64,000 nt of DNA from Myxococcales bacterium (GTDB lineage: Bacteria; Myxococcota; Myxococcia; Myxococcales; UBA5297): the NCBI GenBank assembly GCA_049841135.1, contig JASGHK010000002.1, positions 863,116 through 927,115 on the forward strand, read 5' to 3'. The notes under the pieces were generated by a model, which had not been told where the DNA came from, made no database searches, and was given only the letters and a program-made list of their open reading frames with translations. Below are positions 1 to 64,000 of this stretch, piece by piece. The first letter of the stretch is position 1. Each line of letters begins with the position of its first letter. The position numbers and the translations under genes are program-made.

Positions 1-341
1 CTCTCGATGCTCGCCCACTGCCGCGCCTGTGGCTTCACGCCCGCCTGGAGGCCGGCGGCGAACGCGTCGACGATCGCCGGGATCGGGCCGTCCAGCTCCT
101 CGACCGAGAGGACCGCCTCCAGCGTCTGCTTCGGGTCCCCGAATAGCGCCATGCCCACGGCCCACCCCACCACCTCGTCGGGCAGCCGGACGGGCTGCCC
201 CTGGAGCAGGTCGTACGCAAGGTCGAGCTGCCGTTCGGTCTGCCACGCGGCGAGAGGCCCGCGGCCCGTCCTCGCGTCGGCGAAGACGGCGCGCACGGGT
301 TCCGGCATGGCGGCTTCGAAGGGGGCGGAGTCGATGACCAT
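1..341 (-). CDS. hypothetical protein, 5' part only (continues past left edge)
   Basis: Absent from the ORF track because there is no stop inside the window. The reverse complement from the ATG at 339-341 reads MVIDSAPFEAAMPEPVRAVFADARTGRGPLAAWQTERQLDLAYDLLQGQPVRLPDEVVGWAVGMALFGDPKQ... Composition is protein-like and there is no stop down to base 1. Confidence 0.4.
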   Translation of the reverse strand, partial: MVIDSAPFEAAMPEPVRAVFADARTGRGPLAAWQTERQLDLAYDLLQGQPVRLPDEVVGWAVGMALFGDPKQTLEAVLSVEELDGPIPAIVDAFAAGLQAGVKPQARQWASIE

Positions 342-576
342 GGGGCATGGATACCGCCGGTCCCGGCGCAGCCCAAGCGTCAGCTCTGCATGGTGATTGT
401 CGGGCGGACACGCGGCGACGTCCCGCGCTGCGAAGGTCGCGCGCAGGGACTCAGCACCTTCTGCGCGCGGCGCGAGACGAGCAGGGCTTCGCGCATGGAA
501 CGCGCCGAGCCAGCGATGGCTGCTTCGCGCTGGCGCGGACTCCAGCGTGGAGGGCAGCGCCAACAGCCGCCGATGG

Positions 577-1320
577 CTAGCCCGACGCGGCGACCTTTCC
601 GGCGAGGCGCTGGAGCTTGTCGGCGGAGCGCTTCTTGAGCTCCTCGAGCGACGCCTGGACGCCCTGGAGCTTCTCGGCAGCGGCCGCGAGGGCGCCCTCG
701 CACTCCTTGGCTTGCGCGGAGTCGATGCCCGCCTGGACGAGGATCTCCGTGAGCGGGGCGGGCTCGATCTGTGCCATCAGCTTGCGCACCCGGCCCAGCG
801 CACGGTCGGGAGACACGGTGGCCGTGGCGGTTGCCGAGCGGGCGGATTTGCGGGGAGGGCGCAGCTTGCCTGCCTCCTTGTTGAGGCGCGCGACGGACCA
901 GGTCTCGTTCTGGGCCTGATCGAGGAGGGCGCGCTGCTGGTCGGGGGCGAGGCCGATGATCTCCTCGAAGTGGCTCACGCTGAGCGTGGGCCAGGGGTGG
1001 AAGTTGTCGAGCACCTTGGACAGCAGCAGCAGCTCGATGGCGTTGTGTAGCTTCGCGCGCCCCCACCCTCCCTCTGCCATTCCCTTCTGGCCCGCAAGAT
1101 CGGCGAGCGAGTCGGTCTTGTTTCCAGCCATGGAGCGAAACGCGTCCTCGGAGGAGCGGAAGAGATTGATGAAGAGGTAGCGGCCGATGGTCAAGGTGGT
1201 GCGGACGCCGCCCGCCGCACTCTCGCGCAGGACGCCATGGGCAAGCTTGCGCAGAAGCTCAGGCGTGACCCTGACGGGCGGGGCGACGGTCTTCTTCACA
1301 GGCATGGCTTCCCCCTTCAT
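577..1320 (-). CDS. hypothetical DNA-binding-like protein (ParB/KorB-type HTH resemblance)
   Basis: 247-aa ORF. The segment LHNAIELLLLSKVLD..LSVSHFEEIIGLAPDQQRALLDQAQNETWSVARLNKEA follows the pattern of the ParB HTH plus following helices (xLLxL...LSxGHxxxLxxL..D..Q..L......WSVRxxE). The C-terminus looks coiled-coil. This is a reading by eye, not a search. Confidence 0.55.
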   Translation of the reverse strand: MKGEAMPVKKTVAPPVRVTPELLRKLAHGVLRESAAGGVRTTLTIGRYLFINLFRSSEDAFRSMAGNKTDSLADLAGQKGMAEGGWGRAKLHNAIELLLLSKVLDNFHPWPTLSVSHFEEIIGLAPDQQRALLDQAQNETWSVARLNKEAGKLRPPRKSARSATATATVSPDRALGRVRKLMAQIEPAPLTEILVQAGIDSAQAKECEGALAAAAEKLQGVQASLEELKKRSADKLQRLAGKVAASG

Positions 1321-1414
1321 GCGACTGACCTCGGCGGGTCCGGTCGCGGTGCATTGTGGAGCCTACTCATACGCGGAGTCCCGAGAGGACGGCAAGGTCC
1401 GGACGGTGGATACG

Positions 1415-1571
1415 AGGGAGGACCTGCTCCACGTGGATCAGGTGCTTTGGCGTGGAGCAGGTCTCGGGCCTGTCGCGGCGGGCGGGATTCCAGATGGAGG
1501 GACCTGCTCCACGTGGATCAGGTGCTTTGGCGTGGAGCAGGTCTCGAGTCGGTCGCGGCGGGCGAGATTCC
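1415..1571 (+). repeat. 80-bp tandem repeat array, left part (about 2 units), interrupted by IS66
   Basis: Unit GGACCTGCTCCACGTGGATCAGGTGCTTTGGCGTGGAGCAGGTCTCGAGTCGGTCGCGGCGGGCGGGATTCCAGGGGGAG. Each unit carries a 10-bp stem, CTGCTCCACG / CGTGGAGCAG, around a 17-nt loop. The second unit is cut at GAGATTCC by the IS. Confidence 0.9.
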
Positions 1572-1651
1572 GTACGTCCTCGCCCGTCCCCGTCTCGTAG
1601 CCTTCGCCAGGCCGCGGTATTCGCGCGTGAACTCCCAAGGAGGCACGCGCG

Positions 1652-2008
1652 ATGGACGTGAAGCAACGGGCGGAGCGGGTCAGGCAGCAGCGGGAGCAGT
1701 TCGGGCATGCGTCCGGACTGCGGCCCCTGCCTGAGGAACTGCGACAGGAAGCGGTGGCGTGCTATCGCGCCCTGCTGGCGACGGGCGAGAGCGCCCAGGC
1801 AGCCGCGGACCGGCTTGGGCTCGGGGCACTGACGCTGGGGCGGTGGAGCAGGCGGGAACGCGCGCTGCTCGCTCCAGTCGTCGTGGAAGACGAGCCCGTC
1901 GCTGCTGTTCCCGTTCCGAGCCGCCTGGTCGTGCATGGGCCGCGCGGGCTTCGCATCGAGGGGCTCGACGTTGCCGAGCTCGCGGAACTGCTGCGGAGGC
2001 TCGCGTGA
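1652..2008 (+). CDS. tnpA: IS66 accessory protein TnpA (Orf1)
   Basis: 118-aa first ORF of the element. Its stop overlaps the next start (GTGA at 2005-2008), as is usual for IS66 orf1/orf2. Confidence 0.8.
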   Translation: MDVKQRAERVRQQREQFGHASGLRPLPEELRQEAVACYRALLATGESAQAAADRLGLGALTLGRWSRRERALLAPVVVEDEPVAAVPVPSRLVVHGPRGLRIEGLDVAELAELLRRLA

Positions 2009-2394
2009 TCGGCTCGACTCGGCAGATCTCGGTGTTCGCCTGCGGAACGCCGACGGACATGCGCAAGTCGTTCGACAGCCTGCACGCGCTCGTCTCGCTG
2101 CAGCTCAAGCGCGACGCGCTTTCGGGCGACATGTTCCTGTTCGTGAGCAAGAACCGACGGCGGGCAAAGGTGCTCTTTTGGGACGGCACCGGCCTGTGCA
2201 TCTTCGCCAAGCGGCTCGAGAACCAGCTCTTCGCTGCTCCGTGGAAACGGCTGGGGCCAGACGGGGTGATGCGGATGACGACGAGCGAGCTGGCGCTCTT
2301 CCTGGAGGGCAGCGAGCTGGTCGGCAGGGTCGCGCTGAGCCCGGCGCCGTTCACGCTCGCGGCGCAGGCGAAAGCTTCCCCGGCGAGCGGTTGA
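2005..2394 (+). CDS. tnpB: IS66 Orf2 / TnpB
   Basis: GTG start inside ORF 1759..2394. The sequence VFACGTPTDMRKSFDSLHALV...MFLFVSKNRRRAKVLFWDGTGLCIFAKRLE matches the conserved IS66 Orf2 block. Confidence 0.85.
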   Translation: MIGSTRQISVFACGTPTDMRKSFDSLHALVSLQLKRDALSGDMFLFVSKNRRRAKVLFWDGTGLCIFAKRLENQLFAAPWKRLGPDGVMRMTTSELALFLEGSELVGRVALSPAPFTLAAQAKASPASG

Positions 2395-2427
2395 CCTTCG
2401 CCCCTCATGCGTTAGCTTGGTCGCGCT

Positions 2428-3939
2428 TTGGTCTCCCTTGAGCGCGAGAAGAACATCGAGGTGCTGCGGCAAGCGGCGATACTCCTCGAGGCCGAGAACC
2501 GGCACCTGCACCGGCGCATCGCCGAGGTGCTCGCCGAGCTGACCGCGCTCAAGGGCGGCGACACCAAGGCGCTGCAGCTCGAGCTCGAGAAGCTGCAGCG
2601 GCAGCTCGCGCTCCAGAACGAGAAGCTCTTCGCGCCCTCGTCGTCGGAGCGCCGCGGCGAGCCGACCTCGGCGGCGAAAAAGCCGCAGACGGGTCACGGC
2701 CGCCGGGAGCAGCCGGCCCTGCCGTCCATCGAGCGCATCTGGGCGCTCGGCGAGGACCAGCTCCAGTGTGAAAAGTGCGGCGGGACGCTCAATCCGATGA
2801 AGGGCGAGTTTGAGCCCTCCGAGGAGATCACTGTCGTCCACCGCCGCTTCGAGCTGCACAAGCACCTGCGGCAGAAGTACCGCTGCTCCTGCAACGAGTG
2901 CATCGTCACCGCGCCCGGCCCGCTCAAGCTCTTCGAGGGGGCGCGCTACTCCATCGACTTCGCCATCGGCATCGCCGTGGACAAGTACACCGACCACCAG
3001 CCGCTGGAGCGGCAGTGCCGCGCCATGAAGCGCGACGGACTGGTGACCGACTCCCAGACGCTGTGGGACTACCTCGAGGCGCTGGCGGCGGTCCTCGAGC
3101 CGCTACGACCGCGGCTGCGGGCGCTGGTGCTGACAGACGCCGTGGTCCACGCCGACGAGACGCGCTGGCGCAAGATGGCTGCGCGCGGCGAGAAGGGCAG
3201 CGAGTGGTGGTACGACTGGACCATCTGCTCGAGCCGCGCGGTCTACCACCACATCGACCCCTCGCGCGGCGCGCAGGTGGCCCGCGAGCTGCTGGCCGGC
3301 TATCGCGGCACGGTGATGGCTGACGGCTACAGCGTCTACTCGAGCTTGGCGCAGTCGCGTGACGGCCCCAGCTTCCGGCTCGCTTCTTGCTGGCCGCATG
3401 CGCGCCGAAAATTCCTGGAGGTCGAGAAGAACTTTCCGCAGCCGGTCTCGGAGATCCTGGGACTGATCGCAGAGCTCTATCGAATCGAGGGCGAGGTCGC
3501 TTCCAATGGCGCCGAGGGCCTGGCTCAGCGCGCCCGTCTGCGCGCGGAGAAGTCCACCCAGGTCATCGAGGACATCGAGCGGTGGGGAAACCGGACGCTC
3601 GCGATGGTGCTGCCGTCGAGCGGCCTGGCCGAGGCGATCAAGTACATGCAGGGCCAGTGGAAGGGGCTGACGGTCTTCCTGGCTGACCCGCTCGTGCCGC
3701 TCGACAACAACTTCGCCGAACGCTCGCTGCGCGGCGTGGTGCTCGGGCGCAAGAACCACTACGGCTCTCGATCCGAGCGCGGCGCTGAGGTGGCGGCGCT
3801 GATGTACACGCTGATGGAGACCTGCAAGCTCCACCGCGTAGACCCGCGCGCCTACCTCAAGGCTGCGGTCATCGCGCGCCTCACGCACCAGCCAATGCCG
3901 CTGCCGCACGAGCACGCGGCCGCCGTGCCCCAGCCCTGA
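2428..3939 (+). CDS. tnpC: IS66-family DDE transposase TnpC
   Basis: 503 aa. N-terminal heptad/leucine-zipper-like region, a CEKCGG...C..C zinc motif, then the conserved core (HADETRW..., VMADGYSVY, LASCWPHARRKF, NNFAERSLRGVVLGRKN). Confidence 0.92.
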   Translation: MVSLEREKNIEVLRQAAILLEAENRHLHRRIAEVLAELTALKGGDTKALQLELEKLQRQLALQNEKLFAPSSSERRGEPTSAAKKPQTGHGRREQPALPSIERIWALGEDQLQCEKCGGTLNPMKGEFEPSEEITVVHRRFELHKHLRQKYRCSCNECIVTAPGPLKLFEGARYSIDFAIGIAVDKYTDHQPLERQCRAMKRDGLVTDSQTLWDYLEALAAVLEPLRPRLRALVLTDAVVHADETRWRKMAARGEKGSEWWYDWTICSSRAVYHHIDPSRGAQVARELLAGYRGTVMADGYSVYSSLAQSRDGPSFRLASCWPHARRKFLEVEKNFPQPVSEILGLIAELYRIEGEVASNGAEGLAQRARLRAEKSTQVIEDIERWGNRTLAMVLPSSGLAEAIKYMQGQWKGLTVFLADPLVPLDNNFAERSLRGVVLGRKNHYGSRSERGAEVAALMYTLMETCKLHRVDPRAYLKAAVIARLTHQPMPLPHEHAAAVPQP

Positions 3940-4034
3940 CCACTACGCCGCCGGCGCGCGGCGCCGGCCTCGCACGCGCGCGCGAATACGCGCCCCTGGC
4001 GCCCTCCGCCAGACGGGGACGGGCGAGGACGTAC

Positions 4035-4446
4035 GAGATTCCAGGGGGAGGGACCTGCTCCACGTGGATCAGGTGCTTTGGCGTGGAGCAGGTCTCGAGT
4101 CGGTCGCGGCGGGCGGGATTCCAGGGGGAGGGACCTGCTCCACGTGGATCAGGTGCTTTGGCGTGGAGCAGGTCTCGAGTCGGTCGCGGCGGGCCGGATT
4201 CCAGAGGGAGGGACTTGCTCCACGTGGATCAGGTGCTTTGGCGTGGAGCAGGTGCTTTGGCGTGGAGCAGGTCTCGAGTCGGTCGCGGCGGGCAGGATTC
4301 CAGAGGCAGGGACCTGCTCCACGTGGATCAGGTGCTTTGGCGTGGAGCAGGTCTCGAGTCGGTCGCGGCGGGCAGGATTCCAGAGGCAGGGACCTGCTCC
4401 ACGTGGATCAGGTGCTTTGGCGTGGAGCAGGTCTCGAGTCGGTCGA
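4035..4446 (+). repeat. 80-bp tandem repeat array, right part (about 5 units, one with an internal 17-bp duplication)
   Basis: Resumes exactly where the left part was cut (GAGATTCC|AGGGGGAGGGACCTGCTCC...). Units start at about 4051, 4131, 4211, 4310 and 4390. The array decays into unique sequence after GTCTCGAGTCGGTCG at about 4446. Confidence 0.9.
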
Positions 4447-4701
4447 CGTCCTCGTCGCCAAGGACCAGGACCCGGAGCTGGTGAAGAACCCGCTGAGCGT
4501 CAGCTTCGGCGGTGCCAACATCAAGTTCCCGCTGAAGATGGGCAAGGGCGACAAGATGGCATCGACACTACACGGCTCGCACCTCTTCCCGAACACCGCG
4601 AGCCTTCGCTCGGCCCACGCGCGGGAAGTTCGTTCTCCCGGCGAGGCCGCTGCCCGTGTTCGGTCTGCCGGCCGCGGCGCTTGGATGGCATAGTGTCGCG
4701 C

Positions 4702-6282
4702 ATGCGACTCCTTGCCCTCGCCCCCGTGCTGGCCTCCCTCCTCGCGGCCGCTTCCTGCGGCCAGCCCCCGAGCACCGACCCTGCCGCAGATGCTGCCGAG
4801 CCGGGCCTCGACGCCGACCAACCTGCCGAGGAACGCGACGGAGGCAGCACCTCGCGCCCGGACGCACGGTCGTCCTGGGACGCCTCCCGACCCGATGCCG
4901 GCCCCCAGCGGCCCGACGCCGCTGCCAGCGGCTCCGATGCCGCCGCCAGCGGCCCCGACGCGTCCGCCAGCGGCCCCGACGCGTCCGCTCCGGTCCCCGC
5001 CACTCGGTTCGCGGCGAGCGGGCTGCAGTGGAACGTCCCCACGGCGGGCGAGTACGACTGGAAGGTCTACGAGACCTACTCCCGCCACTCCGTCGTCGAC
5101 ATGGACGGCGACGGCCGGCCCGACTTCGTCGACTCCGCCGACGTGTCGGGCGGCAGCACCGTCGTCTGGGGAAGCGGCGGCCAGCAGTACTGGAAGGTCT
5201 ACAAGAACAATGGGAGCGGCTTCGACGCCGTCCCGCTGACGTGGAAGATCCCCACGGCCGGCGAATACGACTGGAAGATCTACGAGACCTACTCGCGCCA
5301 CGCCCTCGTCGACATGGACGGCGACGGCCGGCCCGACTTCGTCGACTCCGCCGACGAGTCCGGCGGCAACACCGCCGTCTGGGGCAGCGGCGGCCAGCAG
5401 TACTGGAAGGTCTACAAGAACAACGGCAGCGGCTTCGACGCCGTCCCGCTGACGTGGAAGATCCCCACGGCGGGCGAGTACGACTGGAAGGTCGACGAGA
5501 GCTACTCCCGGCACGCCGTCCTCGACATGGACGGCGACGGCCGGCCCGACTTCGTCGACTCCGCCGACGAGTCCGGCGGCAGCACCGCCGTCTGGGGAAG
5601 CGGCGGCCAGCAGTACTGGAAGGTCTACAAGAACAACGGCAGCGGCTTCGACGCCGTCCCGCTGACGTGGAAGATCCCCACGGCGGGCGAGTACGACTGG
5701 AAGGTCAACGAGACCTACTCTCGCCACTCTCTCGTCGACATGGACGGCGACGGCCGGCCCGACTTCGTCGACTCCGCCGACGAGTCCGGCGGCAGCACCG
5801 CGATCTGGGGAAGTGGCGGCCAGCAGTACTGGAAGGTCTACAAGAACAACGGCAGCGGCTTCGACGCCGTCCCGCTCACCTGGGCGATCCCCACGGCCGG
5901 CGAATACGACTGGAAGACCTACGACTCCTACTCCCGCCACTCCGTCCTCGACATGGACGGCGACGGCCGTCCCGATTTCGTGGACTCCGCCGACCAATCC
6001 GGCGGCAGCACCGTCGTCTGGGGAAACGGCGGCCTGCAATTCTGGAAGGTCTACAAGAACACCGGGACGGGCTTCGCCGCCGTCCCGCTGCAGTGGATGA
6101 TTCCGACCGCCGGCGAATACGACTGGAAGGTCGACGACAGCTACTCCCGCCACGCCGTCCTGGATCTGAACGGGGACCACCGGGCGGACTTCGTGGACTC
6201 CGAGGACGAGACCACCGCCGGCGCCAGCGACGTGCGCAAGACTGGGACGCAGCAGTTCTGGAAGGTGTTCCTGGGCGAGTAG
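4702..6282 (+). CDS. lipoprotein with six 71-aa FG-GAP/VCBS-like repeats (probable beta-propeller)
   Basis: ATG at 4702 inside ORF 4078..6282 gives MRLLALAPVLASLLAAASC (signal peptide plus lipobox). A Pro/Asp/Ala-rich linker follows. Six 213-bp repeats then begin at 5101, 5314, 5527, 5740, 5953 and 6166, each with DMDGDGRPDFVDS (Ca-binding DxDGDG) and YWKVYKNNGSGF. Confidence 0.85.
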   Translation: MRLLALAPVLASLLAAASCGQPPSTDPAADAAEPGLDADQPAEERDGGSTSRPDARSSWDASRPDAGPQRPDAAASGSDAAASGPDASASGPDASAPVPATRFAASGLQWNVPTAGEYDWKVYETYSRHSVVDMDGDGRPDFVDSADVSGGSTVVWGSGGQQYWKVYKNNGSGFDAVPLTWKIPTAGEYDWKIYETYSRHALVDMDGDGRPDFVDSADESGGNTAVWGSGGQQYWKVYKNNGSGFDAVPLTWKIPTAGEYDWKVDESYSRHAVLDMDGDGRPDFVDSADESGGSTAVWGSGGQQYWKVYKNNGSGFDAVPLTWKIPTAGEYDWKVNETYSRHSLVDMDGDGRPDFVDSADESGGSTAIWGSGGQQYWKVYKNNGSGFDAVPLTWAIPTAGEYDWKTYDSYSRHSVLDMDGDGRPDFVDSADQSGGSTVVWGNGGLQFWKVYKNTGTGFAAVPLQWMIPTAGEYDWKVDDSYSRHAVLDLNGDHRADFVDSEDETTAGASDVRKTGTQQFWKVFLGE

Positions 6283-6738
6283 GCGACCCTCACCTCGCCG
6301 CGTCCACGAACGCGCCGATCCTCAGGAAGGCGTCGAGCATCCTCCGCGGACGGCCACCTGCACGGCTTGGGAAGCCGGACCCGAAATGCCCCTTCCGATG
6401 GGAGGATGGTGCGTGGCCACGAGGATGACGGCTGCACGCGCTTGAAGCTCGTCGTTCGCAACCCCAACTGCGCCGAGCAAACCGCGAACCTCATCGACTG
6501 GGGCGCGAATCCCACCTGGTCCTTGCAGGACGCGAGCGACGAGGACGTGCCGAAGGACGAGCAGCCGGCGCTGGGCCGCATCCGCTTGAGCCAGGCGGCG
6601 GTCGTGTGGAAGCGACTCGGCCTCTGATCTCGGCTGCTCTCCGACACGAGCCGCTCCTCCGAGTGACTGGTCCGCCGGAGCCGATCCGTCGTGCTCGATG
6701 CCGAGCGCTCCTGTTGAAGGCGAGCCGACGCGCCGTCC

Positions 6739-8911
6739 TCAGCGTGCGCGCAGCACGAAGGCGCGAGAGCGCGACTGGTCCGCCTGCCCGTCGGTGCAGA
6801 GGATCTGGCCCTGCTCGTCGATGCCGTGGGCGGTGAGGAGGACGAACGGGGAAGGCGCGATGGCCTCGTTGAGGTTGAGGATCCGGCCGTCGCGATAGGC
6901 GAAGGCGAAGGTCTCGTACTGATCGCCATCGTAGTCGGGCTTGTTGTAGACGTTGCCCACGACGACGCCGGCATCGTTGAGGCCGGTGGCGGAGGTCCAG
7001 GGCAGCCCGGGGAGCGCTCCGAGATCGCGCAGCGTGACGCCGTCGTGGAAGAAGGCGTGCGTCTTGCTGTCGCTGGGGACGAGCTGCGACATGCCCGCGG
7101 TCTGCCCCTTGCCGTTGATGGCCTGGGCGCGCGCGAACCTGCCGCCGAGCGAGCCGAGGTCGCGGAGGGCCTGCCCGTCGAAGAGAAAGGCGTGTCGCCC
7201 GCCGTCCGAGAGCTGGGACTGGCCGGCGACCTGTCCGAGCGGGTTGATGGCGAAGGAGAGCGTCTCGGCGCCTCCCAGGCTGCCGAGGTCGCTCATGGCG
7301 CCCTCGCGATAGAGGAAGCCGCGGTACTCGCCTGAGGCGAGGGTGGAGTCGCCGGCGACCGTCCCCGCTTCGTTGATCGCCTTCGCGGCGCTGGACAGGC
7401 CGCCCAGCGTGCCGAGGTCTCGCCGGGCATCGCCGACGATGAGGAAGGCCCGCGGCGGCTGGCCGGGGGCGGCCTCCTCGTACCCGACGACCTCGCCCTT
7501 GGAGTTGAAGCCCGTGGCGACGGTCTTCCATGAGCCGCCGGGCAGGACGTAGCGGACCGTGGCGTCGCCGTCCCAGATCCAGGGGCCCTGCGCGGAGTTG
7601 CCGAGCACCTTGCCCGTGCGATCCATCGCCACCGCGCCACCGTCGACGGGTCCCGGGACCTCCACCACGTCGTAGAGCGGCGCCCGGGGCGCGGCCGGCA
7701 GGGAGGGAACGCTCTCGGGCAAGGCGGGGCCCCCGGACAGCAGCGACACCATGCCTGCAGCCCGCGCTCCGAGCTGCGTGTCCCGCAGGTAGGGGGAGAG
7801 CCGGTCCGCTCCGTCGCTCCCAGGGGCGATGGGCCGCATCGGATTGACGTGGAAGAACCCCTGCGCGGAGGCGGTCTCGCTCGAGTGGCAGCCGTTGCAG
7901 GTCCGTACCGCCAGGGCGTGCCTGAGCGGCGCGTCGATCTCCGGGTTCTGGCGGAACTGCCAGGCGCCGAGCTCGGACGCCGCCCCGGCGAGCATGCCCT
8001 CGGGCAGCTCGTGGCGGCCGCTGCGCACGACGTCCGCGTGGGCGAGGACGAAGTCGGCCAGTTCGGAGGACCCGTTGAGCCCGTCGTGGGGCGTCTGCGG
8101 CAGCCGCACCGGTCGCAGGAAGGGCTGGCCGCCAGCCGGATCGAGGATCCATTGGCGCAGCTGCCAGGTCGCGCCGAAGCGGGCCTCGTTGGAGCGAAGC
8201 TGCGACAGCGGGTTGCCGTTCGCCCCAGCCGGGTCGAGCCCCGCGGACGTGAAGGCGCGCGTGAGCGTCTCCAGCGCCGCGTTGAACTCCTCTCCGAACG
8301 GGAGGCCGGCCAGCGCGTGCCAGCGGCGGGCCCACTCGCGGCGGTCGTCGGAGGTGCCCAGCGTGGGCAGCCGGTACTCGAAGGCGATGGCCATCAGGTC
8401 GGGGGCGCCGGTCACTCGGTCGACCAGGCCGAAGACGAGGCGGCCTTCGCCGTTGGGGCTGGAGTCGAGGTCGATCCGGTTGACGATGGCGAGCAGGCGG
8501 AAGGGCGCCTGCGAGAGGTCCAGCGACCCGTCCGCGGCCCGCGGCCAGGCGCTCGCGTTCTGGGATCCGAGGAGATCCTCCACGCCCCGGCGGTCCTCGA
8601 CCGCGACCCCCTCCACCTCGGCCTGCCGGAGCGTCCGCAGCCAGGCCTCCGCAAAGTCGCCGGGCTTGTTGCCGGGAGGCGCCATCTGCTCCACCAGAAA
8701 GCGGAAGCTCCAAGGCCCACCGGCGGCGTTCGAGGCTCGCCGGTCGAGCATCACGCTCGAGTCGACGATCGCGAGCTTCCTTGTAGGGCGCGACGATGGC
8801 CGGCCCGCCTCCGCCAGCGTCGGGAGAGCCGCTCGCCCCTGGGCGTCCGCTGCACCCGATCTCCAGGGACCCGACCAGGGCCATCATCGCGACCACGACG
8901 CCGAAACGCAT
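6739..8911 (-). CDS. HAF-repeat extracellular protein with CxxCH-containing N-domain; apparent +1 frame break near 8773-8779
   Basis: ORF 6739..8754 has C-terminal repeats of the HAF type (RHAFLFDGQALRDLGSLGG, THAFFHDGVTLRDLGALPG, RGFLYREGAMSDLGSLGG) and a CNGCH motif. The only signal peptide (MRFGVVVAMMALVGSLEIGCSG..) lies in another frame starting at 8911. Both frames are open across GAGCTTC at 8773-8779, and removing one base joins ..AIVAPYKE to LAIVDSSVMLDRR.. Confidence 0.7.
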
Positions 8912-9699
8912 GGGTCGACGGTGTGCCCACCCGACGCGTTGGGGTGCAGGCCATGACGGGGCGCCCCGAGAGATGCAGCGAGCAGGCGGGAGGCTGTCGG
9001 GCCGGCTTCACGACTTGGCGACTTCGGCCTCGGGGCTTCTTGGATGCCGCCTTCGACCCGGAAGTCAGCCAGGCAACGCCCAGGACCGAGAGTGGGGCCG
9101 CATTCAGGGTCGCGAGCAGCGCAGGCCGGCCTTCACAGCTCGAGCGCCAAGACCACCGCGGCGCCCGCCGGGCGCCAGCCCTCGGCGAGCTCGGCGATGC
9201 CCTTGCTGCCCTCGGTGGCGATGGCGTCGGTGAGCGGGGCTGCCTTCGCGCCACTGGCCGTACCACACGCCCTTGTGCGGTGATGCCACAGGCTTGCGAC
9301 GCCGCCGTGGCTCTCCCCAGCGAGGTTGAGGATCTTCTCGCCGGCGAAGCAGCGTTCCGCCTTCCACGTCCCAGTCGCGACCTCCAGGGGGCTCGAGGAG
9401 TGGTAGACGCAGGAGTCGGCGGCGTTGACTTCGCTCTCCACGCTGGCCCAGAACGAGGCGTCGCTCTCGACCCTGCCCGGTGACGTTTCGCAGCTGGCCG
9501 TTGCCGATCATCGTGCCCGGCGCCGGCAAGCTCGGCATCTACCAGCCCCAGCATCCGCTGGCGCACGCAACCGAGCCACCTGCACTCCCGACCGCATCGA
9601 TGGTCGCCTCGGCGGTGCTCGGAGCTACTGAAACGTCACCGCGGGGCAAGCCCTCTGCCTACCTCGCGCGCCGAAGATCGGCATGGCGGGTGGGAAGCC

Positions 9700-10074
9700 T
9701 CAGTCGCGGGCGATCTGCGCCTGGTCGAGCCGCGCGTACCCGACGGCCTTCAGCCGCTCTGCCAGCTCGGCGGGAGCGGGCCGCCCTGCGAAGGCCTGTT
9801 CGAGGTCCTGGTGGCTGATCTGGTCGGCCTGGTCTCGGTCAGCGCTCGGGTCGGGGCGCACCAGGACGAAGTGGTGCACCTTGCGGCCGTCGTCGGTGGC
9901 CCGCAGGCAGGCGATGGAGGGCAGGAAGCCCAGCGACATCTGGTAGCTGCCGGCGATGAACTCGAAGGGGCCTTTGGCTGGCGAAGCGCTGGCGGAGGGC
10001 CGGGCGCTCCCGCAGCACCGCTTGTACTTGCGTCCGCTGCCGCAGGGGCAGCGCTCGTTGGGGCCGGTGGTCAT
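9700..10074 (-). CDS. SEC-C motif domain protein
   Basis: ATG at 10072-10074 inside ORF 9700..10551. The N-terminus MTTGPNERCPCGSGRKYKRCCG is the SecA-type C-terminal metal-binding (SEC-C) motif. Confidence 0.8.
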   Translation of the reverse strand: MTTGPNERCPCGSGRKYKRCCGSARPSASASPAKGPFEFIAGSYQMSLGFLPSIACLRATDDGRKVHHFVLVRPDPSADRDQADQISHQDLEQAFAGRPAPAELAERLKAVGYARLDQAQIARD

Positions 10075-10120
10075 GGCTTCTTGCGGCCTTTCGCGCGCAC
10101 GTTGCGATGCCCGCAACGAA

Positions 10121-10146
10121 GAAGCCCCCGATTCCTCGGGGGCTTC
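10121..10146 (-). terminator. stem-loop just downstream of tRNA-Phe
   Basis: GAAGCCCCCG-attcct-CGGGGGCTTC forms a perfect 10-bp GC-rich stem 5 nt past the tRNA 3' end. The following U-tract is weak (ttcgtt). Confidence 0.55.
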
Positions 10147-10151
10147 TCGTG

Positions 10152-10224
10152 TGCCCAGGGACGGAATTGAACCATCGACACGGGGATTTTCAGTCCCCTG
10201 CTCTACCATCTGAGCTACCTGGGC
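10152..10224 (-). tRNA. tRNA-Phe (anticodon GAA)
   Basis: The reverse complement GCCCAGGTAGCTCAGATGGTAGAGCAGGGGACTGAAAATCCCCGTGTCGATGGTTCAATTCCGTCCCTGGGCA folds as a cloverleaf. Acceptor GCCCAGG/CCTGGGC, D arm GCTC/GAGC, anticodon arm GGGGA-CTGAAAA-TCCCC, T arm GATGG-TTCAATT-CCGTC. CCA is not encoded. Confidence 0.95.
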
Positions 10225-10294
10225 GAAACGGCGGCGCATATTCGTAAAACCGCTCGACTCTGTCAAGCGGGAGTTCACGCCATCCCCTGCTGCC

Positions 10295-11720
10295 CTACCT
10301 GCACACCGAGGCATCCAGCGCGCAGGCGCGTCTGCGATAGCGCTGAGCAGTCGCGACGTCGCCCACCGCGCGAAAAGTGTCCGCGACGGCATCGCAGCCC
10401 TGCGCAGCAGCCACGCGCGAGCCGTCCTTCGCAGAGCATGCGGCAAGGAGGAACTCGAGCGCTTCCTCCCGAGGCTTGCCTTCGGCCACCGACATGCAGC
10501 GGTCCGCGTCCCCCGCCTTGCAGAGGCTCTCCCGGTCGCGAGGCCCGCCAACGGGCCTGCGCAAGTTGGCTCTGTTGGCCTGCACCTCGAAGCTCTGGTC
10601 GTACTCGATTCCCGAGTTGGCCATCGGGGTGCACGATCCGGACAGCCCGACGATGCGCGGCTGGCCAGCCAGAGTCGCGCGCTCGAACTTGCTGACGGTA
10701 ATCGCGCTCGCCCCGATGAAGAAGACGAGGAGCCCGCGCTTTCGCTGTCCCTGGAACTCGACGTAGCCGGCCTTCTTGCTCAAGTCGGTGAGCACCAGGT
10801 CGGAGTCGAGATTGCTCGGGAGCCCGTCACCCTCGACGTCGAGATGAATCGTCTTCGGAGTCTGTGAGTTGAAGTTGCGGAACCACCAGCGGGCCACGGC
10901 AGGTTGAGACTCGAGCAGCTCCATGCCGTCGCTGAAGGCGCCCAACATGAAGTAGCTGGAGATGTCACAGCGAAGGGCTTCCGGTCGCACCGCCGGGGTC
11001 CACGCCGGCGGCACTTCTTCCGGCTGCGGCATGGCGGAACCTGGAATGCGCTTCCCCTCGAGCAGCGCCGTCACGTGCTCCGCGGGCACCGCGAAGTTCA
11101 AGTTCTGGCCGGTCTTGACGGAGTAGGTCGTCACGCCGATCAGACGGCCCTGCCCGTCGAACAGCCCACCTCCGCTCGATCCCCTTCGAGATGGGCGCGG
11201 AGGTCTGCACGCCAGTCGCCGGCCCCTCTTTGCGCACGCTCGAGACGAGGCCGTCCGTCAACGACAGCTCCAGGCCCTGGGGCGCCCCGATGGCGTACGC
11301 ACGCTCGCCCACGGTCAGGAGCGAGGACTCGCGCAGGGCGACCGCCGGCCGCTCGAGCTCCGCAACCTTGAGGATCGCCAGGTCATGCTCCCGGTCCAGG
11401 GCATTGAGCGTGGCTGGCCAGGACCGCTTCCCCTGCTTGACCGTAATCGACGCTGCGCCCTCGACGACGTGCGCGTTGGTGACGATCAGATCCTTGCCGA
11501 CGACGACTCCGCTGCCCAGCGAGGTGCCTTCCTTGACGGTCGCCAGCACGACCAACACCGAAGGCGCAGCCCGCCCGAACACCACTGACGGCTGGAGGTT
11601 CTCGTCGGCCGCCGAGAGCGAGTCCTTCTTCTCCGCCACCGAGCTCGACCTGGGGGCGCCCGAGTTCGGCCCGGTCACGGGGGCCGCCGCCAGGGTGGCC
11701 AGCAGTACGAGCAGGTACAT
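10295..11720 (-). CDS. secreted trypsin-like (S1/HtrA-type) serine protease with unique C-terminal domain; apparent +1 frame break at 11184-11190
   Basis: ORF 10965..11753 supplies the signal peptide (MYLLVLLATLAAAPVTG), the His block (LIVTNAHVV) and the Asp block (DLAILKV). The Ser block lies in the frame of ORF 10295..11134, which is open upstream of its listed GTG. Removing one base of CTTCGAG (11184-11190) gives ..TSAPISRGSSGGGLFDGQGRLIGVTTYSV.. Confidence 0.75.
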
Positions 11721-11825
11721 CGACGCCCTCCTCTTGTCGCAAGCCTCCCCCACGCCTTCGCCGCGGCAAGCCTACCTGAATGGCCGGCCCCGCCCTCGGC
11801 GAGGCCGGCCAACCAGCTCAAGGGC

Positions 11826-14800
11826 TCACTGCCCCGCCTCGATCGCCCCGCCGATCCCCAGCGTGAAGTACCCGAGGGTGGAAGTGCTGATCTGCGGGAA
11901 CGCCGCGAACATGAACTTGGACGAGTTGCCCGCCAGGATGGGCCCCCCGAACATCGAGTCCGCCGGCAGGTTGCCGTTCTGCGCCAGCGTGTACGTCGTC
12001 CAGTGGTCCGTCCGCTCGCAGCCGCCGTAGCAGACCGCCGCCTTCACCATCGAGGCGGTCTCGTAGAGCACGTACGTCGTCCCGCCGCTGCGGAACACGT
12101 TGGAGGTCGCGACCGGCTCGGCCAGCGACTCGACGGGCGTCGTCACCCAGTCGTCCAGGTCGTCGCAGCCGGTCGCCCCCACCTTGCAGGAGCTGACGTA
12201 CAGCGTCTGCCAGATGGTGTTGGGGATGGAGGCCGAGCTGACGACGTCCAGGGTGTCGGCGGAGGTGCTGTAGTCCATCGAGTTGACGATGGGCAGGCCG
12301 TAGTAGTGGCTGCGCCAGTCGTAGGTGGCGAAGTTGCCGGCAGCCCCACAGCCCGTGCTCCACGAGCAGTGGTTCATCTTCCGGCCGCCCACGAAGAACG
12401 GCGGGTTGGGCGGAGCCGCCTGCAGGAAGAACACCTCGGTGGGGGTCGCGACCGCATCGGTCCCCTGCCAGATGCCCTCCTCCGCGCAGCTGCTCGACCA
12501 GGAGACGTCCTTCCAGCTCGCGCTGTTGCTGCAGCTCCCCGTGCAGGTGATCGAGTGTGTCATCGAGCTCGACTGCACCGCCGCCCACTTCTGTCCCGAC
12601 GTCGTCGACACCACAGCCGAGCCGTCGAGGTTGCGCAGCCAGAGGATGTCGTTACCCGAGGTGTCGAACGTCTGGTCGACGATGGCGTAGATGGTGTCGA
12701 GCCCCGCCGTCGTGTTCGACCCGCTGCTGAGCACCGCGAAGCCGCCCCGCACGACCATCCCGATGACCTTGTTGGTGAGGAGCTGGGCCACTGTTCCCGA
12801 GACCGTCAGGCTCGCCCCCGCGCCCGCGGCCCTCGTGAAGTCGGTCAGCGCCACCGACGGGACGATCTGCCGCTCGAGCTCCCAGGTCACGTTGCGCGGG
12901 TAGCTGATGCTGAAGGCGGTCGAAGCGCCGTCGAGCTCCACGAGCGTGAACGTCTTGCTCGGGTCGGTCCCGGTGATCGAGGTGATCCGGTACGCCCCCA
13001 GGTCGGCCGGCACCGTGCTCGCGGTGATGCGCACGATGTCCCCGACCGCCGCCAAGGCCACGGTGATGTTCGGCTGGAAGGTCGTGGCGCTGACGACCCT
13101 GCCGGTCGTGGTGCCGTTCGAGATCTTCTTGGGATCCGCCGAGCAGAGCGAGAGGTTCATCCGGCTCGTGTTGACCAGCGCCGGGTCGAGCGAGAAGACC
13201 GGATAGTTCGTGGTCAGGTTGACCGCCGTCCAGCTCCCGGAAGAGGCACAGCTCCCCGCGTTGCCGGTGGTGCAGTAGAGCACCGCGGTGCCAGTGCCGC
13301 CGGTCGACGTGCCCAGCACCAGCGCGTCCGTCCCCGAAGCGCCGTGCGCCATGATCGTCCCCACCGGCACGCTGGTCAGCTGGTAGAGGTTGGGCAACCC
13401 CGACCCCTGCGCCGTCCAGTTCGCCGGGTTCTCGCACCCGCCCGTCGCCCAGCCGGTGGTCGGGCAGTAGTGCACCAGGAAGTTCTTCGAAGCGTCGCGG
13501 TGGATGCCGACCACCGGGCCGGTGTTGTCGGTGTCGGCCATGACCGAGAGGAGCGGGCGCATCGTCAGGGCCATCTCGGTGTTGGTCCCCGGGGCGGGGA
13601 AGCCCGAGAACTGGCGCACCTGGAACTCGCGCGAGGTGTCCGAGAAGGTGTCCTGCCGCAGCGCGTTGCCGACGTAGTAGGAGGAAGTGACCGCCGAGGC
13701 GCCGAGGTCCAGGCTCGACACCGCCGCGCCGACGTTGGTCGTCGACGAGTAGTTCCCCGGTGCCTTTCCGCTGCGGACCATGTAGCCGGTCGCGTCGCCC
13801 ACCGAGCGCCACTGCAGGTGGACCTGGTCCTGCGCGGGGCCGGCGAAGAAGCGGCCCGGCACCGGCACCTGCGCGCCCACCAGGGTGGGGCTGATGGTGT
13901 AGGTCGGCGCGAACAGGATGAAGGGGTCCGAGTCCTTGAGCACCATCTGGCCGAAGTTGCCGAACGTGGTGGAGACCCCCGCCGCCAGCAGCTGCGGGTA
14001 GATGGTGCCGCTGCGGTACTCGTTCCAGCTCGAGGCCTTCGTGCAGTCGTTCGCGGTGTCGCAGGAGGCGAAGTACAGCTTGTTCGCCGCGCCCCACGCC
14101 AGGTTGAGCGTTCCGCGGCCGTAGGCGAAGCCCACCGGGTCACCCGCCGGCCCGCCGGCGAGGATGAACGGGTACTCCGTCCAGCTCGACGCCCCCGGCG
14201 TCCACCGGGCGAGCGACATCGTGGCGCCCTCCCGGTAGGCCACCCAGAAGTTCGTCCCGTCGCTCGTCAGCCGTGGCGCGCTGGCGCCCGACGAGACCGC
14301 GTAGGTGGTGAAGTCGGTCCCCAGCTGGCAGTTGCCGGTGCCGGTGGCGGAGGCCGTGTTGCAGACCTCGACGTACAGGTTCGCCGAGGTGTCCACCTCC
14401 GCCAGCAGGACGTGGTTCTGCGCCGTGTAGAGCCTCCACCGAGTCGTTGGCGGCGACCGTCCGGTGCGCGACCGGCGTCCACTCCGCGGGGACGACGCAC
14501 AGGCCGAAGGCCCCGTTGCACACCGCGGTGTAGGCGGTGCGCACCGAGCCGCTGCTGCGCGCGTAGGAGACGATGACGCGCTGGCCGTCCCAGGCGACCT
14601 TGGTGGGCACGTCATGGGCCAGCGGGTTGGGGTCGATGACCACGCTGCCGCCCCAGTCCGAGGCGTGCGAGCAGGTCGGGTAGTACTGCAGGTTGCAGCC
14701 CTGGAAGCGCAGCGAGTCGTACTGGGTATTGGAGGCGCCGGTGTTGTGCCCGTACACATGGTAGAGCTGCGGCTCCGCGAGCACGCCAGGGGCCACGTAC

Positions 14801-17800
14801 GCGAAGCTGCCGGCGAGCGGACCCGGGTTCTCGGTCGTGGGGGTGATGGTGTCCACCTCCCAGTTCTGGCTGTAGGTGCAGTCGAAGTGCTTGGTGTCGC
14901 AGCTGTAGAGCTGCGTCACGTACTCGAAGCCGTAGGTCGGCTTGGCACAGGTGAGCCCGGTCTCGACGTTCACCCCGAGGTAGAGCACGTCGTTGTGCTC
15001 GAAGAAGGCGTTCGAGTAGTGGAAGAGGGCCCGCTGGGCCGAGGGGTAGGTGTAGTAGAGCGGCGCCCCCAACTGGCACGTCTCCTTCTGGTTTGCCGGC
15101 CCCGCCGAGATCGCGTCCAGCCCCGCGGAGATCCAGCCCGGCACCGCCTCGGCCACCGACCGGTTGGAGGCGACCTTGAGCCCCGCGCCGTTCACCGCCC
15201 GCACCTCGATGTCGTACGGGCGGAAGTTGCGCAGCCACGGCAGCACGTAGGAGGTCCCCGCGACATCGGCGGCGTGGGTGGGGTTGACGAACTGCTTCAA
15301 GGTCGGCGCGTACCAGACCTCATAGCGGTCGATGCCCGACTCCGGGTCGAACGCCGCGCTCCAGGAGAGCCGCGCGATCTCCGACTCCGCGACCGGCGTC
15401 GCCAGCACCGGCGCTCCGCCGGTCGTGGTGCCCGGAGCGGTCGAGTCGAAGCGCACCGGCACCGAGATGGGGAAGGGGGTGACGTTCAGGGCGGCGTCGC
15501 GCACGCACAGCGCCACCACGCCCGTCACGCTGGTGGTCACGCCGGTGACGGTGGCGCTGGTCGCGTAGGCCTTGTAGTCGGCGTCCAGGCAGAGGTTGCC
15601 GCAGAGGCTGGGCGCGGCGAGGTCTGCCTTGAGGCACTGCGTCAGAGTCGGTGACAACGCGTCGCTCGCGGCGAGCGTCACGTCCACCGCGGACGCGTTC
15701 ACGTACCGCTTGTCGGCCGCGAAGGAGGTGACGGTCGGCGGGGTCGTGTCCAGCGTGACGCCGACGCTCTGGGTCGCCTCGCGCCCTGCCCCGTCGCGGA
15801 TCTTCGCGTAGACGATCTTGGCCCCGTCGCCGGCGGAGAGGACGAAGGGCACCGACGTCTGGTACGGGACCCAGCTCGCGCCATAGAAGGCCGAGTCCTG
15901 GGACAGCATCATCTGCAGGATCGAGCCGGGCGGCGGGTCGGTCGCCGTGAGGTTGACCGTGACGCTCGCCGACTTGGTCCAGGCGGAGGTCGGCGCCGAG
16001 GTGGTGTTGACGAGCAGCGAGGTGATGGTGGGCGCGTCGAGGTCGAGCTTGATGCCCGCGTTCGCCTGCACCGTACGGCCCGCGCCGTCCCGGACGCACA
16101 GGTAGACCGTGTGCGCCCCCGCGGTGTTGGTCAGGTTCCAGGAGGCGTAGCTCGCCTGGAAGCTGCCCCACGGCAGCCCGCCGGAGCTGCAGTCGGGCGG
16201 CGTGTCGTTGACCAGCGCCATCTGCACCGCCGAGCACGCGGTCGTCGACAAGGTCAAGTCCACGGTCCGGCTGGCGGTGTAGCTCGCCCCGCCGTTGATG
16301 GAGATCGACGCGGAGGGCGCCGCGGTCGCCACGGTGGTCGAGAAGCGGAAGGCGGCGGTGGTGTTGTACGCCGCGTCGCGGAACTCGGCGTTGATGCTCT
16401 TCGCCCCTTCGCCGGGGGTCAGCGTCACGGTCGGCGCGGCGGCGTAGGTGATCCACGCGTTGACGCCGGCGGCGGAGCTGTTGACCTCGGTGAGGTCGCC
16501 GCTCAGGCGCATCTGCAGCGGCGAGGTGTCGACGACGGTCAGGGTGAGCGCCGGCTTGCTCGACGCCGTGCACGCCGCCACGGTGGCGGTGGTGACGGTC
16601 GGCACCACGGCGTCGTAGACGATGGAGCTCGACGGCGCGGTGGGGGTCACCCGCCCCGCGGCGTCCTTGAGGCAGACGAAGACCGAGCAGGTCGAGCCGG
16701 AGGAGCAGGAGAGCGTCCAGAGGTTGCTCGCCGTGAACGGCAGCCAGTCGGTGACGGAGGAGCAGTCGGGCGAGCTGTGGGCGAGCTTGATCGACACGAC
16801 GTCGCTCGCCTGCCCGGTGACGTTGACGGTCACGTTGGGCGAGCCGGTGTAGCCCGCCTGCCCGGAGCCCACCACCGACACCGTCCCCGAGGGACTCGTC
16901 AGGTCGACGGTGATCGTCGCCTTCAGCGGCGTGGCCGTGAAGTTGCCGGCCGCGTCCTTGAGGCAGACGGCGACGACGTGCGGACCCTCGGCCAGCGAGT
17001 AGGAGGAGTTGACCGCCACGAACGGATCGTAGGTCGCGGTCGCGCAGCTCAGCGCCCCGTCGGCGACGACCTTCATCTGCGTCGCGCCGCTGGCGTCGAA
17101 GGCGGTGATGGCGAGCGGCACGGTGCTCGAGGTGCTGTAGGCCGCGCCGCCGGCCAAGGTGAAGTAGCCGGTGGGGGCCACGGTGTCGACGGTGACCGAG
17201 TCGGTGTAGGTCGTGGTCTGGTTGCGCGCGGCGTCGCGGAAGATGACGTTGACGGTCTTCTTGCCGTCGCCGGCGGTCAGCGTGATCCCCTGGCTCGCCG
17301 AGTAGGTCATCCAGACGTTCGGCGAGCCGCCCGCCACCGCGGCGACGTCGCCGAAGATGAGCATCTCGCTCGCCGTGCCGGTCACCGTGGAGGTGATCGT
17401 CGCCGAGAAGGACGAGGTGTACTTGCCACCGGCCAGCGCGAAGCTCGTCACCACCGGCGCCACGTTGTCGAAGTCGATGCTGTCGGAGATGAGCGTCGAG
17501 GTGCGCCCGGACGGCTTCTGCAGACAGGCGTAGACGGTGCAAGTGGTGCCCGAGGCGCACCCCAGGGTGTGAGAGAAGCTCGACTGGTAGGAAGCCCAGG
17601 TCGTCAGGTTGCTGCAGTCGAGCGCGGCGTTGGAGACCGCCATCGAGGCGACCCCCGCCGAGGCGGTGAGCGCCGCGGTGACGGTGGCGACGTTGGTGTT
17701 GGCTGCGCCGCCCGCCAGGACCAGGGTCCCGCTCGGGGGCGTCAGGTCGACGGTGACGTCGTCGGAGCCCAGCGCCGCGACGTTGCCGGCGCCGTCCTTG

Positions 17801-20800
17801 AGGCAGCCGTAGACCGTGTGCGAGCCGTCGGTGTTCGGCAGCGCCCAGGCGCTGCGCACCGGCGAGTAAGGCTCCCAGGTGCTGACCGACGCGCAGGTGA
17901 GCGGCGCGTCGTTGGCGAACGCCATCCCCACCACGCCCGAGGCGTCGATGGCGGTGATCGCCAGGCTCGACGAGGTGGCGATGGCGTACGGGGCGTTCCC
18001 GTTGACCGTCAGGAAGCCTGACGGCGGGGTCTTGTCGAGCGTGATGGACGTGAACGAGAGGTCGGTCACGTTGTCCGCCGAGTCCTTGCACTTGATGGAG
18101 ACGTTCTTCAGGCCGTCGCCGGCGGCCAGGGTCACCGTCACCGGGCTGGTGGTGGCCATCCAGCTGTTGGGCGCTCCGCCGGACACCGCGGTGACGTCCC
18201 CGCCGATCCACACCTTGCCCGCGGAGTCGGAGGTGGTGATGACGCCGGTCACCGCCTCGGTCCGGGTGAGGGTCGCTCCGCCCGCCAGCGCGATCGCGCA
18301 CAGGGCCGGGGACGAGGTGTCGAGCGTGACCGTGGGGTTGGCGCCGAACGGGGAGGCCGAGACGTTCCCGGCCGCGTCCTGCGTGCACAGGAAGGCCTCC
18401 TTCAGGCCGTCGGCCCCCGACAGGTGCCAGCTCTCGTTGGCGACCTGGTAGGTGGTGACGCCGGCATTGGTGGTCGTCCCGATCACGTTGGGAGTCTCAT
18501 AGGTGGCGGTGGCGCAGGAGAACGCCTGCGGCGACCAGGCGACGCCCGCCAGCGGGGCCCAGGTGGTGGTCACCGACGCCTTGAGCACCAGGTCGCGGGT
18601 GCTCACCAGCGACTCGGCGGTGTTGTCGGTCTTGTCCAGGAAGAAGCCCAGCGAGCCCACCAGCGGCGGCGTGCGGTCGAAGTCCAGCGACTGCACCGGG
18701 TTCACGCCAGCACTCGCCGGGACCGCGAGGTTGCCGGCCGCGTCGCGCAGGCAGACGCGCACCGGCTTCGGGCCCTCGGGGTCCGTGGCCGACGAGGTGA
18801 CCGCCTTGACGCTCAGGTCCACCCCGGTCGACGCCGCTCCCGGCAGGAGCTGGTAGGAGCCGGAGTCGGTGGGGCAGGCCCCGCCGCCGACCACCAGGGC
18901 GTAGTCCTTCACGCCGCTGCCGGCCTCGGTCCCCGAGAGCACGTCGCGGGCGACGACCGCCACATGCAGGTACGGCCGCGCCTCGGTCAGGTAAGGCGGC
19001 GTGTTGGCGGGATCCACCGACTCCAGCTCGGGCGCCTGGCGGTCGATGAAGAGCGAGGAGTGCTTCCACTCGGTGGGCGCGCCCGACACCACGTAGCGCA
19101 GGTAGACGGTCACCGTGCCGCTCACCGTTCCCAGTTCGATGAGGGGCGGCGTCGAGGCGTCGAAGACCGTGATCGCCGTCATCGGCGTGTAGGTGGGCGA
19201 GAGCGACCAGTCGATCTCGGTCGCACCCTGCGGCGGGGAGATCTCCAGCCGCACCGTCGCGTTGTCGGCGTCGGTGCCGTGGCAGCGCGCGACGTAGGGC
19301 ACGCCCAGCAGCGACACGAGTTGCTTGTCGGCGCTGGCGTAGTGCTCGCAGTCCAGGAAGTTGAAGGCCCCCGTCATCTGGTCGAGGACCAGCATGCCGG
19401 CGTCGTAAATGCCCTTGGGGGGGATGGTGATGCCCGTCAGCTGCCTGGAGAGGAAGCCCTCCTTGGAGGCGGTGAGGGTGTAGCCGGTGTCGGCGGGGAT
19501 CTGCTCGACGCTGAAGATCCCGGAGTCGCGCGTCGCGGTCGCCCAGGTGACGCCGTTCTTCTCGACGCTGATGAGCACGCCGGCGCTCGACGCCGCGCCG
19601 GCCAGCGTCACCTTGCCGCTGACCGCTCCGCGGGAGCGCTCGAGCGTGACGGGCGGCAGCGCGATGGCCTGGCCCGCCCCGAGGCTGAACGGCCCGGCGA
19701 GCGAGGAGTCGTAGCCCGCCACGGAGACGGCGACCGAGTACGTCCCCGGCGGCAGGTTCGGGAAGGAGAAGGTCCCGTCGATCCCGGTGACGACGTTGGG
19801 CGCCGTGGCCGGGCTGCCATTGAGGTCCGCCCCCAGGAGCGCCGCCGTCGCGCCCGACTGGTTCCCGCTGGAGGAGAAGACGACGCTGCCGGAGAATCGT
19901 GGCGTCGCGCCGCAGCTTGAGCGTGCGCTCCTCGGGAAGCGCCGTGCTCGCCGGCGCCTCCTCGGCGCCGCCTGCCGGAACGACGGCCGGGATGGGCCCC
20001 AGCGGCAGGTAGTTCGCGGCGGCGGCCGTCAGGGAGTGCGGCCCGGCGGGGATGCCGTCGATGCGGTACTTGCCGTCCACGCCGGTCAGGCCCGTGAAGG
20101 ACGTCCCGGCGACGAAGATCTGGATGCCGCTGCCGTCGGTCCGGCCCTCGAGCGCCAGCGTCCCGAAGAGCGAGCCGCGCGAGAGCGCCAGGGTCTCGGA
20201 GGAGAGCGTCACCACGTCCCCGGCGTTGACCGAGACCTGCACCGTCTTCGAGTCGTAGCTCGACCGCGCGAGGAGCAGCGCGTGCGCCCCGGCGCCCACC
20301 GGCAGCACGAAGCGGCCCTGGTCGTCGGTGGTCACCGTCGCCCCGCCCGTCACCGAGACCGAGGTGCCCGCGAGCGGCCCCGGCGCGGACCCGCCGTCGG
20401 CGCCCACCCCGCCCGCGTCCGGCTCCGGCGTGCCCGCGTCCACCGAGTCCCAGCACGAGCTGCGCTGTGCCACGCCCTCCAGGAACACGCAGCCGCGCAC
20501 CTGCGCGGGAATCGCCTCGAGCTTGGCGAGCCCCAGGTCGAGCGTCTGGTCCGGCGAGACCGAGGTGGTGGGCAGGTCGACGGTCTTGTAGCCCTGCTTG
20601 CTCAGCTGGACCTCGTAGTCGGCCACGCGCAGGTTCTCGATGATCCAGCGGCCGGCGCCGTCGCTCGTCGTCTCTCCGGCGGGCCTGCTCTCTCCGGGGA
20701 TCGTCACCGCGACGCGCACCCCCGAGTGGTCCGTGCCGCCCTCGCCGAGCTGGACGGTGCCGCTGAGCCCACCCGTCTGCCAGTCCATCTTCACGGTCGG

Positions 20801-21709
20801 CAGCACCGAGGTCTGTCCGGCGCCCACCGCGACCGACACCGACTGCGTCCTGAAGCCGGTGAGCGTGAAGGTGACGTTGTAGATGCCGGCCGGCATCGGC
20901 GAGAGCTTGAAGTTGCGGCCCTCCGCGTCGGGCTGGGGGTCGCTGGTGACCTGCAGCACGTGGTGGTTGCCCTGCAGCGTGGTGCCGTCGGCCTTGACGA
21001 ACACTCCGCCGCCGTCGAGCGCACCCCGGACCGTGACGATCCCGGTGATGACGCCGGGGTCGGCGGCGAGGGTGATGTCGGGCGCCGTGGTGGTCTGGTT
21101 GCGGGCGACGACGAGGTTGGGCTGCAGGGCCGGCTTGAAGCCGTCCTTGGAGGCGGTGAGGTTGTAGCTGCCCTCGGGCAGGCCCGAGAACGCGTAGTTG
21201 CCCTGCGCGTCGGTCTGCACCGAGCCGGGGACGCCTTCGATGGAGACGCTGACGCCCGCGTTGCTCTGCGTCCCCTCGCCGCCCGCGAGCTGCTCGAGCT
21301 TCACCACGCCGGCGATGCCCCCGCGCGCGACGCGCAGCGTGATGGGCGTGACGGCGACGTCCTTGCCGCCGTTCTCCAGCGTCACGCTGACGCTGTAGGC
21401 GTAGCCGACCTCGAAGCCACCCTTGGTCGCGCTGACCGTGTAGATCCCCGGTGGCACCTTGTCGATGCGGTAGTGCCCCTGGGCGTCGGTCTTCCCCGGC
21501 CGGCCCGCCTCCACGACCAGCACGTCGATCTGGTCGAGCGCGCCGTCCTTCTGGTCCCAGGGCGGCTCGAGGCCGATGGTCCCGACGAGCGTCGCCTTCG
21601 CCTGGAGGTCCTTGGGCGTCTGCGGGTCGTAGGGGTTGGTGTGGCTCACGGTCGAGTTGCACGCCGCGAGAGCCAGCCACATCGACGCGAGGGAGAGGAC
21701 GCGCTTCAT
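11826..21709 (-). CDS. giant modular surface lipoprotein (about 3,290 aa) read through two apparent +1 frame breaks (19894-19898 and about 14430-14436)
   Basis: Starts MKRVLSLASMWLALAAC (lipobox). It has about 8 CarboxypepD_reg-like modules (e.g. TDAQGHYRIDKVPPGIYTVSATKGGF) and about 12 Ig-like modules of about 100 aa, each with a (Y/F)xC(L/V)(K/R)DxAGN motif. FN3-like modules follow (RLSWSAAFDPESGIDRYEVWY; VHLQWRSVGDATGYMV), then a Cys/Trp-patterned C-terminal region. Three ORF-track pieces (18497..21709, 14140..19722, 11826..14759) join cleanly at the two sites. Confidence 0.8.
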
Positions 21710-21862
21710 GAAAGCTCCTGGTGGCCGCTTCGTCGCTCCCCCCGAAGCAGGGACGCCGGCGGACCGGGCGTAGTTGTTAGCAAAAAACCGAGAGTCTCGG
21801 TGTGTCGCCGGTCACTCCGCCAGGACGCCCCGGATTGGGGCCCGGCCGGACTGCCCGAGAAG

Positions 21863-22336
21863 CTAGGAGCCTTCGAGCCGGCGCAGCCACTCTTCGAGGC
21901 TCGACAGCCTGGGCTCGCCGGCACGGACCTCGTACGCCGGCGCCCACCGCTCCTCCCAATGGGCCCAGAGCGTTCCGGCGGCCTCGCCCTCCACGACGAG
22001 CCACCACGTGCCGTCTTCGGTGACGCTCACCGCGCCCGCCAGCTCCTCGCCGTCCGACGCCCCGAGGACCACCTCCTCGGCCTCGGTCTCGAGGACGATC
22101 TCGAACCCGCCCGCCTCTGACTCGAAGACGCTGGCCCACGCCGCCGCGGGCCGCTCGAAGACCGCGACCTGGCCCGCCGGGCCGCGCGCCAGGTCGGCCC
22201 GCGCGATGCGCAGCGCACCTTCGCGGCCGATCGGGAACGGGCCCGCGCGCAGCGTCTCTCGGGCGATCACGCAGGCCGCGCCCTCCCCGGCGACGGCCCT
22301 CTCGAACTCCGCCAGGATGCGCTCGCCCGCGGCCAT
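21863..22336 (-). CDS. hypothetical protein
   Basis: 157-aa ORF with protein-like composition. Its start lies 4 nt after the stop of the upstream ORF 22341..22841, so the two look like an operon pair. Confidence 0.5.
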   Translation of the reverse strand: MAAGERILAEFERAVAGEGAACVIARETLRAGPFPIGREGALRIARADLARGPAGQVAVFERPAAAWASVFESEAGGFEIVLETEAEEVVLGASDGEELAGAVSVTEDGTWWLVVEGEAAGTLWAHWEERWAPAYEVRAGEPRLSSLEEWLRRLEGS

Positions 22337-22340
22337 CGCC

Positions 22341-22841
22341 CTACCCCGCTTTCCCGTTGGCGGCCTTCGCCTCGGCGCGGTTCGCCCGCACCTCCATCAG
22401 GCGGAACAGGCCCAGGGTCATCGCCCGCACGCGGTTCTCGTAGCCGAAGTACACGAAGACGTAAGCGGCAATGAGCACCAGCAGCAGCAGCTCGAGGATG
22501 CCCAGCGCGACGACCAGCGGGCCGCCGACGAACCCGGGGAGGAGGATGAAGAAGAGGATGCCCACGAACATGAAGGCGCCGAAGTGCATCCGCCGCTCTT
22601 CGCGCTCGGCGATGACGCGCTCGTGGTGGTAGCCCTCGAGCCAGGCGAGCTCCTCGTCGGTCACCGAGTCGGGCACGGTCGCGAAGTGGGCCTTGGCCAG
22701 GTCGTCGTAGAGCGCCAGGCGCTTGCTCTTGGGCTTGCCGACGGCGATCTGCGCCTCGTCGTACGGCGAGCCGTCGAAGTACTTGGGGACGCCCGCGGGC
22801 GGGTGGTTCTGCACGCTACGGATGCTGCCCTCGTCGGCCAT
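22341..22841 (-). CDS. hypothetical membrane protein
   Basis: 166 aa. The C-terminal half has two long hydrophobic segments (FGAFMFVGILFFILLPGFVGGPLVVALGILELLLLVLIAAYVFVYF). Confidence 0.6.
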   Translation of the reverse strand: MADEGSIRSVQNHPPAGVPKYFDGSPYDEAQIAVGKPKSKRLALYDDLAKAHFATVPDSVTDEELAWLEGYHHERVIAEREERRMHFGAFMFVGILFFILLPGFVGGPLVVALGILELLLLVLIAAYVFVYFGYENRVRAMTLGLFRLMEVRANRAEAKAANGKAG

Positions 22842-22919
22842 GGGCTTCCTCCCTCGGGGACTGCGGACCGGGGCGTATTATCGTCGCGCCGCGCTGCTTT
22901 GACGACGGCGGAGCCTTCG

Positions 22920-23828
22920 ATGCCCGAGTACCCCGACATCACGGTCTACCTGGAGTCGCTCGAGCGCCGGGTGAAGGGGCAGACGCTCGCGAAGGTCCGC
23001 GTGGCGAGCCCCTTCGTCGTGCGCACCTTCGACCCGCCGATCTCCGAGGCCCAGGGCAAGAAGGTCCTGGGCCTGCGGCGGCTGGGCAAGCGAATCGTCT
23101 TCGAGCTCGAGCAAGGCCTCTTCCTGGTCGTCCACCTGATGATCGCCGGGCGCTTCCGCTGGCTGGAGGAGAGCGGCGCCAAGGTCCCCGGGAAGCTGGG
23201 GCTCGCCGCCTTCGACTTCCCGACCGGCACGCTGGTGCTCACCGAGGCCTCGACCAAGAAGCGCGCCTCGCTGCACCTGGTGCGCGGGGAGAAGGCGCTC
23301 GAGCCCTTCTCGCGGGGCGGCCTGGAGATCTTCGAGGCCGACCTCGCGGCCTTCCGCAGAGCGCTCGCCAGCGAGAACCACACCCTCAAGCGCTCGCTGA
23401 CCGACCCCACCCTCTTCTCGGGCATCGGCAACGCCTACTCGGACGAGATCCTCCACCGCGCGCGCCTGTCGCCGGTGCAGCTGACGAAGAACCTCTCGGA
23501 CGAGGAGACGGCGCGCCTGTTCGAGGCGTGCAAGGACACGCTGCGCGAGTGGACCGAGCGGCTGCGCGCCGAGGTCGGCGAAGGCTTCCCGGAGAAGGTC
23601 ACCGCCTTCCGCGAGGAGATGGCCGTCCACGGCCGCTACCGCAAGCCGTGCCCGGTCTGCGGCTCGCAGGTGCTGCGCATCGCCTATGCCGAGAACGAGA
23701 CCAACTACTGCGCGCGCTGCCAGACCGGCGGGAAAGTGCTCAGCGATCGGTCGCTGGCGCGGCTGCTCAAGGACGACTGGCCCAAAACGATCGAGGAGCT
23801 GGAGGAGCGGCTGGGCCCGAAGGGGTAG
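22920..23828 (+). CDS. Fpg/Nei-family DNA glycosylase/AP lyase
   Basis: ATG at 22920 inside ORF 22008..23828. The N-terminal MPEYPD supplies the catalytic Pro2/Glu3 positions. An H2TH-like block (LTDPTLFSGIGNAYSDEILHRARL) and a C-terminal zinc finger (CPVCGSQV...CARCQ) are present. Confidence 0.85.
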   Translation: MPEYPDITVYLESLERRVKGQTLAKVRVASPFVVRTFDPPISEAQGKKVLGLRRLGKRIVFELEQGLFLVVHLMIAGRFRWLEESGAKVPGKLGLAAFDFPTGTLVLTEASTKKRASLHLVRGEKALEPFSRGGLEIFEADLAAFRRALASENHTLKRSLTDPTLFSGIGNAYSDEILHRARLSPVQLTKNLSDEETARLFEACKDTLREWTERLRAEVGEGFPEKVTAFREEMAVHGRYRKPCPVCGSQVLRIAYAENETNYCARCQTGGKVLSDRSLARLLKDDWPKTIEELEERLGPKG

Positions 23829-25150
23829 TGCCGGGCTTCCACGCGCTTCCACGCCGGGGACAACCTGGCCGACTTGATGACCTGAGGCGCGCTGGTGGGG
23901 TGTGGGCCCGGCTTCCACGCCGGGGTCAACCTGGCCGACTTGATGACCTGAGGCGCGCTGGTGGGGTGTGGGCTCGGCTTCCACGCCGGGGACAACCTGG
24001 CCGACTTGATGACTGAGGCGCGCTGGTGGGGTGTGGGCCCGGCTTCCACGCCGGGGACAACCTGGCCGACTTGATGACCTGAGGCGCGCTGGTGGGGTGT
24101 GGGCCCGGCTTCCACGCCGGGGTCAACCTGGCCGACTTGATGACCTGAGGCGCGCTGGTGGGGTGTGGGCCCGGCTTCCACGCCGGGGTCAACCTGGCCG
24201 ACTTCATGACCTGAGGCGCGCTGGTGGGGTGTGGGCCCGGCTTCCACGCCGGGGTCAACCTGGCCGACTTGATGACCTGATGCGCGCTGGTGGGGTGTGG
24301 GCCCGGCTTCCACGCCGGGGTCAACCTGGCCGACTTGATGACCTGAGGCGCGCTGGTGGGGTGTGGGCCCGGCTTCCACGCCGGGGACAACCTGGCCGAC
24401 TTTGATGACCTGAGGCGCGCTGGTGGGGTGTGGGCCCGGCTTCCACGCCGGGGTCAACCTGGCCGACTTTGATGACCTGAGGCGCGCTGGTGGGGTGTGG
24501 GCCCGGCTTCCACTCCGGGGTCAACCTGGCCGACTTTGATGACCTGAGGCGCGCTGGTGGGGTGTGGGCCCGGCTTCCACGCGCTTCCACGCCGGGGACA
24601 ACCTGGCCGACTTTGATGACCTGAGGCGCGCTGGTGGGGTGTGGGCCCGGCTTCCACGCCGGGGACAACCTGGCCGACTTGATGACCTGAGGCGCGCTGG
24701 TGGGGTGTGGGCCCGGCTTCCACGCCGGGGACAACCTGGCCGACTTGATGACCTGAGGCGCGCTGGTGGGGTGTGGGCCCGGCTTCCACGCCGGGGTCAA
24801 CCTGGCCGACTTGATGACCTGAGGCGCGCTGGTGGGGTGTGGGCCCGGCTTCCACGCCGCGGTCAACCTGGCCGACTTGATGACCTGAGGCGCGCTGGTG
24901 GGGTGTGGGCCCGGCTTCCACGCGCTTCCACGCCGGGGTCAACCTGGCCGACTTGATGACCTGAGGCGCGCTGGTGGGTGTGGGCCCGGCTTCCACGCCG
25001 GGGACAACCTGGCCGACTTTGATGACCTGAGGCGCGCTGGTGGGGTGTGGGCCCGGCTTCCACGCCGGGGACAACCTGGCCGACTTTGATGACCTGAGGC
25101 GCGCTGGTGGGGTGTGGGCCCGGCTTCCACGCGCTTCCACGCCGGGGACA
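23829..25150 (+). repeat. tandem array of about 20 x 65-67-bp units
   Basis: Unit GGCTTCCACGCCGGGGACAACCTGGCCGACTTGATGACCTGAGGCGCGCTGGTGGGGTGTGGGCCC. The array starts 1 nt after the fpg/nei stop. Each unit has a CCCGGC-ttccac-GCCGGG hairpin. Variants include A/T in GGGGA/TCAACC, TT/TTT in GACTT(T)GATG, and an 11-bp CTTCCACGCG duplication in 4 units. There are no unit-specific unique segments. Confidence 0.92.
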
Positions 25151-25225
25151 CCTTCAAGAAAGTGATCTTCTGAAGTGCGCTGGTGGGCCCGAAGCGCGCC
25201 TCGGATTCCAGGAACCTTCAGATGC

Positions 25226-25510
25226 CCCCGGCGTGGAAGCCGGGCCCACACCCCCGGCGCGCCTCAGAATCCTCAAGTCTGTGAGGTTGTCCCCGGCATG
25301 GAAGCCGGGCCCACACCCCCGGCGCGCCTCAGATCCTCAAGTCTGTGAGGTTGTCCCCGGCATGGAAGCCGGGCCCACACCCCCGGCGCGCCTCAGAATC
25401 CTCAAGTCTGTGAGGTTGTCCCCGGCGTGGAAGCCGGGCCCACACCCCCGGCGCGCCTCGAATCCTCAAGTCTGTGAGGTTGTCCCCGGCGTGGAAGCGC
25501 TTCCACGCCC
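25226..25510 (-). repeat. about 4.5 x 64-65-bp related units in inverted orientation to the preceding array
   Basis: Unit CCCGGC(A/G)TGGAAGCCGGGCCCACACCCCCGGCGCGCCTCAGAATCCTCAAGTCTGTGAGGTTGTC. Its reverse complement shares the core GGTGTGGGCCCGGCTTCCACGCCGGGGACAACCT with the 66-bp units. It ends 9 nt before the stop of the convergent gene at 25519. Confidence 0.9.
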
Positions 25511-25518
25511 AGGGCGAT

Positions 25519-26995
25519 TCACTTCTCCACCGGCTTGAGCTCCATCCGCGCCTGGAACTTCACCGCCGCCCCGTCGGGATCGGCCCAGGCACTGATCGGC
25601 CCGGCGGCCTTCAGGAGCGCACCGACCTCGACCCCCGCCGCGAAGAGCCCCGCGAGCTCCTGCGACTTGGCCACGTCCATGATCGGAATCGTGCGCAGCG
25701 CCGCGGTCGCCCTCGGCCCGTCCACCGTGAAGCTCACCGCGTGCTCGGCCTTCCCCGCCTTGGAAGCACCGACCGCCGCGAGCATGCGGGTGAGCGCAGC
25801 CGAGTCATTGCCGATGAAGAGCGCACCCTTCGCGACCCCCAACCGCACTTCTCGATCGCCCACCGCCGCCGACCAGGCGCCGCCTTCCGCGACCTCGAGC
25901 TTGGCGAGCTTCGCTCCCTTGGCCTCGAGCTTCTTGAGCGCTCCCTCGAGCGCGGCGAGTGCCTTGCCCTCCTCCTTCACCGGAAGGACGTAGGCGTGGG
26001 GGAACAGGTAGTACGCCACCGGCTTCTGCAGCGCGCCCGCGACATCGATCCCATCGACCAGCGCCGCGACCCCGCCGGTCGACCTCGGGCTTGAGCGCCG
26101 CGAGGACCGCCTGGGAGGTCGCCGCGTCGCAGGCCTTGCACGCGTTCGAGGCGAGGAAGCTGAGCACCGAAGCGCCGGGGCTGCCGGGGTCCGCCATGGC
26201 CTTGGGCGTCAGCTGTGCCCGCAGGGCCATCGGCGCCTCCACGGCCAGGCCCGCGAGGACGTCGCCCTCCTTGGGCTTGTCCAGCGGCTGGCTGCCGAGC
26301 ACGGCGCGACCGACGAGCTCGAGCGCGCCCTTCGTCGCCCGGACCTCGAACGCCCCGCCCTCGCCCGCAGCTTGGAAGTAACCCATGACCGGAGCATCCA
26401 GCCCCGCCGCGGCCTTCACCGCCGCCGTCGTCGCGAGCCCCTGTCCGCCGAGCGCATCCACCGCCTCTTTGAGCGCCGCGAGGGCATCCGTGCCACCGCT
26501 CGCAAAGCACAGCGCCGATCCCTTCGTCGCCACGCCGGCCCGCCAGATCTTCCCGGCGACGGCCCCTTCGAGCTGCGCTCCCTTGTAGGCCTGCTTTGCC
26601 GGCTGCCCCGAACCCGCGAGCGTCGTGCGCGCGCGCTCGATCGTCTTGCTGCCCTTCACGGTCGACAAGCAGACGACCGTGGCCTCGCGCAGGAAGCTCA
26701 CCGACATCGGAGCCTCGGCGTCCACGCCCGCCTCCGAGAGCGCCGCCGGATCGAGGATGTCCGCGCCCAGCACCGCCCCCAGGCTCTTGCCCAGCTCCAC
26801 CGGCCGCAGCATCGCCGACCACTGCCCGGCCTCGGCCAGGAACGCTCGCAGGTCGGGCAAGCCGGCCTTCGGCGAGCGCACGAGGATGGTCGCCGGCGAG
26901 GACTTCGGCGCGACGGGCGGCCGTGCGGCAGCGACCGGCGCAGGGGCCGCGGCGGCGAGAGTGAGCGCGAGGGTCAAGGACGTGACGGGCAGCAA
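25519..26995 (-). CDS. secreted hypothetical protein; apparent +1 frame break near 26072-26086
   Basis: ORF 25805..26995 begins with a signal peptide (MLPVTSLTLALTLAAAAPAPVAA) and is protein-like up to ..AVLAALKPEV. ORF 25519..26019 is open upstream of its listed start (..GGVAALVDGIDVAGALQKPVAYYLFPH..). The two frames overlap around 26072-26086. Confidence 0.6.
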
Positions 26996-27098
26996 CGCAG
27001 GCCTCCGGGTGACATCGACGCCGGCACTCTACTCGCCCTGATTGCTCCCGTGCGGAGCGCTGGCTATAGATGCGCCTCCCTCTCAACCGAGCGACGCC

Positions 27099-28160
27099 AT
27101 GCCTATTCCGCGAGACCTCCGGGACATCCACCAGACCTTGGGCGCGCGCTTCGACGGCGAGCGCATCCTGGGCTACGGCACGCACGAGGCCGAGCTCGAG
27201 GCGCTGGGCAAGACCTGCGGCCTGTGCGACCGCTCCGAGCGCGGCAAGCTGCGCCTGACCGGCTCCGAGCGCGTGGGCTTCCTGCACGGCCAGGTCAGCA
27301 ACGACATCAAGTCGCTCGCGCCTGGGCGAGGCTGCTACACCACGCTGCTCACGCCCAAGGGGCACATGGTCGGCGACGGCCGCCTCCTCCTGCGAGCCGA
27401 CGACGCGCTCTTCGACACCGAGCCCGGGCGCGAGGGCCCCCTCCAGAAGCTCTTCGAGCACCACCTCATCTCCGAAGACGTGGAGGTGTCGGACGTCACC
27501 GCGCAATACGCGCTCCTCTCGCTCCTGGGCCCGGCGGCCCCGGAGATCGTCGCCTCGGCGCTGGGCGGCACGCGCCCGCACCTCGAGGAGCACCGCCACT
27601 GCGATCGCCAAGGCGTCCTCGTCGTCGGCGCCAGGCTCGGCGCGCTCGAGGGCCTGGATCTCCTCGTCCCCGCCGAGCGCGCGGCGCTGGTCCTGGGCTC
27701 GCTGCTCGAGCGCGGCCAGCCTCATGGCCTGGTCCCGGTCGGCTCCGAGGCGTGGGAGATCGCGCGGGTCGAGCAGGGCGTGCCGCGCTTTGGGGCGGAC
27801 ATGGACGAGGAGACCATCCCCCTGGAAGCCAACCTGACCGAGCGCGCCCTCTCCTTCAACAAGGGCTGCTACGTCGGGCAGGAGGTCATCGCGCGCGCCT
27901 CGTTCCGCGGCGGCGTGCGCCGCAAGCTCGTCGGCTTCCGGCTGGGTGAAGGCCCGCTGCCCGCGGCCAAGACGACGCTCTTCAAGGCCGTCGGCGACCT
28001 CAAGACCGCGGGCGAGCTGGCGAGCTGCCTCGTCAGCCCGCGCTTCGGCCCCATCGGCCTGGGCTACGCGCGGCGCGAGCACCAGGTGCCCGGCAGCGAG
28101 CTCGTCACCCCGGAGGGCCGCAAGGTCACGGTCTGCGCGCTGCCCTTCTCCGCGCCTTGA
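27099..28160 (+). CDS. ygfZ: YgfZ/CAF17-family folate-binding protein (GcvT-like)
   Basis: ATG at 27099 inside ORF 27042..28160. The fold follows the aminomethyltransferase pattern (CDRSERGKLRLTG..., TLLTPKGHMVGD) and carries the signature KGCYVGQE motif. Confidence 0.85.
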   Translation: MPIPRDLRDIHQTLGARFDGERILGYGTHEAELEALGKTCGLCDRSERGKLRLTGSERVGFLHGQVSNDIKSLAPGRGCYTTLLTPKGHMVGDGRLLLRADDALFDTEPGREGPLQKLFEHHLISEDVEVSDVTAQYALLSLLGPAAPEIVASALGGTRPHLEEHRHCDRQGVLVVGARLGALEGLDLLVPAERAALVLGSLLERGQPHGLVPVGSEAWEIARVEQGVPRFGADMDEETIPLEANLTERALSFNKGCYVGQEVIARASFRGGVRRKLVGFRLGEGPLPAAKTTLFKAVGDLKTAGELASCLVSPRFGPIGLGYARREHQVPGSELVTPEGRKVTVCALPFSAP

Positions 28161-28173
28161 CGGCGCGCCCTCC

Positions 28174-29571
28174 TCAGCGGGCGGCCGGGCCTGCCAGCAG
28201 CCGCAGGTGGATCGGCTTGGGCACGTCCGGCAGGCTTCGCTCGACCCAGGCGTCCTCGACCTTCATCAGCCGGCTGACCGCGTAGGCGAGCATCGTCTTG
28301 AGCGGTCCCGGCGGCCAGCCGACCACCCGCCGGTTCACGTAGAACGCCTCGGCGCGCTCGGTCTTCTCGCCGCGCAGGAGGTCGCACAGGGTCCAGCCGT
28401 TCAGGTGCGCGAGCGCGAGGCCATGGCCCATGCAGCCCAGGCTGTAGACGATCCGATCGCTGCCCAGGAACCCCACCGCCGGCACCAGCTGCAGCGGCAC
28501 GGAGATGGGCCCGCCCCAGCGGTGCGGGAAGCGCACGCGCCGCAGCGCCGGGAAGAGCACCCGGGCGTCGTCCTCCAGGCCCTGGAACGTCCGCGGCGAC
28601 AGCTCGCGCCCGGCACCGAACGGGACGCTGACGTCGCGGCCGCCGATGAGCAGCCGGTTGTCCGCGGTGAGCCGGTAGAAGCGCGGGAGGTTGCGCGCGT
28701 CCACCACGCCCTGCCGCCGGCGCCAGCCGATGGCCTCCAGGTGCTCGGGCCGCAAGGGCTCGCTGGCGATGGCGTGCATGTACATCGCGACCTGCTTGCC
28801 GGCGAGGCCGCGGAACTGCTGCGAGTAGGCGTTGGTGGTGATGGCCAGCCGGTCGGCGAGGACCCCGCCCTTGGGCGTGCGCACGAAGAGCCGCCCCAGC
28901 TTGCGGTCGATGCGCTGCGCCTGCGTCTGCTCGAAGAACTGCACGCCCGCTCGCTGCAGCACCTCCTTGAGCCCCAGCGCCAGCTTCGCCGGGTTGACGA
29001 GCGCCGCCCGCGCCTCCCAGGCCGCGCCCAGGAAGAGCGGGCTGTCCACCTGCTGGCGGACCGCCTTGGCGTCGAGCCACTCGGTGCCGCCCAGGCCGCA
29101 GGCGCGCGCCGTCTCCACGTCCTCGCGGACCCGGCGCTCGAAGGTGGAGGTCGTCGCCACGCGCAGCAGGCCGGTCCGCTCGTACTCGCACTCGATCCGG
29201 TTGTGCCGCACCAGGCGCTCGACGAGCTCGACCGCCTGCGCCATCAAGTGGTGCGCCTCGCGGGCGCGCGCGCGGCCGAAGGCCCGGACCGTCGCGCCGA
29301 ACGAGAGGCCGAAGCTGGTGGAGACGAACCCCGCGCTCCGGCCCGAAGCCCCCGCCCCCACCCGCTCGGACTCGATGACGACGATCCGCGCCGAGGGATC
29401 GGCCCGGCGCAGGAAGTAGGCGGTCGCCAGGCCAGAGAAGCCCGCGCCGATCACCGCGTAGTCCGCGGTCGCAGCCCCTTCGAGAGGCGGGCTCTCCGCG
29501 TAGCGCAACGAACCGAGCCAGAAGGAGCGGGCCTTCGGGTCCACGGCGGAATCCATCATGTGCATAGGCAC
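28174..29571 (-). CDS. FAD-dependent oxidoreductase (DAO family)
   Basis: 465 aa. The N-terminal dinucleotide fold DYAVIGAGFSGLATAYFL...VVIESERVGAGASGRSAG is typical of glycine/D-amino-acid-oxidase-type enzymes. Confidence 0.8.
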   Translation of the reverse strand: MPMHMMDSAVDPKARSFWLGSLRYAESPPLEGAATADYAVIGAGFSGLATAYFLRRADPSARIVVIESERVGAGASGRSAGFVSTSFGLSFGATVRAFGRARAREAHHLMAQAVELVERLVRHNRIECEYERTGLLRVATTSTFERRVREDVETARACGLGGTEWLDAKAVRQQVDSPLFLGAAWEARAALVNPAKLALGLKEVLQRAGVQFFEQTQAQRIDRKLGRLFVRTPKGGVLADRLAITTNAYSQQFRGLAGKQVAMYMHAIASEPLRPEHLEAIGWRRRQGVVDARNLPRFYRLTADNRLLIGGRDVSVPFGAGRELSPRTFQGLEDDARVLFPALRRVRFPHRWGGPISVPLQLVPAVGFLGSDRIVYSLGCMGHGLALAHLNGWTLCDLLRGEKTERAEAFYVNRRVVGWPPGPLKTMLAYAVSRLMKVEDAWVERSLPDVPKPIHLRLLAGPAAR

Positions 29572-29726
29572 CCCGACCGCGCCGACTCTGGCATCGCCTC
29601 AGCGCCGAGCCACTCGCCGAATCACGGGGGCATGGCGGACTGTCCAGTTCCGGCCTGCCGAGTCAGCGCGTCGGCGCGCGCCCCGAAGCCGCGGAAGAGG
29701 TGAAGACGGCACGGGCGTGCCAGCAG

Positions 29727-29760
29727 CCTTGGCGACCTTGGTCCCTTGGCGACCTTGGCG
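29727..29760 (+). repeat. 34-bp dispersed repeat, copy 1
   Basis: CCTTGGCGACCTTGGTCCCTTGGCGACCTTGGCG, itself an internal 2x CCTTGGCGACCTTGG. It lies in the 570-bp intergenic region 29572-30142. Confidence 0.85.
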
Positions 29761-30142
29761 GTACAAGACGCGTCGCCCGATCCCACAGCGTCGAAGCCGA
29801 GAGCTCGAGCTCCACCGCGCTCGAGACCTCGGACTCACCAGCGCTGTCGGGCTGCTGAAGATAGGCAGCTATTCTGTGACATGAGTTCGGCGTCTCGTGG
29901 CGCCGAGCCGCAAGCGTGAGCGCGCGGGGATGGTTGAGCCCTGTGCAGCGACCGGGCCGCCTCGTGCACGGCCCATTACGACTGCGCCAGTCCGGAGCTT
30001 GCCAGTGCTCGACTCGTGGCCGGTCACTGCTCAGGGCTGGAGGAGGCCCGCGCGCTCACGCTTGCGGCTCGGCACGGGCTCTGCCGGTCGGTCGCGGAAG
30101 GTATGTCAGCGTTCGCCAACACGGACCGGCGCCGGCGCGACG

Positions 30143-30946
30143 TCACGCCGCGCGAATCACGTCCGGGTGCGCCGAGCGCAGGGTGATCAGCGTCACCTCC
30201 GGCGGCGCGTTGACGCGGATGGGCCACACCGCCCCGCCGATGCCGCGGCTGACGTACAGCTGCGTCCGGTCCAGGTGGAACCGCCCGGCGAGGTAGTGCT
30301 CCCGCATGCCGCGGAAGATGACCCGGGTGAGCCCGGGGATGTTGACGTGCCCGCCGTGGGTGTGCCCGGCCAGGCACAGGCTCGCCCGGTAGTGGACCAG
30401 GTACTCGGCGGTGCGGGGCACGTGCGCCAGGACCAGCCGCGATCCGGCGTGCGGCGTGCCGTGGAAGGCCTTGGGGATGTCCGTGTTCCGCGTGACGAGA
30501 TCGTCGAGGCCGACGACGGTCATCGCCACGCCGCGAAGCTTGAGCGTGGTGTGCTGGTTGCGCAGGACGGAGTAGCCCAGCCCCTCGAGCGCCCCCGCGG
30601 CCCCGTCGGCGTCCACCCAGTGATCGTGGTTGCCCAGGACTGCCACGACCGGCGCCTGGATCCCGCCGAGCTGCTGGCCGAGCAGGTGGATGCCCTTCTC
30701 GGCGTGGCTGAGGTAGTCGCCGGTCATCACCACGAGGTCGGGCGCGAAGGCGTTGGCTTGCGCGACCGCGGCCCGCACGCGCTTGGCGGGGGTCGCCCGC
30801 CCCACGTGCACGTCGGTGAGCTGGACGACCCTCAAGCCGTCGTGGGCCGGGTCGAGGTCCGGAAGGAGGAACTCACGCTTCTCGAGCTGGGGCTCGCTCC
30901 AGCCTTGCCCCGCGCTCCCCGTGCCTGCTCGCCGCTTTGCCGTCAT
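30143..30946 (-). CDS. metallophosphoesterase (calcineurin-like)
   Basis: ATG at 30944-30946 in the 3' part of ORF 30143..33286. Motifs present: LTDVHVG, MTGDYLSH, LGNHDHW and AGHTHGGH. The remaining 5' part of the track ORF is antisense to GH57 and spurious. Confidence 0.88.
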   Translation of the reverse strand: MTAKRRAGTGSAGQGWSEPQLEKREFLLPDLDPAHDGLRVVQLTDVHVGRATPAKRVRAAVAQANAFAPDLVVMTGDYLSHAEKGIHLLGQQLGGIQAPVVAVLGNHDHWVDADGAAGALEGLGYSVLRNQHTTLKLRGVAMTVVGLDDLVTRNTDIPKAFHGTPHAGSRLVLAHVPRTAEYLVHYRASLCLAGHTHGGHVNIPGLTRVIFRGMREHYLAGRFHLDRTQLYVSRGIGGAVWPIRVNAPPEVTLITLRSAHPDVIRAA

Positions 30947-31168
30947 CCGGGGTCCGATCGCTCCCTGCTCGAGTGACTTGGGATTATCCGCTCGCCTTCG
31001 AGACCGTCGCAACCGCGCCCCCTGGGCGGGCATTCCCGCCCCCACCCGTTGCCGCTTCCGGGTGGAATCCTCAGGGGTTTCGATAGCTGGACGGGCCTGG
31101 GGTTTCGCCGGCCCCCGCAGGCTTCGTGCTTCTCTTGCCAGGGTCCTTTCGGTAAGGTCCCCCTCGCC

Positions 31169-33346
31169 ATGCCCCGACTGCGCCTCTGTCTCCTCTGGCA
31201 CATGCACCAACCGATGTACCGCGACCCGGAATCGGGCGAGTACATCCTCCCCTGGGTCCGGCTGCACGCCACCCGGGCGTACTACGACATGGCTCGCGTG
31301 CTCGGGGAGTTCTCGGGCGCGCGGGCGGTCGTCAACATGGTCCCGTCGCTGCTCTGGCAGCTCGAGGACTACGTCCAGGGACGAGCGAAGGACCGCTTCC
31401 TCGACCTCACCCGGCGGCCCGCCGCCGAGCTGACGCCGAGCGAGCGCGAGTTCCTGCTGCGCAACTTCTTCATGGTGGATTGGGAGACCAACGTCCGCCC
31501 CATGCCGCGCTACTGGGAGCTGCTCCACAAGCGTGGCCGCGACGTGCGCGGGGTCGACCTCTCCAAGCTGGCCTTCACCATCGGCGAGCTGCGCGACCTG
31601 CAGGTGCTCTTCAACCTGCAGTGGTTCGGCTTCCGCGCGACCGAGGAGGAGGAGCTCATCCGGTCGCTGCGCGCCAAGGGCCGCGAGTTCACCGAGGACG
31701 AGAAGAACGCGCTGCTCGACGTGCAGCAGAAGGTCCTGCGCCAGGTGATGCCGGCGCTGGCCGAGGTGGCGAAGAGCGGCCAGGCCGAGCTGACGGTCAC
31801 GCCCTTCTACCACCCCATCCTGCCCCTGGTGATCGACACCGACTCCGCGCGGCGCTGCATGCCGCATGCGAACCTGCCGCAGCGCTTCACCTGGCCCGAG
31901 GACGCCCAGGTCCACGTCAAGCGCGCCCTGGACTTCGCCGAGAAGCACCTGCACACGCGCCCCAAGGGAATGTGGCCGGCCGAGGGCAGCGTCTCGCCCG
32001 AGGCGCTGATGGTCCTGGCGAACGAGGGCGTGCAGTGGGCGGCCACCGACGAGGGGAACCTGCTCCGCTCCCGGCCGCACCGCGAGCGCAACGGCAGCAC
32101 CCTCTACCGCCCCTACCGCGCCAAGGCCGGCAACCGCGAGATCGCGATGATCTTCCGGGACCGCGGCCTCTCCGACCTCATCGGCTTTACCTACCAGAAG
32201 GCCGACCCCGAGGACGCGGTCAGCGACCTGTTCAAGCACCTGGACACCATCGCCAAGGCCGCCGCGCCCGGTGAAGTCCCGCTGGTGACCATCGCGCTCG
32301 ACGGCGAGAACGCCTGGGAGCACTACCCGCACTCCGGCCGCGACTTTTTGCGCACGCTCTACCGGCGCCTGGCCGCGCACGAGGGCGGCATCGAGCCGGT
32401 CACCCCGTCGCAGCTCTTCGCGCAGGAGCCGCCCCGGGACGTCATCGACGAGATCCACACCGGCAGCTGGATCGACTCCAACTTTCGCATCTGGATCGGC
32501 CACCCGGAAGACAACCAGGGCTGGACCTACCTGCGCGAGGCGCGCCGCGCCGTCGCCGACCGCGAGGAGCAGGTGGCGCGGGGCCGGCAGGACCTGGCCC
32601 CCAAGGTCCAGGCGGCCAAGGAAGCGCTCTACGTCGCCGAGGGCAGCGACTGGTTCTGGTGGTACGGCGACGACTTCCACTCGGACTGCATCCAGGAGTT
32701 CGACGCGCTCTTCCGAAGCTACGTGAAGGCGGCCTGGCGCGCGCTGGGCGAGACGCCTCCTCCGCAGCTGGACACGCCCATCAAGCAGCAGGCGACGGCC
32801 GCCTCGGCCTCGGTGCAGGAGCCGCAGGGCTTCATCCACCCCCGCCTCGACGGCCGGGTGAAGAGCTACTTCGACTGGACCGGCAGCGGCCTGTACACCC
32901 CCAAGGAGGCGCAGGGCTCCATGTTCCGGGGCGAGGGCGCCTTCTCGTGCATGCGCTGGGGGTTCGACGAGACCACGTTGTACCTGCGCCTCGACCCGCT
33001 CTCGGCCGCCTCGGAGGCGATCAAGCAGGCCAAGGAGCTGCGGCTGATGCTGGGCTCGGGCGAGGCCCGCGCCGAGGTCTCCATCCCGCTGACGGTCGGC
33101 GAGCCGCAGCCCGTCCTGCTGATGGGGGAGCGCGGACCGGACAGGCCGGTCGGCCGCGCCAGCTTCCATGATATCTTCGAGGCCGGTTTGCCCTTTGAGA
33201 AGCTCGGGCTCTCGTCCGGGGTCCGAGTGGGGCTGGCAGTGCAGGTGATGCGAGACGGAGTGGAGACCGAGCGGTTGCCGAGGCACGGGTTTCTGGCATT
33301 CACGGTTCCGGACGCAGATTACGAGCGCAAGAACTGGAAGGTTTGA
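31169..33346 (+). CDS. glycoside hydrolase family 57 protein (alpha-glucan active)
   Basis: ATG at 31169 inside ORF 31049..33346. N-terminal CLLWHMHQPMYRD...WVRLHATRAYYDM, plus ELTVTPFYHPILPL and IALDGENAWEHY blocks characteristic of GH57. Confidence 0.85.
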   Translation: MPRLRLCLLWHMHQPMYRDPESGEYILPWVRLHATRAYYDMARVLGEFSGARAVVNMVPSLLWQLEDYVQGRAKDRFLDLTRRPAAELTPSEREFLLRNFFMVDWETNVRPMPRYWELLHKRGRDVRGVDLSKLAFTIGELRDLQVLFNLQWFGFRATEEEELIRSLRAKGREFTEDEKNALLDVQQKVLRQVMPALAEVAKSGQAELTVTPFYHPILPLVIDTDSARRCMPHANLPQRFTWPEDAQVHVKRALDFAEKHLHTRPKGMWPAEGSVSPEALMVLANEGVQWAATDEGNLLRSRPHRERNGSTLYRPYRAKAGNREIAMIFRDRGLSDLIGFTYQKADPEDAVSDLFKHLDTIAKAAAPGEVPLVTIALDGENAWEHYPHSGRDFLRTLYRRLAAHEGGIEPVTPSQLFAQEPPRDVIDEIHTGSWIDSNFRIWIGHPEDNQGWTYLREARRAVADREEQVARGRQDLAPKVQAAKEALYVAEGSDWFWWYGDDFHSDCIQEFDALFRSYVKAAWRALGETPPPQLDTPIKQQATAASASVQEPQGFIHPRLDGRVKSYFDWTGSGLYTPKEAQGSMFRGEGAFSCMRWGFDETTLYLRLDPLSAASEAIKQAKELRLMLGSGEARAEVSIPLTVGEPQPVLLMGERGPDRPVGRASFHDIFEAGLPFEKLGLSSGVRVGLAVQVMRDGVETERLPRHGFLAFTVPDADYERKNWKV

Positions 33347-33371
33347 GCGCGTTCAACAGCGAGCGGCGGTC

Positions 33372-34274
33372 TTGGCCAACAACATCCCCGACGATCCCCC
33401 AGGACAGGAAACCAGGGTCACGAAGATCAGCGTGGCGAAGATCAAGGCGCCCAGCGAGGCCTGCCTGGTCCAGATCTACGGTCCCGACCTGGGGAAGAAG
33501 TACCCGCTCAAGGACGTGAAGGACTTCACGGTCGGCCGCGAGGACGGCAACGACATCGTCGTGCCCCTCGACAACGTCTCGCGCAAGCACTGCCGCTTCC
33601 ACCAGAAGGGCGACAAGATCTTCGTCTCCGACCTGCAGTCCACCAACGGGACGACGCTCAACGACGAGGAGATCACCAAGGAGACGCCGCTGCGCTCCGG
33701 CGACCTGGTGAAGGTCGGCGGCGCCATCTTCAAGTTCCTCTACGGCGGCAACGTCGAGGCGCTGTACTACGAAGAGGTCTACCGGATGGCCATCGTCGAT
33801 GGCCTGACCCAGGTCTTCAACAAGCGCTACTTCCTGGAGTTCCTCGAGCGCGAGATGGCGCGCTGCCACCGCTACGGCCGGGCGCTGTCGCTGATCATGT
33901 TCGACATCGATCACTTCAAGCGCATCAACGACGACAACGGGCACCTGGCTGGCGACTACGTCCTGCACGACCTGGCGGCGCTGGCCAAGCAGCGGGTGCG
34001 CAAGGAAGAGTGCCTGGCGCGCTACGGCGGCGAGGAGTTCGCCATCGTGTTGCCCGAGAGCGGCCCGGACAAGGTGCGCGTCTTCGCCGACAAGCTGCTG
34101 CGGCTGGTCGCCGACCACAAGTTCAAGTTCGAAGACCGCGACATCCCGGTGACCATCTCCATCGGCGTGGCCGACATGTCGGCGGAGATCACCGAGCCCT
34201 CGCAGTTCATCAAGGCTGCCGACACCAAGCTGTACCAGGCCAAGCACGAGGGCCGGAACAGGGTGTGCGGGTAG
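33372..34274 (+). CDS. FHA domain-containing diguanylate cyclase (FHA-GGDEF)
   Basis: 300 aa with a TTG start. FHA block: FTVGREDGNDIVVPLDNVSRKHCRF...VSDLQSTNGTTLN. GGDEF block: DGLTQVFNKRYF...MFDIDHFKRINDDNGHLAGD...RYGGEEFAIVLPE. Confidence 0.88.
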   Translation: MANNIPDDPPGQETRVTKISVAKIKAPSEACLVQIYGPDLGKKYPLKDVKDFTVGREDGNDIVVPLDNVSRKHCRFHQKGDKIFVSDLQSTNGTTLNDEEITKETPLRSGDLVKVGGAIFKFLYGGNVEALYYEEVYRMAIVDGLTQVFNKRYFLEFLEREMARCHRYGRALSLIMFDIDHFKRINDDNGHLAGDYVLHDLAALAKQRVRKEECLARYGGEEFAIVLPESGPDKVRVFADKLLRLVADHKFKFEDRDIPVTISIGVADMSAEITEPSQFIKAADTKLYQAKHEGRNRVCG

Positions 34275-34296
34275 CGGGGCGCGGAAGGAAACAGCA

Positions 34297-34329
34297 TCGC
34301 CAAGGTCGCCAAGGGACCAAGGTCGCCAA
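34297..34329 (-). repeat. 34-bp dispersed repeat, copy 2 (inverted)
   Basis: CGCCAAGGTCGCCAAGGGACCAAGGTCGCCAAG matches the reverse complement of copy 1 at 33 of 34 positions. It starts 23 nt after the GGDEF gene stop. Confidence 0.85.
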
Positions 34330-34451
34330 GAAACGCTGCTCCCCATCAGCAAGCCGGAGTCGACGCTTCGAGCCTGCTCTTGGGCACCCATTCTCCAGGG
34401 CGCAGCCGACGCTGCAACCCAAGCCAGATCGACTCGGGGCCAGCCAAGAAA

Positions 34452-34485
34452 CCTTGGCGACCTTGGTCCCTTGGCGACCTTGGCG
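34452..34485 (+). repeat. 34-bp dispersed repeat, copy 3
   Basis: Exact copy of the 29727-29760 sequence. With copy 2 it forms an inverted pair around a 122-bp spacer. Confidence 0.85.
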
Positions 34486-34502
34486 AACGAACCCGCGCCG
34501 GT

Positions 34503-34825
34503 TCAATCACCCAGGCAGATGTCGAGCGAGCGCGCCGTCAGCACCATGTCGTCGTCCAGCGGAACGGCCTTCATCCGCTCGATGCCCTCGCTGAGCGGGA
34601 TGGTCTTCACCTTGGGCGGCGCCAGGGCGACCATCACGTTGATCTGCCCTTCGGCGAGCGCGCGGATGGCCGCGGCGCCGAAGCGCAGGCCCAGGGCCCG
34701 GTCGAAGGTCGAGGGGCTGCCACCGCGCTGCAGGTGGCCCAGCACCAGGCTGCGCGTCTCCTTGTTGGTCTGCTTGGTGATCTGGTCGGCGACGTAGGCG
34801 CCCACTCCGCCCAGGCGGAATCTCG
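34503..34825 (-). pseudogene. pfkA: 6-phosphofructokinase, 3' remnant only (last about 105 codons)
   Basis: The frame of ORF 34503..35159 reads ..GGVGAYVADQITKQTNKETRSLVLGHLQRGGSPSTFDRALGLRFGAAAIRALAEG...LDICLGD, which contains the PFK LGHLQRGG block and C-terminus. Upstream of about 34825 the same frame is Arg/Ala junk. There is no N-terminal PFK sequence and no start. Confidence 0.7.
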
Positions 34826-34837
34826 CGGCCCGCCTCC

Positions 34838-35140
34838 CTGCCGCTGGAGCTCCTCCAGCTCGTCGACGAGGTGCCACGACTCGTCCGGGTAGTCGTACAG
34901 CTCCGGTTCGCGCTGGCGCGCCTCCTCGTCGGGACCGTGGACGGTGTCTCCCAGCAAGACCCAGTGCGTCTCCTCCTCGGGCGAGCGCAGCCGCTCCTCC
35001 TCGAAGCGGCGCACCAAGGCGCGCCAGTCGGCCCCGTTGCCGTGCAGGTCCCCGCTGACCATGAGCGTCCCACGGGCCGGGAGGATGGCGACGCGGCCAG
35101 CACGGGAGCTCGCGGTGTCGGGAGGAGCGTCGGGAGTCAT
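34838..35140 (-). pseudogene. metallophosphoesterase, 5' remnant (about 100 codons) running out of frame into the pfk remnant
   Basis: From the ATG at 35138-35140 in ORF 34634..35212: ..LMVSGDLHGNGADWRALV...HWVLLGDTVHGPD.. These are phosphoesterase motifs I and II. No GNHE or later motif follows, and after ..ELEELQRQ the frame becomes low-complexity until its stop at 34634. Confidence 0.55.
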
Positions 35141-35214
35141 CGCGGGGCTGTTTTGCCACCCTTGGAGCGCTGCGTCGACTAAGGTAGTTTCTGCCGCCTT
35201 TTCGACAGGCACCT

Positions 35215-37639
35215 ATGGGCCACCTGACCTACGCCGACTCGCTGCCGCAGTGGATCCGCGCTGACCCGCCCGCACGAGGACTGGTGGCGACCTGCGGGGA
35301 GCGGCGAGTCGAGATCGCGGTGGTCGACGACGGCGTGGTGCGCCTGCGCTACCGCACCTCCCGCTCGCCGTCGTGGTCGCGCTCCTTCGCGGTGCTCCCG
35401 CACGACTGGTCCGCGGCCAGCGTCTCGGTGGCCCCCGACGGCGACGGGGTGCTGCTCTCCACCGACTCGCTGCGGCTGAAGGTCCTGCCCGACCTGCGCC
35501 TGTCGGCCGCGGACGCCAGCGGCCAGACGCTGCTCGAGGAGGAGCCCGGCGACGGCTGGTTCGAGCTTCCCGAGCGGCGTCAGCGGCGTGCAGCGCCGCA
35601 CCCCGCCCGGCGAGCGCTTCTACGGCTTCGGCGAGAAGACCGGCCCGCTCGACAAGCGCGGCCGGTCGATGACCTTCTTCAACACCGACCCCTTCGACGA
35701 CCGCTACGGCGGCTGGGCGCCCGAGGCCGACCCGCTCTACCTCTCCATCCCCTTCTTCATCGGCCTGCGCGAGAAGGTCGCCTACGGCCTGTTCACCGAC
35801 AACCCGGCCAAGCTCCTCTTCGACATGGCCGCGGCTTCTCCCACGGCCTATCGCATCAGCGCCGCGGCCGGCCCCGTCGACCAGTACCTCTTGGCCGGGC
35901 CGTCGATGGCCGAGGTGGTGCGCCGCTTCGCGTTCCTGACCGGGCGCATGCCGCTGCCGCCGCGCTGGGCGCTGGGCTACCACCAGTCGCGCTGGGGCTA
36001 CTTCCCGGACTCCGAGGTGGTGGAGATCTGCGCCCAGCTGCGCCGCCGCGGCATCCCCGCGGACGGCCTCTACCTCGACATCCAGCACCAGGACGGCTAC
36101 CGCCAGCTCACCTGGGACAAGAAGGGCTTCGCCAACCCGCGCGAGTTCCTCGAGTCCCTGGAGGCCATGGGCTTCAAGGCCAGCGTCATCGTCGACCCGT
36201 GCATCAAGGTCAATCCGCAGTGGGAGGTCTACAAGGACGGCCTGCGCAAGGGCTACTACCTCAAGACCGCCGACGGCACGGCGCACGTCGACGAGGTCTG
36301 GCCGGGGCACTCGGTCTTCCCCGACTTCACCAACCCCGACGTGCGCGCCTGGTGGGCGGGGCTGATGCGCCAGGAGACCGACCTGGGCGTGCGCGGCATC
36401 TGGCTGGACATGAACGAGCCAGCCACCTTCCGCAAGGACCGCGGCCGCACGCTCCCCGACAGCCTGGCCGCCCGCGGCGAGGGCCGGCCGGCGACCTTCG
36501 GCGAGGTGCACAACGCCTGGGCGCTGCAGGAGGCCAAGGCGACCTTCGAGGGGATGAAGGCGGCCCAGCCCGCACGCCGGCCGTTCCTGCTCACGCGCGC
36601 CGGCTACGCTGGAATCCAGCGCTACAGCGCGGTCTGGACCGGCGACTGCCCGTCGAGCTGGCAGGCGCTGCAGCAGACCCTGCCGATGCTGCTCAACCTG
36701 GGCCTGTCCGGCGTGCCCTTCGTGGGCAGCGACGTCGGCGGGTTCTCGGGCAAGGCCACGAGCGACCTCTACGCGCGCTGGATGCAGGTGGGCGCGCTCT
36801 CGCCGTTCTTCCGCGTCCACACCTCGATGAAGGGCAACCGGCAGGAGCCCTGGCAGTTCGGGCCGCACGTCGAGGGCCTGTCGCGCTCGATCATCGCCGA
36901 GCGCTACAAGCTGCTCGCCTACCTCTACAGCCTGGCCCACCACGCCAGCCTCACCGGCGAGCCCATCCTGCGGCCGCTGGTCTACGCCTTCCAGGACGAC
37001 CCGGCGACGCACGCCTTGGGCGACCAGGCCCTGCTGGGCCCGTTCCTGATGGCGGCGCCGGTGATGGAGAAGGGCGCGACGACCCGCCGGGTCTACTTGC
37101 CCGCCGGCCGCTGGTTCGACTTCTGGTCCGGCACGGCGCTCGAGGGCCCGGCCTCGGTGGACCTCGAGGTGAGCCTGGGCAGCCTGCCGCTGTTCGTGCG
37201 CGCCGGCGCGATCCTGCCGACCGTCGAGCCCTTGGCCTGGTCCGACAGCGAGCCGCACCGCTCGCTCTACTTCGACCTCTACCCCAGCGAGCTGGAGAGC
37301 ACCTTCGCCCTCTACGAGGACGACGGCGACGGCTTCGCGCACGAGGACGGCGTCTTCTCGCGCGTGGAGTACGTGCTGCGGCCCGAGGGCGGGACGCTGC
37401 GCTTCTTCCCCGGGGCGCGCACCGGCAGCCGCGACGCCGGCCCGCGCCGTCTCTCGGTGCGCCTGTGGGACGCGGCGCGCTTCCATCGGGTGAGCCTGTC
37501 GGGCCGCGAGCTGCCGCTGGTGCCGCCGGACACGTCGCTGTCGAAGCTCACCGAGGGCTGGAGCCGCGCCGCCGACGGCGGCCGCATCGTCGTCGCCTTC
37601 CCCGAGTCGAGCGACTGGGAGCTGCGCTTCCTGGCCTAG
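35215..37639 (+). CDS. glycoside hydrolase family 31 alpha-glucosidase; apparent +1 frame break at 35563-35569
   Basis: The N-terminal beta-sandwich part starts at ATG 35215 (MGHLTYADSL...GDGWFELP). The catalytic part is ORF 35588..37639 (ERFYGFGEKTG, YHQSRWGY, GIWLDMNEP, WTGDCPSSW). Deleting one T of GAGCTTC joins ..WFELP to SGVSGVQRRTPPGERFYGFGE. Confidence 0.85.
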
Positions 37640-37744
37640 CCGCGCCGCCTTCGCCTTCGCCGGAAGATTGCCGGTGCGCGAGGGCGCGCTATGCTCGGGA
37701 CGCATTCGCTCACGTCCTGGCCGATTCTCCCGAGGTCCCGCCTC

Positions 37745-39148
37745 ATGCTCCGCCGTCGTGCTGCGTTCGCCCTGGCGACCCTGCTCGCGCTGGCCCCCTT
37801 CGCAGCGCGCGCCGCGGAGGGCGCCGAAGTCCCTGCGCCGGCCCCGAAGAAGAAGCAGACCTCGGTCGCCGTGCTCGACCTGGCGGCGCTGGGCGCCCCG
37901 GCCGAGCTGGCGCAGAACCTGACCGCCATCGTCGCCGCCGAGGTCGGCCGCTACGACGACGTCAAGCCCATCACCCGCCGCGAGGTGTCCGCGCTGCTGG
38001 ACGTCGAACGCCAGAAGCAGCTCGTCGGCTGCACCGACGACGGCTGCCTCTCGTCGGTCGTCGGCGCGCTGGGCGTCCAGAAGATCGTCAGCGGCCAGCT
38101 GGGCAAGGTCGAAGGCTCCTACGTCCTGACCCTGCACCTCATCGACTCGCGCTCGGCCAAGGTCGAAGGGCGCGTGGTGCGCACGGCGCCGGTGGAGGGC
38201 GACGGGCTGCTCAACGCGGTCAAGAGCGCGGTGACCGACCTCATCGGCGCGCAGATCTCCTCCAAGAACCAGCTGCCGCGCATGGCGGTGGCCCAGAAGG
38301 TGGTGGCGCACGAGGAGGAGAAGGTCTCGCTGGACGCCTCGCGCAGCTTCGACCCCGACGGCGACCCGATGCGCTTCCGCTGGCGCCAGCTCGACGGCCC
38401 GCCGGCGCTGCTCGAGAGCCCGGAGCAGGCGCAGGCCGCCTTCAACGCCGCCGAGGTGGGGACCTACGTCTTCGCCGTGGAGCTGACCGACGGGCGCTCG
38501 CCGCCGCAGGAGGAGAAGTGCGAGGTGGAGGTGCGCCGCAAGAAGCGCTTCGTGCTCGCGCCGGCGTTCCAGACGCTGCTCTCGTTCAACCGCATCGCCG
38601 TCTCCAAGGACGACCCGGCCAAGCTCTACCGCAACCGCTCGCTGATGGGTGGGGCGCTGCTCGCCGAGCTGCGCTTCTCCCCGCGTTGGAGCCTCACCGC
38701 CGAGCTCGGCTACAACGTCATGCAGATCTACCCCGAGTCGGAGGCCGTGAAGGGCCGGGACTACCTGGACGCCAAGACCATCCAGTTCCTGGTCGGCGCG
38801 CGGGTCCTCTTCCCCTTCGACGCCTTCCGCCTGTTCGTCGGGCTGTCGGCCGGCATCGGGCGGCGCTACTACAGCGCCAGCTACCCGGGCGTCGGCGAGA
38901 GCAACATCACCGTCAACGAGGTCAACAGCGAGGCGGTCATCGGGGAGATCTCCGGCGGCGTGGAGATCCCCGTCCCCGCCTTCCTGGGCGTCCCGTTCGA
39001 CGAGTACGTCGGCGTCTTCGCCCAGGGCGGCATCCGCGCGCTCAAGGGCACCGACGTGGTGCGGCTGATCGACATCCCCATCGAGCTGCCCGGCAACGGC
39101 TTCCAGTGGGGCATCAACGGGACAATCGGCGTGTTCGTGCGGTTCTGA
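37745..39148 (+). CDS. secreted/outer-membrane protein (LpoB/CsgG-like N-domain, PKD-like domain, C-terminal beta-barrel-like region)
   Basis: ATG at 37745 gives the signal peptide MLRRRAAFALATLLALAPFAARA. Next come VAVLDLAALG...VSGQLGKVEGSYVLTLHLID and a PKD-like VSLDASRSFDPDGDPMRFRW...TYVFAVELTDG. The C-terminal third has alternating hydrophobicity and ends ..GVFVRF. Confidence 0.7.
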   Translation: MLRRRAAFALATLLALAPFAARAAEGAEVPAPAPKKKQTSVAVLDLAALGAPAELAQNLTAIVAAEVGRYDDVKPITRREVSALLDVERQKQLVGCTDDGCLSSVVGALGVQKIVSGQLGKVEGSYVLTLHLIDSRSAKVEGRVVRTAPVEGDGLLNAVKSAVTDLIGAQISSKNQLPRMAVAQKVVAHEEEKVSLDASRSFDPDGDPMRFRWRQLDGPPALLESPEQAQAAFNAAEVGTYVFAVELTDGRSPPQEEKCEVEVRRKKRFVLAPAFQTLLSFNRIAVSKDDPAKLYRNRSLMGGALLAELRFSPRWSLTAELGYNVMQIYPESEAVKGRDYLDAKTIQFLVGARVLFPFDAFRLFVGLSAGIGRRYYSASYPGVGESNITVNEVNSEAVIGEISGGVEIPVPAFLGVPFDEYVGVFAQGGIRALKGTDVVRLIDIPIELPGNGFQWGINGTIGVFVRF

Positions 39149-39178
39149 CCCGCCTCGGCACCCGCCCCCCCTCCGCCG

Positions 39179-39586
39179 TCAGGGCGCCTTCTTCTCGACC
39201 GTCTTCGTCGTCTGATAGCCCGTCACGTGCGCGTCGGTGATCACGCCCACGTGGTCGGTCTTGGCGACGCGGTGCTTGGCGAGCTGAGCCCGGTCCTTGC
39301 GGTCCGAGATGGCCATCCCCTCCGAGTGGGCGACGGCGTTCTTGCAGGCGAGCTCGCTCACCCCCTTGTGGCGCGCGGCGAGCTCCTGCCACAGCCGCAC
39401 GGTCGCCCGCCCCGAGTAGAGCCGGGCCTCGATGATCTCCAGCTCCGAGTCGAGCTCCCGGGCGCTGCGCGCGGACTCCTGGGCGGCCTGCGCGTCCGCG
39501 GCCGCGCGAGCCTTGGGCGCCTGGCCGCAGCCTGCGGCGACCAGGACCGACCCCAGCATGATTGCGGCGACGCCGCTCCTGGCCAC
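39179..39586 (-). CDS. small lipoprotein, hypothetical
   Basis: Lies in the 3' part of ORF 39179..39889. A GTG at 39586 (or the ATG at 39559) gives ..MLGSVLVAAGC with a lipobox. The remainder is charged and helical-looking. Confidence 0.6.
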   Translation of the reverse strand: MARSGVAAIMLGSVLVAAGCGQAPKARAAADAQAAQESARSARELDSELEIIEARLYSGRATVRLWQELAARHKGVSELACKNAVAHSEGMAISDRKDRAQLAKHRVAKTDHVGVITDAHVTGYQTTKTVEKKAP

Positions 39587-39732
39587 TCTCCCGCCCTCCC
39601 CCCTTTGCCGCCGGAGCTGGATGCCCCGCCCAGTCCCGGGAACCGTAGGCACCTGGAAGCCGGCAGGCAACCGCCCGCGCCCTCCGCTCGGGGGGGCGTG
39701 TCGGAGGCTGGATGGAGGGAGTGTTCCGGTTC

Positions 39733-41043
39733 CTACTTGGGGACCGCCTTGAGCACGGCCTTGCCGTCCTTGATGACGACCTTGAAGTCCACCGACTTCG
39801 CGCCGTGGTCCTTCATCAGCTGCGGCACCTGCCTGCGCAGGCTCTGCTCGACGGCCTCGAGCGTGATGCCGTCGGTGCTCTCCTTGCACTGCTTCTTGGC
39901 GGTGACGAAGGCGTCGTAGATGCGCTTGACCTTGTCCTGCGACAAGCCGCCGCTGGGGCCCGCGGCGGTCGCGCCGGCGGGCGGTGCCGGGGGCCTGGCG
40001 ACAGCGGGGATGGCGGGGTTGGTCATCGGCCGCGTCCCGGTCGTCCCGGCGGGAGGGGCGGGAGGCTTGACGGCCGGCTTGGGCGGCGCGCCGGTCGCGC
40101 CTGCCGGCGGGGCGGGCGGGTTGGTCGCCTGCCTGCCGAGCGGAGCGGCTGGCTGACGCGGCGCGGGAGCCCCGGGCGGACTGGCCTGCCTCGGAAGCGC
40201 AGGCGCCTGCGGGTTGGTGACCTGCCTGGGAAGCGGCGCAGGAGCCTGGGGAGGGTTCGACGGCTGCCGCGCAATCGGTCCCGGCGTGCCCGTCAGCGCT
40301 GCGGCCGGAGGAGGCGGCGGCTTGGCGACCGCGGCGCTGGCCTGAGGCGCGGCCGGCCTGGCCACGGGCGCCGGCGCGGGAGGCTTGGCGGCGGCAGGTG
40401 CCACGGCGGGCCTGGCGACTGGCGCCACCGAACCCGTGGGCGGCGGAGGCGGGCTCTGCGGGCGCGGTCCGGAGCCGATGCCGCCGGCCTCGTCAGGCAG
40501 CGCGGGGTCGGTCTTCTGACGTGGCAAGGGCTTGGCGGCCAGCGGAGGCGCGGCGGGTTTCTCGTCGCCGAAGAGCTCGTCGGGCAACTCCGCCTCGAGG
40601 TCGGCGTCGTCGAGCGTCCAGGAGTCCTTGCGCTCCTTCTTCTCGTCGCCCTCCTTGACCTCGACCTTCTTCTTGCCCCGCTCCTCCTGCGACCCCTTCT
40701 TCCGCCGCAGCTTGAAGAGGTCCCGGCTGTAGGTCCCCTCCTCAATCTCCTTGAGGGTCTTGAGCCACAGCCGCTCGTAGGTCTGGAACTTGGCGAAGAG
40801 CGTCTGGATCCGGAACTTGAGGCCGGTGTTGCGGACGAACTGGCGCTTGAGCAGTTGGATCCGCTTCCGGTAGTCGTCCAGATCCTTCTGCGGGTTCTTC
40901 TTGTCGAGCCCGAGGAAGAACTGGTCGAAGCGCGCGCGCAGGGCAGCGAGCTCTTCGTCGAGCTGCTTGGCCTGTTCTCCCAGCGCCTCCTGGTCGGGCG
41001 GGGAATTGGACTTCTTGTCGGAATCCAGCGCCATCGCGGCCAC
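39733..41043 (-). CDS. proline-rich protein with conserved N- and C-terminal domains
   Basis: 436 aa. Structured N-domain (LRARFDQFFLGLDKKNPQKDLDDYRKRIQLLKRQF...), a Lys/Glu block, then about 170 aa of Pro/Ala-rich linker with repeated PRQ(x)(T/S)NP units. Small C-domain (KVKRIYDAFVTAKKQCKES...DFKVVIKDGKAVLKAVPK). Confidence 0.75.
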   Translation of the reverse strand: MAAMALDSDKKSNSPPDQEALGEQAKQLDEELAALRARFDQFFLGLDKKNPQKDLDDYRKRIQLLKRQFVRNTGLKFRIQTLFAKFQTYERLWLKTLKEIEEGTYSRDLFKLRRKKGSQEERGKKKVEVKEGDEKKERKDSWTLDDADLEAELPDELFGDEKPAAPPLAAKPLPRQKTDPALPDEAGGIGSGPRPQSPPPPPTGSVAPVARPAVAPAAAKPPAPAPVARPAAPQASAAVAKPPPPPAAALTGTPGPIARQPSNPPQAPAPLPRQVTNPQAPALPRQASPPGAPAPRQPAAPLGRQATNPPAPPAGATGAPPKPAVKPPAPPAGTTGTRPMTNPAIPAVARPPAPPAGATAAGPSGGLSQDKVKRIYDAFVTAKKQCKESTDGITLEAVEQSLRRQVPQLMKDHGAKSVDFKVVIKDGKAVLKAVPK

Positions 41044-41115
41044 TGTAGCACAGGCCCCCGACCCGCCCTCCAGCGCCCTTTTTCTTGTCTTTTCTTGTCC
41101 GGACCCTCCCCCCTA

Positions 41116-41359
41116 CCCCCTCCCAAACCTCCCAAACTGCGGGAGGGGGTTCGTTTCGTGGCTTCGGCAACCTTGGTCGGAGCTCTCTGCCGCCGTGCAC
41201 TACGCTGGCGCCATCCTTGGCTCAAGACACGGCGCTGTCGTCACGTTTGGCGTTGCCGTGAGCCAAGGACTCAAGCCAGGCAGAGCCGTGGCGGCAGAAG
41301 AGCTCCGACCAGCGTCGAGTCGAGCAGAGACGAACCCCCTCCCGCTTTTTGGGAGGGGG
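41116..41359. other. nested long palindrome / MITE-like structured element in the lgt-downstream intergenic region
   Basis: GCGGGAGGGGGTTCGT (41139-41154) has its exact reverse complement at 41330-41345. Inner arms are GGTCGGAGCTCTCTGCCGCC (41175-41194) and 41290-41310 (one bulge). Innermost arms are CCTTGGCTCA (41215-41224) and TGAGCCAAGG (41259-41268). Both ends carry CCCCCTCCC...GGGAGGGGG hairpins (41116-41149 and 41335-41359). Confidence 0.7.
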
Positions 41360-41376
41360 CAGGGGGGAGGGCGCAG

Positions 41377-42744
41377 CTAGGCCGCGATGCCGGCCGCCGG
41401 CGCCGCCGTCTTCGCCTTGCGCCCGTAGAGCACCCAGATGGCCACGCCGGTGATGAAGATGCCCAGCGAGATGGTCTGGCTGGTGGAGAGGATGACCGGG
41501 TGGATGGAGTCCGGGTACTTGAAGAGGAAGTTGCGGATGTCGTCGCCGCGGAAGAGCTCGATGCAGAAGCGCAGCACCGCGTAGCACATCAGCCAGACGG
41601 ACAGCACCTGGCCGTTGAAGCTCTTGTGGCGGCGCACGACGAGCAGCGCCAGGAAGAGCATCAGCTCGCCGGTGCTCTCCATCAGCTGGGTCGGGTAGAC
41701 GGGGACGGAGTAGCCGCTGGAGAGCGCGACCTGGCTGATCTGGTGGGCGCCCTCGATCGAGTGGTCGTAGAGGTGGCCGAGCGCGTCGAACCAGCGGTGG
41801 TCCTTGGCCTGGTCGTTGTACGCCAGGGCGTCGGTGCCGAAGCCGCCGAAGGGCAGGTGCGCGGCGGCGGGGAAGCGGATGGCGATGGCGGAGCCGGCCT
41901 TGGCGATGCCGCCCCAGCAGCAGCCCGCGGCCAGGCAGCCGATGCGGCCGATGGCGTGGCCGATGGCGACGGAGGGGATGGCGACGTCGGCGATGCGCAG
42001 GAAGTCGAGCTTGTGCTTCTTGCAGTAGTAGTAGCTGGCCAGCGACGCGCCGATGAAGCCGCCGTAGAACACCAGGCCGCCGGAGATGGAGAAGATCTGC
42101 GTCCAGTCGCGCCTGTAGTCGTCGAGCTTGGTGATGACGAAGAGCACGCGCGAGCCGACGATGGACGAGACCAGGATCCAGAAGCCCAGGTCCAGGAAGC
42201 GCTCGCGCATGTACGGGCCGGCGGGCTCCATCTTCCCGCCGATCTTGATCATCTCCGGGTAGGCGCGCACCGCCTCGCGGCTTCCGAGCCAGACCGCCAC
42301 GATGAACGCCGTGGCGATCATCAGGCCGTAGGTGTGCAGCGGCGCGCCCATCTCGCGGCCGATGGCGCCGTCATAGAGGCCGAACTTGATGGCGAAGAAG
42401 CCGGCCAGCGCGGCGATGCCGCCGAAGTAGGCGGGGCTCTCCTTGACCTTGCCCGCGTAGATGACCGAGGTCGCCACCAGCGCCGCCGAGGTCACCCACA
42501 CCAGGACCTTGATGATCCCCGCGCCCGTCTCCGAGAACTTCGGGCCCATGTAGATGGCGCCGACCAGGCCGACGAGGCCAGCGAAGATGGCGAACGGGAT
42601 GCCTCGCCAGACCGCGGTCTCCTTCGGGTCCGCCCCGCGAGCGCCGCTCCAGTAGCCGTAGCCGACCAGGGCGAGGCAAAGGAGCACGCCGACCACCTGC
42701 ATCACCGGCGTGTTGAACTCGATCTTGAAGAGGATGGGGAGCAT
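41377..42744 (-). CDS. lgt: prolipoprotein diacylglyceryl transferase with extended membrane N-terminus
   Basis: 455 aa. Contains the Lgt blocks VPVYPTQLMESTGEL, GRIGCLAAGCCWG and VFYGGFIGA, and is polytopic and hydrophobic throughout. It sits directly downstream of lspA. Confidence 0.85.
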   Translation of the reverse strand: MLPILFKIEFNTPVMQVVGVLLCLALVGYGYWSGARGADPKETAVWRGIPFAIFAGLVGLVGAIYMGPKFSETGAGIIKVLVWVTSAALVATSVIYAGKVKESPAYFGGIAALAGFFAIKFGLYDGAIGREMGAPLHTYGLMIATAFIVAVWLGSREAVRAYPEMIKIGGKMEPAGPYMRERFLDLGFWILVSSIVGSRVLFVITKLDDYRRDWTQIFSISGGLVFYGGFIGASLASYYYCKKHKLDFLRIADVAIPSVAIGHAIGRIGCLAAGCCWGGIAKAGSAIAIRFPAAAHLPFGGFGTDALAYNDQAKDHRWFDALGHLYDHSIEGAHQISQVALSSGYSVPVYPTQLMESTGELMLFLALLVVRRHKSFNGQVLSVWLMCYAVLRFCIELFRGDDIRNFLFKYPDSIHPVILSTSQTISLGIFITGVAIWVLYGRKAKTAAPAAGIAA

Positions 42745-42765
42745 TCGTTCGTTCTCGGGTCGGGC

Positions 42766-43506
42766 TCAGGTCTCGCTCGCCGGGGGCGGCTGCGGGGCCG
42801 GAGGGGGGTCGGCAAGGGGGGCGAGGCTATCAGGCTTCGGGGCTTGGGGGTCAGCGGCCTCGGCGGCGGCGGCGGGCTCCCCGGTCGGAGCCAGGGCGGG
42901 CGCGCCGGCGGGCCGCCGGGCGAGGAGCGTCTGCAGCATCAGCATCGAGACGCCGACGACGATGGCGACGTCGGCCACGTTGAAGGTCGGCCAGTGCAGG
43001 CCGGGCTGGTTGCGCCAGTGCCAGTCGACGAAGTCGATGACGTAGCCGTCGATCAGCCGGTCGGTGTAGTTGCCGATCGCCCCGCCCAGCACCAGCGACA
43101 GGGCCACCGCCAAGAAGCCCTGGCCGGGCTGCAGCCGGCGGTAGAAGCTCACGATGGCCACCACCGCGATCAGGCTGACGACGTGGAAGAACGGGCGGCG
43201 CCACGACTCGTCGACCTTGGCGAACAGTCCCCAGGCCGCGCCTGGGTTCTCCACGTACTTGTGCTGCCAGTAGTTCTCGACGACGACCGACGGCGCCTTG
43301 CGGTGGTCGACCCCGCCCGGACGGGCCGGGTCGTTGTCCAGGTTCTCGAGCGCCAGGTAGGCCGAGACGCGCCCGCCCAGGGTCTTGGCCCCGGCCTGCT
43401 CGAAGGCGCTCGTCAGCCTGGCGACGGCAAGGAACTTCGTCGCCTGGTCGGCGACGAGGACCAGGCCGAAGATCGCGACCAGCAGGCCGTACTTCCAACG
43501 CATCAT
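42766..43506 (-). CDS. lspA: lipoprotein signal peptidase II
   Basis: Start MMRWKYGLLVAIFGLVLVADQATK at 43506; the track ORF extends to 43536. Conserved VENPGAAWGLF and HWPTFNVADVAIVVG blocks, plus a Pro/Ala-rich C-terminal tail. Confidence 0.88.
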   Translation of the reverse strand: MMRWKYGLLVAIFGLVLVADQATKFLAVARLTSAFEQAGAKTLGGRVSAYLALENLDNDPARPGGVDHRKAPSVVVENYWQHKYVENPGAAWGLFAKVDESWRRPFFHVVSLIAVVAIVSFYRRLQPGQGFLAVALSLVLGGAIGNYTDRLIDGYVIDFVDWHWRNQPGLHWPTFNVADVAIVVGVSMLMLQTLLARRPAGAPALAPTGEPAAAAEAADPQAPKPDSLAPLADPPPAPQPPPASET

Positions 43507-43648
43507 TCGAGTCCAGAATCCACGAGCTCCCGGCACGGACGCCGAGCCCTACCCAAACCGACGGCGCCCGGCGCGATTCCCGTCCGAGGTGCCGGCAAGC
43601 CACGTCGTCAGCTCTGGCTTGCCGACCCGCTCGGATTCGCCCACCGCC

Positions 43649-46546
43649 CTACCCCTTCAACGCCTCGGCGCACTTGGGGCACACCGGGTGGGTGGCGTCG
43701 ATGGCCTCGCTGAAGACCCAGCAGCGCGGGCACTTGGTGCCCGGGGCCCGCTCGAACTTGACGGACAGCGGCAGGCCGTCGGCCTTGGTCGCGCCCTCCG
43801 GGGCCTTGGCCGCGAGCTCGACCGCCGAGACGATGAAGAGCGCCGGCAGCTCGGCCTGCCGGGCCTTCAGCAGCCCTGCGAGCTCGGCGTCGTCCGAGGC
43901 CAGCACCACCTTCGCCTCGAGCGAGCTGCCGATGACCTTGTCCCGCCGCGGGACCTCGAGGACCTTCGAGACCTCGGAGCGCACGGCGAGCAGCTTGTCG
44001 TAGTCGGCGAGGATCCTCTCGTCGTCCGGGCGCACCTTCGCCTCGGGCAGGCCCGACAGGAACACGCTGTCGATCTTCTTGTGCGGCAGGAAGCCCCAGG
44101 CCTCGTCGCAGGTGAACGAGGTGATGGGCGAGAGCAGCTGCAGCAGCGCGACGAGGATCTCGTGGACCACGGTCTGCGCCGAGCGGCGGGCCTGCGACTT
44201 CTTCCCGTAGGTGTAGAGCCGGTCCTTGAGGATGTCGAAGTAGATCGCCGACAGCTCCACGGCGCAGAACTCGAGCGCCGCGTGGTAGACGACGTGGAAC
44301 TCGTAGTCCTCGTAGGCCTTGCGGACCTTGGCGACGAACTGGTTCAGCCGCGCCAGCGCCCAGCGGTCGATGGGCCACAGCTCCTCGACCTTCACTGTGT
44401 CCTTCTCGGGCTCGAAGTCGTGGAGGTTGCCCAGGCAGTAGCGCAGCGTGTTGCGGATCTTCCGGTAGCCCTCGGCCAGCTTGTCGAGGATCTCCTTCGA
44501 GGCGCGGATGTCGTCGCGGTAGTCGCTGGAGGCCACCCACAGCCGGGCGATCTCCGCGCCCTGCTCCTTGATGACCTTGTCGAAGGGCACGTAGTTGCCC
44601 AGCGACTTGGACATCTTCATGCCCTTGCCGTCGACCACGAACCCGTGCGTGAGCACCGCCTTGTACGGCGCGGTGTCGCGGGTGCCGACCGAGCACAGCA
44701 GCGAGGAGTGGAACCAGCCGCGGTGCTGGTCCGAGCCCTCCAAGTACAGGTCCACCGGCAGGCGGTGGTGCTTGCGCACGCCGGCGACGGCGGCCCAGGA
44801 CACGCCCGAGTCGAACCAGACGTCGAGGATGTCCTCCTCCTTGCGGAACTTCTCGCTCCCGCACTTCTTGCACTTGGTGCCGGCGGGCAGGAAGGCCTCG
44901 GGGCCGTGCGCGTACCAGGCGTCGGCGCCCTCCTTGTCGAAGGCGTCGGCGACCTTGTTCATGATCTGGGGGTCGACGATCTCCGTCTCGCAGTCCTCGC
45001 AGTAGAAGACCGGGATGGGCACGCCCCACGCGCGCTGGCGCGACACGCACCAGTCGGGGCGTGTCTCCAGCATGCCGAAGATGCGGTCGCGGCCCCACTT
45101 GGGGATCCAGCGGACCTTGTCCACTTCGGCGAGCGCCTTCTTGCGCAGGTCGTTCACCTCCATGGGGATGAACCACTGCGGGGTGGCGCGGAAGATGACC
45201 GGCTGCTTGCAGCGCCAGCAGCACGGGTAGCTGTGGCTGAGCTCGGCCTTGGGGTCGGAGAGCAGCGCCTTCAGGTCGACCAGCTTCTGGACGATCTTCG
45301 GGTTGGCGTCCCAGATGAGCTGGCCCTGGAACTCGCCGGCCTCCTCGGTGAACTTGCCGGCGCCGTCGACGGGGCTGAGCGTGTCGATGCCGTACTTGCG
45401 GCCGACCTGGTAGTCCTCGGCGCCGTGGCCCGGGGCGGTGTGGACCAGGCCGGTGCCGCTCTCGGTGGTGACGTGCTCGCCCAGGATGACCGGGCAGGTC
45501 TTGCCGTTCAGGACGTGGCGGTACTTGACGCCCTCCAGGTCCTTGCCCTGCAGGTAGCCCAGAACCTTGCCGGGGTTCTTGAGCGCGGCGACCGGGGCCT
45601 CCGGCGAGGGCTTGCTGTCCGCGGTGGTGTTGGCCAGCGCGACGTCCTTGATGGCCAGCTCGTCCGGAGCGCACTCGGACAAAAAGCTCGCGAGCAGCTC
45701 GCGCGCCACGACCAGCAGGCGGCCGTTCAGGTCGTAGACGACGTAGGTGAAGTCCGGGTGGGCGCTGATGGCGAGGTTGGCCGGCAGCGTCCAGGGCGTG
45801 GTGGTCCAGATGACCAGCTCGGCCTTCTTGCCCTTGAACGCGTCGCCCGGCAGCTCGCCCTGGACCGGGAAGGCCACGTAGATGGACGGCGACTTGTGGT
45901 CCTCGTACTCGACCTCGGCCTCGGCCAGCGCCGTGCGGTCGCGGATGCACCAGTAGACCGGCTTCTTGCCGCGCACCAGCGCGCCGCGCTCGGCGAAGCG
46001 GGCCAGCTCGCGCACGATGTTGGCCTCGTAGTCGAAGCTCATCGTCAGGTACGGCTCGTCCCAGCGGGCGAAGACGCCCAGGCGCTTGAACTCCTCGCGC
46101 TGGATGTCGACGTGGCGCTGGGCGTAGGCGCGGCAGGCCTTGCGCAGCTCGAGCTTGGACAGGCCCTTCTTGCGGCCGCCCAGCTCCTCCTCGCTCTTGA
46201 GCTCGATGGGCAGGCCGTGGCAGTCCCAGCCAGGGATGAACTCGCTGTGCTTGCCGGACATGTTTGCGTACTTGACCACGATGTCCTTGAGGACCTTGTT
46301 GAGGATGTGGCCCTGGTGGATGTGGCCGTTGGCGTACGGCGGCCCGTCGTGGAAGACGAAGAGCGGCTTGCCCTCGTTCTGGGCCATCAGCCGCTCGTAG
46401 GTCTTGCCGGCCTGCCAGCGCTCGAGCACCTGCGGCTCGCGTTGGGCCAGCGAGGCCTTCATCGGGAAGTCGGTCTTGGGGAGATTGACCGTGTCCTTGT
46501 AGTCCGTCTGAGCAGCCTTCTCGGGGGCCTTCGTTTCTTCAGCCAT
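43649..46546 (-). CDS. ileS: isoleucine--tRNA ligase
   Basis: ATG at 46544-46546 inside ORF 43649..46627. HIGH-type motif PPYANGHIHQGH, KMSKS motif KGMKMSKS and a C-terminal zinc-ribbon CPRCW...CPKC. Confidence 0.95.
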   Translation of the reverse strand: MAEETKAPEKAAQTDYKDTVNLPKTDFPMKASLAQREPQVLERWQAGKTYERLMAQNEGKPLFVFHDGPPYANGHIHQGHILNKVLKDIVVKYANMSGKHSEFIPGWDCHGLPIELKSEEELGGRKKGLSKLELRKACRAYAQRHVDIQREEFKRLGVFARWDEPYLTMSFDYEANIVRELARFAERGALVRGKKPVYWCIRDRTALAEAEVEYEDHKSPSIYVAFPVQGELPGDAFKGKKAELVIWTTTPWTLPANLAISAHPDFTYVVYDLNGRLLVVARELLASFLSECAPDELAIKDVALANTTADSKPSPEAPVAALKNPGKVLGYLQGKDLEGVKYRHVLNGKTCPVILGEHVTTESGTGLVHTAPGHGAEDYQVGRKYGIDTLSPVDGAGKFTEEAGEFQGQLIWDANPKIVQKLVDLKALLSDPKAELSHSYPCCWRCKQPVIFRATPQWFIPMEVNDLRKKALAEVDKVRWIPKWGRDRIFGMLETRPDWCVSRQRAWGVPIPVFYCEDCETEIVDPQIMNKVADAFDKEGADAWYAHGPEAFLPAGTKCKKCGSEKFRKEEDILDVWFDSGVSWAAVAGVRKHHRLPVDLYLEGSDQHRGWFHSSLLCSVGTRDTAPYKAVLTHGFVVDGKGMKMSKSLGNYVPFDKVIKEQGAEIARLWVASSDYRDDIRASKEILDKLAEGYRKIRNTLRYCLGNLHDFEPEKDTVKVEELWPIDRWALARLNQFVAKVRKAYEDYEFHVVYHAALEFCAVELSAIYFDILKDRLYTYGKKSQARRSAQTVVHEILVALLQLLSPITSFTCDEAWGFLPHKKIDSVFLSGLPEAKVRPDDERILADYDKLLAVRSEVSKVLEVPRRDKVIGSSLEAKVVLASDDAELAGLLKARQAELPALFIVSAVELAAKAPEGATKADGLPLSVKFERAPGTKCPRCWVFSEAIDATHPVCPKCAEALKG

Positions 46547-46661
46547 GACGCTCCAACTCCGCGAAAAAAGAGGGGATTGGCTACCACGGAAGGAACAGGG
46601 ATTCCATGAAGTAATTCGGGCAGTCACCCTGCGACCAGACCCTGTGCGCGGCCGAGTAGCC

Positions 46662-48011
46662 TCAGGAGCCCTTGTCGGACTTCCGGGACGGCGGCGCCGG
46701 GACGAGGCTCAGGTTGCCTTCGCGCTCGTCCGCCTGGACCACTGACAGCCCGCCGGAGTCGAGCCCGGATCCGATGCGCCCCTGGATCCAGCGGATGGCC
46801 TCCTGGGCCTCGTCCTTGATCTGGGGATCGGCCAGGAAGCCCTTGGTCAGCGGCAGCAGCGGCTCGACCGCACGGGCGGTCCCGGCTCGTGCCAGCGCCG
46901 CGACGGCTGCGCGGCGGACCTGGAGCTCGTCGCGCTCCAGCAGGCGCAGGAGGGCCGTCTCGCCGCGCGGGTCGCGCAGCTTGCCGAGCGTCTCGGCGAC
47001 CGACTTGGCCAGCCCCTCGTCCTTGGCGACCGAGAGCCGAGAGAGCGCGTCGACGAAGCGCTGGTCGCGGTGCGAGCCGATGGCCTCGACGGCCATCAGC
47101 GCCAGGCCCGGCACCTTCCGGTCGAGCGCGCCGGTGAGGATCGGCTCGCAATCGGCCCAGGCGAACTTGGCGAGCGCGAACTCGAGCGCCTTCTTGCGCG
47201 TCTGTTCGGGCGCCGCCGGGTCGGCCACGACCTTCTCGAGCGCCTCCCTGCCCTTGCGCGGCTCGAGCAGGTGCGCCACGGCGGAGAGCATGACGTTCGG
47301 GTCCGAGTCCGACGTCGCACGCTGGGCGAGCCGCTCGACGTGCCCCACCTGAGCCTGGTGGTGCTTGGCCAGCGCCAGCAGGTTGTTCTGCCGGACTCGG
47401 GCGACCGGGTCGTGCTCGGCGTTGTGGCACAGAGCGTCGGGGACCGACGTGACCCTCAAGAGCTCCGCCACCTCGAGCATCGCTCGTGCAACCTCGACGA
47501 CGTCCTTGGCCGTCACCGCCTGATCCAGCTCGACCGTGAGCTCGCCCGCCTTCACCACGCCCTTGAGGCGCACCGCGAAGTCGAGGACGCGGGCGCGCGC
47601 CTCGGCGTCCAGCGGTGCGAGCGCGACGTCGGTGGGCCCGGAGGCGTGGACGTGCCGATCGAAGGCCTCGTCGCCGGTGGGGACGTGATCGGCGGGTGGA
47701 ACGGCCGCGACGAAGGCCAGCGCGGTGGAAGGCACCAGGGAGAGCCTGGGCGAGATCTGGCCGTGGGACTTGAGCCGGAACCGGGTCTTGGGCGCGTCGT
47801 CGCCTTCGGCGTAGCCCTCGATCTCCACGGTCTGCCGGTCGACGAAGCCAACGATGCGGGGCTTCTGGAAGCGCGTGCTGACGAACTGCAACTTGAGCTG
47901 CTGGGCCGCGTCTCTCCACAGCTCGGGGTTGGACTGCAGCCGGAACCGGCTGAGGAGCCAGAGGCAGGCGGCGAGGCCGATGAGGCCCAGGTAGATCCAG
48001 ATCGTGGTCAC
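46662..48011 (-). CDS. membrane-anchored HEAT-repeat protein, paralog 1 of 6 (most diverged)
   Basis: 449 aa with a GTG start. One N-terminal TM helix (IWIYLGLIGLAACLWLL) is followed by basic residues. Shares the family blocks GDEAFDRHVHASGP.., VPDAL..N..HDP...VR.NNL and GTARAVEPLLPLTKG...AIRWIQGRIG...GGLSVV. Confidence 0.8.
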   Translation of the reverse strand: MTTIWIYLGLIGLAACLWLLSRFRLQSNPELWRDAAQQLKLQFVSTRFQKPRIVGFVDRQTVEIEGYAEGDDAPKTRFRLKSHGQISPRLSLVPSTALAFVAAVPPADHVPTGDEAFDRHVHASGPTDVALAPLDAEARARVLDFAVRLKGVVKAGELTVELDQAVTAKDVVEVARAMLEVAELLRVTSVPDALCHNAEHDPVARVRQNNLLALAKHHQAQVGHVERLAQRATSDSDPNVMLSAVAHLLEPRKGREALEKVVADPAAPEQTRKKALEFALAKFAWADCEPILTGALDRKVPGLALMAVEAIGSHRDQRFVDALSRLSVAKDEGLAKSVAETLGKLRDPRGETALLRLLERDELQVRRAAVAALARAGTARAVEPLLPLTKGFLADPQIKDEAQEAIRWIQGRIGSGLDSGGLSVVQADEREGNLSLVPAPPSRKSDKGS

Positions 48012-48089
48012 CGGCGCGCCCCCACGCCAGGCGCTACGAAGGCGCCGCCCTCACTGCGCCGGAGCGCGATGGTCGCCAGCCCCACGTCG

Positions 48090-49424
48090 TCAGCCGCCTT
48101 CCTTCTCCCGGTCGTCCGGGACCGGGTTCTCCAAGCTCAGCGCGCCGTCCGCCCCGGCGCCGTCCACCACCGAGAGCCGGCCTGCGTCGGCGTCGCCCAA
48201 TCTTGCCTGGATGCGGCGCACGGCGTCTCGGGCCACCGAGCTTACGGCCCCGTCCTTGGCCGATTGCAGCAACGGCTCGACGGCGCGGACCGTGCCGCAC
48301 TCGCCGAAAGCCTTCGCGGCGGCCGCCTGGACCTCGCGAGACTCGTGGCGCAGCAGCGTGAAGAGCGCGTCCTCGGCACCGGCCCCGCCAACGGCGCCAA
48401 GAGCTTCCGCCAGCGCCTCTCCCAGCGGCAAAGGCGCGACTTGGGAAGCGAGGGAGGCCAACGCCTCCACCTTCGACTCGTCCTTGCTCTTTCCCACCGC
48501 GCGCACTGCCGCGCAGCGAAGCTCCAGCGACTCGGCTGACAGCGCCCAGGCGACGAGTGGCGCAGCGCTCCCGTACGAGAAACCAGAGACGAGCCTCTCG
48601 AGCGCCATCGCCCGAAGCTCCTCGGGCAGCGAGCGGTTCTCGACCAGCTTCACCAGGACCTCCCGAGCCTCGGGATCCCCCGGAAGCCGCTCTGCTGCGA
48701 AGAGCCGCATCGCGGGGTCCAGGTCACGCAGCGTCGCCTGGTATGCCCACAGCGCCTCTCGGGTCTCCGGGTGGAACTGCGACAACGCGTCGAGGCACTT
48801 GTGCCTCACGTCCGCGCTCAGGTCCTTGGTCGCGTTCTCGAGCAGCGCCTTCGGGAGGGAAGGGACTGCGAGGTGCCCCGCCAACTCGAGCATCCCCCGC
48901 ACTGCTGTGACGAAGTCCTCGGGATCCGTGTGGCGCTCGAGAGCCAGCTCCAGGCCGCTGCCCGCGACCTTGCCCCCTTCGCCGACGAAACTGACGAGGT
49001 CCGCTCTCGTCTGTGCGCCCAGCGCGGCGAGCGCGGCATCGAGCGGGCCGCGAACGCGCACTTGCTTGTCGAAATCCTCCGCGCCCGTCACCACATCCTC
49101 TTGCTTGCCCTGAGGCCAGAGCCCGCGCCGCTCGATCTGCAGGGTCTCGGCGATCCGGCCACCGCTCTGGACGATCACGCGGATGAGGTCCGGACTCGTC
49201 TGCTCTTCGATCTCGACCGCGAAGCCGTCGACCGTTCCTTCCAGCCGGTGGCCTCCCTGAGGCCGGTCGAGCTCGCGCAGCCCCAGCTCTCGCGCAGGCT
49301 CGCTCCATCGCTTCACGGCGGCCCGCTTCGCCCGCGCGTCGCTTCGGACGACAGCCCACAGAAGCGCCGTCAGCCCGGCGACCGAGGCGCCCATCGCGAG
49401 GATGACCAGGGATGCAGTTCCCAC
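48090..49424 (-). CDS. membrane-anchored HEAT-repeat protein, paralog 2 of 6
   Basis: 444 aa. TM helix (LVILAMGASVAGLTALLWAVV) followed by RSDARAKR. Family blocks GAEDFDKQVRVRGP and SLPKALLENATKDLSADVR. Tail GTVRAVEPLL...ARDAVRRIQARLGDADAGRLSVVD. Starts 5 nt after the stop of paralog 3. Confidence 0.82.
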   Translation of the reverse strand: MGTASLVILAMGASVAGLTALLWAVVRSDARAKRAAVKRWSEPARELGLRELDRPQGGHRLEGTVDGFAVEIEEQTSPDLIRVIVQSGGRIAETLQIERRGLWPQGKQEDVVTGAEDFDKQVRVRGPLDAALAALGAQTRADLVSFVGEGGKVAGSGLELALERHTDPEDFVTAVRGMLELAGHLAVPSLPKALLENATKDLSADVRHKCLDALSQFHPETREALWAYQATLRDLDPAMRLFAAERLPGDPEAREVLVKLVENRSLPEELRAMALERLVSGFSYGSAAPLVAWALSAESLELRCAAVRAVGKSKDESKVEALASLASQVAPLPLGEALAEALGAVGGAGAEDALFTLLRHESREVQAAAAKAFGECGTVRAVEPLLQSAKDGAVSSVARDAVRRIQARLGDADAGRLSVVDGAGADGALSLENPVPDDREKEGG

Positions 49425-49429
49425 GCGCC

Positions 49430-50806
49430 CTAGTCTCCCCGGTCCTTCGTCCCGTTAGGAAGCGGTGGCACGCTCAACCCACCGCCGACCCGCGCGTCCA
49501 CGACCGAGAGCCGGCCGGCGTCAGCGTCGCCCAACCGGGCTTGGATGGCGCGCACGGCCTCTCTCGCAGCATCCCCGACGGCTCCGGCCAGGACGCCCTG
49601 GGTCAACGGCAGGAGCCACTCCACTGCGCGCACGGTCCCGACCTTCGCGAGCGCGGCCGCGGCGGCCACCTTCACCTTCGCCGACTCGTGCGCCAACAAG
49701 CCGAGCAGCGCCTTCTCGGCCTCGCTCTCTTCAAAGACGCCGAGCGCGTTCGCCAGCGCCTCTCCCACCTCGGCCGGGAGCCTCATCGGCGCCGCACACT
49801 GGGCCGCGAGCCGTTCCAGCTGCGAGGCGTCCCGAGCCATGGCCACGGCGCGGATGGCGGCGCACCTCAGCAGGGGCGCGGGCGTGAGCGGATCGGAGGC
49901 GAGCGCCCGCGCCACCGTCACGGCGACCGCCTCGTAGGGATGCCCTTCCACCAGTCGGTCGAGCGCCTGCGCACGCACCCCGTCGGTCTGGACCAGGTCC
50001 TCGACGACCTCCGAGAGCGCCACGCGCGCTGCCTCCTCGCCCACCAGCGCCTGCGCCGCCCAGATCCGGGTCTCCGCGACGGAGTCGTCCAGCGCGGCGT
50101 GCAGCGCCTCTCGCGCCTCGGCCGAGCCGGGGTACCGGGTCACCAGCACCTCGAGGTTCCGCCTGCGCACCCTCGAGTTCGGGTCCTTCGAAGCGTTCTC
50201 CAGCAGCGCAACCGGGACCGAGGAGACCTCCAGCGACTGGGCCAGCGCGACGGCGTACTGGGTGAGCTCCCGGATCCGCTGGGGTTCCCCGGGCCGGTCG
50301 AGCGAATTGAAGAAGAGGTTTCCCCGCTCGACCGTCCCGCCCGCGTCGACCCACGTACGCAGCAGCGTGCGCGCACGGACACCCAGGGCGGCGAGCACCT
50401 GGTCCTCGGGCCCCTCGACGTGCACGAGCTTGTCGAAGGCGGCGTCGTCCAGCTGCACGTCCTCGCCCTCGAACCGCTTCACGATCCCCGCGAGCGGAGC
50501 CTCGCGCCGCAAGTCCAGCGTTGCGCTGATTCGCCCATTCCCCGCCAGCCGCACGCGCAGGAAGCTGCCCTGCTTGCTGCGGTAGACCTCGTCCACGATG
50601 ACGCCGAAACCCTGGTCCTCGCCGACGAGGTGCGGCGCTCCCTTGGTGTCGACGCCGAACGTCATCCCCGTCTGGTCGGCCAGGCGTCTCCAGCGCCTCT
50701 CCGCGTCCCGCTTCGCGTCGCGGCGAACGGAGACGATCAGCGCCGTCAGCATCCCCACGCCGGCGCACAAGCCAGCGACGGCGACGCCGATCGCCCATAG
50801 GTCCAT
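49430..50806 (-). CDS. membrane-anchored HEAT-repeat protein, paralog 3 of 6
   Basis: ATG at 50804-50806 inside ORF 49430..51301 gives MDLWAIGVAVAGLCAGVGMLTALIV-SVRRDAKRD. The start shares one base with the paralog 4 stop (TGATG). Family blocks DDAAFDKLVHVEGPEDQVLAAL and SVPVALLENASKDPNSRVRRRNL. Tail ..AREAVRAIQARLGDADAGRLSVVD. Confidence 0.82.
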   Translation of the reverse strand: MDLWAIGVAVAGLCAGVGMLTALIVSVRRDAKRDAERRWRRLADQTGMTFGVDTKGAPHLVGEDQGFGVIVDEVYRSKQGSFLRVRLAGNGRISATLDLRREAPLAGIVKRFEGEDVQLDDAAFDKLVHVEGPEDQVLAALGVRARTLLRTWVDAGGTVERGNLFFNSLDRPGEPQRIRELTQYAVALAQSLEVSSVPVALLENASKDPNSRVRRRNLEVLVTRYPGSAEAREALHAALDDSVAETRIWAAQALVGEEAARVALSEVVEDLVQTDGVRAQALDRLVEGHPYEAVAVTVARALASDPLTPAPLLRCAAIRAVAMARDASQLERLAAQCAAPMRLPAEVGEALANALGVFEESEAEKALLGLLAHESAKVKVAAAAALAKVGTVRAVEWLLPLTQGVLAGAVGDAAREAVRAIQARLGDADAGRLSVVDARVGGGLSVPPLPNGTKDRGD

Positions 50807-52179
50807 CAGCCGCGTTCCTTGGCCTTGTCGCCCGTGCCCAGGCTCAGCCCGCCCTCCCCGGCCTTCTCGTCCACCACCGACAGCCCGCCCGCCTCGACCT
50901 CGCCGAGCCTCGACTGGATGCCGCGGATCGCCCCTCGCGCGGCCTCCTTGAGCGAGCCGTCTGCGAACAGGCCTTGAGTCAGCGGCAGCAACCGCTCGAC
51001 CGAGCGCACCGTCCCGAGCCTCGCCAGGGCCTTGGCCGCGGCGGTCTTCACCTCGACGGCGTCGGAGGCGAGCAGGTCCAGCAGCATCGGCTCGGCGCCC
51101 GGCCCGGCGGCCTTCCCCAGCGCCTCGGCGAGTGCGGCCCCGAGCGCCGGCTCGGTGGTCCTGGCGAGGTCCGGCCTCGCGAGCAGCGGCGCCGCGTCGC
51201 TCGCGTTTCCGGCCGCCTTCACCGCCGCGATGCGCATGGCTTCGCTCGGCAGGTCGAGCGCCTTGGCGACGTGGCCCGAGACCGTGGAGTACGGGTAGCA
51301 CTCCACCAGGAGCTGCAGGACCTTCCCGCGCTGCTCGTCGGTGAGCGCGCGCGCCGAGTCGAACAAGCTCTCCAGCACCGACCGGACCTTGTCGCCCTTG
51401 CGCAAGACGCTGGCCGCGTAGATCCGGTTATCGAGCGAGCGATCGCCCAGCGCGTCCTGAAGCACCTCGCGCGTCTGGGGCAGGTTGCGGTCGCGCTTCA
51501 CCAGCATCTCGAGGTTCCGCCGGCGCACGCCCGGATTGGGATCGCTGCGCGCGTTGCGCACCAGCGCCTCGACGACGCCCGGCACCTTGAGCGCGTCGGC
51601 GGCATCGACCATGGTCCGGACGAGCGAGACCATCAGCGCGGGGTCGCTCACCAGCCCGGTCACCTCGACGCCGACCTTCCCGTCCTTGACCTCGCCGCGC
51701 CTGGCGGCGAGCTTGAGCACCGCCATGCGCGCCCGCTCGTTCAGCGCCGCCACCACGGCATCCTCGGGGCCCTGGACGTTGACCGCGGCGTCGAAGGTCG
51801 GGTCGTCGAGCTGGATGTCCTCGCCGGCGAAGACCTTCTTGAAGCCTTCCCAGGCGGACTCCGGCTTGAGCTCCATCCGCTCGTGAAAGGCGCCGCGGCC
51901 GTCGAGGGTGAAGCGGGTATAGGCCTGCGAGTTCTTCCCGGAGTTGCGGCTGAAGGTGTCGATGAGGATGCGGTGGCCGCCGATGACGCCCGCGATCTCC
52001 CGGCCGCTGGACATGCCGAGAAACGTCTTCGCGTGCACCTCGAGCCCGAGCTGCGCGGCGGCGACGCGCCACGCGGCCTCGACCCTGCGCTGCTTCAGGT
52101 GCGAGACGAGGAACACCAGGCCCGCGGCGCCGACGCTGATGGCGATGGGGAGGAAGGGTCCGATGCCGTGGTCCATCAT
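50806..52179 (-). CDS. membrane-anchored HEAT-repeat protein, paralog 4 of 6
   Basis: 457 aa. TM helix (FLPIAISVGAAGLVFLV) followed by SHLKQRR. Family blocks DDPTFDAAVNVQGPEDAVVAAL and NARSDPNPGVRRRNL. Tail GTVRSVERLLPLTQG...ARGAIRGIQSRLGEVEAGGLSVVD. The start overlaps the paralog 5 stop (ATGA, 52176-52179). Confidence 0.82.
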   Translation of the reverse strand: MMDHGIGPFLPIAISVGAAGLVFLVSHLKQRRVEAAWRVAAAQLGLEVHAKTFLGMSSGREIAGVIGGHRILIDTFSRNSGKNSQAYTRFTLDGRGAFHERMELKPESAWEGFKKVFAGEDIQLDDPTFDAAVNVQGPEDAVVAALNERARMAVLKLAARRGEVKDGKVGVEVTGLVSDPALMVSLVRTMVDAADALKVPGVVEALVRNARSDPNPGVRRRNLEMLVKRDRNLPQTREVLQDALGDRSLDNRIYAASVLRKGDKVRSVLESLFDSARALTDEQRGKVLQLLVECYPYSTVSGHVAKALDLPSEAMRIAAVKAAGNASDAAPLLARPDLARTTEPALGAALAEALGKAAGPGAEPMLLDLLASDAVEVKTAAAKALARLGTVRSVERLLPLTQGLFADGSLKEAARGAIRGIQSRLGEVEAGGLSVVDEKAGEGGLSLGTGDKAKERG

Positions 52180-53516
52180 CCGCGCTCCTGCTCCTTCTGG
52201 TTCGCCACTGCGCCGACGCTGAGGCCGCCCTCTCCCGCGCGCTCGTCGACCATCGAGAGCCGCCCGCCGTCGGCGTCGCCGAGCCTGGACTGGATGGCGC
52301 GGATCGCGTCGCGTGCGGCTTCCTTGAGCGCGGCGTTGCCCAGTACGCCTTGCGAGAGCGGGAGGAGCGGCTCGACGCTGCGGACGGTTCCGGCCTGGGC
52401 CAGCCCGACCGCGGCCTCGCGCTTGACCGCGTCGGAGCCGCTCTGGAGCAGCGCGATCAGGCTGGACTCCGCCTCGCTTCCGCCGATGGCGGCCAGGGCC
52501 TTGGCGAGCGACCGGCCCAGGGCCTCGTCGCGGGTCGCCACGAGGTTGTGCAGGGACGCCAGCTGCGAGGCGTCCCTGCCTCGACCGGCGGCCTCCACCG
52601 CCACCCGGCGCAGCGGCTCGAGCTCCTGGTACAGGGCGCGTCGGACGAGCGGGGCGATCGCGTCATAGGGGAAGAGCTGCGAGAGGCGCTCCAGGGCCGC
52701 GGCGCGCACGGCCACGGCGGCCTCCCGATCGTCCACCAGCGCTTCGAGCGTCCTTTGCACCGCCGCGCTGGCGTCCGCTCGCTGCGCTGCCAACAGCCGC
52801 ACCTCGGGGTCACGGTCGGAGAGCGCCGCCTCCAGCGCTTGCCCGGTTTCGGGAGCGGCCGCGTGGCTTGCGAGCAGCGCGGCCAGGTTCCGGAGGCGGA
52901 CCTGCGAATTGGGATCGGTCCGCACATTGCGCAGCAGCGCCACAGGGACGGAGTCGACGACCATCGACTTGGCGACCTTCGCCAGCAGCCGGGCTTCCTT
53001 CTGAAGGGGCGCCCCGCCAATCCCTGCCCCTTCGTAGTGGAAGACCAGGTTCCCCGACTCCACGACCCCGCCCGAGGCGACGAAGTCGCGCACCAACGCA
53101 CGCGCCTCGACCCCCAGGGTCGCCAGGACCACGTCCTCGGGGCCGCGAATCTTCACCGCCGCGTCGAACTCGGCATCGCCGACCTGGACGTCGTTCTTGC
53201 CCAGCGCCTTGCGCAGCCCTTGCCACGAGGACTCGACTCCGAGCGCGATGTCCGGAGGAACGCGGCCCTTGCCGTCGAGCATCAGGCGGCTACCGGTCCG
53301 GCGGTTCTCTCCAGAGCCTTTCTCGAAGATCTCCAGGCGCAGCTCAAAGCCTTCGATCTCGCCTTCCCAGGCGCGCTGCGCGACGTCATCGGTGCCAAAG
53401 GCCCCCGAGCTGGCCGCGCCGAAGTTGTCCGAGCGGTCCTTGAAGTGGCGGATGGCCATCGGAATGCCGAACGCCGCCCCAACGACCAGAATGAGGAACC
53501 AGACGAACCCTTCCAT
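52176..53516 (-). CDS. membrane-anchored HEAT-repeat protein, paralog 5 of 6
   Basis: 446 aa. TM helix (FVWFLILVVGAAFGIPMAI) followed by RHFKDR. Family blocks GDAEFDAAVKIRGPEDVVLATL and SVPVALLRNVRTDPNSQVRLRNL. Tail GTVRSVEPLLPLSQG...ARDAIRAIQSRLGDADGGRLSMVD. Starts 3 nt after the stop of paralog 6. Confidence 0.82.
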   Translation of the reverse strand: MEGFVWFLILVVGAAFGIPMAIRHFKDRSDNFGAASSGAFGTDDVAQRAWEGEIEGFELRLEIFEKGSGENRRTGSRLMLDGKGRVPPDIALGVESSWQGLRKALGKNDVQVGDAEFDAAVKIRGPEDVVLATLGVEARALVRDFVASGGVVESGNLVFHYEGAGIGGAPLQKEARLLAKVAKSMVVDSVPVALLRNVRTDPNSQVRLRNLAALLASHAAAPETGQALEAALSDRDPEVRLLAAQRADASAAVQRTLEALVDDREAAVAVRAAALERLSQLFPYDAIAPLVRRALYQELEPLRRVAVEAAGRGRDASQLASLHNLVATRDEALGRSLAKALAAIGGSEAESSLIALLQSGSDAVKREAAVGLAQAGTVRSVEPLLPLSQGVLGNAALKEAARDAIRAIQSRLGDADGGRLSMVDERAGEGGLSVGAVANQKEQERG

Positions 53517-53519
53517 GGC

Positions 53520-54890
53520 TCAGCCCTTCTCCCCGGCACGCGTGACCTGCCCGACGCTGAGAGCGCCCTCCTCCGCCACGGCCTGCACCACCGAGAGACG
53601 TCCTCCGCCAGCGTCGCCCAGCCTCGCCTGGATGGCACGGACGGCGTCGCGGGCCGCATCCTTGAGCGCTCCGTCGGCCAGGACACCTTGGGTGAGCGGC
53701 AGCAGCGGCTCGACGGCGCGGACGGTGCCGACCTTGCCAAGGCCGGCAGCGGCCTCCCGCCGCACAGCGGCCGACTCGTGGCCCAGGAGCTTGATGAGGC
53801 CGGGCTCGGCGAGCTCGCCCGCCGTGGCAAGCGCCTTCGCCAGAGCGCTGGCGACGCCCTCGTCGTGCAGCGGGGCGAGCTTCTCCATGGCCACGAGCCG
53901 GTCGACGTCTCTCCCCGCGCCCGCCGCGGCGATCGCCGCGCGCTTGAGCTCGAGCGCATCGCTCGCGAACGCGCGGCCGACGTGCGCCGCGACCTCCGGA
54001 TAGGGCCAGGCCCCGGCGAGCCGCTCGAGCGCGGATGCTCGGATCTCGGCAGGCACGCGCTCGTCGTCCAAGAGCGCCTCGAGCACCTGCTGGGCCTCCT
54101 TCTGAGCCGGCGAGAGCCGAGCGGCGAGCAGGCGGATAGCCGGGTCCGCGTCGACGAGTGCGGCCTGCAGGGCCTTGGCCGACTCGGGACTGCCGGAGTG
54201 CATCTGAAGCAGCGCCGTCAGGTTGCGCCGCCGCAGCTTCGGGTCTGCTTCCTTGGTCGCGTTCTCGAGCAGCGCCGCAGGGACCGAGGCGATCGCGAGG
54301 CTCCTGGCGACCGCGAGCATCGACTGGACCGCTCCTTCGATCTCCTTTCGGTCCCTCAGCTCGCCGTTCCACTTCAAAAGCAGCTCGCCTTCGCGGACGA
54401 CGCCGCCGCGGGCCAGGAAGGCCAGCAGGTCTTTGCGCGCCTGCGGCTTGAGCACCGCGAGCGCCACGTCCTCGGGCCCCTGGACCAGGACCGCCTTGTC
54501 GAACTCGGCCTCCCCGAGCTCGACGTCCTGCGCGCCGGCGACCTTGCGAACCGCATCCAGAGCCGTCTCGGACTTGAGGCTGAGCTCGGCGGGGACCATT
54601 CCGCGCGTGCCGAGGACGGCCCGGGTGTACTTCCGGGGCGTGCTGTGCTCCCTCAGCCCGGGGTCCTCGTTCTCGGTCCACGTCTCGACCAGCACGTCGA
54701 AGCCGTCGACCTTCCCGTGCAGCGTCCAGCCCGCCCCTTCGCTGTAGTCCAGCCCGAGCGCCCGGCCTGCGGACCACCAGGCCTCCTCGGCCTCCTGTGA
54801 GGACTTCCCGGGCCGGTCTTGCAGCCAGCGCGCGAAGAGCGACACTCCGACCGCAGCGACGCCGCACAGAATCCAGGTCACGGCTTCCAT
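53520..54890 (-). CDS. membrane-anchored HEAT-repeat protein, paralog 6 of 6
   Basis: ATG at 54888-54890 inside ORF 53520..55271 gives MEAVTWILCGVAAVGVSLFARW. An AGGAGGGGG Shine-Dalgarno lies in the 23-nt gap after the Hsp70 stop. Family blocks GEAEFDKAVLVQGPEDVALAVL and SVPAALLENATKEADPKLRRRNL. Tail GTVRAVEPLLPLTQG...ARDAVRAIQARLGDAGGGRLSVVQ. Confidence 0.82.
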   Translation of the reverse strand: MEAVTWILCGVAAVGVSLFARWLQDRPGKSSQEAEEAWWSAGRALGLDYSEGAGWTLHGKVDGFDVLVETWTENEDPGLREHSTPRKYTRAVLGTRGMVPAELSLKSETALDAVRKVAGAQDVELGEAEFDKAVLVQGPEDVALAVLKPQARKDLLAFLARGGVVREGELLLKWNGELRDRKEIEGAVQSMLAVARSLAIASVPAALLENATKEADPKLRRRNLTALLQMHSGSPESAKALQAALVDADPAIRLLAARLSPAQKEAQQVLEALLDDERVPAEIRASALERLAGAWPYPEVAAHVGRAFASDALELKRAAIAAAGAGRDVDRLVAMEKLAPLHDEGVASALAKALATAGELAEPGLIKLLGHESAAVRREAAAGLGKVGTVRAVEPLLPLTQGVLADGALKDAARDAVRAIQARLGDAGGGRLSVVQAVAEEGALSVGQVTRAGEKG

Positions 54891-54913
54891 GACGGTCCCC
54901 CTCCTGACTCGAA

Positions 54914-56602
54914 TCAGAGCAACCGGACGACGGGCTCGGCCTTCATCAGGTGCTTCTTGGTGCGTAGGTCGAAGACGGTGGCGCACAGCCAGCGCTCGGC
55001 GTTGACCCCGAAGGCCACCTCCAGGCGCGGGCGCGAGTCCTGTGGCGAGTGCGGCGGGTCGAGGTAGCCCAGCGCCGGGTTGGCCTCGTTGAGCTTGACC
55101 ACCAGCGGGCCCTCGCCCTGCCCGTCCTTGCCGCCCATCTTGTGCAGCTGGCCGGTGGCGTCCCAGCCGAAGGTGCGCCCCTCGCCGCCCTCGCCGATCT
55201 CGCAGATGACGAGCTTGAAGACCTTCTCCGGCTCGCCCAGCGCGCAGGTGGGGACGAGCTGGCGCTTCCACAGGTCGAGCTGGGTCGGGAAGCGGGTGCC
55301 CTTGGGCACGATGACGGTGTGCTCCGGCTTCTTGGACTTGAGGTCGTAGGTCACGAGCGCGTAGTCGTGGACGATGAAGTCGACCGGCTCGGTGCGCCCG
55401 GCGGCGAAGACTGCGGCCCCGTAGGCCACCGCCTCGAACGGCTGCCAGGCGCGGACCTTGGCGCGCCCGAAGCGCGTCTCGAACATCTTGTAGACCTCGG
55501 GGAGCAGCGTCGAGCCGCCGACCATCAGCACGTCCTCGACGTCCGACTCCGAGAGCCCCTTCTCCCGGGCCTGCTCCAGGACCTCGGCGAGGCAGTGCTC
55601 GAGCGCGCCGTAGACGCCGCGCTGGCGCAGGAGATCGATGAGGTCCTGCTGGGTCAGCTCCACCGAGCGCGCGTCGCCGCGCAACCGGGCCGAGAGGCTG
55701 CGCAGGTGCTCGGGCGGGGCCAGCTCGAAGACCGCCTGCTTCTTGAAGAAGATGGCCTCCTTGGCCCGGCAGGCGTCGGCGAGCATCAGCCGCCGCCAGA
55801 GCAGGACCTCCTCGGAGGCGTCGTCGTCGAGCGGGAACTCGAGGCGCCGGCAGAGCTCAGCCAGGAGCCACTGGTCGACGAGGTTGCCGCCGATGTCGCG
55901 GCCGGCCTTGGCGACGACCTCGCTGCTGCCCTTCTGCACGCCCGCCGGGTCGAGCCGGATGAGGGCGACGTGCATCGTCCCGCCGCCGAAGTCGACGACC
56001 AGGACCTTGCGCTGCCGGGTGAGCCCGAGGCCGTAGCCGAGCGCCGCGGCGACCGGCTCGTCCAAGAAGCGCAGCTTCTTGATGCCCAGCGCCTTGCCGG
56101 CCGCGACCAGCTCCGCGCGGTACGTCTCGAAGGCCTCGACGGGCGAGGTGATGGCGAGGTCGCGGATCCGCTCGCCGGTGACGGCCTTGGTCTCGGCCAT
56201 CAGCTCGCGCAGGAACATCCGGCAGACCTCGCGGGCCGAGAAGCTGGTCTTGCCGATGCGCGCGATGGGCATCAGGGGCGCGGTGCCGAGCACGCGCTTG
56301 AAGGTGGAGACGAACTGGGGCCGCTGCTGGACGGCGTTCATCTCCAGCGCCGGGCGGCCGATGTGGGCGAGCTTGCCCCAGAAGAAGTTGCGGGCGAGCG
56401 GCCCCGACTGCCCGAGCTTCGCCCACACCCCCGGCTCCTCGAGGACGTGGACCGCCGAGGGGACGGCGCGGGCGGCATCGACGGCGTCTGCGTGGCCGGG
56501 CTTGCGGCTGAGGTTGGGGAGCTCGAGCAGCGCCGGGCGGTCCGCCTGCGGTTCCCAGCGCGCGAGCAAGGTGTTGGTGGTGCCGAGATCGAGAGCCCAC
56601 AT
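54914..56602 (-). CDS. atypical Hsp70/DnaK-superfamily ATPase lacking the helical lid
   Basis: ATG at 56600-56602 inside ORF 54914..57337 (562 aa). Actin-fold ATPase motifs are intact: ALDLGTTNT (phosphate 1), VLVVDFGGGTMHVAL (phosphate 2), VLMVGGSTLLPEV (adenosine) and LDEPVAAALGYG. About 170 aa of beta-rich C-terminus follows, with no alpha-helical lid and no EEVD. Confidence 0.88.
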   Translation of the reverse strand: MWALDLGTTNTLLARWEPQADRPALLELPNLSRKPGHADAVDAARAVPSAVHVLEEPGVWAKLGQSGPLARNFFWGKLAHIGRPALEMNAVQQRPQFVSTFKRVLGTAPLMPIARIGKTSFSAREVCRMFLRELMAETKAVTGERIRDLAITSPVEAFETYRAELVAAGKALGIKKLRFLDEPVAAALGYGLGLTRQRKVLVVDFGGGTMHVALIRLDPAGVQKGSSEVVAKAGRDIGGNLVDQWLLAELCRRLEFPLDDDASEEVLLWRRLMLADACRAKEAIFFKKQAVFELAPPEHLRSLSARLRGDARSVELTQQDLIDLLRQRGVYGALEHCLAEVLEQAREKGLSESDVEDVLMVGGSTLLPEVYKMFETRFGRAKVRAWQPFEAVAYGAAVFAAGRTEPVDFIVHDYALVTYDLKSKKPEHTVIVPKGTRFPTQLDLWKRQLVPTCALGEPEKVFKLVICEIGEGGEGRTFGWDATGQLHKMGGKDGQGEGPLVVKLNEANPALGYLDPPHSPQDSRPRLEVAFGVNAERWLCATVFDLRTKKHLMKAEPVVRLL

Positions 56603-56692
56603 GCGGCCCCGACGATAGCGGCGCCGCTCCGCCAGTGGCAAGGAGCCGTGCGCCGGGTGCGCAGGGAGGAAGCTGCGGTAGCATCCGCGGCC

Positions 56693-57449
56693 ATGACGAC
56701 CCTGCGCGAGATCACCCGCTACCTGGACGAAGAGCTCAAGCTCGGCGAGATCCCCGACGAGCCGAACGCGGTCAACGGCCTGCAGCTGGACGCCGGCACC
56801 CAGGACGTCGCACGCGTCGCCTGCGGCGTGGACGCCGGGGACGCGACGATCGAAGCCGCCTGCAAGCTCGGCGCGAACCTGCTGGTCGTCCACCATGGCC
56901 TGATGTGGGGCGGTAACCGGCCGTACGTCGGGCCGCACGGCCGCAAGCTCAAGCGCTGCTTCGACGCGGGGATGTCGGTCTACTCGGCGCACCTGCCGCT
57001 CGACGTGCACCCGGTGCTGGGCAACAACGCCGGGCTGGCCAGGGCGCTGGGGCTGACCGTCGACGGGACGTTCGGGAAGTTCCAGACGATTCGAGCTCGG
57101 GCTGAGCGCCGGCTGCGACCTCTCGCTCGCGGAGCTGTCGGCGAAGGTGCGCTCGGCCATCGGCGAGCACCGCATCGCCGGCGCCGGACCGGACCGCATC
57201 CGGCGGCTGGGCCTCTGCAGCGGCGGCGCGGGCTCGTACGCCTCGGCCGCGGCGCGAGCCGGGCTCGACGCGCTGCTCACCGGCGAGGGGCCGCACCACA
57301 CCGCCATCGAGGCCGAGGAGCGCGGCATCCACCTCATCCTGGCCGGGCACTACCGGACCGAGACGTTCGGGGTGAAGGCGCTCGGCGAGCGGCTGGCGGC
57401 CAGGTTCGGCGTGAGCTGGAGCTTCGTCGAGCACGACACCGGGCTGTGA
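56693..57449 (+). CDS. NIF3/YbgI-family dinuclear-metal protein; apparent +1 frame break at 57088-57092
   Basis: From ATG 56693: ..PNAVNGLQL..LLVVHHGLMWGG..YSAHLPLDVHPVLGNNAGLARALGL.. ORF 57147..57449 supplies ..CSGGAGSYASAAARAGLDALLTGEGPHHTAIEAEERGIHLILAGHYRTE.. in the next frame. Deleting one T of GATTC gives FGKFQTIELGLSAGCDLSLAELSAKV. Confidence 0.82.
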
Positions 57450-57496
57450 GTCTGCGGCACGACTTCTTTTCGGCCGCTTCGCTTCCCCCCCTCCGC

Positions 57497-58342
57497 TCAT
57501 CGGCCTTTGGGCTTGCCTCCGGCAGCCGTGGTTTGGCTGTAGCTGCGGCGGCCCGCCCAGACGCGCGTCCGGCTGCGAAGGCCGTCGAGGACGAAGGAGC
57601 CAGTATCCGAGGTGATCCTCGTGATTGCCTTTCCCGTCGCGCGCCTGAAGTCAGCTCCGAACGCCTCGCATCGACCCGCGTCGCCGCCGCAGACGGCCGT
57701 TGGGGAATTGCTTGAAAGCAGCTCCCAGGTGCGCAGAGCCTGCTTGGGGTCGGCATCCGGAGGCGACTGGTAGAAGAGGTGCGGCACCGCGCGCGCGACC
57801 GCGAGGGCCTCGAAGTGGCGCGGGAAGAACTGGAAGAAGACCACCGGCTCCCCACCCATCCCCAGCCCGCGGGTGACGAGCGCCGAGGTCAGCGCGAGGT
57901 CGGTGTACTCGAACACCGGGTCCGGGAAGCCGGCCTCGCTGAGCCTGGACAGCACGCGCTGCTCCCCTGCCTCCTGGCCCCGGTGAGCGTGAGCGACCAC
58001 CCGGCGGGTGGCCGCTCCGGGCAGATCGACGACGAGGTCCATGTCCTGCTCGTCGATCGGCGAGGGCATCAGCTCGAGGAGACCGCGTGTGCACACCTTG
58101 AGATCTGGCGCTGGCTCCGCAGGAACCTCGACCGAGCGGAAGAGGTGGCTGTGGTCGAACGAGCAGTAGACCGTGCGCTCGGCGCGTGAGCGCACGGCAG
58201 CCGTCGCCCGGAGGAGCGCGTCGAGCTCCACTGCCGAAGGCACGGGCTGGGCCCAGGGCGAGACGCCCAGAGGCTGCGTACACCCCGTGTCCGAGGCCCA
58301 GACTTCGGCGGCCTCGTCGATGGCAACGATGAAGAGTTCCAC
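57497..58342 (-). CDS. hypothetical protein
   Basis: 281-aa ORF with protein-like composition. It is co-directional with the peptidase gene and starts 39 nt downstream of it. There is a faint, unverified resemblance to degenerate actin-fold (PilM/FtsA-like) proteins (..VFEYTDLALTSAL.., ..AVCGGDAGRCEAFGADFRRATGKAI..). Confidence 0.5.
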   Translation of the reverse strand: MELFIVAIDEAAEVWASDTGCTQPLGVSPWAQPVPSAVELDALLRATAAVRSRAERTVYCSFDHSHLFRSVEVPAEPAPDLKVCTRGLLELMPSPIDEQDMDLVVDLPGAATRRVVAHAHRGQEAGEQRVLSRLSEAGFPDPVFEYTDLALTSALVTRGLGMGGEPVVFFQFFPRHFEALAVARAVPHLFYQSPPDADPKQALRTWELLSSNSPTAVCGGDAGRCEAFGADFRRATGKAITRITSDTGSFVLDGLRSRTRVWAGRRSYSQTTAAGGKPKGR

Positions 58343-58381
58343 TCCGACTCCCTTTCGCGCAGCTCTCTTCCGAGAGCCGCG

Positions 58382-59962
58382 TCAGCTCTTGTCGAACTCC
58401 AGCACCAGCGCGTGGACCTTGCCGTCCTCGCCCTCCTCGGCGTCGAGCTCGACCAAATCCTTGGCGGCGCGGACCTTGGCTCCGGTGCTCAGGCTGGTGC
58501 CCAGCGCCGCCTGGAGCTTGGCGCCGTAGCTGTCGCCCGCGGCCGCGGTGATCCGCTCGTTGAGCTTCTTGAAGTCGAGCGGTTTGGGCGAGATGACCAC
58601 CGCCACCGAGTCGCGGGTGCCCTTGTCGTCGGCCTCCAGGCTCTGCTTGCGCGGAAAGACGCGCACGCCGGTGGTGCCGCAGTAAGGCGAGTGCTTGGGC
58701 GTGTACGGGAACAGCACGTAGCTCGTCCCGTCGGTCTCCTGGCCGAAGAGGTAGGTGTAGACGGGCTTGCTGTTCGAGAATTCGACCTTGAAGCGCGTGC
58801 CGACCTTGATGGGCTTCACGGTCCGGAAGACGTTCCCCTCCACCGGCTTGAGCGCGATGCGCCGCTTGGTGGCGTTGTCGATCAGCCCGAACTGGATGTG
58901 CTGCTTCTGGTCCGCCTCGGCTTTGCCCATCGGGTACAGGCCGTAGGCCTCCTTCACGAAGTGGTCGAAGTCCTTGTACTTGACGAAGGCGACGCCGCCG
59001 TCGCCCCAGTCGTCGCCCCAGCTGTTCATCAGCTCGAAGGCGCCGCCCTCCAGCGAGTCGTCGTAGCCGATGACCGCCATGGCGTGCCCGCCCCAGTCGC
59101 CGCGGAACTCGTAGTCGTCCTCGGTGGGGCGCCAGACGCGCCTGCCCTGCATCTCGGTCTCGAAGGTCCCGCCCACCTTCATGCCGATGACCACCGGCGC
59201 GCCCTGCGCCAGGTGCTGCTTCACCGCCGTGGCGTTGTTCCGGTAGTCGTCCGAATCCACGGTCAGGCGCGTGAACCCGACGATCCGGTAGTCGGCGGCG
59301 CGCTCCTTCTCGTCGGGGCTGGGCCTTCGCGTGCACGACTTCTGGTCGTAGGCGAACTCGGAGAGCGGCAGGTCGCCGGTCTTCTCCATCGTCTCCAGCG
59401 CGCGCACCAGGTAGCTGCCCTGGCAGCTGCTCTTGCCGATCTGGTTGTAGATGAACGAGGGGCTGAAGGCGAGGTCGGCCCCGGTCTGCCGCTTGTGCAG
59501 GATGGAGCGCGCCGCATAGGAGGTGGCCCAGCCGACGCAGCTGCCCTGCCGGCCCTGGCTCTTGCGCGGCGGAGCGTACTGGCGAAGCGAGACGCGCGAG
59601 ACGCTGTCCGCCTCGGCCAAGGGTTCGTGCACCAGCGCGGTGTCGTAGACCTTCGGGTCCAGCACCGCGCCCGTTCCGAGCTGGCCCTCCTCGGCGACCT
59701 TGGCCGGCGTGGCCTCCTCGGAGGACGCGGTCTGGTCGGGCCCGCTCGAGCTCGGCCCGGAGCAGTAGTAGAAGGCCCCGACGATCAGCAGCAGCACGAC
59801 GGTGATCTTCGGGTGCCGGAAGGCGAAGAAGAGCAACCCGAGAATGGCCGCGCCGCCCGCTCCACTTCCGCCGCCGCTTCCGCCACCACCTCCACCGCCT
59901 CGTGGGGAATCGTCGTCCCCGCCGCTGTCGCGCGGGTCGTCGTCGGTCATGCGGATGGGCAT
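58382..59962 (-). CDS. membrane-anchored papain-like (C1) cysteine peptidase with C-terminal beta-rich domain (DUF4384-like)
   Basis: 526 aa. Acidic then poly-Gly N-terminus, followed by a TM helix (AAILGLLFFAF...VVLLLIVGAFYY). Catalytic blocks are QGRQGSCVGWATSYA (Cys), GGHAMAVIGYDD (His) and LMNSWGDDWGDGG (Asn/Trp). The DUF4384 call for the last about 170 aa rests on memory of that family. Confidence 0.78.
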   Translation of the reverse strand: MPIRMTDDDPRDSGGDDDSPRGGGGGGGSGGGSGAGGAAILGLLFFAFRHPKITVVLLLIVGAFYYCSGPSSSGPDQTASSEEATPAKVAEEGQLGTGAVLDPKVYDTALVHEPLAEADSVSRVSLRQYAPPRKSQGRQGSCVGWATSYAARSILHKRQTGADLAFSPSFIYNQIGKSSCQGSYLVRALETMEKTGDLPLSEFAYDQKSCTRRPSPDEKERAADYRIVGFTRLTVDSDDYRNNATAVKQHLAQGAPVVIGMKVGGTFETEMQGRRVWRPTEDDYEFRGDWGGHAMAVIGYDDSLEGGAFELMNSWGDDWGDGGVAFVKYKDFDHFVKEAYGLYPMGKAEADQKQHIQFGLIDNATKRRIALKPVEGNVFRTVKPIKVGTRFKVEFSNSKPVYTYLFGQETDGTSYVLFPYTPKHSPYCGTTGVRVFPRKQSLEADDKGTRDSVAVVISPKPLDFKKLNERITAAAGDSYGAKLQAALGTSLSTGAKVRAAKDLVELDAEEGEDGKVHALVLEFDKS

Positions 59963-60033
59963 GGGAACCTCGGTTCGAGCTGCGCCGAAGGCTCGTCCGG
60001 CTCCGGGCTGCCCGTCAAGCCGCTCCCCCGGCT

Positions 60034-60363
60034 ATGATGCGGGCCATGAAGAAGCTCAAGCGCCCCATCGAAGAAGTCCGTGCCGAGCTGATGGCTGACC
60101 CCGCGACCCAGAGCATTGCCCAGCGACTCGGCATGCCGCTGGAGGAGTACGTGGAGAAGGTCATCGACTACGCGCTGCACCCGGAGAAGAAGCCGGAGTT
60201 CAACGTGCTGCCCGACGGCGAGGTCCGGGCGCAGGGTGGCGCGACCACCGGCGAGGTGAAGCAGTGGCTGGAGGACGTCGCGGACGGCAAGGTCGACATC
60301 CGGCCCGACCGCGAGAAGGACTCCTTCGAAGAGACGTTGCCCACCCAGCGGCGCAGGAAATAG
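60034..60363 (+). CDS. small hypothetical protein
   Basis: In-frame ATGs at 60034, 60037 and 60046 in ORF 59902..60363. Reads MKKLKRPIEEVRAELMADPATQSIAQRLGMPLEEYVEKVIDYALHPEKK... The sequence is charged and protein-like, and the gene is divergent from the peptidase gene. Confidence 0.5.
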   Translation: MMRAMKKLKRPIEEVRAELMADPATQSIAQRLGMPLEEYVEKVIDYALHPEKKPEFNVLPDGEVRAQGGATTGEVKQWLEDVADGKVDIRPDREKDSFEETLPTQRRRK

Positions 60364-60849
60364 GCGTCGCTCCGTGGTGAAAACCGCAGGAAATCCGCAT
60401 GGGTGGCCGACTTCAGCCCGCAAGCATTCGGATTTCCTAGGATTCTACTGAGTCAGGCTGAAGTCGAGTGGGCTCGCCCCGCGTCAGAGGGGTCGGAAAC
60501 GGGTTCGATCTGGCCGAATAGGCCACCAGGGCCACGGAAAGGCACCTGGGAGCCTGGATGAGCCGCCAGCCCTATTTCAGCAAGCCTGACCACCGAAGCA
60601 GGCCTCCCCGGGCCATTGCGGAGCCCAGGAGGGCCTTCCCGAGGCAATAAAGCAGCCTCGCAAGGTGCCGTTATTGCTTTGGTTTTTGGAATCCCGTCCT
60701 GTCAGCCTTGGTCCAGTGGAAGCCCCGGCGGACCAAAGCTGCCCGCTCTCCCCATCGGCCAACTGGCCGAGTCCGGCAACCTCCGCCGCACGCCCGCGAT
60801 AATCCTCACAGAACCTCTGCAGCGCCCCCGCAGACCAAAGGAAATGACC

Positions 60850-61250
60850 ATGAGCTTCTTCTCTAAGAATCGGCAGCGCCTTCAAGAGCGTGATGGGGAC
60901 CGTGGGCAAGGTGCTCGACATCGTCAAGAAGCCCATGGAGCTCATCACCAAGCCTCTCCAGGGCGCGCTCGAGAAGCTCGCGGACAAGCTCCCCTTCGGC
61001 CTGGGCAAGCTGGTCAAGCCCTTCATCGGGACCTTCATGAACAACGCCATCGGCTGGCTCGCGGGCGGTCCGCTCGGCGGCTTCTTCAACCTGATGAGCA
61101 ACGTCGCCAACACCGCCGGCAAGAATCGACGACATCCTCCACACCGTCGACGGCGCGCTCGGCGGCGGCATCATGGGCCTGCCGCAGGAGGCTCAGGAGA
61201 ACCTGCAGGAAGGCACCGCCTGGGCGCAGGCGCAGACGCTGCTCCAGTAG
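60850..61250 (+). CDS. small Gly/hydrophobic-rich protein (about 132 aa) read through two apparent +1 frame breaks at GAATC (60867-60871, 61123-61127)
   Basis: AGGA at 60839-60842 lies 7 nt before the ATG at 60850. With one A removed at each GAATC the product is MSFFSKIGSAFKSVMGTVGKVLDIVKKPMELITKPLQGALEKLADKLPFGLGKLVKPFIGTFMNNAIGWLAGGPLGGFFNLMSNVANTAGKIDDILHTVDGALGGGIMGLPQEAQENLQEGTAWAQAQTLLQ. The stop is at 61248-61250, followed by a hairpin. Alternatively translation starts at 60890/60893. Confidence 0.55.
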
Positions 61251-61281
61251 CTCGTCGCTCGCATTCCGACTTCAGCACGGA

Positions 61282-61305
61282 GGCCGCGCTCGCGAGGGCG
61301 CGGCC
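61282..61305. terminator. GC-rich hairpin between convergent genes
   Basis: GGCCGCGC-tcgcgagg-GCGCGGCC followed by ttcggcgtttc. It lies 32 nt after the + strand stop at 61250 and 74 nt from the - strand stop at 61379. Confidence 0.5.
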
Positions 61306-61378
61306 TTCGGCGTTTCAGAAGGACGTTTTCCGAGGAGCAGCCACGAGCGACCCGCCAGCCGTAGCAGGGCGGCTTACA

Positions 61379-62183
61379 TCACTGGCACCAGGTGCGCGCG
61401 TACGGTGCGACGGGCTCCATGGCTCCCAAGGTGATGACGAAGGTCTCGTTCCCCTGAGCGTCCCGCAGCGGCTGGCCGGAGACGGCCTTTGCCCCTGGCG
61501 TCACGCTGACCGCGAGCTCGTCCTTCGTGGTGCCGGGGACATGGATCCAAACGCCCTCGTTGCTTTCGGTCTGGACCTCGAAGCTCCAGCAGTCGGCTGG
61601 TGCCTTGAGCGCATGAGGGCACACCGACTTCTGCAGGCCATCGGCCGCGAGCGGCTCCGAGAAGAGAATGCTGCCGCTCAGGTAGCCGCCCTTCTCGTAG
61701 ATCTCGACCTTGACGATCTGCGGCAGGCTCCCGACGTGGAAGTGGCTCTGGAGGTCGTGGTCGCGCCCGTGCCAGTTGAAGGACTTCACGCCCGGCCCGA
61801 CTTGCAGGTCGTACCAGCCGTCGCCCAGGGGCTGCTTCGGTGTCAGCCGGACGCAGGTGATCGCCTCACCATGCTCGTCGAGGCACCGAGCTCGCGCCGC
61901 CGTCGGGCTGCGTCCGCGTGTCGCCGGTCTCCACCGTGATCGGGACCGGCTGCCCTGCCGCGTCCCTCAGCGAGACCTCGTCGACGACGGTCTTGACGAA
62001 CTTCGGCAAGACGTCGTCGCCGCCATAGGCCCCGAGGCGCACGACGATGGGCGTCGCCCCGGCGTTGGTCGCGTGGTCGTGCGGCGTCAGCCCTATGGAG
62101 TGCTCCGGCCCGGGGTAGTACTCGACGAGGTCCGTGCAACCCGCCAGCACAAGCCCGGCAAGACCCACCAGCAACGAACGCAT
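61379..62183 (-). CDS. lipoprotein, hypothetical; apparent +1 frame break near 61882-61890
   Basis: ORF 61866..62183 starts MRSLLVGLAGLVLAGC (lipobox). ORF 61379..61789 is open upstream of its listed GTG (..LDEHGEAITCVRLTPKQPLGDGWYDLQVGPGVKSFNWHG..). The frames meet between 61882 and 61890. Confidence 0.6.
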
Positions 62184-62259
62184 TCGAACCCCCTTCGCAC
62201 GGCCAGTGCGAGCAGTCTACTTCTGCGCGCGGAGGGGGCGAAAGCCGGTCGGCAGGAGC

Positions 62260-62766
62260 TCAGGACCCGGTCGCGCCAATGAACAGGCCGCAGTCCGGGC
62301 ACTCCTCCGGCGTCCCCTCGAAGCTCGCGCCGCAGGCCGGGCACTTCTTCTGCCCCTCGGCGTCGAAGTCGACCATCGCGTCGAGGTTTGCGCCCTGGCA
62401 CTCCTCGTCGGACTCGACCAACCGCTTCTGCTCGGCCTTGAGCACCTGCGCGGCGAGTTCGACGTCCTCGGGCAGCACGGCGACGAAGAAGTGCGAGCAC
62501 TGCCCGCCCTTTCCGCAGCTCTTGGGGTCGCCGGTGATCATGGCGTCCATGCCCTGCGCCTGCAGGAACTCGATCATCTGGCAGGCGTCCGTGTAGCTCA
62601 TCCGCAGGATGGCGGCCGCAGTCCCGTCCTTGACCGCCGAGCGCAGCCGTTCGCCCTTGCCCTCGTCCTGTTCGGGGAGCGCGGGCACCAGGGCCTGCTC
62701 GCAGTGCGCGCACTTGGCGATGCCATCGCGGTACTCGGTACGGCAGACAGGGCAGTAGTTGGGCAT
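62260..62766 (-). CDS. hypothetical protein with two zinc-ribbon-like CxxC pairs
   Basis: 168 aa. CPVC..(11)..CAHC at the N-terminus and CPAC..(11)..CPDC at the C-terminus flank an alpha/beta-looking core. Confidence 0.6.
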   Translation of the reverse strand: MPNYCPVCRTEYRDGIAKCAHCEQALVPALPEQDEGKGERLRSAVKDGTAAAILRMSYTDACQMIEFLQAQGMDAMITGDPKSCGKGGQCSHFFVAVLPEDVELAAQVLKAEQKRLVESDEECQGANLDAMVDFDAEGQKKCPACGASFEGTPEECPDCGLFIGATGS

Positions 62767-62863
62767 GACGAATCCTCCGGAAGGCGCCGTTGTAGCGCCC
62801 CAGCGGCGAAGCTGACAAGGCGAAGGATTGGCCCGTCCGGCCGAGGAGGACGACGATCGGCGC

Positions 62864-63430
62864 TTACTCGGTCGGCCCGGCGAGGTCCGGCCCGTCCGAG
62901 CTGGGCGGCTCGGACTTCATCCGCTCGTCCAGGAAGGCCCCCAGCTGGTCGGGCTCGACGAAGGTGACCTCGAGCTTGCCGAAGCGGAGCGTCGCGCGGG
63001 GCGGAAGCAGAAAGGCCTTCGAGGGCTTGAGCTTCTCTTCGCCGACCCAGGTCCCGTTGCGCGAGTTGGCGTCCACCAGGAACCGCTTGCGGTTGGAGTC
63101 CTGGAAGTAGGCGTGGAAGCGCGAGACCTGGTGGTGGTGCAGCACCACGTCGTTGTTCTCGGCGTGCCCGACGGTGACGCCGAAGGGGAAGGCGTTGGGG
63201 ACGATGCCCTTGACGATCTCGATGGCGACGGGCTCGCCCTTGACGAGGTCGGACGCCGCGCCGCTGACGTCAGTGGTCTCGATGTGCCCGTCCTGGCGCG
63301 AGGGCGGCTCCCAGACCAGCACCGGGTGCGGGCAACGCTTCTTGAGGCTCGCGGGGTCGGCCAGGTAGGCGCGGACGAGCAAGACGAGGTTGTGGGTTGC
63401 CATGGATGCTGCCCCTTGGTCCTGCGCCAC
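62864..63430 (-). CDS. FHA domain protein
   Basis: 188 aa; an alternative start MATHNL lies at 63403. The FHA core is FGVTVGHAENNDVVLHHHQVSRFHAYFQ...FLVDANSRNGTWVGEEKL. Confidence 0.8.
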   Translation of the reverse strand: MAQDQGAASMATHNLVLLVRAYLADPASLKKRCPHPVLVWEPPSRQDGHIETTDVSGAASDLVKGEPVAIEIVKGIVPNAFPFGVTVGHAENNDVVLHHHQVSRFHAYFQDSNRKRFLVDANSRNGTWVGEEKLKPSKAFLLPPRATLRFGKLEVTFVEPDQLGAFLDERMKSEPPSSDGPDLAGPTE

Positions 63431-63474
63431 TTGACCACAGGAAGCGCCCTTGCGCCAACCCTAGGTTCCCCCCG

Positions 63475-64000
<526 letters not shown>

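Follow-up and report, generated by a model that had tools for sequence, protein, structure and literature searches.

What does an Hsp70-family ATPase without a lid do at the head of an array of six membrane-anchored HEAT-repeat paralogs? We addressed this question for a locus in a 64,000-nucleotide stretch of a Myxococcales genome (GCA_049841135.1 JASGHK010000002.1:863116-927115; hereafter the window), in which a 562-aa Hsp70-family gene on the minus strand is followed by six paralogous genes of 444–458 aa at 46662–54890. ORF translation was clean for 7/7 genes and agreed at each with the gene order, coordinates and spacings, including an AGGAGG, given in a first-pass annotation of this DNA. 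The genes and the promoter match are as follows:

54914..56602, minus strand: Hsp70-family ATPase, the operon's first gene; 562 aa, ATG start; Pfam HSP70 134 bits; orthologs 51–92% identical
53520..54890, minus strand: paralog p1, TM-HEAT protein; 456 aa; model mean pLDDT 91
52176..53516, minus strand: paralog p2; 446 aa; ortholog in the closest relative, L001, 59% identical
50806..52179, minus strand: paralog p3; 457 aa; start overlaps p2 stop by 4 nt; L001 ortholog 64% identical
49430..50806, minus strand: paralog p4; 458 aa; start overlaps p3 stop by 1 nt; best L001 match 44% identical
48090..49424, minus strand: paralog p5; 444 aa, GTG start; L001 ortholog 58% identical
46662..48011, minus strand: paralog p6, last gene and most divergent copy; 449 aa, GTG start; L001 ortholog 72% identical
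56612..56641, minus strand: sigma-70-like promoter match; TTGCCA, 18 nt spacer, TATCGT; identified by consensus alone, which does not show that it functions

From the Hsp70 gene to p6, the junctions are, in order, gaps of 23 nt (with the AGGAGG) and 3 nt, overlaps of 4 nt and 1 nt, and gaps of 5 nt and 78 nt; ileS lies ~115 nt beyond p6. Shine-Dalgarno sequences and spacings of the translational-coupling type occur within the array, in which no convincing internal terminator was found. The promoter match is the sole one in 46300–57000, versus 0.0 expected in shuffles, and its -10 element ends 10 nt 5' of the Hsp70 ATG. Since no Shine-Dalgarno sequence lies between the two, the Hsp70 mRNA may lack a leader or have only a very short one. 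The Hsp70 frame is open upstream as far as 57337. As codon-position GC3 changes frame at ~56700, the opposite strand there carries a divergent Nif3 gene and ortholog N-termini begin MW[AS]LDLGTTN, the sequence indicates that this open stretch is not Hsp70 coding sequence.

The six paralogs, which share 32–43% pairwise identity, are built to one plan of N-terminal membrane anchor, alpha/beta domain, HEAT solenoid and disordered C-terminal tail. In p1 these parts are:

54819..54887, minus strand: transmembrane helix, then basic cluster; residues 2–24, from model helix, hydropathy and family charge bias
54291..54800, minus strand: membrane-proximal alpha/beta domain; residues 31–200, the first half being the protein's most variable part
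53622..54284, minus strand: HEAT solenoid; residues 203–423, HEAT_2, with the last repeats (346–423) strongly conserved
53523..53621, minus strand: disordered C-terminal tail; residues 424–456, with motifs GRLSVV and GALSV

Pfam HEAT_2 (PF13646) scored above its cut-off in 6/6 paralogs (38–61 bits versus 27.7), and a single hydrophobic 19-mer (Kyte-Doolittle mean 1.8–2.4) lies at the N-terminal end of each. The anchor is kept in 90 of 101 family members, across which net charge averages -0.3 before it and +1.6 over the next 15 residues, a bias consistent with an N-out, C-in orientation that leaves most of the protein in the cytoplasm. These data fit membrane-anchored, cytoplasm-facing HEAT proteins, and bear out the transmembrane helix, basic cluster and HEAT repeats annotated earlier. 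The second half of the p1 alpha/beta domain contains a conserved GDxxFDxxVxVxGxE block, and the domain had no Pfam or PDB sequence match. Residues 203–423 are modelled as paired helices (pLDDT ~97), for which Foldseek returned alphaRep HEAT proteins (E = 2.5e-5) and also PBS-type HEAT; the matches are to generic HEAT, with no specific similarity of p1 to known Hsp70 co-chaperones. The phycobilin lyase and NblB-type HEAT families (CpcE, NblB) were rejected at 13–25 bits against NCBIfam cut-offs of 300–330, the similarity being at repeat level only.

We found orthologs of the Hsp70 (51–91% identity) at 80 loci in Myxococcota and Acidobacteriota. The first-pass annotation had named a lack of linkage in other genomes as something that would refute the pairing, but at least one TM-HEAT gene lies within 10 kb at 50 of these 80 loci, in both phyla. 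Where linked, the partner is directly downstream on the same strand at 41 loci, divergent at 6 and convergent at 1. A profile of the six paralogs matches this same gene beside the orthologous Hsp70 in other genomes, with E down to 1e-159, which argues that the pairing is not due to chance. All other neighbours turn over completely while Hsp70 and TM-HEAT stay paired, and no third gene recurs beside the pair among the loci surveyed. The Hsp70 tree has a coherent Acidobacteriota clade apart from Myxococcota, with one Acidobacteria-labelled locus, L074, outside it. By clade, linkage is 27/27 in Acidobacteriota, 10/10 in the window's clade and 13/43 in a third, and 30 of the 80 loci have no partner within 10 kb. 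A reverse look-up from partner homologs found an adjacent Hsp70 in 3/6, and partner genes also occur, singly or in arrays, where no Hsp70 is in view, so linkage is not obligatory. We consider the Hsp70/TM-HEAT partnership well supported.

The Hsp70 itself matched Pfam HSP70 (PF00012) at 134.3 bits (cut-off 20.6) over residues 79–441, and a PDB profile search aligned residues 4–442 with DnaK at E = 4e-36. Its parts are:

55394..56602, minus strand: nucleotide-binding domain; residues 1–403, from model, invariant residues and DnaK profile alignment
55358..55381, minus strand: interdomain linker D408-F-I-V-H-D-Y-A; invariant or nearly so in the family, aligning with DnaK DVLLLDVTPL
54917..55357, minus strand: beta-only C-terminal domain, no helical lid; residues 416–562, homologous to the start of the Hsp70 SBD-beta

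Most 10-residue blocks of the nucleotide-binding domain model have pLDDT 75–97, with dips to 49–70 near residues 31–50, 61–70 and 251–310. Invariant among 27 orthologs are D5-x-G-T-T-N, E182, D204-x-G-G-G-T209 and G362-G-S-T, the first and third of which read D5-L-G-T-T-N and D204-F-G-G-G-T209 in the window, where the actin-fold ATPase motif set (phosphate-1, catalytic Glu, phosphate-2, adenosine GGxT) is complete. The earlier statement that all ATPase motifs are kept holds for the window protein but not family-wide, as two equivalent positions vary: that of DnaK K70 is K77 in the window and K, R, Q or P in the family, and that of D201 is H211 in the window, with H in 15 and D in 12 family sequences.

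After the linker comes a beta domain of ~150 residues. The model has no helices past residue 400, and residues 414–562 form strands only (DSSP on the model) at low confidence (pLDDT 32–67). The HMM alignment with DnaK extends to residues 442–458, and the top Foldseek match is 5obu, a DnaK construct without SBD-alpha. The protein can thus still be described as lidless, with a short beta-only domain. At least 35 residues of this domain are invariant, including the hydrophobic W445, F462 and L464, which align with the DnaK pocket residues F426, V436 and I438 by manual extension of the profile alignment; since the SBD-like domain is modelled at low confidence, the pocket argument rests on this manual alignment. 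Three known classes were rejected: canonical DnaK (TIGR02350 / NF001413; 110–111 bits versus cut-offs of 648–823, and no helical lid in the model), HscA (TIGR01991 / NF003520; 104–111 bits versus 620–709) and YegD-type NBD-only Hsp70 (NF008673; 61 bits versus 331, an SBD-like beta domain being present). As annotated before, the window yielded no J-domain or GrpE gene in tblastn searches with E. coli J-domain and GrpE queries, and DnaJ lies within 10 kb at only 2 of the 80 loci. R178, the equivalent of DnaK R167, is conserved in the family, and J-domain and GrpE partners could act on the Hsp70 in trans. With its invariant catalytic core and linker, many invariant C-domain residues and strong constraint, the Hsp70 looks functional. 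It has no signal peptide, which together with the partner charge bias would place it in the same compartment as the bulk of its partners.

Conservation along the partner runs in a gradient. Among the six paralogs it is 25% in the transmembrane helix, 24% in the first half of the N-terminal domain, 35% in the middle regions of the protein, 54% in the last HEAT repeats and 60% in the tail, which was earlier called near-invariant and is indeed the segment they share most. Across the 101 family members the tail is likewise the most conserved segment though predicted disordered (pLDDT <50 over p1 residues 429–450), with information content peaking at 2.96 bits at p1 residues 421–435, a block that includes the last helix residues 421–423. 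Predicted disorder combined with the highest conservation is the pattern typical of short linear docking motifs. About 90% of the 101 members carry 2–3 G-x-L-S-[VL] motifs in the tail, and GRLSVV is similar to NRLLLTG, a model peptide for DnaK. The motif flanks are mostly acidic, and canonical DnaK disfavours acidic flanks.

The commonest state across loci is one partner per Hsp70, and arrays of 3–8 arose independently in several lineages. The picture of one enzyme with many diversified partners, drawn from this locus, does not extend to most loci, which are 1:1, the arrays being lineage-specific expansions. Copy number differs even between close relatives: L001 has seven copies and a fragment against six in the window, with clear one-to-one orthologs for p2, p3, p5 and p6, a weaker match for p1 and none clear for p4. 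With 4/6 copies so matched and identities of 32–43%, the array is old rather than a recent amplification. The first-pass annotation also saw no nucleotide-level repeats between the copies; high-identity repeats are indeed absent, but there is weak periodic similarity, of 60–75% identity in blocks 1335–1413 nt apart. In each of the lineages surveyed, the partner's rate of evolution is 3–4 times that of the Hsp70, and single-copy partners evolve equally fast. Partner dN is 3–8 times that of the Hsp70, and its dS is also higher; partner omega is 0.35–0.54 overall and does not exceed 0.9 in any region. For the Hsp70, omega is 0.22 and identity across phyla 51–64%, a conservation that we take to be comparable with that of DnaK.

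Linkage, operon signals, the conservation gradient, a functional-looking Hsp70 and a shared compartment lead us to favour a dedicated two-component Hsp70 module at the membrane's inner face, tandemly expanded in this lineage. We hold this reading tentatively, giving it slightly less than an even chance. Its components would be a cytosolic lidless Hsp70, comprising nucleotide-binding domain, allosteric linker and SBD-beta-like domain, and inner-membrane-anchored HEAT proteins facing the cytoplasm. The constant C-terminal end of the HEAT protein, its last repeats and tail, would dock the ATPase and keep it at the inner membrane face, the tail with its 2–3 motifs occupying the SBD-beta cleft in the manner of an extended hydrophobic peptide; the solenoid may contact the nucleotide-binding domain too. 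The variable membrane-proximal N-terminal domain would set each copy's binding target or site of action, giving one ATPase six specificities in the window genome. The physical interaction between Hsp70 and HEAT protein, the interacting surfaces and the mechanism are what we infer from these patterns. Counting against a dedicated module are the low model confidence of the SBD-like domain, the acidic motif flanks, the generic nature of the partner's Foldseek matches, the 13/43 linkage in the third clade and the partners without an Hsp70 in view.

The same synteny and conserved disordered tail also support a reading in which the TM-HEAT proteins are clients, the Hsp70 being dedicated to their folding, insertion, assembly or turnover and the tail being a recognition tag. 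One chaperone gene here serves 1–8 partner genes, and motif recognition has an established precedent in HscA, which is dedicated to IscU and recognises a short conserved IscU motif. We give this reading appreciable weight but think it unlikely, as it leaves without explanation why a single-pass protein with a high-confidence solenoid (pLDDT 91) should have its own ATPase, does not account for N-terminal diversification alongside a constant C-terminal end, and must accommodate partner genes found without a nearby Hsp70.

Since the window lacks a GrpE gene and the partner's alpha-solenoid is followed by a conserved, hydrophobic tail predicted to be disordered, the solenoid might instead be a nucleotide-exchange factor replacing GrpE, an analogue of HspBP1, Fes1 and Sil1, with the tail a substrate-mimicking, Fes1-like release element. 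Eukaryotic ARM-repeat exchange factors with a substrate-mimic segment are established, Fes1 having a flexible segment of this kind. We regard this as quite improbable: the 50 best Foldseek hits in the PDB are alphaRep, PP2A-A and importin solenoids of a generic kind with no HspBP1, Fes1 or Sil1 among them, there is no Pfam Fes1 match, GrpE could act in trans, and it is hard to see why one ATPase would need six diverged exchange factors.

The locus had also been likened to the sensor arrays of conflict systems, in which case an Hsp70-like ATPase would serve as the switch that reads a diversified array of membrane sensors. Copy number that varies even among close relatives, the fast-evolving partners with their raised dN and dS, and the combination of Hsp70 NBD/SBD with HEAT repeats in the CoCoNuT protein CnuD all lend this some colour, as do weak matches in PADLOC-DB v2, namely partial HEAT-ARM_XIII hits of 23–35 bits to a 1972-position model and PDC-M61B at 18 bits for the Hsp70. 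The resemblance was not supported, and we consider a defence role very unlikely. Neither an effector domain nor a defence-island context was found at the locus, the pair has no conserved third gene beside it, and its surroundings are housekeeping in nature (ileS-lspA-lgt and Nif3). A single-copy partner evolves as fast as arrayed ones, omega stays below 1, and the Hsp70 forms its coherent Acidobacteriota clade, L074 excepted, with conservation like that presumed for a core chaperone. Two specific candidates were set aside, a known anti-phage system, for which PADLOC-DB v2 gave only weak generic HEAT matches beside housekeeping neighbours, and CoCoNuT type III, as no McrB or McrC occurs in the Pfam-scanned window genes, none recurs in the loci, and the ATPase motifs are intact rather than degenerate as reported for CnuD. 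That the Hsp70 and HEAT genes are independent and merely adjacent, as the 30/80 unlinked loci and the commonness of HEAT proteins might suggest, is scarcely credible when one specific family (TM, N-domain, HEAT, tail) adjoins one Hsp70 subfamily in two phyla with other neighbours turned over.

Returning to the dedicated module, its proposed layout is similar in concept to Tim44-mtHsp70 and Sec63-BiP, where a soluble Hsp70 owes its location to a membrane-bound partner, but there is no homology, and those tethers sit at protein translocons, to which no link was seen here. As with HspBP1, Fes1 and Sil1, an alpha-solenoid is paired with an Hsp70, and the flexible segment of Fes1 is analogous to the tail; unlike them, the partner is bacterial, has a membrane anchor and an extra N-terminal domain, and resembles them neither detectably in sequence nor specifically in structure. 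HscA/HscB/IscU offers another specialised Hsp70 encoded beside its partner and recognising it by a short conserved motif, as is likely in the window too, although here the HscA cut-offs are missed, no J-protein is linked, and the partner is an amplified membrane HEAT protein rather than an Fe-S scaffold.

In the literature searched we found no published description of the Hsp70/TM-HEAT pairing, in keeping with its earlier designation as novel; the one published pairing of Hsp70 NBD/SBD with HEAT repeats, CnuD/CnuCD, belongs to the different context of type III CoCoNuT (McrBC-related) defence (eLife 2024, PMC11090510). In CnuD, a single polypeptide combines the Hsp70 and HEAT regions, or they are joined to the N-terminal domain of McrC, the ATPase motifs are degenerate, and the operons encode McrB GTPase, cold-shock domains and nucleases (PMC11090510). 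By that description the window differs in having separate genes, intact ATPase motifs, no McrBC components among the Pfam-scanned genes and a TM-anchored HEAT protein. A further parallel is with the bacterial 'DnaK derivatives', which have a shortened or missing SBD and, according to the part of a recent review that we draw on, number up to 11–13 per myxobacterial genome, are functionally unexplained and have no dedicated partner named there (FEBS J 2026, PMC13580251). Like them, the window Hsp70 comes from a myxobacterial-type genome and keeps its nucleotide-binding domain with a truncated, lidless substrate-binding region; unlike those covered in that part of the review, it has a syntenic partner family and belongs to a subfamily that reaches Acidobacteriota. 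Many 'DnaK derivatives' are unexplained, and for one of them there is now a testable candidate for a dedicated partner.

The locus consists of seven minus-strand ORFs, found at exactly the coordinates of the first-pass annotation and with stop-free translations:

54914-56602, minus strand: 562-aa lidless Hsp70-family ATPase, hereafter Hsp70
46662-54890, minus strand: six paralogous membrane-anchored HEAT-repeat (TM-HEAT) proteins of 444-458 aa, p1-p6, hereafter the partners

The successive gaps of 23 nt (with an AGGAGG), 3 nt, -4 nt, -1 nt, 5 nt and 78 nt were likewise as first described. Because the window has a G+C content of 70%, long spurious ORFs are plentiful, and codon-position GC3 was therefore examined; it was 0.84-0.93 for all seven genes in the assigned frame. 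The Hsp70 frame is open upstream as far as 57337, and a longer, 807-aa Hsp70 starting at the ATG there was considered. This was ruled out by the GC3 signal, which switches frame near 56700; the extension translates to Arg/Pro-rich nonsense, with Nif3 on the opposite strand, and the upstream stretch belongs to a divergent plus-strand Nif3/DUF34 gene. As the Hsp70 orthologs all start with MW[AS]LDLGTTN, the 562-aa call is right. The genes that come ~115 nt downstream of p6 are ileS, lspA and lgt; they were rejected as operon members, being housekeeping genes with this linkage nowhere but in the window and at L001, the locus of the window's closest relative. The unit is therefore Hsp70 plus six paralogs. 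A consensus scan of 46300-57000 identified a sole sigma-70-like match, 10 nt upstream of the Hsp70 ATG, and no convincing internal terminator. Judged from the sequence, co-transcription of Hsp70 and p1-p6 is plausible.

Elsewhere in the window we noted the following:

56693-57449, plus strand: Nif3/DUF34 gene, divergent from Hsp70
57497-58342, minus strand: 281-aa ORF with coding-like GC3 and no Pfam match
58382-59962, minus strand: membrane-anchored protein with a Gly-rich N-terminus, a papain-family Peptidase_C1 domain and DUF4384
62260-63460, minus strand: separate FHA-domain protein and double-zinc-ribbon protein, near the window end
33249-34274, plus strand: FHA-GGDEF diguanylate cyclase
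14140-20028, minus strand: 1962-aa protein with CarboxypepD_reg, Big_13 and fibronectin type III domains
2416-3939, plus strand: IS66-family transposase, about 43 kb from the locus; no other mobile-element gene was noted in the window

The Nif3 gene is split over two frames near 57100-57150 (PF01784 positions 2-125 in one, 158-251 in another); either a frameshift has made it a pseudogene or the assembly is wrong at this point. The 281-aa ORF is missing from the otherwise collinear L001 region, in which about 216 nt replace about 930 nt; this difference is a lineage-specific insertion or deletion. The Peptidase_C1/DUF4384 protein is 87% identical in L001 and is unlinked to Hsp70 at other loci. 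The FHA-GGDEF, FHA and zinc-ribbon genes are typical of myxobacterial signalling and unrelated to the Hsp70/partner finding, and the large 1962-aa protein is probably surface-located or secreted.

Scanning one genome per species gave 80 loci with Hsp70 orthologs at 51-91% identity. All 80 come from metagenome-assembled genomes, several with doubtful taxon labels, and they span Myxococcota (including Bradymonadia, a Sorangium MAG and Nannocystaceae) and Acidobacteriota (Thermoanaerobaculia, Vicinamibacteria and Holophagales). Using an HMM built from the six paralogs and iterated once, we found at least one partner family member within 10 kb of Hsp70 in 50 of the 80 loci. The proposal that Hsp70 orthologs adjoin TM-HEAT genes in other genomes thus holds, and does so in two phyla. 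The partner lies directly downstream on the same strand in 41 of the linked loci, divergently just upstream in six, convergently in one and at a distance in two. By clade of a quick NJ tree of Hsp70, a partner was present within 10 kb in 27/27 Acidobacteriota loci, 10/10 loci of the window's Myxococcota clade and 13/43 loci of the remaining Myxococcota/Bradymonadia clade. Where the downstream genes of unlinked loci were scanned, they proved to have no relationship to the partner or to one another, their products being a GDSL lipase, a flavin monooxygenase, an ABC transporter and proteins that are secreted and Cys-rich or of unknown kind. Clustering of the neighbour ORFs of the 80 loci revealed no third recurrent gene; the second-largest cluster comprised antisense shadow ORFs of HEAT genes, and the third-largest was heterogeneous and without fixed position. 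Six reverse look-ups from partner homologs found an adjacent Hsp70 in three, once with paralogs on either side; the other three were two arrays on short contigs with no visible Hsp70 and one solitary copy.

Gene order varies among these loci. Some Acidobacteriota have partner genes on both sides of Hsp70: in L049 four precede it and two or more follow, and in L087 one or more precede it, while four with HEAT_2 hits follow, with a possible fifth truncated where the contig ends. In such loci, therefore, Hsp70 does not come first. At L083 (5550-10930, plus strand), a locus whose 10.9-kb contig holds no Hsp70, a 450-aa partner homolog lies amid three same-strand genes of similar size (433, 461 and 454 aa), behind a 335-aa gene and an ExbB/ExbD cluster; the 335-aa leading gene was rejected as a family member, being unrelated.

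Against Pfam HSP70, the ATPase scored 134 bits (cut-off 20.6) over residues 79-441, and its score was far under the NCBIfam cut-offs of DnaK, HscA and YegD. With a 27-ortholog profile, alignment to DnaK structures began at residue 4 and ended at about 442-458; it took in the nucleotide-binding domain and linker and went on into the first SBD-beta strands. Invariant positions in the family include D5-x-G-T-T-N, E182, D204-x-G-G-G-T209, G362-G-S-T and ~35 residues of the C-terminal domain, and the linker D408-F-I-V-H-D-Y-A, the counterpart of DVLLLDVTPL in DnaK, is (nearly) invariant. Two positions of the catalytic site depart from DnaK: the one aligned with K70 is K in the window Hsp70 and K/R/Q/P family-wide, and the D201 equivalent is H or D. 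By these sequence comparisons, Hsp70 is strongly constrained and probably active. Its AlphaFold model (mean pLDDT 71) is good over most of the nucleotide-binding domain and of poor confidence beyond residue 407, where it has beta strands only and lacks the lid helices; the top PDB match is a Mycoplasma DnaK lacking SBD-alpha (5obu, E = 6e-29). Manual extension of the DnaK alignment suggests that FKLVICEIGE may be the counterpart of the Hsp70 signature VTIHVLQGE, and that the invariant W445, F462 and L464 may occupy the DnaK pocket positions F426, V436 and I438. As previously noted, the window encodes no J-domain or GrpE protein; DnaJ lies within 10 kb at 2 of the 80 orthologous loci.

The partners p1-p6 share 32-43% identity, and all six pass the HEAT_2 threshold. 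A model of p1 from a 101-sequence alignment (mean pLDDT 91) comprises:

Residues 2-24: TM helix
Residues 31-200: alpha/beta domain, hereafter the N-domain
Residues 203-423: HEAT solenoid
Residues 424-456: disordered tail

Foldseek matched this model only to generic alphaRep or PBS-type HEAT solenoids, and for the N-domain neither Pfam (28 members searched, E up to 5) nor the PDB sequences (E up to 10) gave a consistent match. The N-terminal anchor is kept in 90 of 101 family members, with a median of 2 residues ahead of it. Since the net charge is -0.3 before the anchor and +1.6 after it, and the N-terminus has neither a lipobox nor a positively charged n-region, the bulk of the partner is placed in the cytoplasm, a topology that the first-pass annotation had proposed on good grounds. 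Word-indexed searches with a paralog or a paralog profile retrieved 11 and 18 proteins, respectively, as Ala/Leu-rich words saturate the candidate list. An exhaustive profile search matched 5852 representative proteins at E <= 1e-30, including giant multi-stretch HEAT-repeat proteins; most of the 150 best-scoring matches are full-length, single-stretch proteins of 420-500 aa. This large partner family is uncharacterised, with no annotation beyond 'HEAT repeat domain-containing protein' or hypothetical.

Conservation within the partner is polar, the constant end being C-terminal and the variable end membrane-proximal. Mean pairwise identity among the six copies is 25% in the TM helix, 24% in the first half of the N-domain, 35% in its FD-motif half, 35% in HEAT, 54% in the last HEAT repeats and 60% in the tail. 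Information content across the 101 members peaks at IQxRLGxAxAGRLS[VL], where the helix ends and the disordered tail starts; G-x-[LV]-S-[LVI] repeats follow further along the tail, and about 90% of members have 2-3 motifs. The last codons of p1-p4 (...EKG, ...ERG, ...ERG and ...DRGD) are made up of purine-rich GGAG/AAGGAG stretches that double as the next gene's Shine-Dalgarno sequence:

53520-53545, minus strand: C-terminal codons of p1
52176-52200, minus strand: C-terminal codons of p2
50806-50830, minus strand: C-terminal codons of p3
49430-49455, minus strand: C-terminal codons of p4

Given this double use, conservation of the extreme C-terminus within arrays may reflect a ribosome-binding-site constraint rather than protein function.

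The layout of one enzyme with many partners, seen in the window, recurs in arrays of scattered lineages (three copies in L069 and L002, four in L051, six in L054 and L049, about seven in L059, and seven plus a fragment in L001) and does not hold generally, a single partner being the state of most loci. In a quick NJ tree of partners, the window and L001 copies form one clade and the Acidobacteriota expansions stand apart, so the expansions are independent and lineage-specific. Clear one-to-one window/L001 pairs exist for p2, p3, p5 and p6; the pairing of p1 is less clear, p4 has no clear L001 ortholog and L001 has extra copies. By these pairings the window array is older than the split from L001, with gain or loss since, in keeping with the old, retained diversification proposed before. 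Directly after Hsp70, L001 also carries a 129-aa 'mini-paralog' (11693-12079, plus strand), a hydrophobic N-terminal helix joined straight to the last HEAT repeat and G-x-L-S tail; either it remains from a deletion or it is a minimal anchor-plus-docking module.

Pairwise NG86 estimates, made in a genome of extreme codon bias, gave for Hsp70 between the window and L001 (91% amino acid identity) a dN of 0.056, a dS of 0.25 and an omega of 0.22, and for the orthologous partners (50-72% identity) a dN of 0.18-0.45, a dS of 0.5-0.84 and an omega of 0.35-0.54. Positive selection on the partners was rejected, pairwise dN/dS being below 1 in every region and omega above 0.9 in none. Single-copy pairs elsewhere have the same rate gap (Hsp70 identity of 91% with a partner at 71%, and 85% with about 57%); fast evolution is thus a property of the family, not of the array, and is no specific evidence for an arms race.

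On these data, a lidless Hsp70 and a cytoplasmic HEAT protein anchored in the membrane are well supported as conserved functional partners. For the mechanism of this partnership we tentatively prefer a scheme, with a reasonable prospect of being correct, in which the constant end of the partner (the last HEAT repeats and multivalent hydrophobic tail) would dock the ATPase and hold it at the inner face of the membrane, and the variable N-domain would give each copy its specificity. Possible, though doubtful as a whole, is an unrecognised Hsp70 machine of Myxococcota and Acidobacteriota, in which the SBD-beta cleft would plug onto the disordered, conserved G-x-L-S-[VL] repeat tail of the HEAT adaptor, the diversifying membrane-proximal domains would pick different targets at the membrane inner face, and tandem arrays would provide one ATPase with many specificities, to serve membrane-protein surveillance or some form of conflict. 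Two close variants of the docking scheme were weighed. That the partners are dedicated clients of Hsp70 seems unlikely; that the solenoid is an armadillo-type nucleotide-exchange factor with the tail as substrate mimic is less probable still. A conflict system, suggested by the first-pass likeness to sensor/adaptor arrays, is improbable: an effector and an island context are lacking, omega nowhere exceeds 1, PADLOC gave no system-level match, and the ATPase is conserved to a degree that we take to be comparable with that of DnaK. Coincidental adjacency of Hsp70 and HEAT genes is effectively excluded by the synteny, and we give it almost no weight.

Bacteria with complex lifestyles encode many truncated-SBD Hsp70 derivatives. 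A 2026 review (PMC13580251) calls their functions an open question and notes that DnaK derivatives whose substrate-binding domain is truncated and whose role is unknown are numerous in myxobacteria. For one subfamily this question becomes testable, as there is a specific candidate partner, syntenic across two phyla, whose structure is predicted with high confidence and in which a candidate docking motif stands out sharply. The unrecognised machine considered above, if real, would give one of the many bacterial DnaK derivatives its first assigned function and partner, and independent partner expansions beside one ATPase gene would show how chaperone range can be widened through adaptors rather than chaperones. 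No description of the Hsp70/TM-HEAT pair was found in the literature searched, consistent with the novelty first claimed for it. The 2020 conflict-system survey of Kaur et al. places Hsp70 with GTPases and tubulin, or with GrpE and DnaJ fusions, not with TM-HEAT genes. The sole published association of an Hsp70 NBD/SBD with HEAT that we found is CnuD of type III CoCoNuT (PMC11090510). CnuD is a fusion protein of McrBC-type operons with degenerate ATPase motifs, a context unlike that of the window, where a specialised Hsp70 has a dedicated, genomically linked partner.

Follow-up and report, generated by a model that had tools for sequence, protein, structure and literature searches.

Organization of the locus

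The window (the whole stretch of 64,000 nucleotides analysed here) carries on its minus strand, between positions 46662 and 54890, six tandem paralogs, P1 to P6, encoding membrane-anchored HEAT-repeat proteins, and, upstream of P6 on the same strand, a gene for a lid-less member of the Hsp70 family (54914-56602, 562 aa; Pfam HSP70, 6e-39), the product of which starts with MWALDLGTTN. The paralogs are P6 (53520-54890, 456 aa), P5 (52176-53516, 446 aa), P4 (50806-52179, 457 aa), the start of which overlaps the stop of P5 by 4 nt, P3 (49430-50806, 458 aa), starting with MDLWAIGV, P2 (48090-49424, 444 aa) and P1 (46662-48011, 449 aa), the most divergent of the six. From the Hsp70 gene through P6, P5, P4, P3 and P2 to P1, the successive spacings amount to 21, 3, -4, -1, 5 and 78 nt. 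A gene for a papain-like peptidase is found upstream in the window and in locus L001, and is conserved only in one closely related genome.

The HEAT_2 profile of Pfam is matched by P6, P5 and P1 at 38-45 bits, above the gathering cut-off of 27.7 bits (E-values 1.5e-11 for P6 and 1.4e-11 for P1, which also matches HEAT_PBS at 3.7e-07), and these proteins are thus members of the HEAT_2 family. The AF2 model of P6 (pLDDT 88) consists of an N-terminal membrane helix, a middle alpha/beta domain, HEAT repeats forming an alpha-solenoid (residues 181-423) and the C-terminal tail. A fold search returned generic HEAT-like repeats only, with alphaRep and HEAT folds as matches to the solenoid and importin-alpha and beta-catenin among the weaker ones, and gave no identification of the middle domain. 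A hydrophobic N-terminal helix is present in 70 of 87 family proteins, followed by an excess of K/R in 66 of these 70, which is compatible with an N-out/C-in orientation, such that the bulk of each paralog and its tail would face the cytoplasm, on the same side as the Hsp70.

Anatomy of the C-terminal tail

The six paralogs share a C-terminal segment, taken in the MAFFT alignment as the columns from GTVR through the second LS motif, with a mean pairwise identity of 0.63 compared to 0.33 for the remainder of the proteins; it ranks second among 425 alignment windows of equal length, the best non-overlapping one elsewhere reaching 0.42. An earlier reading of the same DNA, made from the letters only (hereafter the sequence-only reading), had recognized this shared tail, and all peptide strings that it quoted are present; its terms 'near-invariant' and 'almost superimposable' were too strong, as the identity is ≈ 63% rather than ≈ 100%. 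The range that it gave for P6 (53520-53690) also missed the first ≈ 13 codons of the quoted peptide, which spans 53523-53729, and the proteins do not end at LSVG, as it had supposed: the second motif is followed by a further 9-17 poorly conserved residues (identity 0.29), usually ending in K/E/R-G.

The AF2 model divides the segment into two unlike parts. Residues 388-425 of P6, GTVRAVEPLL...AARDAVRAIQARLG (53616-53729, minus strand), which have a paralog identity of 0.67, form the folded last HEAT repeat, with helices at 390-400 and 407-423, a pLDDT above 90 for the latter helix and means of 87-97 over 10-residue blocks. The first ≈ 37 residues of the GTVR-to-LS segment (GTVRAVEPLL...IQARLG) are hence confidently folded, and the final helix, with the consensus A-x-R-x-A-h-x-x-I-Q-x-R-L-G, leads into an acidic, Gly/Ala-rich tail. 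This tail proper, residues 425-456, GDAGGGRLSVVQAVAEEGALSVGQVTRAGEKG (53523-53618, minus strand), is predicted to be disordered, with a pLDDT below 50 and no secondary structure assigned for residues 428-450 and 452-456. With a confident solenoid up to residue ≈ 423 and an unstructured stretch from 428 to 456, the peptide is predicted to be exposed. The description of the tail as an extended peptide rather than a fold thus holds for the last ≈ 32 residues and fails for the first ≈ 37; likewise packing onto the solenoid as a capping helix, which the sequence-only reading had named as an outcome that would speak against its proposal, is seen for the first half, as the last HEAT repeat, and not for the unstructured last ≈ 32 residues.

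Two GxLS(V/L) motifs occur in the disordered part of each of the six paralogs. The motif scan places them in P6 at 53589-53603 (GRLSV, followed by V) and 53553-53567 (GALSV, followed by G), and the corresponding disordered tails, all on the minus strand, lie at 52179-52280 in P5 (GRLSM 52251-52265, GGLSV 52215-52229), 50809-50904 in P4 (GGLSV 50875-50889, GGLSL 50839-50853), 49433-49531 in P3 (GRLSV 49502-49516, GGLSV 49469-49483), 48093-48197 in P2 (GRLSV 48168-48182, GALSL 48132-48146) and 46665-46772 in P1 (GGLSV 46740-46754, GNLSL 46704-46718). A MYXO-CTERM-type sorting signal was excluded on inspection, the tail being devoid of a hydrophobic helix. At positions with identical amino acids, codon identity is 54% in the tail and 51% elsewhere, with ≈ 47% expected from codon usage; synonymous sites show no conservation, so that the similarity of the tails is due to selection at the protein level and not to a DNA-level effect or gene conversion.

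The tail family and its motif

An exhaustive search, with clustering at 50% identity, yielded at least 1311 representative clusters that carry the tail, and was more informative than a tail-only profile run against a word-indexed database, which returned mostly short fragments. In the best 150 of the 1311 clusters the match lies near the C-terminus, and the full-length proteins comprise ≈ 380-520 aa. All 60 sequences retrieved have a single architecture, i.e. N-terminal membrane anchor, middle domain, HEAT repeats and C-terminal tail, and in the family conservation profile the tail is again the most conserved segment. It is kept in 27 close homologues and in 61 of 61 complete C-termini at loci found independently through the Hsp70 clade, so that the conservation in other genomes, proposed as a check by the sequence-only reading, is borne out. 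The HEAT bodies diverge fast, with 47-72% identity for collinear orthologues, whereas the tail remains constant; arrays of 2-7 paralogs are frequent, and the peptide is conserved also in single-copy genes, across several phyla.

From 297 unique tails the motif is derived as G-x-(L/V)-S-(L/V/I)-(A/V), with a spacing of 9-12 residues and mostly three copies (range 2-5); the 'bipartite' arrangement of the earlier description is accordingly correct for the six proteins of the window and not for the family at large. The serine is conserved in 91% of copies, the position after the glycine is occupied by R (29%), A (25%), Q (19%) or G (12%), and the final position is Ala in 55%. Not all of the core L-S-(L/V)-(A/V) is hydrophobic, and its flanking residues are acidic (Asp/Glu), apart from the Arg that precedes the core in 29% of copies. 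In the later copies the next residue is as a rule Ala or Pro and not an acidic one, and the last copy is followed by a median of 12 variable residues. GQLSLA is common among family members and is seen in Acidobacteriota-type tails; none of the 12 copies in the window contains Gln. A motif-bearing tail peptide of the kind discussed is DAGGGRLSVVQAVAEEGALSVG.

Pfam holds no model for the tail, and neither NCBIfam nor PADLOC provided a specific family or defence system for the components of the module. The NCBIfam phycobilin lyase/NblB models score ≈ 20-25 bits against cut-offs of 300-330, which excludes membership, and the best matches in PADLOC-DB v2 are weak or generic (PDC-M61B, 2e-4, for the Hsp70; HEAT-ARM_XIII, 1e-8, for P1), so that the module does not classify as an anti-phage system. 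The open-access papers searched had no match for 'GQLSLA' and no account of a bacterial Hsp70/HEAT pair, which is weak evidence. By its sequence, the tail is a marker of a large uncharacterised protein family.

The lid-less Hsp70

The product of the gene upstream of P6 matches PF00012 with 134 bits (cut-off 20.6) over profile positions 67-416 of 599, and its AF2 model (pLDDT 86) shows a nucleotide-binding domain (residues 1-400) and an all-beta domain (413-560). There are no helices after residue 400 and no C-terminal lid, and the protein ends in a beta-strand, ...EPVVRLL, without a tail of its own. In Foldseek ≈ 575-600 columns, beta domain included, align to DnaK, BiP and Hsc70 (E ≈ 1e-30), and the matches comprise lid-truncated constructs and Ssz1; model and fold search together corroborate the absence of a lid noted at the outset. 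Both the actin-fold domain and the beta-sandwich domain that follows the hydrophobic linker place the protein in the Hsp70 family. The linker, DFIVHDYA, is invariant in the clade, and the motifs DLGTTN, DEP and D-x-GGGT are retained. A canonical DnaK or HscA orthologue was considered and rejected, since the lid is absent and the scores are 110-112 bits against NCBIfam cut-offs of 620-822; the best NCBIfam matches are the HscA models, with 112 bits against a cut-off of 620.

The clade and its relatives comprise 1533 proteins with E < 1e-30, and each of the clade members listed has 489-586 aa. Within the clade the beta domain (0.65-0.72) is more conserved than the nucleotide-binding domain (0.57), as would be expected with one specific conserved ligand. 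The tail subtype was seen to co-vary with the subtype of the Hsp70 (GRLSVV with VVKLNE.NPALG, PGQLSLA with VVPLNE.SPTLG); this is not used as evidence here, because shared ancestry alone would produce the same pattern.

Genomic linkage

Two sets of loci were assembled from opposite ends, tail-first loci by a degenerate DNA pattern on genome contigs, and Hsp70-first loci by an alignment of the Hsp70 clade on metagenome contigs. In 56 of the 65 evaluable Hsp70-first loci (86%) a tail-bearing HEAT gene adjoins the Hsp70 gene, 43 times immediately downstream on the same strand, with a gap of ≈ -18 to +190 nt in nearly all of these, 8 times divergently and 5 times upstream, which agrees with the co-encoding stated by the sequence-only reading. 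The remaining nine have no family gene, as is the case for two of the three Hsp70-clade members looked up on long contigs, and ≈ 12 of ≈ 21 evaluable tail-first stretches of 8 kb have no Hsp70. The linkage is thus not obligatory. In some genomes additional tail genes are located apart from the Hsp70 locus, as in one metagenome-assembled genome (L026 and L042 versus L015/L027). Each of the six tail-bearing loci that were retrieved by a lookup of the exact protein includes a member of the Hsp70 clade; four of the six are intact adjacent pairs in unrelated neighbourhoods, one is fragmented by a frameshift and one is a deletion remnant.

There is no third conserved gene: no other gene family occurs in more than 5 of the 80 Hsp70-first loci. 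Neither a J-domain protein nor GrpE was found in these 80 loci or in the neighbourhood Pfam tables, and the module therefore lacks the linked partners of a canonical Hsp70 system. Genomic support for the idea that the tail may serve as a docking site for the Hsp70 is strong, physical binding being the inferred step.

Proposed role of the tail

Alongside the observed anatomy, tail disorder, family-wide conservation and gene linkage stands the proposal that all paralogs may use the tail as a shared handle to contact the lid-less Hsp70 co-transcribed with them, a proposal to which we assign a probability of about one half; binding, its site and its consequence are all part of what is proposed. 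Each paralog would be an inner-membrane-anchored, cytoplasm-facing protein, with a variable middle domain and a HEAT solenoid followed by the last-helix/tail module. The beta-strand-prone L-S-L/V triplets might enter the peptide groove of the Hsp70 beta domain, contribute added strands to the open beta-sandwich, or both, and several copies of the motif would provide avidity, offsetting the fast on and off rates expected without a lid. The result would be a two-gene system in which one conserved ATPase serves a panel of fast-diverging, membrane-tethered HEAT adaptors. E. coli DnaK prefers a hydrophobic core of 4-5 residues, enriched in Leu, with basic flanks, and disfavours acidic ones; with the acidic flanks of the tail motif, the groove would need an altered specificity. 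A simple hydrophobic-groove model also leaves the near-invariant Ser (91%) and the Gly of the motif unexplained.

HEAT/ARM solenoids are themselves common binders of extended peptides, so that a HEAT domain might be the receptor instead: the tail may be bound by the HEAT or middle domain of its own protein, as an auto-inhibitory element, or by that of a neighbouring paralog, in head-to-tail membrane assemblies, with the Hsp70 acting on the complex or elsewhere. The importin-alpha and beta-catenin fold matches, the frequent arrays of 2-7 paralogs and the many tail-bearing genes away from any Hsp70 gene would suit such an arrangement; however, the tail is left undocked on the solenoid by AF2 (pLDDT < 50) and is retained at single-copy loci, and a constant tail on fast-diverging HEAT bodies is more readily explained by a conserved partner outside the protein than by an internal one that co-evolves with it, which makes this reading unlikely in our judgement. 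In the actin/Hsp70 superfamily disordered C-terminal tails frequently dock into the IA/IIA subdomain cleft, for instance in ParR-ParM and FtsZ-FtsA, and the tail could likewise bind this hydrophobic cleft in the nucleotide-binding domain of the Hsp70, the usual place of the interdomain linker, where it would adjust ATPase activity as a mimic of the linker or as a co-chaperone, in place of a J-protein. The first motif with its acidic follower (RLSVVD/E) does resemble the DnaK linker VLLLD, the module has no linked J-domain protein or GrpE, and Zuo1 likewise contacts the nucleotide-binding domain of Ssz1 at the linker-binding site (PMC7083937). We nevertheless regard a cleft-bound tail as quite unlikely, considering that a highly conserved linker is still present in the Hsp70 itself, that Ala or Pro mostly takes the place of the acidic follower in later copies of the motif, and that it is the beta domain and not the nucleotide-binding domain that is more conserved in the clade.

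Three further explanations make no use of a docking surface on the Hsp70. The motifs may be regulatory sites, phosphorylated on Ser by Ser/Thr kinases or read by a protease as a degradation signal, as could be suspected from the highly conserved Ser, from the Arg located at position -2 relative to this Ser in 29% of copies, from Ser/Thr kinase genes that adjoin family genes at three loci, and from the papain-like peptidase of the window and L001. Kinase genes are very numerous in Myxococcota, and three neighbours in ≈ 100 loci are few; the peptidase is restricted to one closely related genome, the 80 Hsp70-first loci contain no recurrent kinase or protease family, and the motifs stand off the extreme C-terminus, unlike typical C-terminal degrons, so that regulation of this kind appears improbable. 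GQLSLA resembles the beta-sliding-clamp binding motif (consensus QL[SD]LF; QLSLPL in Hda), but a clamp-binding function is effectively refuted by the position-specific frequencies: Gln occurs in only 19% of copies and in 0 of 12 in the window, and the last position is Ala in 55%, where the clamp motif has an aromatic or large hydrophobic residue. The proteins are moreover membrane-anchored and no replication gene is linked, and clamp binding is hardly credible. Equally implausible is a nucleotide-level effect, be it recent conversion between the tandem genes or a DNA/RNA signal that couples translation to that of the next gene. The copies are indeed close and in tandem, and nucleotide identity is 0.60-0.77 in the tail versus 0.46-0.54 elsewhere, but this explanation is rejected on synonymous-site statistics (0.54 in the tail, 0.51 elsewhere, near the 0.47 expected); moreover, conservation is lowest in the final 9-17 codons, which lie nearest to the start of the next gene, and the same peptide occurs in single-copy genes of several phyla.

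Returning to the docking of the tail on the Hsp70, a more far-reaching version can be formulated, which we consider speculative and rather unlikely as a whole: an undescribed, widespread and self-contained two-component machine of Myxococcota, Acidobacteriota, Planctomycetota and Spirochaetota, in which a lid-less Hsp70 would work without J-protein or exchange factor, the repeated GxLS tail would complete its open beta domain, as in RAC, and recruit it to the membrane, and the tandemly amplified and quickly evolving HEAT/middle domains would constitute a diversified receptor panel, e.g. for envelope, signalling or conflict-related ligands. Hsp70s specialised on one partner via a short motif are rare and mechanistically informative, the main examples being HscA-IscU and Ssz1-Zuo1. 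The module described here is both simple, dispensing with lid, J-protein and exchange factor, and abundant, with at least 1311 tail clusters and 1533 proteins of the Hsp70 clade and its relatives, and the candidate interaction motif is defined sharply enough to be tested with peptides. Should the tail bind, the system would demonstrate how a multivalent linear motif can connect an Hsp70 with the membrane and with numerous adaptors, and a large family that currently bears no annotation beyond 'HEAT repeat protein' or 'hypothetical' would gain its first functional clue.

Comparison with known systems

The solenoid of the paralogs, including G-T-V-R-A-V-E-P-L-L, is of the same repeat type as that of the PBS-lyase-type HEAT-like proteins (alphaRep, CpcE, YibA, deoxyhypusine hydroxylase), none of which has an anchor at the N-terminus, a middle domain containing G-D-x-x-F-D...V-x-G-P-E-D, or a tail composed of IQxRLG and the GxLS repeats. 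Alpha-solenoid co-factors of Hsp70 with a disordered hydrophobic segment are known in Fes1/HspBP1, armadillo-repeat nucleotide-exchange factors whose flexible hydrophobic release domain mimics the substrate and is presumed to reach into its binding site; these factors are soluble proteins of eukaryotes, their mimic is N-terminal and unrepeated, and no sequence relationship to the paralogs was found. A disordered acidic C-terminal motif also joins Hsp70 and alpha-solenoid in the case of the EEVD motif bound by TPR co-chaperones, but with reversed polarity, the tail of the present module being part of the solenoid protein and absent from the Hsp70. HscA, a dedicated bacterial Hsp70 paralogue encoded beside its partner IscU, recognises a single motif, LPPVK, in this one client, and shares with the present module the adjoining partner gene and the short conserved linear motif; it differs in having a lid, the J-protein partner HscB and a place in the isc operon, and the Hsp70 of the window is not an HscA, as the score given above indicates.

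The closest analogue is the yeast ribosome-associated complex Ssz1-Zuo1, which by analogy may serve as a precedent for the tail binding that we infer here. Ssz1, which has no lid, is completed by extra beta-strands from the N-terminus of Zuo1, and the LP motif of Zuo1, SLPLPTL, occupies its groove as a pseudo-substrate (PMC7083937). Both systems combine an Hsp70 that has a complete beta domain and no helical lid with one dedicated type of partner. Zuo1 is a J-protein that uses its N-terminus and acts on ribosomes, whereas the partner here is a membrane-anchored HEAT protein without a J-domain, whose putative binding segment lies at the C-terminus and comprises 2-5 repeats, and a single Hsp70 is shared by as many as seven partners. 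Finally, Ssz1 does not hydrolyse ATP, whereas the Hsp70 of the window keeps the motifs DLGTTN, DEP and D-x-GGGT.

The Gene Cluster and Its Lid-Less Hsp70

The minus strand of the window (G+C ≈ 70%) carries seven closely packed genes at 46662-56602, namely an Hsp70-family gene (54914-56602, 562 aa, start MWALDLGTTN) followed by six HEAT-repeat paralogs, P6 (53520-54890), P5 (52176-53516), P4 (50806-52179), P3 (49430-50806), P2 (48090-49424), and P1 (46662-48011). The spacers of 21, 3, −4, −1, 5, and 78 nt, counted from the Hsp70 gene to P1, fit one operon with translational coupling. Directly downstream of P1, on the same strand, follow the housekeeping genes ileS, lspA, and lgt (41377-46627), and the junction from the HEAT array to IleS and LspA was also found in L001, a locus from a related Myxococcales metagenome-assembled genome. 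Upstream of the operon, likewise on the minus strand, lies a fusion of a papain-family C1 peptidase with DUF4384 (58382-59962), with a Gly-rich N-terminus and a hydrophobic segment; L001, a close relative, keeps it in this position, whereas loci at a greater distance do not.

The Pfam match of the Hsp70 covers profile positions 67-416 of 599 only. In the AF2 model (pLDDT 86) a nucleotide-binding domain (residues 1-400) is joined by the linker DFIVHDYA to an all-beta domain (413-560), after which the protein ends, in agreement with the sequence-only reading that the co-encoded Hsp70 has no lid. Foldseek alignments with DnaK, Hsc70, and BiP extend over about 575-600 columns, and lid-truncated constructs are among the matches. 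The clade to which it belongs is large and uniform: 1533 proteins fell below 1e-30, and the best 120 of these are 55-92% identical and, all but one (a 489-aa fragment), 534-586 aa long at 99-100% query coverage. The phosphate-binding and catalytic motifs DLGTTN, DEP, and D-x-GGGT are invariant in the clade, which makes an active ATPase likely. Conservation is higher in the beta domain (0.65 overall, 0.70-0.72 outside one loop) than in the nucleotide-binding domain (0.57), and invariant residues within 413-562 include W445, R447, V450-P451, C453, F462-K463-L464, N505, and R537-W538-L539. Hsp70s do not usually have a beta domain better conserved than the ATPase domain, and the pattern points to a single, specific ligand.

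Architecture of the Paralogs and Their Tail

Pfam recognised HEAT_2/HEAT_PBS repeats in the C-terminal half of the paralogs and nothing else, and no specific NCBIfam model was found. The AF2 model of P6 (pLDDT 88), built on a 28-sequence family alignment, consists of an N-terminal helix (residues 2-23), an alpha/beta middle region (residues ≈ 46-175, about 54366-54755 on the minus strand), and a HEAT solenoid (181-423), with no structure past residue 428, where pLDDT drops below 50. The middle domain, which has its equivalent in all paralogs, gave no Pfam match and no informative structural match; it holds a second, smaller conservation peak (0.5) at F-D-x-x-V-x-V-x-G-P-E-D, part of the conserved signature G-D-x-x-F-D-x-x-V-x-V-x-G-P-E-D-x-x-L-A-x-L. 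All six paralogs have a hydrophobic N-terminal helix, as do 70 of 87 members of the family, that is, proteins with the same architecture and a C-terminal GxLS tail. Since Lys and Arg are richer after than before it in 66 of the 70, the positive-inside rule would place the bulk of the protein, and the tail with it, in the cytoplasm.

The tail had been described as a near-invariant, extended peptide with two motifs. All quoted peptide strings were found in the six proteins, and the tail is clearly the best-conserved part, with a mean pairwise identity of 0.63 against 0.33 elsewhere in the six-protein alignment (rank 2 of 425 equal-length windows, the best non-overlapping window reaching only 0.42), although 'near-invariant' is too strong a wording for this value. 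The P6 peptide, assigned to 53520-53690, actually occupies 53523-53729. Its first part, residues 388-425 (GTVRAVEPLLPL...AARDAVRAIQARLG), is the last HEAT repeat of the AF2 model and shows the G-x-x-R-A-V-E-P-L-L signature typical of such repeats; the exposed peptide is limited to residues 425-456, which bear GRLSVV and GALSVG. In the paralogs, 9-17 weakly conserved residues (identity 0.29) extend past the second motif. Identical amino acids are encoded by identical codons 54% of the time in the tail and 51% of the time outside it, with ≈ 47% predicted from codon usage alone. Synonymous sites are thus no less scrambled in the tail than in the rest of the protein, which excludes a nucleotide signal or recent gene conversion as the source of its conservation and upholds the claim of selection on the protein sequence.

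Collinear one-to-one partners exist in L001 for five of the six paralogs, the tail being retained in each lineage; the array is evidently old. Between window 46662-54890 and L001 8733-18179 the identity of collinear pairs is no more than 50-72% (47-72% in the bodies and 68-77% in the tails), compared with 88% for IleS, 86% for the C1 peptidase, and 91% for the Hsp70. Nei-Gojobori dS amounts to 0.5-0.85 in the array and 0.22-0.30 in the flanks, with a paralog-body dN/dS of 0.33-0.62. The array thus evolves far faster than its flanking genes in this comparison. For P3 of the window, and for M1 and M6 of L001, no one-to-one partner is clear, which suggests gene birth and death within the array.

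Distribution and Genomic Linkage

A search with full-length P6 retrieved only 27 relatives, mostly from Myxococcales, all with the tail save one generic HEAT protein. When a tail-only profile was scored exhaustively against 1.84 billion representative proteins, 1311 matched at an E of 1e-3 or better; the tail is thus conserved in homologs from other genomes. In the best 150 of these the match lies near the C-terminus, the full-length ones measuring ≈ 380-520 aa, and 60 retrieved sequences share the same architecture. The degenerate DNA pattern A-x-x-A-x-x-x-I-Q-x-R-L-G-x4-G-x-(L/V)-S, which matches five of the six window paralogs and nothing in shuffled sequence, located true members on one-genome-per-species contigs of Myxococcota (including Bradymonadia and Polyangiaceae), Acidobacteriota, Planctomycetota, and Spirochaetota. 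Among 297 unique tails the repeat unit reads (D/A)-A-E-A-G-(R/A/Q)-(L 84%/V 16%)-(S 91%)-(L 62%/V 23%/I 8%)-(A 55%/V 13%), then acidic residues. Copies stand 9-12 residues apart, with a median of 12 residues past the last one, and number 2-5 per tail; the two copies noticed in the window paralogs are real but at the low end of this range, three being commonest (176 of 293 tails). Spirochaetota have a variant whose first motif contains Trp (G-W-L-S/T) and precedes copies of the form G-A-L-S (L023, L024, L039, L048, L057, L067), several per metagenome-assembled genome on different contigs, and a much more divergent Hsp70 (40% identity in L067).

The Hsp70 clade is present in all six tail-bearing loci obtained by exact-protein lookup: four intact adjacent pairs in unrelated neighbourhoods, one copy fragmented by assembly frameshifts, and one deletion remnant. 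The last (L009 8001-8342, protein P0067) is a 113-aa ORF in which the first ≈ 45 Hsp70-clade residues (MTGWALDLGTTNS...) run in frame into a four-repeat GQLSL tail, and it looks like the scar left by the loss of most of an Hsp70-HEAT operon. In the opposite direction, metagenome contigs were scanned with the clade alignment and the best 80 loci kept, a locus being scored as lacking a family gene only with at least 1.5 kb on both sides. A family gene was adjacent in 56, absent in 9, and 15 loci were too short to judge, hence 86% of the evaluable ones; 43 of the 56 genes lie immediately downstream on the same strand, 8 are divergent, and 5 upstream. The tail is present at each of the 61 family C-termini that are complete in these loci. 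Since no third gene family recurs in more than five of the 80 loci, the conserved module has two components and includes neither a J-domain protein nor GrpE.

Against this linkage stand two of three Hsp70-clade members on long contigs without a family neighbour, and the Hsp70 is missing from about 12 of about 21 evaluable 8-kb stretches found from tail-bearing proteins. In at least one genome extra family copies occur on other contigs besides the Hsp70-linked array (L026, L042 vs L015/L027). Some clade members lack a HEAT-tail neighbour and instead adjoin a 497-aa protein with a hydrophobic N-terminus and no Pfam match (L068/L069 11776-13269) or a 1712-aa protein (L070 4786-9924); as the tail motif is absent from both, the clade may have alternative partners. 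The proposal of the sequence-only reading that the Hsp70 is the common partner of the tails has a strong genomic link in its favour, with these counter-examples.

Function of the Tail

Most likely, the paralogs form a set of cytoplasmic HEAT adaptors, tethered to the membrane, whose bodies diverge but which have one conserved handle in common, made up of the last helix and the multivalent GxLS(L/V) tail. This handle would engage the lid-less Hsp70 encoded with them, the beta domain being the likeliest site. This docking, to which we give a probability of about 0.5, is argued for by the strong and specific two-gene linkage, by conservation that peaks in the tail of the one protein and in the beta domain of the other, by an exposed, beta-prone motif of alternating hydrophobicity, by a compatible topology, and by a close precedent, the fungal Ssz1-Zuo1 pair, in which a lid-less Hsp70 is completed by a partner peptide (PMC7083937). 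Loss of the lid speeds peptide on- and off-rates (PMC7083937), and affinity could naturally be regained by carrying several copies of the motif; speculatively, one copy of a three-copy tail might serve as groove ligand and the other two as edge strands. The flanks of the motif are acidic, however, unlike those that canonical DnaK prefers in its substrates.

Alternatively, the tail might mimic the linker and insert into the IA/IIA cleft of the nucleotide-binding domain, given the similarity of RLSVVD to VLLLD, or its receptor might be a HEAT domain, in cis or in trans, of which the AF2 model of P6 gives no hint. Phospho-regulation is also possible, because the motif Ser is 91% conserved and Ser/Thr protein kinase genes, one with TPR repeats, lie directly beside tail-bearing HEAT genes in three loci (L003 11278-13380, L017 3401-6292, L049 3301-5544), and the tail could also serve as a degron. 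A reading of GQLSLA as the beta-clamp motif QL[SD]LF fails on the position-specific frequencies of the 297 unique tails.

Comparison with Known Systems

Docking of the tail to the Hsp70 would make the pair a candidate for a kind already known, in which a specialised Hsp70 recognises its dedicated partner by a linear motif; full-text searches of open-access literature found no account of this pair or its tail, and no Pfam, NCBIfam, or PADLOC model covers either. The module is large and unannotated, and its sharply defined peptide motif is easy to test. The paralogs belong with the HEAT_2/PBS-type repeat proteins, yet fall outside the NCBIfam families of phycobilin lyases and NblB. Although a member of the Hsp70 family, the window protein is neither DnaK nor HscA, as it has no lid and scores far under the equivalog cut-offs; the atypical Hsp70 Ssz1 is among its structural matches, a likeness of fold.
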